A DNA stretch of 64,000 bases. Origin: Azolla caroliniana. Taxonomy: Eukaryota > Plantae > Polypodiophyta. The position numbers and the translations under genes were made by a program. This document shows positions 1 through 64,000 of the stretch, in pieces (the stretch's first letter is position 1; every line of letters starts with the position of its first letter). The stretch spans positions 6,634,001 to 6,698,000 of the forward strand of contig JBHGNT010000007.1 of assembly GCA_043228905.1 (NCBI GenBank), in the 5' to 3' direction. Below the pieces are notes generated by a model that saw nothing but the letters and a program-made list of their open reading frames with translations, was not told the DNA's origin and ran no database searches.

Positions 1-9
1 TAAAGATGT

Positions 10-607
10 ATGTGGTGCGACAACCCCGACCACCTACGAAGGGAGTGTGGATACTTTCAAGAGGCCCTAAGAAAGGATATTGTCTATCTTTGGAACAATA
101 GGGTCTATTTGACGGAGACAAGGCGCCCCTTGGGATTGAATCAAGGCCGAGGGGGCATGAGAAGGCTAATGGAGGAGGCTGAAGCACGACATGTTGAAGC
201 CGTCCACTACTTGGCGTTGGCTGGGATTCGAGTGGGGAAAGAGGTGAGGAGGCAAGAGGAGAAAGAGTTTGACTTTTGGCCGTCAATCCTTGGAAGCCTC
301 TCTAACGGGAAGTTCAAAAGAGAAGAAGCGGATGAAGCGGAAATAAGGGTCCAAGAAGCAACCGGGTGGAAGGATCCGGTGGAAGAAAAGACAGGCTTAG
401 TGGAAGCCGCTTGCCAAAACTACAAAGTAATGGTAGAAAGGAAGAAGGTAGGAAATGACGAGGGAGCCGGTCCATCAAGGAAATAGGACGCTAGAGGTGC
501 ATGAAGAAGGGAAGAGCCGAACCAATCTCAAGCACGCGACGAACGATGGAAAGAGAAGGGGAACCCCCCCAACTTCAAGCTTTGCTCGGAAATCGAACAA
601 GCAACGG
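10..607 (+). pseudogene. Gypsy A gag, zinc-knuckle region (CDNPDHLRREC), with in-frame stops
   Basis: ORF 10-486 has a CCHC-like motif. The frame continues through TAG/TGA stops to KEKGNPPNFKLCSEIEQAT and resumes after Copia-1. Confidence 0.75.
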
Positions 608-1200
608 CCACAACCGAGGAACAGGATCGATTCACAGAAAACAGGAAATACTACAATGCACGAAAACAATAGAGAGAAGGGCACCCTGGATGTTTTACGT
701 GGAAAACCCTAAATGGGAAAAACCACGGGAGTGCAAGACTCCAACTATCACTATACGCGGGAATGTACAATGGCGAGTTGCAAGGCGACGACCTTGAGCT
801 CGCTGTCCTCGCCACAGGCGGCGGTATTACACAGAGGCGTCGACCTCTTCCTTCCTCCTTCTCTCTCACTCTCTCTCGGCTGCTCTCACTTCGCTCCCTC
901 TTAGTGGAAAACAGAAAATGAGCAACAACAACTTAACTGTTTGCCCTAAGTCATATTTATACACATATGACTTTCGGGCTATTTACAAATATAGCCTCAA
1001 GGGCTCTTGGCAAACATATTCACAAATATGTCTCCGCATCCGGATCTCTCTCCGGGTACATTCGTCATCCGGCTCCGTAGCCGGGGTCTTCATCATCCGG
1101 CTCCGTAACCGGGGTCTTCATCATCCGGCTCCGTAACCGCAACCGGGCTTGCCGTCATTCATCCCCGGACATCCCATCCGGAGGGACCGAAATCCCAACA
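605..1200 (-). repeat. Copia-1 3' LTR (outer end clipped by ~17 nt; 3 copies of a 28-bp repeat)
   Basis: Direct repeat of 5333-5984, ending CCCAACA next to the PPT. Confidence 0.95.
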
Positions 1201-1210
1201 AACTCCCCCT

Positions 1211-4200
1211 TCACTTCGGCATGGGATGTCTCTCCAGTCCGATCCTCTTCCGGCATGCTTCCAGCTTGTCGGGTGTGAGCACCTTGGTCAGCATATCCGA
1301 CCCGTTCTCGTCCGTGTGGACCTTCGTCAGCACGAACTCCTTGTCTTCTATCCTTTCCCGGATCCAGTGATATCTTCGCTGGATGTGCTTCGTTCGGGAG
1401 TGATAAGCCGCGTTCTTCGCAAGGTGGATGGCACTCTGACTGTCGCAGTAGAGTCGGTACTCCTCCTGCTGGATACCGAGCTCTCTAATGAAGTCCTTCA
1501 TCCATATTATTTCCTTGCCGGCTTCAACAGCCGCCATGTACTCCGCCTCCGTGGTTGACAACGCAACCGTCTTCTGCAGCCTCGACTGCCACGAAACAGC
1601 TCCCCCTGCATACGTCATCACATACCCTGATGTGGACCGGCTGGTATCTGCATCAGCCGACATATCCGAATCGGTAAAGCCGTCGAATTCGGGCTTACCG
1701 GAGCCGAATCGGAGGCACACGTTTGCCGTGCCCTTCAGGTATCGGAGTATCCACTTGACCGCGTTCCAGTGCTCTTTGCCGGGATTGCTCATGTACCGGC
1801 TCACCACTCCAACTGCATATCCTATGTCCGGTCTTGTACACACCATTGCGTACATTAAGCTTCCGACGGCAGAGGCATATGGTACTTTCATCATGTCCTC
1901 CTTCTCAGCCTTTGTCTTGGGGCTTTGCTTGCTGGACAACTTGCAGTTTCCCGGGAGGGTTGACCCGACCGGTCTTGCTTCCGACATGTTGAACCGGTGA
2001 AGCACCTTCGTCACGTACTTCTCCTGTGACAGCCACAACTGCTTCTTCTTCCGGTCCCGGATGATGTGCATCCCTAGTATTTGCCTCGCCGGACCCAGGT
2101 CCTTCATTGAGAAGGTTCGGTGAAGCGCTTTCTTCAGCGTCCGTATCTTGACCTGGTCCCGTCCGACGATCAACATGTCGTCCACGTACAGGAGGAGTAT
2201 TAGAGAGTCTCCTCCTTCGAACTTCTTCACAAACACGCAGTGATCAGACTGCGTTTTGTGGTACCCTTCGTCGGTCATGAAGGAGTCGAACTTCCGGTAC
2301 CATTGCCGGGGAGCCTGCTTCAGTCCGTAAAGGCTCTTCTTCAACCGGCATACCAGGTGCTCCTTCCCTTTCTTCTCGAATCCTTCCGGTTGCTGCATGT
2401 AGATCTCTTCTTCGAGGTCACCGTGAAGGAATGCCGTCTTCACGTCCATCTGTTCTACCTCGAGGTCCATGCTTGCCGCTATGCTCAGCACCGTCCGGAT
2501 GGAGGTCATCTTCACTACCGGGGCGAATATCTCGTCGAAGTCGACGCCCTTCTTCTGCTGAAACCCCTTCACCACGATCCTGGCTTTGTATCTCGGGGGG
2601 TTTCCGGCATCTCCCGGTTTCAGCTTGAACACCCACTTGTTTCGAAGTGCCCGCTTTCCTTTCGGCAACTCCACAAGTTCATATGTGTGGTTCTCATGCA
2701 GGGAATCCATCTCGTCCTGCATGGCACTCAACCACCTGCGGCTCTGGGTGTCATGCTTTGCTTCTTCAAAGCTCTCCGGCTCCCCTTCGTCGGTTAGCAG
2801 CACGTGCTCTGGTTCCGGAAATCTCCGGGGGGTCCTTCTCTCTCTTAGAGGATATCTCCGTTCCGGAGCTTCGGTAACCGGTTCTTCCGATTCTTCTTCA
2901 TCCGAATCCATTTCGGGATCGGGGCCGGTTCCGGTATCATTTTCATCTTCTTCGGCCGGTTCTGTTTCTTCATAGTCTTCGGCCGGATCCTCGAGTGTTA
3001 ACCGGTCCCTTGCCGGTCGGGACTGCTCCTCGTAGAGTTGATCCTCACCGGTCGACTTGGAGCTCTTCATCTTCTTCTCCGACTCCCAGTCGGCGAGTGT
3101 CTTGTCCTCCATGAAGATGATGTCTCGACTCCTGAATATCTTCTTGTCGACCGGGTCCCATACTCGGTAGCCGAACTCGTCGTCGCCGTAACCGAGGAAT
3201 ATGCATGGCCGGGTCTTTGGATCTAGCTTTCCTCTCCGGTCCTTTGCCACATGCACGTATGCGAGACACCCGAACACCTTCAGATGCCGGTAGGACACTT
3301 CCTTACCGGTCCACACTTTCTGCGGCGTGTCTCCGTCCAAAGGTACTAAGGGTGATCTGTTTATCACGTATGTCGCCGTCGACATTGCCTCAGCCCAAAA
3401 CCCCTTGGGTAATTTCGCATGCGCCAGCATACTCCGGACCCTCTCCATTATGGTCCGGTTCATCCTCTCGGCCAGCCCGTTTAGTTCCGGCGTCTTCGGC
3501 ACAGTAAACTCGAGCCGGATTCCCTTCGAGCGACAGTACTCCTGGAACTGCCCCCGGTATTCCCCTCCGTTATCCGCTCGTATCGCTTTCAGCTTCTTGC
3601 CGGATTCCCTTTCCACTCTCGCGTGGAGTTCTTTGAAGACGGACAACACTTGGTCCTTTGTCTTCAACGGCGCCGTCCACAGCTTCCGGCTGTGATCATC
3701 AATGAAAGTCACGAAGTACTGGGCTCCGCCATGTGACTTCGTTTCTACCTGACACACATCCGTGTGCACCAACTCCAATGGTGCGCTACGTCTCGTCGGT
3801 GGCCTTGAGTGGAAGGAGGTTCGGTTCTGCTTACCGGCCAGGCAATCGGTGCACTTCTCCAGGTGCACATGCTTTACTGGAATAAGGTTGTCTTCTGCAA
3901 GCCTCTTCATCCCCTTCTCACTCATGTGGCACAGTCTTTTGTGCCACAGCTCACCGGCAGTGTCGGCTGCCACATTCAGCTCTTCCGGACACAACCAGGC
4001 ATTCATAAGGTACAGTGTGTTGACTTTCCGGGCCCGAGCCACTATCAGGCTTCCCTTGCTGAACTTCATTACGCCCTTCCGGATGCTACCTGTGTAGCCT
4101 TCATCGTCTAGCCTCCTGGCCGAAATCAGATTCAATCGAACCTCCGGAACGTATCGGACATCCTTCAGCAGCATTTTGCATCCGGTCGGGGTTGTCAACC

Positions 4201-5284
4201 ATACGTCTCCTATGCCGGCAATCCGGCACGTACCTTCATTTCCCATCCGAACACAGCCATGTTCACCGGCTGTGTAGGATGAGAAGTATCTGCTTTCCGG
4301 GGTCAGGTGGAACGACGCTCCGGAATCGACCACCCAGGTAGTCTCATCGCCGGCAATGTTTAGTTCACCTTCTTCGGTGATGAGCATGATCTCCTCTTCA
4401 CTTGCCGCGAGTGCCGTCGTTCCTTTCCGGTCCTGCCCTCGCCGATCCGGACCTCTCCGGTCCGTGGCTCCCCGGTATGCACCGTTTCTCTCCGGTGACT
4501 TCTTCGAATCGGTGTCGTCGGCTCCGTTGTCTTTTCGGTAATGCCGACAATTCTTCCGGAAGTGCCCCGGCTTCCCACAGTGGAAGCATGTGGGTCTTCC
4601 TCTTGACTGCGACCGGGTCCCCGACTTCTCCTGTCTTTGCGGACTCCGATTCCATTGTCTTCCCCGTTCCGATTCGGTAAGCAGCGCCTTCGAGTCGGAG
4701 ACCGGTTCTTTATCTCTCCGACGCGCTTCTTCGTTCAAAATACTTGTCTTTACCGTTTGTAGGGACAAGTTATCTTCGGCGCAGGAGGTGTTGAGAGTCA
4801 CGACCAAGTTCTCCCAGCTGTCCGGCAATGTACACATCAGGATGATGGCTTGCATTGCATCCTCCAACGGGAACTTGATCGCCGCAAGCTGGTTCACGAA
4901 TCCCATGAACGTGCTTACGTGTTCCACCATACTCTCGCCGTCCCGGTACTTGAGGTTCACTATCTTTCTCATCAGGGAGGTCCGGTTCAACGCATTCTTC
5001 CTCTCGTACAGGCCCGACAGCTTCCTCCACATCTCATATGCGTTGGTGTCGTTCGCCACGTGTTGTAGAACGCTCACGTCGACGTATTGCCGAATGGTTG
5101 CAACGGCTTTCCGGTTCAGAAGCCTCCACTCCGTCTCAAGTACCCCCTTGGGTATTTCCGACCTGTCGATCGGTTCATACAGGTCCCGAACAATGAGCAG
5201 ATCCTCCATCTTTATCTTCCAGTCGGCATAGTTCTGCGCATTCAGCACCATCATCCCCGGCTGCCCGCTGTTGCCGCCTTCCAT
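1211..5284 (-). CDS. Copia gag-pol polyprotein (gag, CCHC, protease, GAG-pre-integrase, integrase, RT, RNase H), intact
   Basis: Uninterrupted ORF with motifs CFHCGKPGHFRKNC, WVVDSGAS, WHKRLCH..C..C, HTDV/DNGGE/E, MDVKTAFLHG, LYVDD, FTDSD. Likely ATG is MEGG at 5284, just after the PBS. Confidence 0.95.
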   Translation of the reverse strand: MEGGNSGQPGMMVLNAQNYADWKIKMEDLLIVRDLYEPIDRSEIPKGVLETEWRLLNRKAVATIRQYVDVSVLQHVANDTNAYEMWRKLSGLYERKNALNRTSLMRKIVNLKYRDGESMVEHVSTFMGFVNQLAAIKFPLEDAMQAIILMCTLPDSWENLVVTLNTSCAEDNLSLQTVKTSILNEEARRRDKEPVSDSKALLTESERGRQWNRSPQRQEKSGTRSQSRGRPTCFHCGKPGHFRKNCRHYRKDNGADDTDSKKSPERNGAYRGATDRRGPDRRGQDRKGTTALAASEEEIMLITEEGELNIAGDETTWVVDSGASFHLTPESRYFSSYTAGEHGCVRMGNEGTCRIAGIGDVWLTTPTGCKMLLKDVRYVPEVRLNLISARRLDDEGYTGSIRKGVMKFSKGSLIVARARKVNTLYLMNAWLCPEELNVAADTAGELWHKRLCHMSEKGMKRLAEDNLIPVKHVHLEKCTDCLAGKQNRTSFHSRPPTRRSAPLELVHTDVCQVETKSHGGAQYFVTFIDDHSRKLWTAPLKTKDQVLSVFKELHARVERESGKKLKAIRADNGGEYRGQFQEYCRSKGIRLEFTVPKTPELNGLAERMNRTIMERVRSMLAHAKLPKGFWAEAMSTATYVINRSPLVPLDGDTPQKVWTGKEVSYRHLKVFGCLAYVHVAKDRRGKLDPKTRPCIFLGYGDDEFGYRVWDPVDKKIFRSRDIIFMEDKTLADWESEKKMKSSKSTGEDQLYEEQSRPARDRLTLEDPAEDYEETEPAEEDENDTGTGPDPEMDSDEEESEEPVTEAPERRYPLRERRTPRRFPEPEHVLLTDEGEPESFEEAKHDTQSRRWLSAMQDEMDSLHENHTYELVELPKGKRALRNKWVFKLKPGDAGNPPRYKARIVVKGFQQKKGVDFDEIFAPVVKMTSIRTVLSIAASMDLEVEQMDVKTAFLHGDLEEEIYMQQPEGFEKKGKEHLVCRLKKSLYGLKQAPRQWYRKFDSFMTDEGYHKTQSDHCVFVKKFEGGDSLILLLYVDDMLIVGRDQVKIRTLKKALHRTFSMKDLGPARQILGMHIIRDRKKKQLWLSQEKYVTKVLHRFNMSEARPVGSTLPGNCKLSSKQSPKTKAEKEDMMKVPYASAVGSLMYAMVCTRPDIGYAVGVVSRYMSNPGKEHWNAVKWILRYLKGTANVCLRFGSGKPEFDGFTDSDMSADADTSRSTSGYVMTYAGGAVSWQSRLQKTVALSTTEAEYMAAVEAGKEIIWMKDFIRELGIQQEEYRLYCDSQSAIHLAKNAAYHSRTKHIQRRYHWIRERIEDKEFVLTKVHTDENGSDMLTKVLTPDKLEACRKRIGLERHPMPK

Positions 5285-5315
5285 TTTCTGTGTTAATTTC
5301 GCTCTGATACCACTT

Positions 5316-5984
5316 TGTCGGAATTCCGTGCTCGGCCACAACCGAGGAACATGATCGATTCACAGAAAACAGGAAATACTACAATGCACGAAAACAATAG
5401 AGAGAAGGGCACCCTGGATGTTTTACGTGGAAAACCCTAAATGGGAAAAACCACGGGAGTGCAAGACTCCAACTATCACTATACGCGGGAATGTACAATG
5501 GCGAGTTGCAAGGCGACGACCTTGAGCTCGCTGTCCTCGCCACAGGCGGCGGTATTACACAGAGGCGTCGACCTCTTCCTTCCTCCTTCTCTCTCACTCT
5601 CTCTCGGCTGCTCTCACTTCGCTCCCTCTTAGTGGAAAACAGAAAATGAGCAACAACAACTTAACTGTTTGCCCTAAGTCATATTTATACACATATGACT
5701 TTCGGGCTATTTACAAATATAGCCTCAAGGGCTCTTGGCAAACATATTCACAAATATGTCTCCGCATCCGGATCTCTCTCCGGGTACATTCGTCATCCGG
5801 CTCCGTAGCCGGGGTCTTCATCATCCGGCTCCGTAACCGGGGTCTTCATCATCCGGCTCCGTAACCGGGGTCTTCATCATCCGGCTCCGTAACCGGGGTC
5901 TTCATCATCCGGCTCCGTAACCGCAACCGGGCTTGCCGTCATTCATCCCCGGACATCCCATCCGGAGGGACCGAAATCCCAACA
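5316..5984 (-). repeat. Copia-1 5' LTR (669 bp; 5 copies of the 28-bp repeat)
   Basis: TG..CA ends, 3 nt from the PBS. Confidence 0.95.
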
Positions 5985-7079
5985 CTTCAAGCTTTGCTCG
6001 GAAATCGAACAAGCAACGGACTTGAAGAAGGTAGTGGAGGAGAGGATCCTTGATAGTTGCGTAGAGTTTACTCTGTGAGAGGTCCTCGGAATTGCCAAGA
6101 AAGAATTCCATGAGGTCATCATCGACCTAATGAAGAGGAAGCGGCTCTCGACGGAGCAAGAAGAGGCAAAGCCCGCAATTGTAATGCATTGTCAACTGAG
6201 GTTCCCGAGGAAGACGAAGACTATGCGGACAATCACTACATGAGGCCGCATTGGGCGAGAGCGACAACGGAGACACCGATACGGGTCGGAGATGTAAAAG
6301 AGCCGTTTGTAGCATTAATCAACCATGGCTCTGAGATCAAACTTATGTCCATGGACTTTTATAAAAAGGGAAAGTGGCCGATCAACATGGAGCATGGGTG
6401 GAAGATTAGAGCGGCGACCCGAGCAACCAAGGAGCTATACGGGGCTTGCCCGAATGTATGTGTGAAGGTGGGGGACGTAGAAATAGATCAACATTTCTTT
6501 GTTCAAGAGACGTCCTCGCACCCGGTCATCTTGGGTGAACCATACATCACGGCGGCTCGCATGGAGACGAAGGTGCTAGACAACGGGTCGACATATGCGA
6601 GGGTCAAGAGCCAAGATGGGAAGCATTCGGTCCAATTCCTTACGGTGAGGCTCAACCATGAGCGCAATCGAGCGCAATCGAGCCTCCCTCAAAGGGGACA
6701 ACCGAGAGGATTTTTTATTCGGGCTATTAAAGAGTGGGGCCGCAATAGCCCGAGGCAAACTAAGACCCTAAACCCTGGTAAAACTATTAAATGTAATAGG
6801 AAACAATTTTGGTTCTCCGAAAATGGAGCTTGTAAAATTAATAGTTTAAGTGATAGAGATAAGTCTAGGGCCAAGAGATACAAAAGGTATCTCAAACAAT
6901 GTAATTTATTGGGGGAAGATGATACTATAAGCGGCGCCATGGAGGCGGTCTCGTTCGACGACACTCTCAGAGAGATGGAGAGGGTAGTCGTTTCGGGCCT
7001 CAATGAAGACAAGGTAATTCCAGTCAACTCAATTGACATGTACACCGCCATCAAAGAGCTTGGGTAGTTGATTGAGGAA
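5985..7079 (+). pseudogene. Gypsy A gag C-terminus, aspartic protease and start of pol
   Basis: ALINHGSEIKLM (degenerate D-x-G-S) and VILGEPY motifs. Stop near 6076 and frameshift near 6185. Confidence 0.8.
6708..6753 (+). promoter_or_regulatory. Putative -1 ribosomal frameshift signal (G GAU UUU / U UUU UUA plus 10-bp stem-loop) of Gypsy A
   Basis: Both heptamers are in the protease frame. TCGGGCTATT (6719-6728) pairs with AATAGCCCGA (6744-6753). The -1 frame is the RT frame. Confidence 0.7.
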
Positions 7080-10000
7080 TGTTGAGAGACAAGCTCAACA
7101 TTTGTGCGTAATATGATGCGTAACCAGTGCGTAGACTGGGTGCATAAAACCGGTACGCAGACCGGTGCGTAGAAAGGCTGTATCGGTGTGTAGACCGAAA
7201 GGCCGTTAGAAAGATATTCCTCGTAAGGAATAGTTTTGGGAGTAAGTGTCGAGGCTCATTTATGAGTAGTCAAGTACTGTCAGTACTTGTGTCAGCCCAT
7301 TGTCAGGGCTTGTATAAAAGTGCTCACTGAGCACATCCTATGTACAGATTGAGTATTATTTTTCGAACTTAAGTTCCTGTGTTACTCTCTCTTTGTCTCT
7401 CTTGTGCGTACTATGAAAACCTAAGCTTTCCATTAAACCTACGTTTTCTGTTGTTCGGTTTTCCTATATTGCTTCCGCACGCCATTCTTTTCATGGTATC
7501 AGAGCGCGAGGGTTGAGAACCTCTGCAGCTGACTTTGCTTGAACGAAAAACCAACGAAGAAGAACAAGAAAACCAATGGACAGAGGAATGGCTAGCTCGC
7601 TTCCAACGGAGAAGCTCGACAGAACCAACTACGCATCTTGGTCCTACAAGATGCACCAGTACCTACTCGGACATGGTTACTGGAGCTATGTCGATGGAGC
7701 AAATGACACAACACCCGATTCGACACACAAAGACTTCCCGGCGTGGGAACAATCGGCGAGCAGAGTGCTATACTGCTTCGCGTCTTGTGTGGGTGAACAG
7801 CTGCTAAGCTACGTTCGGGATGCAAAAACGCCGAAGGGTACATGGGAAAATCTAAAGAAGATTTTCGCCGCGAGCACCACAGCCAGGAAGCTTCAGCTTC
7901 GACAGGAGTTGAGCAACCTACGACAACGCGATTTGTCGGTGGCTAACTATACCTCGAGGATTAAGGACATATGCGACTCCTTAGCTTCCATCGATGTGAA
8001 CATCGAGGAAAGCGAGATGGTCCAAGTTTGTCTCGGGGGTTTGGCGTCGAAGTTCGGGGTGTTCCGAACTGTAGTGTGTACCCGGGAGAATACGTCGTCT
8101 TTTTTCGACTTACAATCGATGCTCCTAGTAGAGGAGAACCACGCGGGTGCGTCGACGAGCACGCACACCGACAACAAGATGTTGCACACGGAGATGGGAA
8201 AGGCCCCGTGGTCGTGGCGGACGAGGAGAGTCGGTACGCAATGGAGGCGGCCGACGGGATCAAGGAAGAACGCAACGAAGTGATGCCGACAGCAATTCCG
8301 GACCCTCCGGAAACAGGGGGAGTCGAGGCGACGAGAACTAGAAAGGGAAATCCGCCACGGAATGCTGGTACTGTGGCAAGAAAGGCCACAGGGAGAGCGA
8401 GTGCTGGAAGAAGCGCGCTGAGTCGGAGAGGTCTAGTTCCGGACATACCGACAAAGGAAATCAGCAGCGATCGCACTACGCCGAAGGATCCGGAAAAGCC
8501 GGAAAAGGGTCAGTCTTCGTGACGAGACACGAAGCAAACTCAATGAAACAATCCGCCCCGAAATCAGACGAGGTGTGGTATGTTGACTCCGACGCGTCAA
8601 ACCACATGACGTGCCACAAGGAGTGGTTCTCATACCTTAAGAAACCGACGAAACCAGGAGTAGTCGCAACTGGAGACGACACTCCGCATCCGATCGCGAA
8701 TGTCGGTGAAGTTCCCTTGAGCCATGTCGGGCAGAAAGGGAAACTTATGAACGTGTTACACGTCCCGACCTTCACGAAGAATCTGGTGTCGGTCGAGCAG
8801 ATCGTCGACCAGGGGATGCAGGTTCGGTTTACGCATCTTGGGTGCTTCATTGAGGAAGAAGGCCAGATTATTGCGCAAGGGCGCAGAGATGGGAGGATGT
8901 TTATCCTCGACTCTACTGACGGTGCCAACGCAATGTTCGCGAAGGGACAAAAAGTCGAGTCGGACATCGAATTATGGCACAAACGAATAGGCCATGTCAA
9001 CTATCAACGGCTTCAAGACCTACAATCGAAACAAGTGGTGTTTGGATTGCCCAAATTTAGTGGTCAGAAGGCACAAATTTGTGAAGCTTGCCAGCTTGGG
9101 AAGCAACACCGACTTCCTTTCCAAAACAAGCGTAATCGGAGCCGGAACAAGCTAGACTTGATACACTCTGATGTGTGGGGGCCGGCACAAAATGTTAGTC
9201 TTGGCGGGAGCCGATATTTTGTCTCCTTCATCGACGACTACACGCGGCACATGTGGATCTACCTCATTGAGAGGAAAATCGAAGTCTTTGACTGTTTCCG
9301 GGACATCAAAGGGTTCGTGGAAACGGACACAGGAAGAAAGATCAAGTGCATGTGGTCGGATGGCGGAAAAGAATACTTTTCCGGTCAATTCAACGGTTAT
9401 CTACAACATATGGGAATTCGGCGCGAATTCAGTTGTAGATACACGCTGGAGCAAAACGGCGTGGCCGAGAGAAAAAATCGGTCGGTTGTGGAAGCTGCAC
9501 GCGCAATGCTGGAAGAGAAGAGCTTGCTCAAGTTCTATTGGGCCGAGGCGGTAAGAACCGCGGTATACATCCAAAACCGGATCGGAGAAAAAGTGTTGGC
9601 GCACGAGCTATACTTTGGAACAAAGCCGAACTTGCGACACTTACGAGTTTTCGGTAGCATTGCGTATGTACATGTGCCAAAGGAGAAAAGGAGGAAGTTG
9701 GACGCAAAAGACGAGAAGTATATCTTGGTCGGCTATTCAGACGAGCAGAAGGGTTATAAGTGTTATAACCCGCGTACCAAACAACTGTGCATGAGCCACG
9801 ACGTTGTGTTTAATTAGTCCGCGTCCTGGTACTTGCCTCCGACTCTGGATCCCACCTCCAATCTGAGTTCTGATGATGAGGACAACGAGGCCGAGGTGCC
9901 TCCGGCTGAGCCTGAAATCGGAACCCCCGAGGAGAGTCCGATTTCATTTCGGTTAAGTGGACCGAATGGACGATTGAGTCGGTATGACCAATCCGATGAA

Positions 10001-12784
10001 GAGCCGGCGAGTAGTGGAGACTCGGCCGTGCATTCCCCGCGTAGGAAGTCGAGGAGACGGCTTACGCGCGAAGAGAAAGGGAAGCAGAAGGTGTCGGATT
10101 CCGGCACAGATAGGAACGAGTCAGATCGACGCAAGTCCGACTTCAAGGGAAGCGGCGACGGGCCTTCAGGAACGAAGTCTGCGTCGGCCGAGAAGACCTC
10201 GACATCAGCAAATGACTGATTACGCCGATCTACCCGCCAAAAGAACTTCGTTGTGCGGTTTGGATACAACGAGTACATGGCGCATCACTATGCATACATG
10301 ACCCGTGTAGCAGAAGTGTGTGAGTCGGGGAGCTACGCAGAAGCGGCGAAGGACGCGAATTGGCGCGTTGCGATGGAGGAAGAGATGCACGCTTTGGCGG
10401 AAAACGAGACTTGGGATCTGGTTGATGCACCGAAGGGTGTGAAGCCGATCGGATGTAGGTGGGTGTACAAGGTCAAGTACAACACCGACGGCTCGGTCAA
10501 CCGATACAAGGCCCGGTTAGTGGCAAAAGGCTATGCGCAGAAACACGGCATCGACTACGATGAGATGTTTGCGCCGGTCGCAAAGATGACGACCGTCTGT
10601 GTTTTGCTCGCAGTAGCCGCGGCCAAGGGGTGGCACCTACATCAGATGGATGTAAAGAATGCATTCCTGCAAGGTGAGCTTGAGGACCAAGTGTACATGG
10701 TACAACCCCCCGGATTTCAGTTCGAACCGAACACGTCGGCAGTATGCCGATTGAAGAAGTCCCTTTACGGACTGAAGCAAGCCCCGCGTGCCTGGAATGC
10801 AAAAATCACGCATCGGCTGCGTCCGATGGGCTTTGCGACGTCAAAATCGGACTCCTCATTGTTCATTCGGAAAGGTCGACTCGGGCCGGTCAGTATTTTA
10901 CTCTATGTTGATGACTTGGTCATCACCGGCACCGACCTAGGTGAGATCAACCGCGTGAAGCTCCAGCTTGCGGCATCATTCGACATGAAGGATCTGGGGG
11001 ACCTTCATTACTTCCTCGGGATCGAAGTGATCCGCACCCTTGAAGGCATACTAATCAACCAACGTCATTACGCGTTGAATATGCTCTTCAAATTCGGGAT
11101 GGCAGACTGTAAGTTCGTCTCGACTCCTCTGGACAGAACTCTCAAGCTTCGCCCCAATTCCGGCAAGGTTTGCGATCCGACAAGGTTCTGACAAGTTGTT
11201 GGAAGCCTTATCTACTTGACCATCACCCGACCCGATCTCAGTTATCCGGTCGGGGTGATCAGTCAGTTCATGGCGCGACCTACCGAGGAGCACCTTCAGT
11301 GTGCACAACGCGTACTGCGGTACGTAAGCGGCACTAAGGACCGCGGACTGTTATATCGGACCGATACAGCCCCGCAGTTGGTCAGCTACACTGATGCCGA
11401 TTGGGCCGGCAATGTCGCCGATCGTCGATCCACGTCCGGACATGCATTGTCTCTTGGGAGTGCCGCGATAGCGTGGAGTAGCAAGAAGCAGCCGACAGTT
11501 GCACTGTCGAGCACCGAAGCCGAGTATAGAGGAGCAGTTGTCGCAACATGCGAAGCCATATGGTTGAAGCGGCTACTTAAGGATCTGCAGGTGGAGGTGT
11601 CTGATCCAACGACGATCTACTGCGACAACCTCAGCAACATCCAACTCGCGAAGAACCCCGTCTTCCATGCACGGACCAAGCACATTGAGGTGCACTACCA
11701 TTTTGTTCGTGAGCGTGTCCTTTCTGGTGAAGTCGAACTTCACTATGTTCCGACAGATCGGCAAACCGCCGACATCTTCACCAAGCGTCTTGGTCTGGAC
11801 AAGTTGCGGCAATTTTTGGGTGCGCTTGGGTTGCGTCACTTCCACGTGCCGAACTTGAGGGAGAGAAACGTCCTAGATGACCACGAAAGGGAGTAGGAAA
11901 GGAGCGGAGAAGACCTCAGATCGGCTGAAGAAGCCGAGAGCGGATCCGCGGAAGAGTCCGAAAGTGGACACAAGGGGAGTAGCCGAAAGAAAGAGCCAAA
12001 GCCAACCAGGTATGGGGGAGATGACGACGTCAATGGCGAGAAGACCGGAGACGAGTTGGAGACAGCCAACTCGGATTAGAGCTCGGATGAGAGCGAAAAC
12101 CGATCGGAGGTAGCCGAGTTGGTTCGGATGTTTGATTCAGATACACTGAATCAACTGAGGGCCAAGCGGAAAAGAAGGCAGCAGGAGAAGCGCCAACACC
12201 GCGACAACAAGGGACCTGTGAAGGGCCGTGGGAGTAGACAAGCCGACCAGAAGGGTCGAAGCTCGCGGAGTCGAACAGGCCGAGGAGCGCGAGCAAGGCG
12301 TGGAGCTAGGAGAAGCCGGAGCGTAGATCCGACAGAGCAAGCAGAACCTAAAGTTGAGCTTGAGGGGGAGTGTTGAGAGACAAACTCAACATTTGTGCGT
12401 AATACGATGCGTAACCAGTGCGTAGACTGGGTGCATAAAACCGGTACGCATACCGGTGCGTAGAAAGGCCGTATCAGTGTGTAGACCAAAAGGCCGTTAG
12501 AAAGATATTCCTCGTAAGGAATAGTTTTGGGAGTAAGTGTCGAGGCTCATTTATGAGCAGTCAAGTATTGTCAGTACTTGTGTCAGCCCACTGTCAGGGC
12601 TTGTATAAAAGTGCTCACTGAGCACATCCTATGTACAGATTGAGTATTATTTTTCAAACATAAGTTCTTGTATTACTCTCTCTCTGTCTCTCTTGTGCGT
12701 ACTGTGAAAACCTAAGCTTTCCATTAAACCTGCGTTTTCTGTTGTTCGGTTTTCCTATATTGCTTCCGCACGCCATTCTTTTCA
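7080..12784 (+). mobile_element. Copia-2: full-length, decayed Ty1/Copia element, TSD AGGAA
   Basis: 414-bp LTRs 7080-7493 and 12371-12784 (about 16 differences by eye). PBS 7494-7505, PPT 12361-12370, TSD 7075-7079 / 12785-12789. Confidence 0.97.
7576..11896 (+). pseudogene. Copia-2 gag-pol with frameshifts and stops
   Basis: Pieces 7576-8283 (gag), 8519-9817 (PR/INT), 10253-11191 (RT, LYVDD), 11216-11896 (RNase H). Confidence 0.92.
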
Positions 12785-12789
12785 AGGAA

Positions 12790-14841
12790 GCAAGGGCGGT
12801 CAAGGTGCAAACAAAGTACAAGACCATGGACAAGAAGGTGAAGCCTGTGGCTGCCCCATTGCCTAACGATTGTTGGGATCGGATAAAGGGGGTAGTGGCT
12901 GATCCTAGCTTGCGGGACCCACGAGGCATAGGGCACCGGTTCACCGACGAGACGCGACAGAAGCTCCGGATTGGTGGGGATGGCTTCCTATCCCCTAGGG
13001 AGGAGGAAAGATTTAGAAGGATGATCAAAAGCCACGGAAGGGCTTTCGCCTTCTCATCGGGTGAGATAGGGTGTGTAAACCCTAAGATCGTGGAGCCAAT
13101 GGTGATCTTTACGGTGCCGCATGTAGCGTGGAACATCAAGCCAATCCCCGTTCTGAGAGCTCACATCCTGAAGTTGATTGAGCTACTCAAGGAAAAGATC
13201 GAGATGGGTATCCTCGAGCCATCAAGCGCCCCATACTCGAATCGGTGGTTCACTGTGCCAAAGAAGAACGGCACATTACGCTTCATCCAGGACCTACAAC
13301 CTGTTAATCAAGTGACAATTCGAAATGCCGGGGTCGGATCGAGCGTTGACGAATTCGCCGAGGCCTTCACTGGAAGGTCTATTTATTCGATCGGTGATCT
13401 ATACTCGGGGTATGATCAATTCCAACTAGTTGTGGAGAGTAGGGACATCACAATGATGTGGACCCCTATCGGCCTAGTGTGAATGTGTACCTTGCCACAA
13501 GGAGGCACTAAGTCTGTAGCCCACATGGTAAATGCAATGAACAAGGTATTGAGAGATTGCATCCCCGATATCACCATGTCGTTCCTCGATGACATCCCCA
13601 TAAAAGGGTACTCTGAAGCGGAGAAAGATGAAACCTTGGACGAGGATGGGTGCAGACATTTTGTGGCATATCACATCTCCGATTGCGAGAAGGTTCTACA
13701 AAGACTCGAACATGCACGCTTGACCTTCTCGGGTGAGAAATCGGCATTCTGCCAACCGGAGATCCTTGTGGTGGGACACTTGTGTGGGGCGTACGGACGG
13801 AAGCCATCCCCGACAAAGGTGGACATCATCACAAACATGAGGGAAGAATGTAAATCGCAAACAGAGGTGAGGCGATTTCTTGGTGCCTGTGCATTCTACC
13901 ACATCTGGATACCGCACTATGCTCACCTAGTCGAGCCCTTGTATGGGCTACTCAAGAAGGGGCGGAAGTTCAAGTGGGAGGAAGAGCACACAGAGGCAAT
14001 GAAGAGGCTCAAAGGAATGTTGGTAGCAGCACCAACTTTACAAAAAGCCATATACAAGGAAGGGGTGCCCATCTACGTGACAATAGATACGAGTCCAACA
14101 GGGATTGGATGGGTCATAAACCAAGGAGAGGATGGTACACGCTACGCCATCCAGTTTGGAGCCAAGGTCTTAAGCGAGCGACAACGAGGATACACCCAAG
14201 TAAAACGGGAGCTTTGGGGTATTGTATCCAGAGTAAAGGCAGATAAAGATTACCTAATCGGGTCAGAGGTGGTAATAGAGACGGATTGCCTTCCAATCCT
14301 AGGGATGGTTTCGGGATGTGCAACACCTAACCTAGCTATGCTAAGGTGGATTGCTTACATCAAATCAATGAACCCGGAGATTCACCACATTTCAGGGATG
14401 AACAATGCCATGGCAGATGTGCTATCGAGGGCAAGATTCGAGGACGAAAGCGACATGGTGTCTGAAGATGAGGATGTCGCTCTTGACTTCTTTAAGACGG
14501 CCCAAGCGTCTATAGATGATCGAGATGTGCGAGTACTCCATGCGTTCAACGAAAGTGAATACAAAGGGGAGTGGCTACACATTGGCAAGTTCTTAAGCTC
14601 AATGACAGTGGATAGTTCATGGTCGAAGAAGGAAGCACAGAGAGTCTGAAAGAAAGCGTACAAGTACTTCCTACGAGGGGGATTCCTCTGGAGGCCCCCG
14701 AAGACAAGGACGGGGACGCCACAACGAGTGGTCATAAAGGAAGAAGACCAGAAAACATTGGTATCTGAGTTCCACGAGAGTCCTTGGGCGGGCCATAGAG
14801 GAACGTGGGCAACATTTGAGAAGTTAAAGGAGAAGTATTGG
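12790..14841 (+). pseudogene. Gypsy A RT, RNase H and integrase zinc-binding region
   Basis: Motifs PKKNGTLRFIQDLQ, DLYSGYDQ, FLDD, IDTSPTG, HESPWAGH. Stops at 13480 and 14647. Confidence 0.9.
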
Positions 14842-15350
14842 TGTCATGATATGGCAAGACTCGAACCCATGACCTTAGGTTATATGGGTCGAGCTCTTAA
14901 CCATTATATCATCTATTGTAATACGTAGGATATTATTTTCATTTACATTTTATTATAGGAAATTAATGTATATTCCAGATTTCTCTGGAACATTCTAGAA
15001 GCTTCAGGATTACTCCTGAAAACACTATAAAAGAGGGCACTAGGCATTATGTCGAACCAAATTGGTTCAACGCTAGTCTTAAGCCTTTTAGCCACCATTG
15101 TATATTCTCTTCACATAATACATATCTTTCTTATCATCACTCTCTCCCTCTCTCGATCTCTCTCTTTCTCTCCGTCTCGCTCACTTCTTCCTTCTCTCGA
15201 AGAAGTTCTACACCTCTCATAGTACTAATCCTTCGTTTAGTAATAATTCCTTCTCTGTCTTAGTACTGTTCCTGACAGTTTGAACCAATTTTCCTACCGT
15301 CTGTCTCTCTCATTTCCTACTAATCTCTTATTCCTCTTTTCTTTCATCCC

Positions 15351-16497
15351 ATGGCCATTGTTAGCGTTGAAGAATATCGATCTTTTTTCTCGGAATTGCA
15401 ATGCTTGAAAGAGAAGTTCCATGCTTTGGAACAAGAAAACCAACGGTTGTTGGGGGATCTTCAGCAAATCTCCTTAGAAAAGCAGCAAACGCAACAACAA
15501 CATGGGGAACTTGCATTACGCGTGCAACAACTCGAAGCAACCATCGTAGCGATGCAACAACAAGGGCCCGGAACACAAGGGATTCATAAAGAACCCACGA
15601 TTGGCCTTCCCACGAAGTTCGATGGAACACGATCGCAGTTTAGAGGGTTCCTTAACCATGTATGATTAGTTATTCAAATGCATCCTTCCCGATATCCCAC
15701 CGATGCATCACGAGTGGGTTTATTAGGCACTTTGTTAAGTGGCTCAGTGTTGGCATGGTTCGCTCCACTATTAGAAAAGGAACGTTACTCAACAATTTTG
15801 AAGAGTTTCTAGGTGAGTTTAAAGCATGTTTCAGAGATACTGACAACATCAAGACCGCAATCAACAAAATTCGGCGATTACGCCAAGGTGACCGTCCAGC
15901 CTCCGCATACGCTGCAGATTTTCGCCTACTCACCGCCGATATCCCTTGGGATGATCAAGCGTTGATGGAGCAATTCCGTTATGGTTTACGCAATGACGTC
16001 AAGATTTACTCTTGACCTTCCCCGAAGAGCCAAAGTCCTTAACAGAAGCAATCAGTCGCGCGGTGAGATGTGACAACCGCCTCTTCGAGTGACGTTCGGA
16101 ACGACAGCTACAGATATCGAGGGCAAGATCAGAGCCCACCTACGCCTCAGTGGTAGCAAGACCTTTTCCGAGGGAGTCATATAATGCGCCTCCAACGAAT
16201 AATCCGACTCCGATGGAGATTGACACTACACATCGTCGAGGGCCATTATCCGAAGAAGAAAAGTAGCGACGTCGTACAAATCGACTATGTCTTTACTGCA
16301 GTGGACCAGGACATATTGCAATAAATTGCCCCCATTGGCTAAGAAGACAGGTAAACCAAATAGTCACTAGTTCTAATTGTACTAAACCCGAGTCTATTTC
16401 AGTAGGGATATCTGATAGTCCTAATAGTACTAATAGCCCAGATCTAGCGAACAAATTTGATGTCCTTAGTCAGTTAGAAGAAGAGTTAAACGACTAA
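15351..16497 (+). pseudogene. Chromovirus B gag (coiled-coil N-terminus, retrotransposon gag, CCHC)
   Basis: PTKFDGTRSQFRGFL, LRQG, PTPMEID and LCLYCSGPGHIAINCP motifs, with frameshifts and stops. Confidence 0.88.
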
Positions 16498-16540
16498 GTC
16501 CAGCCAAAATAGGAGCCGTTTGGTTGGACAGCCCTAGATC
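16485..16540 (+). promoter_or_regulatory. Putative gag/pol -1 frameshift signal of chromovirus B (G UUA AAC plus stem/pseudoknot)
   Basis: Heptamer 16485-16491 in the gag frame, 6-nt spacer, 11-bp stem 16498-16508 / 16519-16529. The -1 frame is open into the protease ORF (16524). Confidence 0.75.
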
Positions 16541-19500
16541 TGTGCAGCCCATCAGTGGTTCCATTCCCTCTAAGCAAGTTAGTGATGTGTTTGTAGCCCA
16601 AGTAATAGTTAGTACTAAAAGTACCCCTCAAGTACATGTCCTAGAACTTCTAGATTCCGGAGCTAACTCTTGCTTTATGGATAAGAAATTTTCTCAAGCT
16701 CATAAGATATCCCTAAGAAAACTCCAGTGTCCAGCCTCTATAGTAGTCATTGATGGACGTCCCATTGCTTCCGGAAATATCATAGAAGAGTCAGAGCCCA
16801 TTAATATTGTCCTAGATAACTTAGCATGTGTAGTATCATTTAATATTATTAGTATCCCAGAACATCCCATAGTTTTAGGATTACCGTGGTTCGAGTACAT
16901 AACCTAGACATAGATTGGAGAACAAGAGAAATCCGGTGTCGACAAACCCAAGGGTCAACTCAAAAGATGGCAACCATTTCGCTACGTCAGTTGCGTAAAG
17001 AAGGGTGCAAGGAGGAAATGTTCCTCTTTGCAATATCAGTAAACCCCTCCATCACCACTAAAGAAGAATCCACCGTTCAACTTCCCGAGAAGTATCGTCA
17101 TTACGCCGATGTGTTCGATAAAGTACAAGCCAACACACTTCCTCATCATCGACCATACGATTGCCCCATCGACTTACAACCAGGAAAAGAGCCGCCATGG
17201 GGACCGATCTACAATTTGTCACCAACCGAACTGGAAGTCCTTCGGGCCTATATAGAGGAGAATTTGGAAAATGGTTTCATTCGGCATTCGAAATCTCTAG
17301 CCGGCGCACCCATTTTCTTCGTCAAGAAAAAGGATGGATTGCTTTGTCTCGTTGTAGATTATTGTGGCTTGAATAAGGTTACAATCAGGAATATGTATGC
17401 TCTTCCCCTTATCTCAAGTCTTTTAGAATGGATCAATGGTGCCAGGTTCTTCACGAAGATCGACTTACGGGGAGCATATAACCTCGTACGAATCCGACCA
17501 GGAGACGAATGGAAGACCGCGTTTCGCACCAGATATGGGCACTTCGAGTATACGGTCATGCCGTTCGGCCTCACTAATGCGCCAACAGTCTTCCAGCACT
17601 TGGCTAATGATATATTCCGAGATCTATTGGATGATTGTTTGATCATCTATTTGGATGATCTACTGGTTTATTCAAAGACCCAAGAAGAACATGATTCTCA
17701 TGTACTATTAGTACTAAAACGACTTCGAGAACATGGTATGTATGCAAAGCTGGAAAAATGTAGTTTCGGGTGCAACCAAGTGGAATTTCTCGATTACATC
17801 ATTTCGTCAGAAGGCATCTCCATGGACCCAGCTAAGGTCAAAACAGTGGTAGAATGGCAGACTCCGTGTTCGGTGCGGGATGTGCAATGCTTCCTAGGCT
17901 TTGCCAATTTTTACCGGAAGTTCATACAAGATTACTCAAAGATCGTTCTACCTCTCACACAACTTACCAAGAAGGGACAATCGTTCATCTGGTCTGAAGA
18001 AACGGACATGGCTTTCGAGAGTCTTAAAAAGGCATTTACATCGGCTCCAATTCTAGCTCATGTCATTCCGGAAAAACCATTCATTATCGAAGCTGACGCA
18101 TCGGATTTTGCATTGGGGAGCATTCTGTCACAACAGGGGAATGAAGAGAAGCTACATCCTGTGGCTTTTCACTCACGCAAGTTTGACGCCGCCGAAATCA
18201 ACTGCGAAATTCATGATAAGGAGCTATTGGCAATAGTGGATTCTTTTATGCAATGGAGGCATTTTCTGGAGGGATCCTCTCATCCAGTCACCGTATTTAG
18301 GGACCACAAGAACCTTGCCTACTTTCAGGATGCTCGTGTGTTGAATCGACGTCAAGCTCGGTGGGCCCACTTCCTCGCGCATTTCGATTTCAAAATTACA
18401 TATCGTCTGGGGAAGCACCAAGGGAAGGCAGATGCATTATCACGGCGTTCGTATCTAGCACCCCGTCCCGGCGAGCCAGCTTTCGATAACAAAAAACAAG
18501 TCACCTTGGGACCGGCACGACTACAAGCAACACAGATCTTTGACATGCCCATGGATTCCCGCGTTATCGATACCATACGTGAAGACTTGAAGATAGATGC
18601 ATTTGCCCAAGCTATACTAGCACAAATTGATCCCTCTTGAGCGTCGTGTTCACTGTCGCAACCACCAGGTACGGACTATCGGCAATTCAAATACCATGAT
18701 GGATTACTCTTCTTTAAAGAACTTTTGTATGTTCCTAATGGTTCTTGCCGCCTTCGAGTAGTACAAAACTGTCATGACACATATACATCTGGGAATTTTG
18801 GTAGTACTAAAACATTAGATTTAGTACAACGATCATTCTGGTGGCCCTGTATGCGACAATTTGTCGAGGATTTTGTTCGGACTTGTGATACATGTTGCAG
18901 AGCGAAAATACCAAGGCATCATCCATATCGTTTATTAGAACCATTACCAATTCCAAGCAAGCCATGGCAATCCATTGCTCTAGACTTCATCACAGATCTT
19001 CCAGTCTCTAAGGGGTTCAATGCGATTCTAACGATGGTCGATCGATATACGAAGATGGCTCATTTCTTGCCATGTACTAAGGAGATCTCCAGTGAAGACA
19101 CTACCGAATTTGTCATGCGTGAAGTATGTCGGCATCATGGACTTCCCGATAGTATCATCTGCGACCGTGGACCCCAGTTCGTGTCAAAATTCTGGAAGCA
19201 CCTTTTTAACATGCTCAAGGTCACTTGTAACCTCTCCTCCGGCTACCACCCACAAACCGACGGCCAAGCCGAATGAACAAATCAAACGGTGGAGCAGTAT
19301 CTGCGGTGCTTTCTCAGCTATCATCAGGATGACTGGGCAGATATTCTCCACTTTGCCGAATTTGCCTATAACAACTCTATCCACGCATCCATTAAAGTTA
19401 CGCCATTTTATGCTTATACGAGATGTCACCCCCCGGTGGAGTGTACTTGAAACCCCAGAGGTGTCCACAAATCCGTGTGCAGAGGATCGTTTGGAGAGGT

Positions 19501-20180
19501 TACGCAAGATACAAGCGGATTTATCTACTCATCTCCAGCAAGCTCAACAAACACACAAGGTCTACGCGGATCGTCATCGACTTCCATCTAGTTTTAATAT
19601 TGGAGATCGGGTGTGGCTGCTACGACGACACATCAAGACTACTCGCCCATGTGAGAAGTTGGATTATCAGCCCGCGGATCGTCATCGACTTCCATCTAGT
19701 TTTAATATTGGAGATCGGGTGTGGCTGCTACGACGACACATCAAGACTACTCGCCCATGTGAGAAGTTGGATTATCAGCGATTAGGTCCTTTCCATATTA
19801 TCGAAAAGATTAATGATGTCGCTTTTCATCTCGATCTACCTCCTCAACTTCGGATACATCCGGTGTTTCATAGTTCTCTCCTCGAACCCTATCACGAGAG
19901 CACCATCCCATGATGTCTTATACAACCTCCACCCCCGATCGAGCTTGAAGATGGGCTAGAGTACGAGGTTTCCGCCATCCTTGATTCCAAGATTGTTCGC
20001 AACAAGCTCTACTATCTAGTCAATTGGCTAGGCTATAGTCCCAGCGAACGTACTTGGGAACCGATCGAGAATGTGACAAATGCTCGTGCTCTTCTTGAAG
20101 ACTTCCATCGTCAATATCCACACAAACCGGGTCCTCAATCCAAGACGACTCGTGACACTCGTCGTTTTAAAGGGGGGATA
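16524..20180 (+). pseudogene. Chromovirus B pol (PR, RT, RNase H, integrase, GPF, chromodomain)
   Basis: LLDSGA, YLDD, DASD, DRGPQF, GPF and EYEVSAILDSKIVRNKLYYLVNWLGYSPSERTWEP, with several stops and frameshifts. Confidence 0.92.
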
Positions 20181-20622
20181 ATGTCATGATATGGCAAGAC
20201 TCGAACCCATGACCTTAGGTTATATGGGTCAAGCTCTTGACCATTATATCATCTATTGTAATACATAGGATATTATTTTCATTTACATTTTATTATAGGA
20301 AATTAATGTATATTCCAGATTTCTCTGGAACATTCTAGAAGCTTCAGGATTACTCCTGAAAACACTATAAAAGAGGGCACTAGGCATTATGTTGAACCAA
20401 ATTGGTTCAACGCCAGTCTTAAGCCTTTTAGCCACCATTGTATATTCTCTTCACATAATACATATCTTTCTTATCATCACTCTCTCCCTCTCTCGATCTC
20501 TCTCTTTCTCTCTGTCTCGCTCACTTCTTCCTTCTCTCAAAGAAGTTCTACACCTCTCATAGTACTAATCCTTCGTTTAGTAATAATTCCTTCTCTGTCT
20601 TAGTATTGTTCCTGACAATTGG

Positions 20623-21701
20623 TGGCCGGGAATGTACAAGGATGTCGCCCATTTCGTGGGGACGTGTGAAAGCTGCCAGATACACTCCAACATACGCCAT
20701 AGGGACGAGTTGCACCCGACCTACCCACTCACCATACACTTCAAATGGATGGTGGATTTGGTTTTGATGCCAATGGGAGTGTGCCAAGTGAAATATTTGG
20801 TGCTAGCAAGAGAAGACCTAACAAACCAAGTAGAAGGGCAAGCCTTAACAAACAAAACGACGGCGAGGTGTGTAAATTCTTACTCGAGGATGTCATCTGC
20901 CGATACGAATGTGTGGGAAAGATAGCGGCCGACAGAGGAGAGTTGAATGCTCATGAAGCTACAAAGCTCTTTGACCGACTTGGAGTGAAGCTCTCTCTCA
21001 CGACCGCTTATAACCCAGAGGCTAATGGAAAGATAGAACGCGGACACGGCCCTATCGTAAAAGCCATTGTACGAGCTTGTGATGGGCATGTCGGGAATTG
21101 GCCTCGGTTACTACCTTATGCCTTGTGGGCCAATAGAACAACTCATAGCTCAGTTACAAGTTTCATGTCAACTGAACTCATGTACGGACAAAAGCCGATG
21201 ATGCCCATTGAAGACACGATCGCTTCATGGGTAGCGATGACGTGGGAAAACGAGATGAGTCGAGAAGAGCTTCTAGCCACAAGGATAAGGCAACTTGAGA
21301 GAAGACCTGAAGACTTGGAGTTGGCAAAGGAGAGGTTAGAAGTGGCGAGGCTAAGTAACAAAGCTCGATTCGACAAGACACACCGACTACGCCCTCGGAA
21401 GATCGAATAAGGAGACTAGGTGATTGTTTATGATAGTAGTCTCGACAATCAACATAGCTCGATGCGGAAATTCGCAAAGCGATGGTTCGGGTCGTACGTG
21501 GTAACGAGTGCAAACGATAATGCTACCTACCACCTTGCTGAACTCGATGGGACTAAGCTGGCAGTACCAATAGCATGGAAGCAAATCAAAATCTTCAAAA
21601 AGAGACACGACAAGGAGCCAAACCTCGATGACCTTGACGAAGATAAAGGCGAGCAAACAACAAGCCACGGGGCCAATGAGGAGGAGGAAATGAACTATTG
21701 A
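20623..21701 (+). pseudogene. Gypsy A integrase core and C-terminus (no chromodomain)
   Basis: CESCQ, WMVDL, ADRGE, YNPEANGKIER and RWFGSY (GPY/F-like) motifs. Confidence 0.88.
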
Positions 21702-21761
21702 CCACCCTCAGCCCCCCATTCTTGGCACATATCGGAGGATGTGCGGTTTGGTGGGGGTGGA

Positions 21762-22200
21762 TGTCGTAATGTAGCGTGCTCGAGAGTGGGAAAAACCGGC
21801 GAATAGGGGGGGTCAAAAATGTGCATGTGCAATGTGTTTGCACACAAAAGTGATTAGTTGTGCATATGCAAAATAAAAGGGAAAAGAAAGAGTGGAAAGG
21901 ATGCATAGAATCCCATGCAAAAAGTAAGAGAGAAGAGAGATAAAATGTAGAGGAGAGACAGGCTAAGAATTTATAGAGATAGAATTATATATTATATAAG
22001 AGAGAGTTAGTGGGCTAGTGGATAGTCACATTGACTACTACCTAGAGGTGCACGGTTCTAATCTAGACTTATAGTGTAGCGTGATTTAAGGAATTTTATT
22101 CCTTTTTCATTGAAGACAAATTTGGCGACCCCCCCTTCTTTTTTTCCTATAAAAGGAGTTCGAGGGGGGCTCATTCGGGAGGACGTTTTGGGAGGAGGAG
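21762..22200 (+). repeat. Probable truncated 3' LTR of Gypsy A
   Basis: Starts TGTCGT right after purine tract GGGGGTGGA, with TATAAAA near 22148. No matching CA end is seen before Copia-C sequence starts. Confidence 0.55.
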
Positions 22201-23109
22201 ACTTCTGTTGCTTCCAGTCTTCAATTGTCTTGTCTTCTAGAAAGACTACATCTCGACTTCTCGCTACCTTCTTGTTGACTAAGTCCCATAGCCTGTAGCC
22301 GAACTCATCTTCCGAGTATCCCATGAATATGCATGCTTTCGACTTGTTGTCGAGCTTTGACCTCTGATCCTTTGGTACATACATATACGCCAAACATCCA
22401 AACACCTTCAGATGTTGATAAGAGACATCCTTACTTGTCCACACCCTCTGTGGGACATCACCCTTTAATGGTATGAGGGAGACATGTTGATCAGATAGAC
22501 AATTGTGTACATCGCCTCAACCCAATAGGATTTCGGCAGTTTCGAATGAGAGAGCATGCTCCTTACTCTCTCCATGATCGTTCAATTCATCCTCACTTCA
22601 AGCCCGTTCAATTTTGTGGTCTTTGGCATTGTGTATTCGATCCGAATACCTTGGCAATTGCAGTATTCTTCGAACTGCCCTTTATACTCGCCACCATTGT
22701 CGGTTCGGACAACCTTCAATTTCTGACCCGACTCTCTTTCAATTCTTACCTGGAACTCCTTGAAAACCGACAGTACTTGATCCTTCGACTTCAGTACGAA
22801 GGCCCATGTCTTCCGACTATAGTCGTCAATAAACGTTACAAAGTACTGTCCTCCTCGATGCGATGGAGCATCCACATAGCACACATCTATGTGTACTAGT
22901 TCCAGTGCGGCTTCTCTTCTCCTTGGTGGTCTCGAGTGGAATGTCGCCCTATTCTGCTTTTCGACTAAGCAGTCGACACACTTCTCCAAGTGTACTCCCT
23001 TGACTTCTTGTAGAAGTTTTTGGTCAGCTAACATGTGCATTCCCTTCTCACTATAAAGAATCAAGAGATGGATTCTTGTGAAGCAGAAGAGATGTGAGTT
23101 ATGTGTGTG

Positions 23110-23161
<52 letters not shown>

Positions 23162-24609
23162 ACACAGAGAATACGCAAGGTAAAAAATATATTGACAAAG
23201 GAGAAAGAGTCAACATTTTACAAGGTGGGAGGAGGGTGCTTTATGTAGTCACCCTCTCTCTTCATTAACTACAAGGCTCATGGAGCATGGGGAATGTGAA
23301 AGCTCATAAGTTATGTGTCATAGAATATGATTCTATGACTCATACTAAATGCTAGAATACAAAGTGGTGACATAATGGTGACTCTTGACCGTTGGAGTGT
23401 CTCTTCTCTCTCAAGGTGAGTTCACACACTAGACCAAGTTGAGGTTGATTCTCAACACACCCCCTCAAGCTCAAGTCAGGTCGGTTTCAGACTGTATCCG
23501 AAATCCGCTTCAACTCGCGTTCTGGAGTCCGCGTCAACTCGTGTCGACTCGCATGTATGCGGAGTTGCGGAATCCGTGCTCCAGCTTGCGTTGTGCGTAG
23601 TTACGAAGTCTGTGCTTCGGCTTGCGTCTTTCTTCGCGGCTTTGTTGCGTGGTTGCGGAATCCACACGTTATTGCATAGTGTCTTCAGTACTCCCCCTCA
23701 AGCTTGGCAGGTCAGGGATCGTCAATCCGAGATCGGTCATGAATTGCCATAGCTTGTCGGCTCCTAAGGCTTTAGTGAAGATGTCAGCCATTTGAAGATT
23801 GGTGCTAATGTGTTGTAGGTCGACATCGCCAGCTAGAACGCGCTCTCGAATGAAGTGATAGTGCACTTAGATGTGCTTTGTCCGCGCGTGGAACACCGGG
23901 TTCCGAGCCAGATAGATACTGCTCATGTTGTCGCAGTAAAGGGAAGTTGGATCCTTGATGGGTATGCCCAAATCCTTCAAAATCCTCTTGAGCCATACGG
24001 CTTCACACGCAGCTACGGTTGCGCCCCTGTATTCCACCTACGTACTCGAAAGAGCGACGGTAGGCTGCTTCTTGCTACTCTAGGATATTGCTCCACTGTC
24101 GAGGGAGAAAACAAATCCGGAGGTTGATCTTCTATCGGCTTTGTAGCCAGCCCAATCAGCGTCTGTGTACCCCTTGAGTCGTATTGGCATTGCGGTCTTG
24201 TAGAGGATGTTGCAATCCATTGTGCCGCTCACGTATCGTAGAACTCGCTTAGCGCAATCCAAGTGAGTATCACGCAGTGTTTGCATGAATTGGCTAAGGA
24301 GACCGACCGGATAACTCAGATCGAGTCGTGTGATCGTGAGGTAGATGAGACTCCCGATGAGTTGCCGATATTGAGTCGGCTCACACGCTTTGGTGCCGAA
24401 GTTCGCATCTAGTTTGAGATTACGATTGAGCGGGGTTGCCACAGATTTGCACTCAGCCATCCCGAACTTGTATAATAAGTTGAGGATGTAGTGTCATTGA
24501 GAGATCATGATTCCGTCCGGAATCTGAATTACCTCGATGCCAAGGAAGTAGTGGAGCTCCTTCATGTCCGTCATCTCGAACTTGTCGGAAAGGAGGGATT
24601 TGACCTTAT

Positions 24610-27600
24610 TGTTGGGCAACGACCCTTCTATTAACCTTCACCACTCGGCCACAACCGAGTAATCACGAATCAATGGAGCGGAAAATGGGAAATACAAAGA
24701 TTAGAGAGGACACGCGATTTATCGTGGAAAACCCTGTACGGGAAAAAACCACGGGAGTACAAGACTCCAAACCAACACTATGCACAGAAAGGTATACAAT
24801 GGCGAGCTGCAAGGCGACGACCTTGAGCTCGCTGTCCTCGCCACAGGCGGCGGAAATACACAGAGGCGTCGTCCTCTTCCTCTCTCGCGCTCTATCTCTC
24901 TCTCTCTCTCTCGGCTGCTCTCTCTTCACTCCTCTAGAGTGGAAAAACAGGAAAAATGAATAGCCACACTAAAACAGTTTGCCCTAAGTCATATTTATAC
25001 ATATATGACTTTGGGGCTATTTACAACTATAGCCTCAGAGGGCCCTTAGCTGACATATTCGTGGATATGTCCCTGCATCCGGATCTCTTCTTCGGGTACA
25101 TTCGTCATCCGACTCCGAAGTCGGGGTCTTCATCATCCGGTTCCGAAACCGAAACCGGGCTGGTCGGCATTCATCTCCGATATCCGACCATCCCATCCGA
25201 AAGGGACCGTAATCCCAACAAAATCCCCCTTCACTTCGGCATGGGATGTCTTTCCAATCCGATCCTCTTCCGGCATGCTTCCAGCTTGTCGGGTGTGAGT
25301 ACCTTGGTCAGCATATCCGACCCGTTCTCGTCCGTGTGGATCTTCGTCAGCACGAACTCCTTGTCTTCTATCCTTTCCCGGATCCAGTGATATCTTCGCT
25401 GGATGTGCTTCGTCCGGGAGTGATAGGCCGCGTTCTTCGCAAGGTGGATTGCACTCTGACTGTCACAGTAGAGTCGGTACTCCTCCTGCCGGATACCGAG
25501 CTCTCTAATGAAGTCCTTCATCCATATTACTTCCTTGCCGGCTTCAACAGCCGCCATGTACTCCGCCTCCGTAGTTGACAAAGCAACCGTCTTCTGCAGC
25601 CTCGACTGCCATGAAACAGCTCCCCCTGCATACGTCATCACATACCCTGATGTGGACCGGCTGGTATCTGCATCAGCCGACATATCCGAATCGGTAAAGC
25701 CGTCGAGTTCGGGCTTACCGGAGCCGAATCGGAGGCACACGTTTGCCGTGCCCTTCAGGTATCGGAGTATCCACTTGGCCGCGTTCCAATGCTCTTTGCC
25801 GGGATTGCTCATGTACCGGCTCACCACTCCGACTGCGTATCCGATGTCCGGTCTCGTACACACCATGGCGTACATCAAGCTCCCGACGGCTGAGGCATAT
25901 GGCACTTTCATCATATCCTCCTTTTCAGCCTTTGTCTTGGGACTTTGCTTGTTGGACAGCTTGCAGTTTGCCGGGAGGGTCGATCCGACCGGTCTTGCTT
26001 CCGACATGTTGAACCGGTGAAGCACCTTCGTCACGTACTTCTCCTGTGACAGCCACAACTACTTCTTCTTCCGGTCCCGGATGATGTGCATCCCTAGTAT
26101 TTGCCTCGCCGGACCCAAGTCCTTCATTGAGAAGGTTCGGTGAAGAGCCTTCTTCAGCATCCGTATCTTGACCTGGTCCCGTCCGACGATCAACATGTCG
26201 TCCACGTACAGGAGGAGTATTAGGAAGTCTCCTCCTTCGAACTTCTTCACAAACACGCAGTGGTCGGACTGCGTTTTGAGGTACCCTTCGTCAGTCATGA
26301 AGGAGTCGAACTTCCGGTACCATTGCCGAGGAGCCTGCTTCAGTCCGTAAAGGCTCTTCTTCAATCGGCATACCAGGTGCTCCTTCCCTTTCTTCTCGAA
26401 ACCTTCCGGTTGCTGCATGTAGATCTCTTCATCGAGGTCACCGTGAAGGAATGCCGTCTTCACGTCCATCTGTTCTACCTCGAGGTCCATGCTTGCCGCT
26501 ATGCTCAGCACCGTCCGGATGGAGGTCATCTTCACTACCGGGGCAAATATCTCGTCGAAGTCGACGCCCTTCTTCTGCTGAAACCCCTTCACCACGATCC
26601 TGGCTTTGTATCTCGGGGGGTTTCCGGCATCTCCTGGTTTCAGCTTGAACACCCACTTGTTTCGAAGTGCCCGCTTTCCTTTCGGCAACTCCACAAGTTC
26701 ATATGTGTGGTTCTCATGCAGGGAATCCATCTCGTCCTGCATGGCACTCAACCACCTGCGGCTCTGGGTGTCATGTTTCGCTTCTTCAAAGCTCTCCGGC
26801 TCCCCCTCGTCGGTTAGCAGCACGTGCTCTGGTTCCGGAAATCTCCGGGGGGCCCTTCTCTCTCTTAGAGGGTATCTCCGTTCAGGAGCTTCGGTAACCG
26901 GTTCTTCCGATTCTTCTTCTTCATCCGAATCCAGTTCGGGATCGGGGCCGGTTCCGGTATCGTTTTCATCTTCTTCGGCCGGTTCTGTTTCTTCACCGTC
27001 TTCGGCCGGATCCTCGAGTGCTAACCGGCCCCTTGCCGGTCGGGACTGCTCCTCGTAGAGTTGATCCTCACCGGTCGACTTGGAGCTCTTCATCTTCTTC
27101 TCCGACTCCCAGTCGGCGAGTGTCTTATTCTCCATGAAGATGATGTCTCGACTCCTGAATATCTTCTTGTCGACCGGGTCCCATACTCGGTAGCCGAACT
27201 CGTCCTCGCCGTAACCGAGGAATATGCATGGCCGGGTCTTCGGATCTAGCTTTCCTCTCCGGTCCTTTGCCACATGCACGTATGCGAGACACCCGAACAC
27301 CTTCAGATGCCGGTAGGACACTTCCTTACCGGTCCACACTTTCTGCGGCGTGTCTCCGTCCAAAGGTACTGAGGGTGATCTGTTTATCACATATGTCGCA
27401 GTCGACATTGCCTCAGCCCAAAATCCCTTGGGTAATTTCGCATGCGCCAGCATACTCCGGACCCTCTCCATTATGGTCCGGTTCATCCTCTCGGCCAGCC
27501 CGTTCAGTTCCGGCGTCTTCGGCACAGTAAACTCGAGTCGGATTCCCTTCGAGCGACAGTACTCCTGAAACTGCCCCCGGTATTCCCCTCCGTTATCCGC

Positions 27601-29946
27601 TCGTATCGCTTTCAGCTTCTTGCCGGATTCCCTTTCCACTCTCGCGTGGAGTTCTTTGAAGACGGACAACACTTGGTCCTTTGTCTTCAGCGGTGCCGTC
27701 CACAGCTTCCGGCTGTGATCATCTATGAATGTTACGAAGTACTGGGCTCCGCCATGTGACTTCGTTTCTACTTGACACACGTCAGTATGCACCAGCTCCA
27801 ATGGTGCACTACGTCTCGTCGGTGGCCTTGAGTGGAAGGAGGTCCGGTTTTGCTTACCGGCCAGGCAGTCGGTGCACTTCTCCAGGTGCACATGCTTCAC
27901 TGGAATAAGGTTGTCTTCTGCAAGCCTCTTCATCCCCTTCTCACTCATGTGGCACAGCCTCTTGTGCCACAGCTCACCGGCAGTGTCGGCTGCCACATTC
28001 AACTCCTCCGGACATAGCCGGGAATTCATCAGGTACAGTGTGTTGACTTCCGGGCCCGAGCCACTATCAAGCTCCCCTTGCTGAACTTCATGACACCGTT
28101 CCGGATGCTACCCGTGTAGCCTTCATCGTCTAGCCTCCCGGCCGAAATCAGGTTCAATCGAACCTCCGGAACGTGTCGGACATCCTTCAGCAGCATTTTA
28201 CATCCGGTTGATGTCATCAGCCACACGTCTCCTATGCCGGCAATCCGGCATGTGCCTTCATTTCCCATCCGGACACAGCCGTGCTCACCGGCTGTGTAGG
28301 ATGAGAAGTATTTCTTCTCCGGGGTCAGGTGGAACGACGCTCCGGAATCGACCACCCAGGTCATCTCTACTCCGGCAAGGTTCAGCTCCCTCTCTTCGGT
28401 AATGAGCATTATCTCTTCTTCACTTGCCGCGAGTGCCGTCGTTCCTTTCCGGTCCTGCCCTCGCCGATCCGGACCTCTCCGGTCTGTGGCTCCCCGGTAT
28501 GCACCGTTTCTCTCCGGTGACTTCTTCGAATCGGTGTCGTCGGCTCCGTTGTCTTTTCGGTAATGCCGACAATTCTTTCGGAAGTGCCCCGGCTTCCCAC
28601 AGTGGAAGCATGTGGGCCTTCCTCTTGACTGCGACCGGGTCCCCGACTTCTCCCGTCTTTGCGGACTCCGGTTCCATTGTCTTCCCCGATCCGATTCGGT
28701 AAGCAGCGCCTTCGGGTCGGAGGCCGGTTCTTTATCTCTCCGACGCGCTTCTTCGTTCAAAATACTTGTCTTTACCGTTTGTAGAGACAAGTTATCTTCG
28801 GTGCAGGAGGTGCTGAGAGTCACTACCAAGTTCTCCCAGCTGTCCGGCAATGTACACATCAGGATGATGGCTTGCATTGCATCCTCCAACGGGAACTTGA
28901 TCGCCGCAAGCTGGTTCACGAATCCCATGAACGTGCTTACGTGTTCCACCATACTCTCGCCGTCCCGGTACTTGAGATTCACTATCTTCCTCATCAGGGA
29001 GGTCCGGTTCAACGCATTCTTCCTCTCATAGAGGCCCGACAGCTTCTTCCACATTTCGTATGCGTTGGTGTCATTCGCCACATGTTGTAGGACGCTTACA
29101 TCGACATATTGTCGGATCGTCGCTACGGCTTTCCGGTTCAGGAGCTTCCACTCCGACTCAAGTACCCCTTTCGGTATTTCCGACCTGTCAATCGGTTCGT
29201 ACAGGTCCCGAACAATCAGAAGGTCCTCCATCTTGATCTTCCAGTCGGCGTAATTCTGTGCATTCAGCACCATCATCATCGGCTGCCCGCTGCCGCCGCC
29301 TTCCATTTTCTGCAACAGTCGCTCTGATACCAGATTGTTGGGCAACGACCCTTCTATTAACCTTCACCACTCGGCCACAACCGAGTAATCACGAATCAAT
29401 GGAGCGGAAAATGGGAAATACAAAGATTAGAGAGGACACACGATTTATCGTGGAAAACCCTGTACGGGAAAAAACCACGGGAGTACAAGACTCCAAACCA
29501 ACACTATGCACAGAAAGGTATACAATGGCGAGCTGCAAGGCGACGACCTTGAGCTCGCTGTCCTCGCCACAGGCGGCGGAAATACACAGAGGCGTCGTCC
29601 TCTTCCTCTCTCGCGCTCTATCTCTCTCTCTCTCTCTCGGCTGCTCTCTCTTCACTCCTCTAGAGTGGAAAAACAGGAAAAATGAATAGCCACACTAAAA
29701 CAGTTTGCCCTAAGTCATATTTATACATATATGACTTTGGGGCTATTTACAACTATAGCCTCAGAGGGCCCTTAGCTGACATATTCGTGGATATGTCCCT
29801 GCATCCGGATCTCTTCTTCGGGTACATTCGTCATCCGACTCCGAAGTCGGGGTCTTCATCATCCGGTTCCGAAACCGAAACCGGGCTGGTCGGCATTCAT
29901 CTCCGATATCCGACCATCCCATCCGAAAGGGACCGTAATCCCAACA
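24610..29946 (-). mobile_element. Copia-3: full-length young Ty1/Copia (Copia-1 family), TSD CTTAT
   Basis: 611-bp LTRs 24610-25220 and 29336-29946 (one difference seen). PBS rc 29321-29332, PPT rc 25221-25230, TSD 24605-24609 / 29947-29951. Confidence 0.97.
25231..29306 (-). pseudogene. Copia-3 gag-pol with one 1-bp deletion (~28048) and one nonsense codon (26059-26061)
   Basis: Collinear with the Copia-1 polyprotein but broken into ORFs 28029-29345, 26059-28029 and 25231-26058. Confidence 0.92.
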
Positions 29947-32900
29947 CTTATTGATTTCGACGATATGCTCACCTCCAATGACTAGGTCATCCACATATAA
30001 AATGATGATGATCGGACTTGCAGAATCGCTTCGTATGTAGAGGGAGTTGTCCGATTTTAACATACAGAAGCCTATTTGATGAAGATATTGTGTTATCTTC
30101 GAATGCCAAGCACGCGGTGCTTGCTTGAGGCCGTAGAGAGGCTTCTTGAGTCGGCAAACAGCTTTCGGATGGGTGCTCGAGTTGAAGCCAAGTGGTTGTA
30201 TCATGTACACCTCCTCTTCTAATTCGCCTTGTAGAAAGGCGTTCTTGACGTCCATTTAATGGAGGTGCCACCCTTTCGCCGCGGCAAGCACAATTACGGT
30301 CCGCACCGTTGTCATCTTTGCCACCGGGGCAAAGGTCTCTTCGTAGTCGATGCCATGCGTCTGAGCGTATCCTTTCGCTACGAGTCGAGCTTTTAGTGAT
30401 TTACGGAGCCATCGACGTTATACTTCACCTTGTAGATCCATCTGCATCCGAACGTCTTTTTGTGTGGTGAGGTGGGAACGAGATCCCACGTCTCGTTCTT
30501 CCAGAGTGCCTCCATCTCTTCGTTCATTGCTTCGATCCATCGCGGGTCCTTCGCGGCTTCCGAAAAGGTTTCTGGTTCCCGTACTGTCGCTACCTTCATC
30601 ATAAAGGCGTAATGGTACGCCATATAATCATTGTAGCCGAATCGGCTTACATGGTTCTTTTCACGGGTGGATCGGTGGAGTTTTTCATTTGCAGAGATGA
30701 GGGTTTTCTTAGCTCCGATTGGTACCTCGAAACCGCCGAACTCATTGTCAAGTGAGTGAGTCGATTCATCGTCGTCGAAGCGATCGTCTTCATATTCCGC
30801 CATTTTTGCCTTGCCTTTGTCCATCTTCGGGCTAGGCCATGATGTGCTTTGATCGCTCAAAGGCTCTTGTGGTCTGCTCAGTCGGGTCGTGATTGGACTT
30901 TCTTCGAACATGCGCGTAAGGTGATCTTCATCCTCTATCTCTTGTTCGGTGGATTTCGGGTCGAGCGGGGTCGGAGTCGAAGTTGTCTCTGGTGCGTACC
31001 AGGATGCGGACTCGTCAAAGACGACATCTCGACTTACCCGAGATTTTCGAGTTGAGGGGTTGTAGCACTTGTACCCCTTTTGCTCCAGTGAGTATCCTAC
31101 AAGGATACATTTCTCCGACTTCGGGTCGAGCTTTTGACGGTTCTCGTCGGGGATGTGCACGTACGCAATAGAGCCGAATATCCGAACATGTGATAGGTTC
31201 GGCTTCTTTCCGAAGAATCTTTCGTGCGGAGTGACCTCGTGCACGCCGGATGTTGTGCACTGGTTCATTAGGTAGACGGCCGTATTTGCCGCTTCGGCCC
31301 AATATGACTTGGGCATATGCTTCTCGTTCATCATGGCCCGCGCTACTTCGAGGATGTGCCGATTTTTGCGTTCGGCTACTCTGTTTTGTTGCGGAGTGTG
31401 TCGGCAAGTGAATTCTCGCCGAATTCCTTCCTTTCGGAGATACGTCGTGAAATCGTCCGAGAAGTACTCCTTGCCGCCATCCGATCGAAGGCATCGTACA
31501 TGTCGGCCCGTGGCTTTCTCGACTTCATTCTTGAAATTTTGGAAGTGTCTGAACACTTTGCTCTTTTGCCGCATTGGGTAGATCCAAGTGTGCCTAGAAA
31601 AGTCGTCGATGAAGAGCACGTAATATCGGCATCCGCCGAATGTCGCCGTTTGAGTCGGACCCCATACATCGGAATGAATTACGTCAAGTAGGCCTTTGCT
31701 CACATTCCGCTCCTTCGGAAATGGGTGTCGGTGTTGCTTGCCGAATTGGCACGCTTCGCATACACCTTCAATCTCCTTCTCTTTGAATGTCGGGAGTCCG
31801 ATGACAACTCCTTTCGATTTCATTGCTTTGAGTTTGTTGAGATTGATGTGGCCGATTCGCTTATGTCATAGCTCTATGTCGGAGTCGGCTTTCGTGTTTT
31901 TCACGAACATGGCGGATTTCATCTCGCGTGAATCGAGAATGAACATCTGGCCCTCTCTTCGTCCGCGTGCGATGAGTCGGCCCTCTTTTTCGATGAAGCA
32001 ACCGCCTTGATTAAATCGAACTTGCATCCCTTGCTCTACAATTTGGCAGACGGAGACCAAATTCTTCCTAATGGTCGGTACATGCAAGACATTTTTAATG
32101 TAATTTTGCTTACCTTCTTTTCCGAACGGAACATTGCCAATGTGCCGAATCGGGTGCGTAGTGCTGTCTCCTGTTTCGACATAGCCGGGTCGGTCCGGCT
32201 CTCAAAGTTCTCGGAACCATTCTTGATGCGATGTCATATGGTTCGAGGCACCGGAATCGACGAACCATACGTCTTCCGGACCGGAGGCACTAGTTGAGGT
32301 AGCGGCCGACATAGAGTTTGCTCTATGTTTCATCATGAACATTCCGCCACGGTCGGGATTGTGCACATACTTTCCGCCACGATTTTCGTAGTCAGAGTTG
32401 TGCCCGTACATTCCGCCACGGTCGGAGTTGTGTGCATACATTCCACCATGATCTTCGTAGTCGGAGTTATGCCCGTACATTCCGCTATACTCTTCGTAGT
32501 CGGAATTGTGCGCGTAATTCGTGAGTTGTCGACTTGTGGAAGCCGATTCACGCATCTTCTTTCGGCACTCTTCTTCGTGATGGCCGAGCTTTCCGCAATA
32601 TCCGCATTCGGTTGCATTTTGACAGCTCGGGCCGGAGTGGAAGCTCCCCCTTCTTGCGAAGGTTCCTCGTTGGCCTCCGTTTTGCAGCTGAAATTGGGAG
32701 TTGTTGTTGTAGGTCGAACCTCGTCTGCCTTATCCTTGGCCGAATCGGCCTCTCGCTCGTCCGCGTCCTCTTCCTCCATTAGAGTGCGTGTAGAGCATGT
32801 GGCCTTCGGACTCATTGCTCCTTGTACGCACGTGGTTTTCTTTGACCAATAGCATTGATTGGAGCTCGAAGAAGGAGGGAGATTTCTCCCGTGCTAGAAC

Positions 32901-35831
32901 GGCGGTTCGCATCGCGCCGAACCATGGTGCGAGGCCACCGAGGCATATTTGCACCATCTCATCATCATCTATATTTACGCTTATTGAGCCGAGCGAGTCG
33001 CAAAGCTCCTTGATCTTCAAGGTGTATGTCGTGATGGACATGTCCCTTTGTTGAATGTTGTTCAACTCTTGGTGGAGTTGAAGCTTCCTCGCGGTCGTGT
33101 TGGCGGCGAAAATCTTTCGTAGATTTTCCCACGCTTCCTTCGGCATCTTGGCTTCGCGAATGTAGCCGAGCATGTGATCGTGAACACACGTCGCCAAGCA
33201 ATACATCACGCGGCTTGCGGCTTGCTCCCATGTCACGATCCGGGAGCCGCTTCGGCGGGTCGATCTTCATGCGCTCCTTTGATGTAGCTCCAATAGCCTT
33301 GTCCGACAAGGTATTGGTGCATCTTGTACTCCCAAAATGCGAAGTTGTTTCGATCCAACTTCTCGGTAGGGAGATTTCTCCCCATTTGAGTATTCATTAT
33401 GTCGATTCTTCTTCTTCTTCTTCTCTCTTCGAATGCGAGCTATGTAGCGAAGCTACGATAGCGATGAGCCGGTTCTTGGTCGTCGGCGTGGAGCACAACA
33501 CACGATCACGATGAGGCGAATGGGCTAGATCGAGCTACCAAATCGCTCTGATACCATGTAAAGAATCAAGAGATGGATTCTTGTGAAGCGAAAGAGATGT
33601 GAGTTATGTGTGTGTGTAAGAGAGAGAGAGAGAGAGAGAGAGAGTGAGTGAAACACAGAGAATACGCAAGGTAAAAAATATATTGACAAAGGAGAAAGAC
33701 TCAACATTTTACAAGGTGGGAGGAGGGTGCTTTATGTAGTCACCCTCTCGCTTCATTAACTACAAGGCTCATGGAGCATGGGGAATGTGAAAGCTCATAA
33801 GTTATGTGTCATAGAATATGATTCTATGACTCATACTAAATGCTAGAATACAAAGTGGTGACATAATGGTGACTCTTGACCGTTGGAGTGTCTCTTCACT
33901 CTCAAAGTGAGTTCACACACTAGACCAAGTTGAGCTTGATTCTCAACACTCACTCATGTGGCCCAACCTCTTATGCCATATCTCCCCTGCCGAGTCGGCT
34001 GCCACGTTTACTTCCGATTTGCACAGTCAGGCATGCATCATGTATAATGTGCCTTCTTTCTGTGCTCGAACCACTATAAGATTTCCTCGGCAGAACTTCC
34101 ACTTGCCATTCCAAAAGCTACCATTGTAGCCTTCGTTGTCAAGCTTTCCAGTCGATATAAGATTCAATCTGATATCGGGGACGTGTCCAACATCCTTCAA
34201 CGTTAGTCGACACCCCGTCGACGTCGTTAAGCACACACTTCCAACTCCGGTTATCTTTCACTCTCCACTATCACCCATTTTTACATAGCCATGATCCCCA
34301 ACTATGTAAGTCGAGAAATACTTTCTCGACGAAGTAATCTGAAAGGATGCACCGGAGTCGATCACCCACGTGCAATCTTCACTCGCAAGATTTGCACTCG
34401 TCTGTTCACAAATGAACAGGAGTTCTTCATTGCTCGTAACAATGGCTGAAGTGTTCTTTTCATCCGGAATTTTCCGGGGTTCGACATTGTTTCCGACACT
34501 CTTGTCTTTTCTCATGTGTCGGTGGTCCTTCTGGAAGTGTCCAAGTTTTCCGCAATAGAAGCACACAACCTTACCTCTGGACTTCAATCTGGCATGGGAT
34601 TTGTTCGTTCGCTGCGGACTTCTTCTTCGCCGGTCCCTTCCTCTGTCCATATGTTGAGTCAGATTCGACTTCGTTTGGGACAGGACTCCGTTGTCTTTCC
34701 TCCTTGCCTCCTCGTTTAGGATGCTTGTCTTCACCATCTGTAAAGACAAGTTCTCTTCTTGACAGGTCCTCCAGGCTTTCCGGCAGTGTGCACATCAGCA
34801 GAATGGCCTGCATTGCGTCATCCAAGGGAAACTTGGTTGCTGCAAGTTGATTCACATACCCCATGAATGTGCTGATGTGTTCGACGATGCTCTCACCGTC
34901 TCTATATTTCAGTCGTACGATTTTTCTCATTAGCGAGGTTTTGTTTAGCGCATTCTTCCTCTCGTATAGACCCGACAGCTTCTGCCACATCTTGTGGGCA
35001 TTCGTGTCATTCGCCACATGTTGAAGGACACTTACATTGACACATTGTCGGATTGTGGCCACCACCTTCCTATTCAGAAGCTTCCAGTCCGACTCCAATA
35101 CCCCCCTGGGTATTTCTGGTCTCTCGATTGGCTCGTACAGGTCTTTGACTATGAGAAGGTCTTCCATCTTTATCTGCCAGTCTGCATAGTTCTGAGAGTT
35201 TAGAACTATGATACCTGGGAAACTGCTAACACCTCCTTCCATGCTTGCACCTCAAGCTCTGATACCAGTTTGTTGAGAAATCGTTGCAGAATAAATCACA
35301 ATAGACAAATAATGCGCTGAAATATGCAAAGATTTACGTGGAAACCTTGAAATGGGAAAAAAAACCACGGCAGAACAGAATTTTCACTATAGACAGTGGA
35401 TATACAAAGCAAAGATGATTACAACACTTTGTCGAGTGTATCAGCCACACAGGGCTCTTCATGTCTGCTGCTCCACACACAACTATGGCGCGGCTCACAC
35501 ACGCACTCTCTGTATCACTCTCTCTCTCTCTCTCACGCTCTACACCTTCTGCACATAGGTTTTGACTGCTTCTATTCCTACATATCTACACAACATGTTT
35601 GCCCTACTTGCATATATACTTACGCAACTTTCTAGTTATTTACATACGTAGCCCTCATGGGGCGCACACTAAGTCTATTTACAAATATAGTCGCCCGAGT
35701 TGGCATTTTACACGATTCCAGTTTCGGCCTCGGCCGTTCCTCATCAACTCGGCTCCTGTTTTCCGACTCTTCGACTGTCGGCTTTCCGAACAGTCGGATT
35801 ATCCACCCACTGGAGGGACATATTCCCAACA

Positions 35832-36908
35832 GAATATGCATGGTTTCGACTTGTTGTCTAGCTTCAACCTCTGGTCCTTTGCAACATGCATATATGCCAA
35901 GCATCTAAACACCTTCAAGTGCTAATAAGACACATTTTTACTTGTCCACACTCGTTGTGGGACATCACCTTTCAGGGGCACTGAGGGAGACTTGTTAATC
36001 ATATAGATTGCTATCAACATAGCTTCAACCCAATACGACTTTGGAAGCTTTGCATGTGACAACATGCCCCTCACTCTTTCCATTATTGTTTGATTCATCC
36101 TCTCTACAAGACCATTCAGTTTAGGGGTCTTAGGTACCGTATATTCGAGTATTATGCCTTGAGTCTTGCAATACACCTCGAACTATCCTCTGTATTCGCC
36201 AGCATTGTCGGTCCGGACAACCTTCAATTTTCTTCCATACTCTCTTTCAACTCTGGTCTAAAACTCCTTAAAGACCGACAACACTTGATCTTTCAACTTT
36301 AGCACGAAAGCCCACAACTTTCTGTTGTAGTCGTCAATGAATGTTACAAAGTATTGTCTACCACGATGTGATTGAGCATCCACATAGCATACATCCGTGT
36401 GGACCAATTCTAGTGCACAATCTCTTCTCTTTGGCGGTCTTGAGTGAAATGCAACTCTATTTTGCTTTCCGACGAGGCAGTCGACACATTTCTCCAACTG
36501 CACCCTTTTTACTTCCAGAAGAAGTTTCTTGTCGGCTAGAATATGCATGCCTCTCTCACTCATGTGACCAAGCCTCTTATGCCATAGCTCTCCACTTGGG
36601 TCGACTGCCACATTTTCTTCATCCTTGCACAACTTGGCATGCATCACATACAGTGTGCCCTAATTCTGTGCTCATGCCACTATGAGACTTCCTTTACAGA
36701 ACTTCCACATGTCGTTTTGAAAACTACCATTGTAGCCTTCATAGTTTAATCTTCTAGTCAATATTAGATTTAGTCTGATATCTAGCACATGTCGAACATC
36801 CCTTAGGATTAGCCTACAACCAGTCGATGTTGTTAGACATACTCTTCCAATGTCGGCTATCTTGCATGCTCCATTATCTCCCATCTTTACACAGCCATAG
36901 TCACATGT
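35832..36908 (-). mobile_element. Copia-D: degenerate protease-integrase fragment into which Copia-C inserted
   Basis: WHKRLGHMSE, HTDVCYV, EYTVPKTP and KLDNKSKPCIF motifs, with stops and frameshifts. Confidence 0.85.
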
Positions 36909-36913
36909 TGTCA

Positions 36914-37525
36914 AGAATTAGAATTAGAATTAGAATTAGAATTTTTATCGTCCATAAAGAGGCCAAATTTGACCTATGGGACCAGAGTATACATGTGTTC
37001 TTGATATATGTCTCCTTCCTAAGAAGGGGTATTCATACGTTGAAGCACAAAATCTCTATGTGTTAGTAAAGCATACATGAGCTCAACCTTCTAGGTGGTG
37101 TCTTAAGTATGGCACTTAAGTTATCACTCCCTCTTAGTATGTCAGCATATCTTGAACGAATTGCACTATATGTCGAGGATGTGAAGAGCAAGTGACATTC
37201 ATCCTCTACCATGCTTTCATTGCATACTTTACATGTCTTCAAATTAGTTACATTTTGATACCATGATGCAACTTCAATACCTAACTTGTGAGATCGAGTG
37301 TGAAGTAGTGTAAGGGCTCTATGAGCGTTACTACTCATATTGGTAATGAGATAAGGTTGGATACGATCAATAGACATTTTTGCTTTATATTTAGACCAAC
37401 ATTTAGGGTTGACATTTGCAATGTAGTATTCTAGCTTTATCCTCTTAGCATCCTACCACTTCATCCTTAATGATTCCACCAACCTTTCCTCAATCATCAC
37501 ATACTGCATAACATTGCCCAAAAGC
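36914..37525 (-). mobile_element. 5'-truncated LINE (RTE/RTEX-like ORF2 C-terminus) with (AATTCT)5 tail
   Basis: ORF 37063-37377 has RSHKLGIEVASW..CKVC..EDECHLL, a C-terminal Cys/His domain of non-LTR ORF2. The hexamer tandem tail is at 36914-36943. Confidence 0.75.
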
Positions 37526-37737
37526 TCTAAGAGAGATAGAGAGAGAGAGTATTGTAAAAGTATTGTATTGCACTATAAGATGGATAACAACGAGTAAGTA
37601 ACAAGGGTGCTCTAAAATGGAGTTGAACCAATTTGCTTTATCCCTAATTATTAGATGCATATTTATAAGTCCTAATAGGGTATTCTAGAAAGTCCTAGAA
37701 TAAAGAGTACACTAGAATATTCTGGAACATTCTAGAC

Positions 37738-40700
37738 TGTTGAGATATCAAGCTCAACTAGTTTAATCTAGTTAGTCAACACATGTAACTTAGTAGTTAC
37801 CTAGATCGAATCTAGTTAATGTGTTGACCTTAAGCCTTAAAATTGGACCTTGTACTTAAGTGCGATATTCTAGATCCTCCACTCCTTAGTACATTTAATG
37901 TAGGACTTACACGTAAGTACCTATGTTCTACCCACACATGTGCACCTTTGCACATGGGTTGTATATATACCTCATTGTGGGTATTTTTGTAGTTGATGAC
38001 ACTTTTCAATATAGTCAATCATCCCCCATTTATCTTTGTTCAAGTGTAACTTCCTCTCTCTCTCTCTCTCTCTTCCTCTCACACACTCTCACGCGCATAT
38101 CATACTAATCTTCCGCTGCTTAACGTAACCATATAATTAGTCTCTAATTAACCCTAGTTAATTACCTAATTACTTAACATGGTATCAGAGCGCGTGGTTT
38201 AGGAAATCCACTAAGCCCACCGCTTATTCGTGATTGTGTGTTCGAGACGCCGACGACAAATCCCGGCTATTCGTTATCCGCTACCGTAGTGCCGCTACGA
38301 AGGACGCGTACGCGACCAAGAGAAGAAAAACAAAACGGAAGACACAACAATCAACATGAACAAACAAATGGGAAGCTCGCTCCCTAGCGAAAAGCTAGAC
38401 CGAAGCAACTACTCATCTTGGGAGTACAAGATGAATCAATACCTTGTCGGCCAAGGGTATTGGAGCTACATCAACGGCGCACAAGAAAACAAACCCGAAA
38501 CCACGCATGCCAACTACCCAACATGGGAGCAAGGCGCGAGTCGGGTAATGTATTGCTTGGCAACATGTGTAAACGACCACATGCTTAGCCACATTCGTGA
38601 TGCCAAGACGCCCAAAGAGGCGTTGGAAAATCTCAAGAAGATTTTCTCCGCGGACCCATCCGCGCGCAAGCTTCAACTCCGACAAGAGTTGAACAACATA
38701 CGACAAAAAGAAATGTCCATGACGGACTACACCGCCAAGATCAAGAGCATTTGCGACTCTCTTGGCTCCATCAACGTCAACATCGACGAGGACGAGATGG
38801 TGCAAGTATGCTTGGGCGGCCTCACACAACGATTCAACCCGTTGAGAACGACAATCTTGGTGAGAGATACCCCTCCCTTGTTCTTCAACCTCCAATCAAT
38901 GCTATTGGTCGAAGAAAACCACGTTCAACCAAAGACCAACACATCGGAAGGACAAATGCTCTTCTCCGATACGGATGGTGCCCATAGACGAGGTCAACGT
39001 GGAAGAGGTCAATTCGACCTATCCCACGAAGGGAATTCACAATTTCGGCAAGGAAACGGGACCCATCGAGGAACCTTCACAAGAAGGGGGAGCTTCCACG
39101 CTGAACAAGGTCGGCGAACGACGCCACCTACGTGCAACTATTGTGGCAAAATCGACCATCGTGAAGAGGAGTGCCAAAAAAGACGAAGCGGGTCGGCCTC
39201 AACAAGCCGGCAACTCACAAATTATGCCGCGAACGCGGAATACGCGGACTACGGCGGACTCTTCGTGATGAGGCATAGAGCGAACTCTATGATGGCCTCC
39301 GATCCCGCAAATTCCGCAAGCATCTCCAACTCCGAACACACGTGGTTCGTAAACTCTGGTGCCTCACACCACATGACGTCGCACCAAGAGTGGTTTCGCG
39401 ACTTGTGAACGCCGGATCGACCCGACTACATAGAGACCGGAGACGACACTCCGCATCCCATTCGGCACATCGGCAATGTCCCATTCGGGAAAGAAGGCGA
39501 GCAAACTTGCATCAAGAATGTCTTGCACGTGCCCACAATAACAAAGAATTTGGTCTTGGTCGGCCAAATCGTGGAGCAAGGCATGCAAGTCCGCTTCAAC
39601 AATGAAGGTTGCTTCATCGAGAAAGACGGCCGACTCATAGCCAAGGGACGGAGAGACAGTCGCCTGTTCATCCTCGACTCAAACGAGGTAAAATCAGCCA
39701 TGTACGCCACAGGTCTCAAGACCAAGACAAACATCGAGTTGTGGCTCAAGCGAATCGGCCACGTAAACCTCCAACGGCTTCGCAGAATGCAATCAAAGGG
39801 AGTCGTAATCGGACTTCCGGCCTTCGAATCGAAACGAGTCGACCGAGTGTGTGAAGCATGCCAACTCAGCAAACAACATCGACTCCCATTCCCGAAGGAG
39901 AGCTCCGCAAGCAAAGGCCTCCTTGACATAATCCACTCGGATGTATGGGGACCGGCTCAAACGCCGACGCTTGGCGGATGCCGCTACTACATATCTGATT
40001 TTCTCTGAAGAGTGAAAAGATTGGATTGGATGGCAAAACGTTAACGCGGTGTATTTTCTTTGTGTTTCAGATTAATACGCAGGGGTTTCCTGCAGGTTTT
40101 CAAATGCGCTACGCGTGGATATACCCGATGAAGAAGAAGAGCGAAGTGCTCTCCCACTTTCAAAGGCTCAAAAGCCAAGTGGAGAAAGAAACCGGTCGGC
40201 ACATTCGATGCCTACGATCGGACGGAGGAAAGGAGTACTTCTCCGACGAGTTCACCTCTTACCTCCAAGGTGAAGGCATTCGTAGAGAATTCTCATGCCG
40301 ACACACTCCCCAACAAAACGGAGTAGCCGAGAGAAAGAATCGGCAAATACTCGAGGTAGCACGCGCCATGATGCATGAGAAGCACATGCCGAACTTCTAT
40401 TGGGCGGAAGCGGCATCCACGGCCGTCTATCTCATGAATCGATGCACCACAAATAGCGTGCACGAGCTTACTCCATACGAGATCTTTGTTGGAAGAAAGC
40501 CCATCCTCTCGCACCTCAAGGTGTTCGGAAGCATTGTGAATGTACGCATCCTGAACGAAAGTCGAGAGAAGCCCGAGCGAAGTCGGAAGAATGTATCCTC
40601 ATAGGATACTTGTCCGCGAAAAAGGCGTACAAATGCTTCAACCCTTCGACTCGAGCGGTCGGATAAGTCACGACGTCGTTTTCGACGAATCGGCATCTTG

Positions 40701-41788
40701 GTATAAGCCCAATGCGACTCCATCCGACCCGATCGAGGAAGAGTTGAACGCCAACTCGGACAACGAAACTTGGCCAAGTTCTCCACCGAAGGACAATCCA
40801 AGCTCTACCGAGCTAATTGGCCCACAAGAGCCTCCACACGATGAAAACACATCGTGGCCAAGTCTGACATCGGACAAAGGCAAAGGTAAGATGCTCGAAT
40901 ACGAAGTCGAGGTCCACCCCAACGACCGTGATTCGGATGATTCGGCTCGCTCACTAGACAGTGAGTTCGATGTACCCATCATGAGGACACCCGGAGTAAA
41001 GAAGGTACTCACATCGACAAACGAGAAACCCCACCGCTCATCACGAGCGAAGACCCAAGTCACTCGTTACGCCTACAACGAGTATATGGCCCATCACTAT
41101 GCCCTCACGATGAAGGTAGTGGCCGAACAAGAGCCTGAGGATCCAAGCCTTCGTCACAGGCTTGAGGGGGAGAACAAAGTCGTGGAGAACCGCGCAACAA
41201 AGCCGCGGAGAACCGCGCAACAAATCCGCGAAGACGCGACGAAAGCCGCGCAATGCCGCGAAGAAAGCCACAAGCCGCACCAATGCCGACGAAGCCGAAG
41301 GAAGCTAAACCGGACATTGGACGCCTCACACTTGAGCTTGAGGGGGCGTGTTGAGATATCAAGCTCAACTAGTTTAATCTAGTTAGTCAACACATGTAAC
41401 TTAGTAGTTACCTAGATCGAATCTAGTTAATGTGTTGACCTTAAGCCTTAAAATTGGACCTTGTACTTAAGTGGGATATTCTAGATCCTCCACTCCTTAG
41501 TACATTTAATGTAGGACTTACACGTAAGTACCTATGTTCTACCCACACATGTGCACCTTTGCACATGGGTTGTATATATACCTCATTGTGGGTATTTTTG
41601 TAGTTGATGACACTTTTCAATATAGTCAATCATCCCCCATTTATCTTTGTTCAAGTGTAACTTCCTCTCTCTCTCTCTCTCTTCCTCTCACACACTCTCA
41701 CGCGCATATCATACTAATCTTCCGCTGCTTAACGTAACCATATAATTAGTCTCTAATTAACCCTAGTTAATTACCTAATTACTTAACA
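37738..41788 (+). mobile_element. Copia-5: young non-autonomous Ty1/Copia lacking RT and RNase H, TSD TAGAC
   Basis: LTRs 37738-38179 and 41349-41788 (1 substitution plus one CT unit). PBS 38180-38191, PPT 41339-41348, TSD 37733-37737 / 41789-41793. Confidence 0.96.
38356..41140 (+). pseudogene. Copia-5 gag-protease-integrase, disrupted; gag part open for 350 codons
   Basis: Gag with CNYCGKIDHREEEC, WFVNSGAS, stop at 39406, integrase interrupted at ~39997, coding ends at the RT start motif EPE. Confidence 0.88.
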
Positions 41789-43330
41789 TAGACCATAGAG
41801 CACTCTAGAATATTCTAGAACATAGAGTACTCTAGAATACTTTAGAATGTTTTATAATATTCTATATAGCTTATAAATATTACAATGGCTAAGAATTCGA
41901 CACGTATATAACAAGGTTGTGGGTTCAAATCCTTGTAAACCCAAATCATATGTGAGTGGCATCATGACACTATCCTCCTTCGACGACACGTATTGGGGGT
42001 CACATGGGTTGTACTAGGACTTGGCTTACAAGGATATCGTCAATGAAATTTGATGATGACCATGTCCGCAACGTTGGCAAGATTTGTTGCAGGTTCCCAA
42101 GTTCGACCATTAGGTGTATAGCCTAACCAATCGACCAAGTAATACAGCTTGTTGCACATGATATTGGAATCTAGAATGGCAACAACCTCAAATTCTGGTC
42201 CTTCCAAAAACTCCACAGGTGGTGGGGGAGTTGTAAGACAACCTGGAATTGAACTTGTGGTGTAAGGTTCGAGAAGGGAGACATGAACCACCGAGTGAAG
42301 ATCCATGTGAGGAGGGAGGCCAAGACAGAATGCAACATCGCTTATCTTACTAGTGATCTCGTACGGGCCAAAGCGTTGGTAATCTAATTTACCGCAAGCC
42401 CTAGTGGTCTTGATGTTGTGTTGTAGAAGCCATACACAATCCCCGACATGAAACTTGTTGGAGTAGTCTAGGCCATGACGATCCGCAATACGCTTGTAAG
42501 TACTTTGAGCATCACGCAAATTGTGGAGAATGGTAACGTGAATTTCTTGGAGGCGACTAAGGTGATCCTCAACAACAAGTTTGATAGGAACTCCGGGGTG
42601 TTCAATCATTGTCCAACGAGGATGATAGCCCGTATTTGTGAAAATGGAGAATATCCCGTAGAAGAATGAACCGAGTTGTTATAAGCAAATTCAGCCAAGT
42701 GTAGAAAATCAACCCAATTATCTTGTTGATAGTTGATGAAACATCGAAGATATTGCTCCAAAGTCTGGTTGGTACGCTCAGTTTGCCCATTAGTATTTGG
42801 ATGATAGCCCGAAGAAAGTTTAGTCGAAACTTGGAGAAGTTTTAACATGTGCTTCCAAAACTTTGAGATGAATTGTGGACCTAATTATGTAATATCAATG
42901 AATACTCTACCTTTTTCTTCTTCTTCTTCTTCTTCTTCATGATCTACTTCTAACAAAACATATCCACCCGACGCCACTAGTGACATCAACACGGGAGAGA
43001 GAAAACATGTGTGTGTGAATCCACCCCATCTAATTGTGTAATATCAATGAAGACTCTCACCTTCTTCTTCTTCTTCTTCTTCATGATCTTCTTCTTACAA
43101 AACATGTACAAATATATATGTTTTATATACCTTAATATATATGTATATATATTATGTGTAAACTCTTCTTCTTCATCATCATCAGAGAAGGGAAAAAAAG
43201 CACAACGATTGATCTCTCGCCATAGCTCAACTTAGAAGCTGAACAAAGAAACTCTACTGCTCAACCCCTTACCCTAATATTCCCTCCCCTTTCCCCTTCA
43301 TTCTTCTCTGAGAACGGAACAAAAGTAAAG

Positions 43331-43348
43331 AAGAAGAAGAAGAAGAAG

Positions 43349-43378
<30 letters not shown>
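43331..43378 (+). repeat. (GAA)n microsatellite about 25 nt upstream of the XPO7 ATG
   Basis: About 15 perfect GAA units. Confidence 0.95.
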
Positions 43379-43380
<2 letters not shown>

Positions 43381-43402
43381 GAGATAGAAAGGGGAAGAAA
43401 CC

Positions 43403-46400
43403 ATGGAGAGCCTTGCGCAGCTTGAGATTTTATGTGAAAGGCTATATAACTCCCAGGATTCATCCGAGAGATCTCACGCAGAGAGCACCCTGCAGTGTTT
43501 CTCTGTCAACACAGACTATATATCGCAATGTCAGTATATACTCGACAACACATCTTCTCCTTACGCCCAGATGTTAGCGAGCTCTAGCTTGCTGAAACAA
43601 GTTACAGACCACACATTATCACTCCAGCTCCGACTCGACATCAGTAAGATCTTTCATTTCTTCTTCTCTCCATTTCTTCTCTTTCTATGGCTTTTCGGCT
43701 TTTTCTCGGGATCTGTCCTCAATATCACATTATATACTGCATGTGTTTTTTTGTTGAATTCTCTCACTTTTTTTTGTTTATGAGACTATGTGATAATCTG
43801 TGATGCTTTTCCTAGGGTTTCATATTCAAAATCATATGTCATAGTGCACGTTTGTTTGTTTGTTTGTTTGTTCCCTTCTCATTATTTTTTTCTCTGTGTG
43901 TGTGGTAGGAAATTACGTGATTAGCTTTCTTGCATCAAGAGGGAGAGATTTGCAGACTTTTGTGACGACCTCTCTCATCCAGCTGCTTAGCCGGATCACA
44001 AAACTTGCTTGGTTTGATGATGACAGGTTCAGAGACATTGTGAAAGAAGCAATGACATTCTTGACACAGGTATTTGATCTCTCTCCCCCTCTCGCTCTCC
44101 CCTACTCTAGCAAATCGCGTTTATACACATAGGAGTCAACTTTCAACATCAAAGCTGAATAATCAATTTCCCCAAATGATAAAAAGTGAATTAACATTAC
44201 TTTGAAAGGTGAATTAATTCTACTTTTGTTGAATTTTTATATCTGGAAACGTGAATTTTGTGAATTTTGATCATGATTGGAATATAAATAATCAACACTT
44301 TAATATTTATATTACCTTGTATTATTTTCTCACAAAAAACAGATTTTTGACAACAACATCACGTTCCACTTCAAAGAGCCATTCTATTTAATTATGAACA
44401 GGGATAAATGAATGGCTAGCTCTCAAATAATTGAGTCTAGATATGCAAATTTACTAAGTTTTTTAGTGTCTACAATACAAAAATTACAGGGTAAAGTGAA
44501 GCAGAAACTCAATCATAAAATTAAATCTAGATCGCACAAAAATTACAGGGTAAAGTGAAGCTGAATGAATGGATTTGTCTGGTAACAATGCCATGTTCAT
44601 GGCGAGAAACTGGTTAGACTTTTGATTTAATCAATAAAAAAGAAACAATTTAGACTTCTGAGTTAATGTTGATTTCTCTTTCACTAAATGTCAAATGGAT
44701 CTTTCAGAGCTCATGTATTGACTTTTAGCCCTCGTTGAAACCATTCAAGGGTTGTCACAAAATCGATTCTCTGTTTATGCTTTTAACCGTGAATATCTAT
44801 TCGTGCTTAGAAGCTAACATAGACTGTTATATGCATACTTCGCAGCATTTGGCAGTAGGATCCAGGTGAATTTCATTGAGATTGTTGGAAGAAATTTTGT
44901 TTCATTTATGAGTATCAATTTATGCTTGTGCTGACTCTCTATGCATGGCATCTCTGTTGTCTTGAGAAGAGGCACAAATATTGAGCCCATACATAAACTT
45001 ATCAAAATGTAATGAGGTAACTGATGGCATCACGTATAGTCCAAGGATTGACATTTTCTAAAGGCATATGTGCAATGCTCTTTTCCTTTGCTCTAAGGAT
45101 ACTTACTTAATTCAGATCTTGTGGATAGTAAGGATCTCCAAATGCTATTTATAGTTAGGGTATGCTATTCCACAAGACTATCTTCATTAATATGATTGGC
45201 TATTTTTGGCAATTGAATGAGACTGCTCAACTGAATTAAATGCATGATACAAAAATGTACAGTCATGGTCTTAGTGCCATGCTGCAATTCAATCTTTAAT
45301 GCAGTTTTAACTTGTTGTCTTACCTTTGGAGTCAGTTGTTGGCTTTAGGGGTCCCAAAGATACATTTTCCTTGCTGATTTTGAGGCCCTCTAGTTGGCAT
45401 GGTGCAGCCATGATATCTCTTAATTCCTTTGTACGTTTCATGCCTCACCTCGGATCCACTTTCGATACTTTATTTCGTAGTTTAAAGTCTAGGATCTTTA
45501 TGAAACCTGTACCTGGAGCTTCAGAGGGTCGTAAAACACCAATCAAACCATATTTAGCTTAAATATCAGCATAAATGAAATCTTATATAAGCAAAGCAAT
45601 GCCTCATTAATATTTGGACTCACTTTAATTCCTGAACATGGAAATTGACTCCAGGCTGCCTCCAAAGGCTGTACTTTCTTTATTGATATTAAATAGAAGA
45701 GGATATGATAAGTCAGTGTCCATAACCTATAAACTTAACCGATATTTGCCTATTTGAACAATTAAAACTTGTTATTATTGCTTCCCAGGCACGTTCTCCA
45801 CTGTACATGGTGTAAAAGAGAAAATAAACTATGAGGCATGCAGATTTCAGCCCGCTAAAGTGTCTATCCATTCTTCGAAAGCTGAGATTAAGCCTTAACT
45901 GGTTTGGCCAAATCGTTAGCTTTAACTGGTTTAGGAACCAGTTGGGTTCAAGTTTGGAAATGCCCAAACCGGTTAAGGCTTAACCAGTTTGGTTCGGATA
46001 AGGCCAGACCAGTTAAGCTGAAACCCGAACTGTTGTCAATTCCTAGCAATCATTGTTGTCCTTTATTTAATTCCACACAACCCATAATTGGGTTATACAT
46101 TTGAAGGTCCTACCCAAGTGGGTTTCCCCTTATAAGTCTCTAATTGTTTTCTTCTCGGTGTACTCCTAAGGTAGTTTTATGTATTCATATTGGTGTACTT
46201 AGTGAATAATATGTACCCCATACGGGTGGTGGCTAATAACACTCTCTCTTCATAGCTTTATGCTGTATCTATACATTCAAACCAATATCTGCAATCATCA
46301 TCTGTATATATTGGGTTTTTTGTAGGGAACGACTGAACATTTTTTTATTGGCTTAAAGATCCTTAATCAGCTTGTTGCAGAAATGAACCAGGTTTGTTTA

Positions 46401-49400
46401 AAAAACTTTTATTAATAACATGACTTCCTTGTTCCAGGAAGAAAAAAATGATGTGTTCTGATTTAGGTTGCATCTCATACTTCATCTCTTTGGGGCTTCC
46501 ACAGGCAAGCGTAGGACTTCCATTGATGCACCACCGAAAAATAGCTTGCTCTTTTCGAGATTTGTCCCTTTTCCAAATATTCCAAATCTCTCTTACTTCG
46601 TTGCGGCAGCTTAAGGGTGATGGAAGTATGTCATAGTTTGAAGCTTTTGAGCTGAGATTGTTAAATGATTTGATCTTAAGAAACTAAGTAGACTCCATGC
46701 AAAAACCTTTGTAGCTGATGAGAGGCTAAAAGAACAGGCTATCAATTTGGCATTAAAATGTCTGTCGTATGACTTTGTGGGGACATCTTTGGATGAGAGC
46801 TCCGAGGACCTTGGTACAATTCAGGTGCCAATCAGACTTTATCAAGCCAAAAAACTGTTAGAGGTGTTACCAGTTATTGAGATTGAAGTTACTACCTTCT
46901 TAATGCAGATACCATCCTCATGGAGGCCAATATTCGAGGATACTTCAACATTACAGTTGTTCTTCGACTATTACGTAACCACAAAGCCACCTCTTTCAAA
47001 AGAGGTATTTGTCTCGTAGTACTATACTCTCTGAAGACTTTGGATGTTGGAAACTGCAAGGGCTGAAGAGCTGTCTGTTTTATATTACAGGCACTAGAGT
47101 GTCTAGTGAGGCTTGCATCAGTACGTAGGTCTTTGTTCACAGGTGAACCAGAGCGCTCCAAATTTCTTACTCATCTAATGGATGGTACAAAGGACATACT
47201 ACAGAGGGCTCAAGGTAATATCAATTTTTCTCTCAATATTATCAATGAGTTCTTGTCTCTTTGTTTATATCATGAGATACTTCATAGGTCTCCATTTTAT
47301 GCTGTTGAGTAAGCATGTCCGTTATGTTTCTACCACTGTGCCTTGATCAACATATAGTATGAAAATATTACTTCTGGATCAGGCTTGACACAGTTTTAAT
47401 TGTTGTTGCACTTCCTCAGAAAGTGTAAATTGACGGAAGTACCTTCTCGAGTACATAGTGTTATATTTTTTCTAATAATTTTCACAGTGATTGCAGCCTC
47501 CCTCTTTTTCGTTAGCCTCCCTTTCCTTGCAAACTTAGCATTTTGTCTAAGTTTTCTTCCATTACCCATTTTCTGAAATTTCTTTTTTTCAAACCTTCCA
47601 TCATGCCTAAAGGTGGCATGAAGAAATCTAAGATTTCAGTATTTTCTATGTTAGTACACCAAAACTTTATTTTGGCTATCTTTGTATAACCATTTCCTGG
47701 CCATGCTCTACACTATGCTCTAGAATTAGGGTTTATAATCTTAAGAGTGGCCGGTACGTCTTCTCTCATTGAGTTTTTTTATGTCTTCTTCCCTCTTTCC
47801 CTGTGAAGGGACATTATTAGCTTATCTTGCTAGAGCACTGATAACTAGCTGCTTCTTATTGCTCCAGTCCACTCTTGATTGAGGGTATCTTGACAGCAGT
47901 ATCTAACCTTCATCCAGATGTGGCACAAAACTTGCCTGTATGGCTTTACTATTTTCACTAACAAGAACTTAAAATATTTTCTATAGCCACACTTGCTACT
48001 ATGTGGAAGCTTACATGATTTATTGTTTCCTTGCTCACCTTTAGAGGACATCCAAATTATTTGCCATTTTTACACCCACCCAACATAGAAGGTACTCTTG
48101 AATAGAAAGAAAGATATATATATTAACATCTTTTAAGAGGGCCAAAATGGCCTATAAGACCAAACAAGAGATTAAATCTCAAGTGTTGTCTTGTGTATGA
48201 GAACAACAAATGAAAATAAATGCTACGAAGTAAAAAAGTAAAAAAGATAAAAAATTTAAGATTCTCAAATCAGATAGTGTAAATTTTGTCTTTGAAATAT
48301 CTCTAGGATAGGCCTATCCAGAATGGAGAGTTCTCCCAAGTGAGGGATGCAACTGCGACGTGGGAGATAATGGCCTTTATCTGTCAATGACAAGGGTGGC
48401 AAGATCATGGTCTATGAGGCCAAGGCCTACATGCATGGACAAATTGCTATTGCCTGATCTATTGTAACCCCTTTGCTATGTCCTGGTGGAGAGCCCATTT
48501 GGGACTTAATTCTATAATATACCTGGTCTTGGCTGAAATTCCAATTAAGAAGCCACAAAATATCCTGTTAGGTTTTTGTCATTTTCTATATCTGACCAGT
48601 TGACTTTCTGATCACTAACTTTCTTCTTTCAACAGGCCTTTCTGATCACGACAATTATCATGAGTATTGCCGTCTTCTTGACAGGCTCAAAATAAATTAT
48701 CAGGTAACTATTATCCACATGGAATTTGTAAGTCATTTCTGTAGGTCAAGCTATGCTACTATTAATTTGATGCACGAGAAAATATGACAGTTGTCTGAGC
48801 TTGTAAGTGTGGAAAGCTATAGCGACTGGATTCAACTTGTTGCTGAATTCACAATTCAGTCATTGCAGTCATGGCAGGTCTGTACTAGTCTTCCATTTCC
48901 ATCTGGTATTAATAGTTTTTATAGAGCTTTATATTACTTGGCTGTCAATGAGCACACCTGTAATATTGGTTGATGAACCTGTTATGTTATTTGTGCTCAT
49001 ATTCTTTTGCTCAAGACTTTCAAATATCAGTTATATTTCAAATCTTTTGACAAGCTTTGTGATGTATAGAATTGTGTTACTTCATTTATGTTTATATTCT
49101 TTGATGCAGTGGGCTAGCAGTAGTGTGTATTATCTTTTGGGTCTGTGGTCAAGACTCGTGTCTTCTGTGCCTTTCTTGAAGAGTGATTCCCCTACCTTGC
49201 TTGATTCTTATGTTCCAAAAATTACTGAAGCTTATATCACATCAAGGTTTGATTCAGTACAGGTAAGGTTGAGTGAGTATTCTGGTCACTTGGGAATTTG
49301 ATTATATGTTCTAAAAGAAATTCCTCCATTCAAATTTCAGGTTATTTTGCAGAACAATATATCTGAGGATCCCTTGGATAATGAAGAACTCTTGCAAGAT

Positions 49401-52400
49401 CAGTTAGATAGTCTTCCATATCTGTGCCGCTTCCAGGTTTGATTTTCTGGGTGAAATTGAGAATGTAATACATGTGTGGAGATGTACCGTTTGGTTAATA
49501 TACAAACCTGTCTTTTAAATTATGTTGTTGCAGTATGAGAAAACCAGTATGTATGTTATCAAACTTATGGAACCTATTTTGCAATCATATACGGTAAGAA
49601 TTAAGGCTTTGTTTGGTTCCATGTTCCCTTCATTATTTATAACACTGGAGAACACACTTTTATGCAGGAAGCAGCCAAACTCAGCCCAAACTTGGCAAAT
49701 GAGGACTTGTGTTTGATGGAAGGACGTTTAACTTGGCTTGTACATATAATTGGGGCCATAATTAAGGGAAGACAGAGTTCCAATAGCAGGTATGTACAGA
49801 TGTCCAAGCTTTGTCTTTTTTTCTAATAACCCTAGATAACTCTGTCAGTTTTGCTTCTGGAATTGTCTTACAGTGCAGAAACTCAAGAAGTTATTGATGG
49901 AGAGCTTGCAGCTCGTGTCTTCCAACTTATCCAAATAACAGATACAGGCTCACATGTCCATGTGAGTTTGATGTTTTTCATGGTGGTTATTACTCTTTGA
50001 TCAGAATTTCTTGTAACTGAGTTTCCATTATGTTATTAACAGCGTTATGCTCAGAGAAGCAAGCAGAGGTTGGACCTTGCTATCTTGTGTTTTTTTCAAA
50101 ATTTTCGTAAGGTTTATGTTGGTGATCAGGCAATGCACTCCTCTAAGGTATAATGAGTAAACCATATTAATATTTTTTGTAATATTTAGGTACTATTACA
50201 TGCCCAATTTTTCTTAGAAAATGAACTCAGTGTATGTTCTGGCATTGCAGCAACTTTATGCGCGATTATCTGAGCTTCTAGGGTTACAAGATCACTTACT
50301 GGTCTTAAATGTTATTGTGGGAAAGATTGCCACCAATCTAAAATGCTATAGTCAGGTAAATGTCCGATCTTTTTCATTCCTTGTACAAAGGAATTTCGAA
50401 TATGTGACTCATCTTGTGGACCTAATGTGTAGGTTAGTGATGTGATCGAACAAACTCTGAACTTGTTTCAAGAGCTTGCTTCCGGGTAAGGATTAGGAGA
50501 CTAAAGATTTTTTCAATGCAATGCAATGTCAGAATCATATGTATGCTAATGTGTTGAGCAGATATATGAGTGGGAAGTTGCTGCTCAAGTTGGATGCAGT
50601 GAATTATATTCTTGGACATCATACGGTAATATGCAAGATTCATTCATATTGGCTATGCCACAATGGGCATGGTGTCTTTATTTCAAATGAATTGGCTGCA
50701 TGTAGGAAAGGTTGATAGGTACATTTAACTGAGCTCATTTTGATAGATGCAATCCTTCAACTGTCATGAATATGGATATTTGAAAATTTTGTTAATTATA
50801 ATATTATTTATGTTTGATGAGATCTGCATGAGGTCACATATAGCCTACAGGATTTAACTGTCTTACATAAGAAGATCTGTTCGCACAGTTTAAAAGAGGA
50901 AGAGAAAATAAATGAGGTCTTACCACTATTAGTTTTGCGTATCAGACTGTATTGTCCTACTATTATAACCATAAAACCAACTAAATTATACAACACATAT
51001 TAAGCCTCTTTGATTTGAACTTTGAATGTAAGTTCATCCTGTTTGAACTTTGATCAGCCAAGGACAGTAATATTCCTTTGAGTATATTGTCTCGTTGTTG
51101 ATATTCTCAACCAGTTGTGAACTTTTTATATTTGTTTTCTTTTCACACCACTCCAGGAATTTATTGTCCTATTCTCCGCATCTCAGTATCCACCACTGTC
51201 ATCAGAAGCTCACTGAAGCAACCATTCAAATTAGTGTTCACATTCATTCATCCAGTCATTTTCCTTTTCGACAGATTTTTCATCTATTCCAGTTCTTCAA
51301 GAGCCAGGAAAGTTTTGCTTTCCATTAATCTATGTGAGATAGATGTGGAGCCTGGCCTCTCTTCACAAAACACACTAAATGACCTTAGCAAACTTGGCGT
51401 TTGCTTTATGGCGTTTCCCAGCTGAATCAGTCATAGAGGTTTTCTTGAGATCACATGGAAATGCAGAAATGGAACAATACAAATTTAGATGGAGCACCCC
51501 TCCCAGGGCCTTTTTTTGGGGATGGAGAAATGAACCTGGAAAAAGAAATGAATAGTGTATATATTTTAGGTATTTTAATGTAATGTATATGATAATATTT
51601 ACAACTTTGAAACATGAGGCACATACTGAGGTCTGCCTTCAATATTGTGGTCTGCATGACATATGTTAAGCATTACAAGTGGGTGAAAAACCAGAAAGAT
51701 GAAGTATATCACATTCATAATTCCTTTTGGTTATTCCAGTGAAATCAGTCCTCTCCACTCATACTTGTAACTTGTCATTGGAAATCAGTGAAATCAATAA
51801 CCATCATTGTACATCAGGGGACTTAGTATAGCCAATTCCATGTTGCAGAGGAGGGATGTAGCTAGAAGCATAATTGGGATGGGTGTCCAATGTTCTTGTG
51901 GACATATTCAGTGTTGCTGGGCCCTTGTAAAAGCAGCCTTGTATGACAGTCACCACTAGGTAGCAACCTATCCATGATAGCTCAAGCTCATTCCGAGTGG
52001 GTGACACTAGGTGGTATGAGGCACACAGTCTTGCATGTGCTATACATTGTCCTAAAATGCTGGCTCCACCATGGGAGAGTAATAGGACTGTGGGTATGCT
52101 GAGAAGTTCTTTTGGCGTCCATTTCCATTAGGGGTCTTGTAGCTAAGAGACTGGTCAAGGTTTGCATCGCTTTACAATCACATTCATAGGAATCAGAATT
52201 CTCTTCTTGATCACTGCACACAATGATTCAAGCAATGAATGGAATTTTTTGTGCTGTCATCAACATTGTTATCAAGAACTATAAGACTGCTCTAATTTTA
52301 TTACGCTTCATGATTATCAAAACCAAAGTGAGTCATGCTAATTTTATTTTGCTTAACCACTTGCATGATAATCGAAGTCAAAATCAATTAAACTGCTCTA

Positions 52401-55400
52401 AGACTGAATCAAAGTAGACTTAAATCAACTTTGTTGACTCATGAATGTAAAAGTGACTTATGTCTTATTATTATTACTACTACTGACCCTGCTGGCACAG
52501 TTAGATGTAATAATAATATTATATATGTAGCCTTTCCAGACATGATTAAATTGAATCAACAAAACTGCTTTAATATCAAATCAGTGTCTCACCTAAAATT
52601 CAGGATAATCAAAACCAAAATCACATGGATTGTTATGTTTTCTATATCTTATCACTGTGGTTGCTCAAAACTTAAATCAGATAAACGGTTTTACTCATGA
52701 CTTTTAGCGTGCATATATAAAGTCTCAGTGTTTATTTAATTTCGTTTGTCTACATCTGCTGGTATGGCAGAGGGAGTACTTTCCTTTTCTAGATGACTTC
52801 AGTCACTCACAAAACCGGACAACATTCTACTTCACTTTAGGGAGATTACTTTTCATGGAGGATAGTCCTGTAAAGTTCAAAGTTTCCATGGAATCAATTC
52901 AACAGGTACGTGTATGGATACATTTCCAATTGCTGATGTTGCTCATGTTTACGTTGACATAGGTTCAGTTCCTTTTTCTCCTGATCCAGTGTTTTTCTTG
53001 GTGCTGTGTTTATTTGACTTTATGATGCTTGCCTTCATTTTTGGATGCCTTATGATTGACGTTTTTGAAAGTATTTCATTTACTTCATGTGTTACATTGA
53101 TATGCATTAATCAAAAGGAAATTTATTTGAATGCTAATCCGCTAATTTTAGTAGGTTTTGGTAACATTGGAAGCAACACCTGATGCAAGATTTAGGTCAG
53201 ATGCAGTAAAGTTTACCTTGATTGGGCTGATGCGTGATCTAAGAGGCATTGCTATGGCTACAAATAGGTATGGTTCATTCACACTGCACTGTAATATTTG
53301 TACAAATAGTAATATTTTTTACCAATGTTTGTTTTTGGTCTTACCTGCAGCCGGAGAACTCACGGTCTGCTTTTTGATTGGTTGTACCCTGCTCATATGC
53401 CGTTGCTTCTACGAGCTATTGGGCACTGGACTGATACTCCAGAGGTGAGATAAAGAACACACATGATCCAAACATGAATATAATGCTTAAATGAAAGTAT
53501 AATTATATGTTTAATGGTGTTCTTCATCTGTTCATTGTCTATATGAAAACATAAAAAGACTTCAATCTCACAGTGAAACCTCAACAAATCTGGCTGTCAT
53601 AGAGGGATCGAGGAAGATTGGCATGGGAGAAAGAGTGCATTAAAATAAGGTTCATGAAATATTTAGTCCAGGTTCCAGTACCTCCCAACTCAAAGTTGTC
53701 ACAAGATGTCACAAGATGTCAGACCAACCAATCATGTCACAAGATGAATTAGGCTGAGTGACTTGGACTGGCCGATGGAAGTTGGATATTTTTAGGGGTT
53801 CATATGGATATAAATTTTGTTGACAAACTACTGGGCATATCCTGGAAATGTTATTGCATGCCATGGATAGAACTGGTTGCTGCTTGCTGAAGATGGAGCT
53901 TCTGTGCATGCGAATGAACACCCAGTCCATACTAGAGACATTTGAGACATTTGGAGCCACTGTGAATTATCTATTTGAGAGAGTACTCCAATTGTGCTGT
54001 GATTCAGCACTATGAGAATCCTTTAGAGCATGCCTACCAAATCCCAATATTGCCATTATATTCCCAGTCGTAGTGGCGGGTAGATACAACCAGAAAGATA
54101 TGCCTATTATGTTTGTATATACATCTCATATAGTAGCATTGCTCTGTGACCAAGGCCCAGTCATAGGGTATGCCTTGGCTGGCTATTGTCCATACCATCC
54201 CTTTAGACTCACTGGTAGTTAGTTCTATTAATACATTCGACAGTTCTGATCTTACATGGAAGTTAACGCATCATTTTTTTACTTCCTTTCTTGCCTCGTC
54301 TACTTGTTTTTTTATCATTGATAAGAAAGATCTTTTCGAATTCAAAAACTCATGAAGTGTCATGTGCAAAACAAGGAAATAAGTGTCATCAATCTAGAAT
54401 AAAAAGAACACAGTATGAACGTGGAAATTTAAATGTTACTACACAGCTTGTTGTAGAAGCTCTGGGGAATTTATAATCACAAAATTTAAATGTGATGTTT
54501 TTTGACATAAATCTATGTAAATATGTTCTAGGTTTTCAAAGTAGAAGTGTAAAAGGCAGGATTACTAATGCATCTTGCTACTTTTGAATGAAAGAAATGA
54601 TAGTTGATACCTTATAAATTTCCTGGACTTTTGCTTACAGGTTACCACTCCTTTGTTAAAGCTGATGGCAGAGTTTGTTTTTAATAAAAGCCAACGGCTG
54701 ACCTTTGATTCCTCGTCGCCCAATGGGATTTTGCTTTTTCGCGAAGTGAGCAAATTGATTGTGGCATATGGCACAAGGATAATGGCACTCCCGACTCCAA
54801 GTGATTCATACACCTTTAAGTACAAGGGAATCTGGATAATGCTGACCATCCTTACGAGAGGTGATTTTAGGAAAATATTGATGAATAGAAAACTAATTGT
54901 ATACTTTCTTTTGAAATGGCTTTAAATATTTAATGCTTTAAATCTGGTTAATTTGTTTATTTGACAAAGAAATCGAAGATTTCTAACTTTGAGCTCTATA
55001 CAACAGCACTGGCAGGAAATTATGTAAACTTTGGTGTATTTGAGCTCTATGGAGATCGAGCGCTTGCAGATGCATTGGATATTGGTCTTAAAATTTCATT
55101 GTGGATACCATTGGACGACATCATGGGTTTTCGCAAGGTTAGTTATCACCCTAAAGAACTAATGTTACTGTGAATTTCATATGGGTTTTTAATATGTGAA
55201 TTTTATATTCTTATTTGGTTTTATGAGTTTTATGTCTCAAACCAAATTCTACCATTTAAAAAAATCCCCCAGCTACATGACTTGGGAGAGTGCTTTGTAG
55301 CAATTGTTGGTTCCCCTCGAACATTTCTGAGAGTAGATTGTTATTACCTTCTCCTTTGGGAACTAAATGTTTGCAGTATGTTTTGTTCACAGAATAGAAA

Positions 55401-58400
55401 TATAGGGTTATAGTCTTTTAGTACCAGGGAGTCTTCTGTTATTTATTGACATTTGTGAATAATCATTTTCATTTTGTTTTAAATATTTTATATTTTAATC
55501 AAGCACCGCTTTTTTGAGGAAAAAGTAATAAATTCTTGTCATGGAACCATGAATGGTCCTGTAGAACTTCAGGAGCATGATAGAACCCCAATTCAACTAC
55601 CAATTCAACAGAAATTTTTCCCTGGAGAAATGTTGTATAAACAAAGAAGCAAAATCTCTTCAAGAAGCCCAATAGATATGTGATATGACTGAGTGTCAAG
55701 ACAAATGCATGATCCGAATGGGTTGCCAGTAGTGGGTAACACGCTTGCAGTAAAACAAGGATTCCCAGTATCAGGCAGTCTCTGTACTCTTATATGGATA
55801 CACATCTTTCTCATATGCTACATAGTGTGATAGGGGAGCACGAAATATTTTCTTGTAGAGGGACAGAAATGCTTCTGAAACTGTGGAATAACATATCTGC
55901 CACTTGTCCCATCGGGATGTGGAGTCAGAGAAATAAGGGGGACAAACCACTGCCCCTCTGATCAAGGCTTTGATTCACTTCGCAATGTAATGGCATCAAA
56001 GACCAGCAATGTTTTGAACTGTTCTTGCCAGAATCAAGAGACACTGAAACATGTTTTTGAAGGACAAGTGTACTGCAACTTTAATTCTAAATAAAAGACC
56101 TCTAATTACCGCTGTAAGAGCTCAGATAGATCAACTAAATTTGGCTTTTAAATCCACTTTTTATCCATTGGTGAATTGCTCTCAAACTTCACTGAGTAAT
56201 GTCTATTAAATTTCCCTTCAATTCCCTTCCTTTTATGTAATAAAACGTGTTTGGGAACAAGAATTTAATCCAATTCTTCAACTTCGGGTTTCTCATCTGG
56301 TATATCCTCTGGTATAATGCCTTCAAAAAAGCACATGGAAGAATGCATTATGCATTCTTTCCCCCACTTATAGATAGACATGTCTACTTAGGACATCACT
56401 TACTTTTTCAATTCTAAAATGGAAAGTTTGGAAGCAAATTTCCTTGCCTTCCATTTTCCTTGCCTTTGTCTTCTCAGAGAACAATTATAAATCGATGAGT
56501 GTAAACACGAGTTCATGATGGTGATGGTCATCTGATTTTTTTGCTTTGTTTGAGTCTTTTTAAGGGCAAACTTAACCTTATAAGTTTCTGCTGCATTTTA
56601 GACATACTCGGTTCAGTGCACTGGGTTTCCATTATTTTGGGGGACTTTTTTATGATATTTTTTGAAGAAAATCACCTTGTTGTACCACATCAGATTATTT
56701 GTGCAATCAGGAACAGTATTTTCCTATTAGACTGAAAGAGAACTTGGAACAGACGTAGAGTGTTTGTGTTCACTAAATTACATTGTTGTTTTTAGTGTAC
56801 TAGGATAGTTGATGATGTAATGATCTCAGCAAAATATAGTCATAACGTAATTAAACAATTCTAGAGAACTATGTTTACCACCTGGATTTGCAATAATATT
56901 ATAAATGCAATTGCTGCCTTTGGTAGATCTATTGGAGGCTATGTTGAGAAGGATTTCCGCTGGACAAAGCAATTATGTCACAAAGACTGGAATAGCTCAA
57001 TCTACCCAGCGGAAATGACCTCTTCATAGGCAAATTATAATAATATGTGCATTGATTGCTGTTTTGCACCCACTATCGTAGTAAGATGCTGAAGTTTGAG
57101 TCACATATAAATACCTACATCAAGAAATGCGTTTCAGGTTGAAGACACTGACAATGCGTGGCAGCACTGAGAAGCATGTTGATTTCCTGTGCTTATCCAT
57201 CATATTATGCCCTTCCAATACATCATGTCCTTAAACTGCTGACAATATTTCTTTTATAGTCAGTTAAGCAGCTTTTGCTTTCTTTACTAGCCAAGTCCTA
57301 GGCCAGTTACTCACTGAGTTTAAAATGAAGGATAAAATTGCAGTCTCTTTTTTCTGCATTGTCAGATTGAACTGTTATCCTGATCTTCATGCTTGTAGTA
57401 ACCTCACTTTGGAAATAGTATTCATGATTGAAATTCTATCTGAATTTTCTTCTACAAATGTGTATATTCGTGTGGTCTCTTCCAGGGTGTAGCCAGGAAC
57501 CTTCTGCAGATTTGAAGACATATTTTACAGATTATATTAAAGTTTAGAGTTTTTTATGACCATATTTATCTAGTTTAACACATGCACCTGTGTTTATTCG
57601 CAGCTTGGCAGAGCATATTTTGCTCTTTTAGAGGTCTTATGCCATAATCACACAAGTGTAATTATATTATTGGAGACTGCAACCTTTGCACGCATTGTTG
57701 GGTCATTGGAGGCAGGGTTGAAATGCCTTGATGTTAGCATTTCTACGCAGGTCAGTTTATGTCTGTCCTTGTTTCCGAACCACTTAAATCTGGGTTCCCT
57801 TTAATGTCTCCCTGCATCTTTGCAGTGTGCGTCTGCTGTTGATAATCTTGCAGCATTCTATTTCAACAACATTACATCAGGAGAAAATCCATCTTCCCCT
57901 GCTGCTGTGAATATGGCCCGACACATTGCGGAATGCCCAACACTTTTTCCTGAGGTCTTTGTAAAATTCTTTACAGTCAGGATATTCTTTGCAGTCACCA
58001 TTGCTCAGCATTATAATTTAGTTCTGTTTTGGATCCTGCAGATACTAAAAACACTCTTTGAAATTGTGCTATTTGAAGACTGTGCTAACCAATGGAGCTT
58101 GAGTAGACCGATGCTTAGTCTGATTTTGGTAAATGAACAGGTGAGTTATATGCCTAAATAAATGTCATCCTCCCCTGGCTGTTTTCTTCCTGGATCTTCA
58201 TTTATAGTGACTAGTTTCTGGAATTTGAGACGGATGACATATGTTTATCATTGGTGCACAGTAAGATTTTTGCATGATCACTAACTTCTTGCAATTGCAG
58301 CTATTTAATGACTTGAAAGCCCAGATCTTGTCCTCGCAGGTATGATATACGCCTTTTATCAAACTAAATATTTATGTCAGGCTCTGGCTCAGAGGACTTT

Positions 58401-58556
58401 TTTAAATTTTGATTCCAGCCTCTTGACCAACAACAGCGTCTATCCGGATGCTTTGATAAATTGATGAATGATGTTACAAGAACACTTGAACCCAAAAATC
58501 GCGACAAGTTTACTCAAAATTTAACAATATTTCGGCATGACTTCCGTTCAAAATAG
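43403..58556 (+). CDS. XPO7: Exportin-7 / RanBP16/17-like importin-beta family nuclear export receptor, 28 coding exons, ~1054 aa
   Basis: Recognisable peptides [81 protein letters not shown] exons: 43403-43643, 43909-44069, 46326-46391, 46505-46625, 46715-46824, 46909-47004, 47091-47214, 48636-48703, 48791-48877, 49110-49262, 49341-49436, 49534-49593, 49668-49789, 49874-49961, 50043-50147, 50251-50355, 50433-50485, 50562-50625, 52771-52905, 53155-53267, 53351-53444, 54641-54860, 55007-55137, 57604-57750, 57826-57954, 58042-58140, 58301-58339, 58419-58556 (sum 3165 nt, frame consistent). Confidence 0.93.
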
Positions 58557-61500
58557 GGTATATATTCACGCAGATATCCATCAGTTAATAGTCATATATG
58601 ATGTATTTTCTTCAAAGCTACTCCTGCTCAGAATCACGGGTTCAGAATTTAAGCTTTTAATTCATAACAATTTACACATCACAATTAACAAAACTCACTT
58701 CTCACCTTTAGGAATATTCTGCATTCTGCATCATTGGCAGTGAAACTGTTTCTGGGAAGGACTATTATTAAGATTTTCTGCTTTGCACATACCTGAAGCA
58801 TTGCAAGCACAATGAATATATTTGATGCAACTTGACTACATGTTATGACGTTTCTTCATGCCTTCTGAAACACTCACTTGTCTCTGATGTCCTTCAGGTG
58901 CAGCCAGTTGCAGTATGACCTCGGGGAGACTGTTGTAGGACACATTTTTGAGGTATGATTAGGCTATTGTCTAGTTGAGCAGAAGCTCATCTGCAAAGAG
59001 GGAAATCACCTAGCGTAAGGGTGCTGAAGTCAGTCTGCATCATGCCGTGGATACTAAAGTAATGATTTGGAAGCATGCACCAAGGGTGTTTGGAAACAAG
59101 TAGCACATATACATTACACATCCAATCAAATGGTAATCTTCCTTTTCAATTCAGTTTTTTGTGGAAGATGCATATGAAAGTCTCAGTCTGTGAACGAGCT
59201 TCTGAGTTATGAGATTTCCTGGAGTTATAACCTTTTGCTATCATCATTCTTCAACCAGAATTCCCCTCGTGGGAAATATAGCACAATTTAGCATCATTGA
59301 TAGTGTGTACAATAATTGTTCAAAGACTCGGGACTCGGCCTAACTTGAAAGGCATTTCCACTTTTAATAATCTGCATCTTTTGGAAGAATGTACGTGATC
59401 TGTCTTGTGTAGAACCATTTGAGCTTTTCAATCTGATATTGATCTGTACAAAGTTTTGATCCTAAGCATTCTGATCAGAAGAAAATGAGGTGTCTCCACA
59501 TTACTGAACCATAATGTTACCATAGTATCAGTTACATATTGGCAGGCTGTCTCCAAATCACTGTTTGTGTCCCTCCCCCCCTTTTCTTGTAGTCAGATAT
59601 TGAGATTCAGAATGACGTTTCCCTAAACCATCAAACAATGTGTGCCACCATCAATTGCCACATGCAACAACTTTGTACAACATCTCTATGTAAGTTACAT
59701 AATGGCACAATTTTATGAAATCTGTCACACTATTGATGCAAATCCACCTCTTTAGTGACAATTCTATAACATTTGAAGTCCACTAAACATTTAAGTTCAG
59801 ATTATATTGCCTGAACAAATAAGTCTCATAGAATTGATCATTGTAATCTTGATTTAATCACCAACCTAGAACAAATTGTTTAAATGAAACTAATAAAACA
59901 AATTTTATTAATGTTCTTTTGATTAAAAAAGGAAAAACTAAATTTGCCAAATTTGGACCATTGATTTCAGAAGACATAACAAATCTAAATTGATTCTGTC
60001 TAAAAAGCAAAAGGCAACCCCTAGTAATGGTGAAATTAATGGGAATAACCTAAATGGTGAGAATAGGGTTGTGGGTGAGTGATGATAACCTTGTCTCGCT
60101 ATGTGAAGTAGTTAAGTGCTACACTCTAGATGGTGACTATCATAATTGGAAGCATGGTTGGCTCATGCTTCTTCCTAAGGACTTAAGGAATTCACCCGAT
60201 TTTCACATATACCAAGACTACTAGCTAGGTTAGCAACTTGTGATTTGTTCTAAATTGATATGGGAAAGCTGTAGAGAATGGTTCTAAGTTCATGAAAGTC
60301 TTTCTTCGGAGTAGTAGTAAGAGATTAGTTCTAGTGTGCGCTTGATCCCATGCATTTTGTGTAAAGTTATCGAAGGGAAAAACAAGGTTTAAAAAGAGGC
60401 CATAGAAAAGAGAGTAATAAAAGATTATAAAAATAAAGAATACTATATATATATATATGTCAAGCATTGTCATTGATTTGGATCCCTACATAGTCTTGAA
60501 TATGTTAGCACGTGCCATCTACAATCCTTAAGGAAAGTTGGTTCCCCTCGCTTTATTTGGTACGATTATTTCTCTTCTGTGGATTTCCACAGCACCTCGA
60601 TGGTTACCAAGTCATTTGAGAAACCTCTGTGATGATTGGATTTACAACATCAATAACATGATTGGGTCTAGGTCGACAATGTAACAAATAAATATCTTTA
60701 GGAATTAATTTTTCCAAGCTATAACTATGTATTTTGGTTCAAGCATTTGTTCATATAACTTGACATGGGATGGAGACATTTTCATCTATAGTTGCGTGAT
60801 TGAAAAATAAGGCATGAATTAAGTGAATTGTAAACAATGGAAGAATGAGAAAAGTAAATATCCCAATGCGTGCTGACGATCATCCTTGACAGGCTTAACC
60901 TTGAGAGTGACACCAATGTTAGAAATATTGAGAATCGATTAGATAGGTATATAGAGTTACAACCATAGAGATGGATATATGAAAACAAAACTTCTATTAC
61001 ATACGAGAGTAGCTCACAATGGTAGTTCACCCATGCTCTCACACCTTAGAGCTTAGATGGGATCTAGACCAGATCGGTACAAAATTAGTGGGGACAAATG
61101 ATCAATCCAACCATTGTGTAAGAAAGTGGATTATATTCTATGTTTGGTCTGAGTATAACATTAAATGTGCAAGTCAGTTGATAGTAGTGGAGATATTCCT
61201 TTATATGACCCAACTACCTAGATACACGCTAGTGCTAGATAGTACTTATCTTGAAGTCAATGGCACATACTTCAAGACTAAGTATATCGTAACTTGCCCA
61301 CAAAATATTCTAGTTGACTTGATTAGCTAATCCTATTATCCTATTTCACTCTTTCCTAAACACATTGTGTCCTACGCATCTATAGTTTAGGGTCGACCCA
61401 TATGGTCGAGTTGCACACTAGCTGCTCCTCATTTGGGGCGCTATCACAAAATGTACACTCTAAGAGCACATATGGGGATAGATTTACAACTTGGGGCTGA

Positions 61501-61589
61501 TAATTGATTATATCTAACAACCAAGGCCCAACCCATGCTAATCACCAAGGACCTAGCACCCTTAAACCTCGACAACAAGTCCTAGGACA

Positions 61590-64000
61590 ATTGAATCTAC
61601 AACTACTGCAATAAACCCAGCCATATCAAACCTGATTGTCATGCATTCAAAGCCAAGAATGATAAGGCTTAGTGAGTTGATCAAAAGAGTGGCCGGCATG
61701 AGGAGGTCAATTACATCAACTCTTTAGCTGAAGTATTGTCAAACGACCCGAACATACTATGCATCGAACACCTAGTTGAACCAGAAGTTTTGCTTACAAC
61801 TGAGGAATCGAACACATGGCTCTTGGATTTGGGTGCGTCTTACCATGTGACCCCTCACAAATCCCAGTTTCAGCAATATTCGATATGACACTCTGACTTG
61901 GTACAAGTCGGTAATTTGCAATATTGCGCCATAATTGGAATTGGCACAGTAGAGCCCAACCTTCTAGGTGGTTCTACATTAGTACTACACAATCTCCGAC
62001 ATGTACTTGAGCTCTCAAGACCTTTGATCTCAATCAGACAATTGGACAAAGACGACATTTGTGTCGGCTTCTTATCAGGAGGGTGGACACTCCACAGGGG
62101 GAACCTCCTGCTTGCTCGAGGACTAGAAGTACATTCATTGTACCCATTATATGTCACACTCAGAGAGGGTGACTTGTTCCTGGTTGATATTCTTGTGTCA
62201 TCATTATGGCATGGATGCCTCGGACACCTCAGCAAGGCCGGCATTACGCATCTATCCAAAGTTGGATATATCCCCAAACTCTCCTTCTTTGATCATCAAT
62301 TCTGTGAGCATTGCAAATGTCGTAAACAGATAGCCGCATCACACCTGACATCAGCACCGAGAGAATCGATTCCACTCGATTTGGTCCTCTCGGACATCTA
62401 TGGTCCTATGCCACATCAGCCTCTCGGCGGTGCCTTATACTTCGTCAGTTTCATCGATGAGTCGACTCGGAAGGTGTGGGCTTATTCGATCAAAACCAAA
62501 GATCAAGTGTTCTCAATCGTTTTTGAATGGCTCGCTATGGTAGAGAACCAAGCTGGTCAAAAGTTGAAATGCCTTCGGACTGACAATGGAGGAGAGTTCA
62601 AGTCTAAAGAAATCATCAGATTTTGCTGACAACGCGGCATCAGACGTGAATACACGACACCACATAGTCCGGAGCAAAACGAAATTGTCGAACGGATGAA
62701 TCAGAAAATTCAAGAACGCATAGTGACCATGCTCCAACACTCTGGATTGTCGAATGCTTCTGGGCAGATGCCCTACTTACGGCAGTACACATAATCAATA
62801 TGTCATCGAGTAGGCCTTTAGGACTTCGAATACCTCAGGAATGATGGACCGGTAGTAAGCCGCATTATGACAAGCTAAGGATTTTCGAATGCAAGGCATA
62901 CACCCTCATACCGAAAGACGACCACCGCAAACTTGCACCAAGGACCAGGAAATGCATTTTTATCAATTATGGACCAGACGACAAGTTTGGATACCGACTC
63001 CGGGACCCCCGAGCACAAATAGATCGTCCGAAGTTCGGACGTAGTGTTCAATGATTCGGCTATGCATAAGACGGTCGAACTATTGAAGTCTGAAGGGTAG
63101 TTTTCTCAGACATGCCAACCCTTCAGGAAGGCCCAACCCATGACACAAGGTCGGCTTCACGGGTAGCCGAATCCTCGAGCACCGACTCGGCGTAGCCGGA
63201 TGATTCTACTTTGGACCATCCGACTCTAACACTCAATGCGATCAGTTCAGTCATACCTTGAAGATCCAAGAGACTGTCGCAGGCCCCAGAGAGGTACTCT
63301 CCTGGAATCTTCGTTACAAACGTCGACGAACCAACGTCATACGAAGAAGCATCGACATCAGCCGATTCGGTCCCATGGCATTTGGCGATGGAGTCAGAAA
63401 TGAACTCCATTCAGGCAAACAAGACTTGGGACTTGGTTGAATTACCGAAGAATCGATGTGCTCTTCCATGCAAATGGGTCTATCAAATCAACGAGACGTC
63501 TAATTCAGTCGCCCCAAAGTACAAGGCCAGGTTAGTCGCAAAGGGTTTCTGACAACAATATGGTGTCGACTTCGACGAAATGTTTTCACTAGTGGTGAAA
63601 ATGACCACTCTTCGATTTCTACTCGGTGTCATGGACGCCAAGGATTTGGAGCTTATACAGTTATATGTAAAGACGACCTTCCTCCATGGCGACTTAGAGG
63701 AGGAAATTTACATGTAAAGAAGGCCTTCCTCCATGGCCAAGAGCATCTAGTCTGTCAACTCAGGAAGAGTCTTTACGGCCTTAAATAGGCACTGTGGCAG
63801 TGGTATAAGAAGTTTGATGACTTTATCCAGTCGATCGACTTCTCTAAGAGCAACGAGGACCATTGTCTCTTCACTAAAACAACTCAAGATGGATCTCCCA
63901 TCTTCCTCATCTTATACGTGGATGACATGCTACTCTCGGGCAGACATGTTGGAGGGCTTGCCGATCTTGTTCGGAAACTGCAGTTGAAGTTTGCAATGAA
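61590..64000 (+). mobile_element. Copia-6: heavily decayed Ty1/Copia internal region (CCHC, protease, integrase, RT), running off the window
   Basis: YCNKPSHIKPDC, WLLDLGASYH, WHGCLGH, LRTDNGGEF, PCKWVY, TFLHGDLEEEIYM and LYVDDML, with many stops. No LTR or PBS identified. Confidence 0.88.

What the first reader, a model, noticed from the sequence alone, without database searches (positions are those of the whole stretch)
14842..14915. Antisense tRNA-like (Pol III A-box/B-box) module built into the U3 end of chromovirus LTRs
Seen: the reverse complement of the first ~70 nt of the B LTR reads TGATATAATGG TTAAGAGCTC GACCCATATA ACCTAAGGTC ATGGG TTCGAGT C. That is an A-box-like 11-mer and a B-box GGTTCGAGTC at tRNA spacing (taking the first T as position 8 puts GTTCGA at 53-58), with a CCCAT..AACC segment loosely like a Met anticodon arm and an ATGATAT/ATATCAT closing stem. 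It is present in both LTRs (also 20182-20255). The diverged chromovirus E LTR has the same module in the same place and orientation (TATTACAATGGCTAAG...GGGTTCAAATCC, 41878-41932). Known analogy: Cassandra elements carry 5S rRNA Pol III promoters in their LTRs. Inference: a tRNA-derived module is kept in a lineage that appears not to use tRNA for priming. It could give outward or antisense Pol III transcription, TFIIIC-type insulation from surrounding heterochromatin, or a structured RNA. I do not know a description of this, but I cannot search the literature.
Basis: partly seen in the sequence, partly recalled or inferred. Interest (0 to 1): 0.85.

Follow-up and report, generated by a model that had tools for sequence, protein, structure and literature searches.

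The report
Backward tRNA promoter in retrotransposon LTRs
A branch of protein-coding plant jumping genes keeps the two promoter boxes of a tRNA gene, pointing backwards, at the outer edge of its end-repeats while the DNA beside them has changed beyond recognition, which likely means these elements recruit RNA polymerase III factors to help keep their own promoter open in silenced chromatin.

Summary
Real, and not confined to this window. The antisense A box/B box pair sits in both LTRs of element B and in the second chromovirus LTR. Relatives were fetched by integrase-chromodomain protein, not by the boxes. All 19 close relatives with enough 3' LTR carry the module; 0 of 8 distant ones do. They form nine families with largely unalignable U3; a tenth family, not used in training, also has it. 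T8-to-G53 spacing is 44-47 nt except in one family (53). It is not a tRNA: no ARAGORN or Rfam hit, cloverleaf pairing at chance, no Met anticodon arm. It is not a loose SINE and not the primer, since these elements look self-primed. No terminator is conserved, but the flank where TFIIIB would bind is AT-rich in 10 of 10 families. Best reading (0.45, untested): a TFIIIC/TFIIIB site acting on LTR chromatin. Rivals: antisense Pol III RNA, Ty3-like tRNA pairing in U3, relic. Closest known: Helenus TRIMs (non-autonomous; sense in the entries I saw). The scan noted tRNA-type boxes in LTR elements of other, probably fungal, genomes. No expression or binding data.

The parts
14842..15277 (+). 5' LTR of chromovirus element B (TG...CA); target duplication ATTGG at 14837-14841 and 20618-20622
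14901..14911 (-). A-box-like 11-mer (tRNA positions 8-19), 7 of 8 consensus positions; G10 is lost in this copy but present in other subfamilies
14871..14875 (-). AGGTC block at tRNA variable-loop positions 44-48, conserved across families
14858..14866 (-). B box (tRNA positions 53-61), 8 of 8 consensus positions
14919..14968 (-). AT-rich 50-nt flank upstream of the module, where TFIIIB would be placed (inferred)
15026..15032 (+). TATA box of the predicted Pol II promoter, about 30 nt before the self-primer
   Evidence: sequence; same layout in related LTRs
15059..15070 (+). predicted 5' end of the genomic RNA: 12-nt self-primer complementary to the PBS
15280..15291 (+). primer-binding site, complementary to 15059-15070
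15278..20181 (+). internal region of B: gag-like frame by eye, RT, RNase H, integrase, SH3 and chromodomain; broken by frameshifts, a 107-bp duplication and an in-frame stop
20182..20617 (+). 3' LTR of B, preceded by a polypurine tract
20198..20251 (-). second copy of the A box/B box module (B box 20198-20206, A box 20241-20251)
41878..41931 (+). module in the second chromovirus 3' LTR (A box 41878-41888, B box 41923-41931), antisense to that element
41789..41969 (-). first 180 nt of the second chromovirus 3' LTR; it continues at 37737 beyond the Copia insertion
37738..41788 (+). Copia element inserted in that LTR (duplication TAGAC), 78-82 nt upstream of the module's tRNA position +1
41970..42881 (-). 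truncated internal part of the second chromovirus (SH3, chromodomain, PPT); no 5' LTR found in the window

Best explanation
The module is a tRNA-type A box/B box pair, conserved back to front at the outer end of U3 across a clade of apparently self-priming chromoviruses, and it likely works as a DNA site for TFIIIC and TFIIIB that helps keep the LTR's own Pol II promoter open when the element lands among silenced repeats. Shown: boxes, spacing, orientation, clade-wide retention, AT-rich upstream flank, loss of the cloverleaf, no fixed terminator. Inferred: an ancestor captured a tRNA or tRNA-SINE head; TFIIIC binds the boxes and would place TFIIIB on the AT-rich flank between the module and the Pol II TATA box; the complex would form a nucleosome-poor barrier at the LTR edge, with any Pol III transcription pointing away from the Pol II promoter. 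The backward orientation would also keep a tRNA-like T loop out of the genomic RNA.
For: 19 of 19 close loci with enough 3' LTR carry the module, 0 of 8 distant ones. Anchored on the B-box side only, the A-box score peaks at distance 45 (50.6 against mean 23.5, sd 4.9, over 98 other distances). Anchored on A-box 3' half plus AGGTC only, a B box of at least 7/8 follows in 17 of 20 module LTRs and 0 of 5 distant ones. Variation fits the B-box consensus: G19, T47, G53, T55, A58 are invariant in 19 rows while position 57 is G in 9 and A in 9. The 50 nt upstream are more AT-rich than the rest of U3 in 10 of 10 families (0.82 against 0.60, Wilcoxon p 0.002); plant tRNA genes have an AT-rich, TATA-bearing flank (PMC3082873, passages). 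Within family B, 6 positions of 94 vary at 8% or more of contig depth in four runs, none in the B box, AGGTC or G18-G19. No shared fold and no shared terminator argue against a defined RNA product. tRNA genes and TFIIIC sites are linked to open chromatin and insulator activity (PMC11346459, passages).
Against: No binding, chromatin or expression data. The 5' half of the A box is weak: G10 in only 7 of 19 rows, absent from the whole second-element family; C61 in 15 of 19. The plant CAA motif is not at -7 to -3. The AGGTC block and the near-fixed spacing are more than TFIIIC is known to need (own knowledge) and fit an RNA-level constraint equally well. A rod hairpin pairs 70.9% of cells (0 of 500 shuffles), which a pure DNA site would not need. 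[quoted passage not shown] The ten families are related, so they are not independent observations.
Confidence: 0.45

Rival explanations
1. The boxes are a working Pol III promoter and the antisense RNA is what is selected: a hairpin small RNA, or a read-through antisense RNA over the PPT and integrase end that would tune copy number or silencing, loosely like the Pol III miRNA cassettes in foamy virus LTRs.
For: Both boxes and the AT-rich flank are kept. Family B folds into a strong 75-nt rod (z -3.9 to -4.4). The rod register has changes on both sides in 11 of 16 pairs (8 of 500 shuffles). Common variants at 14883 and 14899 improve its pairing.
Against: The first run of four T lies at nt 62-63 in 4 of 20 LTRs, 74-80 in 2, 114-150 in 5 and 452-1088 in 9. 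RNAalifold finds no consensus structure. The rod is weak in L006, L012, L014 and L031 in that register, not significant in the second window element (z -0.3), and folds equally well on both strands. Terminator runs are no scarcer upstream of module LTRs than upstream of distant elements.
Confidence: 0.2
2. It works in the genomic RNA: U3 carries the complement of the D loop and T arm of a host tRNA, or a hairpin just after the PPT, and would help packaging, strand transfer or plus-strand start, as in the 3' part of the Ty3 bipartite PBS.
For: The orientation is the one this needs. Ty3 U3 pairs with the T and D arms of tRNAi-Met (PMC5371799, passages). The best-conserved block is contiguous over positions 43-58 and spacing matches a real tRNA. 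Most changes at 49-52 are transitions that G-U pairing would tolerate.
Against: The 5' PBS pairs with the element's own R start over 12 nt in 5 of 9 PBS sites found and 10 nt in one more; in the L004/L022 family primer and PBS changed together while the module's B box did not. G19, G46, T47, G53 and T55 could change by wobble-tolerated transitions but barely do. No single donor tRNA is recognisable, and the AT-rich flank is unexplained.
Confidence: 0.2
3. It is a neutral relic of an old tRNA or SINE capture, carried along in U3.
For: A-box 5' half and cloverleaf are decayed. Several copies have box mutations (T56 in 3 of 19). The Selaginella element SM-Tcn1 lacks it by eye, so relatives do without it. 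Earlier scan notes judged similar fungal cases to be passengers (unchecked).
Against: The rest of U3 is largely unalignable between families and varies from 85 to 228 nt between module and TATA, while boxes and spacing persist. Common variants avoid the boxes.
Confidence: 0.1
4. It is a landing pad: Pol III factors on the module would attract integrases of the same or other elements, as tRNA genes attract Ty3 and Tj1.
For: One Copia insertion lies 78-82 nt upstream of the module's +1. Tj1, a self-priming Tf1 relative, integrates upstream of Pol III genes (PMC4600332, passages). Lead from earlier scan notes.
Against: One case only, inside a palindromic TCTAGA array. Copia-type LTRs also interrupt the integrase end of related elements (L018, L028, L036). 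Element B sits inside another gypsy element. Attracting insertions into one's own U3 would be costly.
Confidence: 0.05

Closest known systems
Helenus / TRIMp3 (Kojima 2024, PMC10886601; parts 1-4 of 6 of the text, searched passages, one supplement passage)
   Same: tRNA-derived sequence in both LTRs, conserved at boxes A and B (GGTTC core), not a functional tRNA, not the primer. Helenus-1_SMo also keeps AGGTC before the B box.
   Different: Helenus are non-autonomous TRIMs of 311-1263 bp with tRNA-primed PBS, proposed to use Pol III to make their own genomic RNA; the entries I saw are in sense orientation. Here the carriers are 5.8-kb protein-coding chromoviruses with a TATA promoter and self-priming, and the module is antisense, so it cannot make the genomic RNA. 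The paper notes that 'not a few LTRs' have tRNA-like parts but followed up only TRIMs.
Cassandra TRIMs (as described in PMC10886601)
   Same: Pol III internal promoter inside the LTR of a plant LTR element.
   Different: 5S rRNA type promoter, non-autonomous, drives the element's own transcript.
Simian foamy virus Pol III miRNA cassette (PMC3993851, passages)
   Same: A/B-box Pol III units with hairpins in the LTR of an autonomous retroelement.
   Different: Those have terminators and shown miRNA products; here no terminator or fold is conserved and no product is shown.
Ty3 bipartite PBS (PMC5371799, passages)
   Same: Sequence in U3 of a gypsy element complementary to tRNA T and D arms.
   Different: Ty3 is tRNA-primed and pairs one defined tRNA; these elements look self-primed and match no single tRNA.
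Tcn1 clade chromoviruses (PMC6317226 and PMC2864245, passages; SM-Tcn1 supplement read whole)
   Same: Chromodomain with aromatic-cage residues by eye, predicted self-priming, similar R-start motif, LTR end and PBS start.
   Different: SM-Tcn1 U3 is a tandem array with no visible module; neither paper's passages mention tRNA-type boxes in U3.

Membership tests
tRNA gene | Cloverleaf fold with acceptor, D, anticodon and T stems | tested here: not met
   44.4% of cells paired against 43.3% in shuffles, 132 of 500 as high
tRNA gene | Recognised by ARAGORN or the Rfam tRNA model | tested here: not met
   No call on any module; ARAGORN did call an unrelated tRNA-Pro in L030
Type 2 Pol III promoter | A box and B box at tRNA-like spacing | tested here: met
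   A-box 5' half degenerate in several families
Type 2 Pol III promoter | AT-rich/TATA upstream flank of plant tRNA genes | tested here: met
   10 of 10 families richer in AT than the rest of U3; no fixed-position TATA tested
Type 2 Pol III promoter | CAA motif at -7 to -3 and a T-run terminator close downstream | tested here: not met
Type 2 Pol III promoter | TFIIIC binding and Pol III transcription | not testable with these tools
   needs ChIP, in vitro transcription or stranded reads
tRNA-derived SINE | Free-standing copies with body, tail and own target duplication | tested here: not met
   All strong profile hits in the window and 47 loci lie in chromovirus LTRs; only about 297 kb searched, not a genome
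Helenus / TRIMp3 | Non-autonomous TRIM (up to about 1.3 kb, no proteins) | tested here: not met
   B is 5.8 kb with RT, RNase H and integrase domains
Helenus / TRIMp3 | tRNA-derived sequence with conserved A/B boxes in both LTRs | tested here: met
Helenus / TRIMp3 | Boxes oriented to transcribe the element; tRNA-complementary PBS | tested here: not met
   antisense boxes; PBS pairs with own R start
Foamy virus-type Pol III miRNA cassette | Conserved hairpin with terminator and a processed small RNA | tested here: inconclusive
   strong rod in family B, none shared by all families, no terminator; RNA product untested
Ty3-type bipartite PBS | 5' PBS complementary to the 3' end of the tRNA that pairs in U3 | tested here: not met
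   PBS is self-complementary to R; pairing of U3 to a non-priming tRNA not testable without a host tRNA set
Tcn1 clade (Tf1/sushi group) | Gypsy domain order with C-terminal chromodomain | tested here: met
Tcn1 clade (Tf1/sushi group) | Self-priming PBS | tested here: met
   12-nt pairing in B and four related sites, with covariation; sequence-level prediction only
Tcn1 clade (Tf1/sushi group) | Phylogenetic placement with reference Tcn1 elements | not tested
   no reference sequences in the tree; likeness to SM-Tcn1 judged by eye

The most novel reading that the evidence does not exclude
An autonomous retrotransposon clade carries its own TFIIIC-based insulator: it captured a tRNA promoter, keeps it backwards at the LTR edge, and so stays transcribable after its chromodomain steers it into heterochromatin, seeding Pol III factor sites wherever these high-copy elements land. 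One family has a second antisense A/B module in frame inside pol.
Probability: 0.3. Interest if true: 0.85.

Novelty: new variant of a known kind. Interest (0 to 1): 0.62.

Why it matters
Chromoviruses are thought to integrate into silent chromatin yet must be transcribed there; the moss element RLG1 is both concentrated in heterochromatic islands and expressed (PMC7466625, passages; whether RLG1 carries this module was not tested). A conserved 55-nt module gives that puzzle a direct mutational test. It would also extend Pol III promoters in LTRs from non-autonomous TRIMs to autonomous elements, in an orientation that needs a different explanation, and would place many candidate TFIIIC sites in the host genome.

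Tried and rejected
No whole genome was held, so copy number, solo LTRs and free SINE copies could not be surveyed genome-wide. No RNA holder was listed; the runs guessed to be RNA that I laid (X20, flagged as probably DNA, and X23, depth mostly under 20) are contigs and cannot show strand or expression. Viral contigs gave no relative for the integrase query and one distant one for RT; prokaryote genomes gave none. Rfam and ARAGORN gave no tRNA call. Cloverleaf rejected. RNAalifold gave no consensus. Strand preference of the rod was not decisive: 44 G-U against 27 A-C cells, similar energies on both strands. Selection against terminators in the antisense read-through path was not supported. An unbiased k-mer scan of U3 was dominated by LTR-end and AT-rich words at 8-9 nt; module words led only at 10 nt, in 6 of 9 families. 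In ungapped register 10 of 54 module columns and 4 of 64 upstream columns had 8 or more of 9 identical letters, a modest contrast. L008 has an equally good plus-strand A/B score (15), so one such score alone is weak. The donor tRNA could not be identified. Ten literature searches found no description of this module; the library lacks most subscription papers, and the large REXdb supplements of PMC6317226 and the DOC supplements of PMC2864245 could not be read. A tRNA-like sequence in HIV-1 U3 aiding strand transfer is recalled only; one search did not find the paper.

Full report
The window is a nest of LTR retrotransposons, mostly Copia plus gypsy elements. Element B spans 14842-20617, with 436-nt LTRs that differ at 8 sites and a 5-bp target duplication. 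It encodes RT, RNase H, integrase and an SH3-chromodomain end, now broken. A 12-nt stretch about 30 nt after its TATA box is complementary to the sequence just past the 5' LTR, the pattern of Tf1-type self-priming. With the chromodomain this points to the Tcn1 clade, which in plants is reported only from mosses and club mosses (PMC6317226, passages). The host is therefore likely a moss; this is inference and no reference Tcn1 sequence was in my tree.

On the minus strand both B LTRs have a 7/8 A box and an 8/8 B box with 45 nt from T8 to G53, and 0 of 200 shuffles of each LTR start reach that score (consensus motifs recalled). A scan of 297,092 bases on both strands gave 20 sites scoring at least 15 of 16: 12 LTR modules, 2 inside pol, 6 elsewhere, one of them an ARAGORN tRNA-Pro. 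The second chromovirus has one LTR in the window, split by a Copia element, with the module at 41878-41931.

To avoid circularity I fetched relatives by the integrase-chromodomain protein: 46 metagenome loci. I scored 27 of them; 18 had no recognisable 3' LTR after the match and one had only 26 nt. All 19 close ones carry the module antisense within the first 135 nt of the LTR; none of 8 distant ones does. Per-LTR shuffle results for the 22 module LTRs including the window's three: 11 at 0/200, 6 at 2-9/200, 5 at 18-45/200 (for L014 the scan picked another site); the distant ones scored 86-200/200. By the rest of U3 the carriers fall into nine families with little alignable sequence between them (L006 and L008 share a short block, and L022 shares TCTAGA repeats with the second-element family). 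A profile of the module found four further LTR copies not used to build it, among them a tenth family, L030, and no hit in any distant locus. On a tree of 34 integrase-end rows, all 18 module carriers plus 2 rows without a visible LTR form one branch at 99/98 support, with the 9 non-carriers outside (midpoint root, no clade test, L023, L026 and L031 left out as too short). The non-carriers are at most 50% identical, so the exact edge of the module clade is unknown. The Selaginella element SM-Tcn1 lacks it by eye.

Two independent anchors agree. With the B-box side as anchor, the A-box score peaks sharply at distance 45 (z 5.5). With the A-box 3' half and AGGTC as anchor, a B box of at least 7/8 follows in 17 of 20 module LTRs and 0 of 5 distant ones. 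Spacing is 44-47 except 53 in L012. In 19 aligned rows G19, T47, G53, T55 and A58 are invariant, position 57 alternates G/A as in the B-box consensus, G10 is present in 7 and C61 in 15. In contigs of four runs, 6 of 94 positions of the B-family module vary at 8% or more, none in the B box, AGGTC or G18-G19 (only contigs at least 80% alike are counted). G10 is restored in 43-100% of depth in the four runs; it is not in the variant table, but clipped ends there show subfamilies with G10.

It is not a tRNA: ARAGORN and Rfam give nothing and the cloverleaf pairs at chance. It is not the primer: in the L004/L022 family primer and PBS changed together while the module's B box stayed. All strong hits are in chromovirus LTRs, so it is not a loose SINE in the 297 kb searched. 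Family B folds into a long rod on either strand (z about -4). That register pairs 70.9% of cells over 19 rows with two-sided changes in 11 of 16 pairs, but it was derived from B, the rows are related, it fails in four families, and RNAalifold finds no consensus. No terminator position is shared. The 50 nt upstream of the module are AT-rich in 10 of 10 families, as expected of a plant TFIIIB site (PMC3082873), though the CAA motif is not in its usual place.

Mechanism. The pattern (boxes, spacing and upstream flank kept; fold and terminator not) fits a DNA site for Pol III factors better than a defined RNA. TFIIIB would sit between the module and the Pol II TATA box, and Pol III would point away from it. 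I put 0.45 on a chromatin-opening or barrier role, 0.2 on an antisense RNA product, 0.2 on Ty3-like pairing or structure in the genomic RNA, 0.1 on a relic and 0.05 on a landing pad. All steps after sequence conservation are inferred. The conserved AGGTC block is not explained by the best model, although Helenus-1_SMo keeps it too. A template switch to a tRNA early in plus-strand synthesis would give exactly this position and orientation, but an antisense SINE insertion would too; neither was tested.

Comparison. Helenus (PMC10886601) is the closest system: tRNA-type boxes in LTRs, but in short non-autonomous, tRNA-primed elements, in sense orientation in the entries I saw. Foamy viruses have Pol III hairpin genes in their LTRs (PMC3993851), and Ty3 has tRNA-complementary sequence in U3 (PMC5371799). 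Ten searches found no description of an antisense module conserved across an autonomous chromovirus clade; subscription papers, Repbase and the large REXdb supplements were not visible. Of PMC3350952 and PMC13570524 I saw passages only; they added nothing on this point. Earlier scan notes report tRNA-type boxes in LTR elements of other, probably fungal, genomes (unchecked); none matched this sequence. Verdict: a real, clade-wide, apparently undescribed variant of a known kind, with an untested function.

Noticed in passing
L004:2939-3012 and L022:5079-5153 (minus strand): A second antisense A box/B box module (16/16 and 15/16, spacing 43) lies in frame in the protease-RT linker of one family; 2 of 16 database proteins with a visible linker have the matching peptide. 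Element B has a shorter linker.
   Followed up: partly
window 15054-15076 and related LTRs: The self-primer sits in a palindrome whose right half resembles a sense B box; the L004/L022 family has diverged from that likeness while keeping PBS pairing.
   Followed up: partly
SM-Tcn1 record, supplement of PMC2864245: By eye its R start is complementary over 14 nt to the sequence after the 5' LTR, so it looks self-primed, although the paper reported no evidence for that.
   Followed up: no
window 37738-41788: A Copia element is inserted 78-82 nt upstream of the module's +1, inside an array of TCTAGA palindromes; single case.
   Followed up: partly
L030:3199-3270: A tRNA-Pro gene or copy (ARAGORN) lies between two divergent chromoviruses of this clade, about 2.3 kb and 1.7 kb away.
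   Followed up: no
L002, L004, L022: An LTR is flanked by a PPT on one side and a PBS on the other; in L004 and L022 the two units are about 85% identical. Tandem elements or assembly chimeras.
   Followed up: no
L016:1594 and L043:209 (minus strand): A/B-box-like sites outside a recognised chromovirus LTR, possibly host tRNA-derived repeats or chance.
   Followed up: no
window 605-5984, 7076-12787, 23054-33949, 24608-29946: Further nested elements with near-identical LTR pairs (95-99.8%), Copia-type where domains were scanned, and a non-chromovirus-like gypsy element that hosts element B.
   Followed up: no
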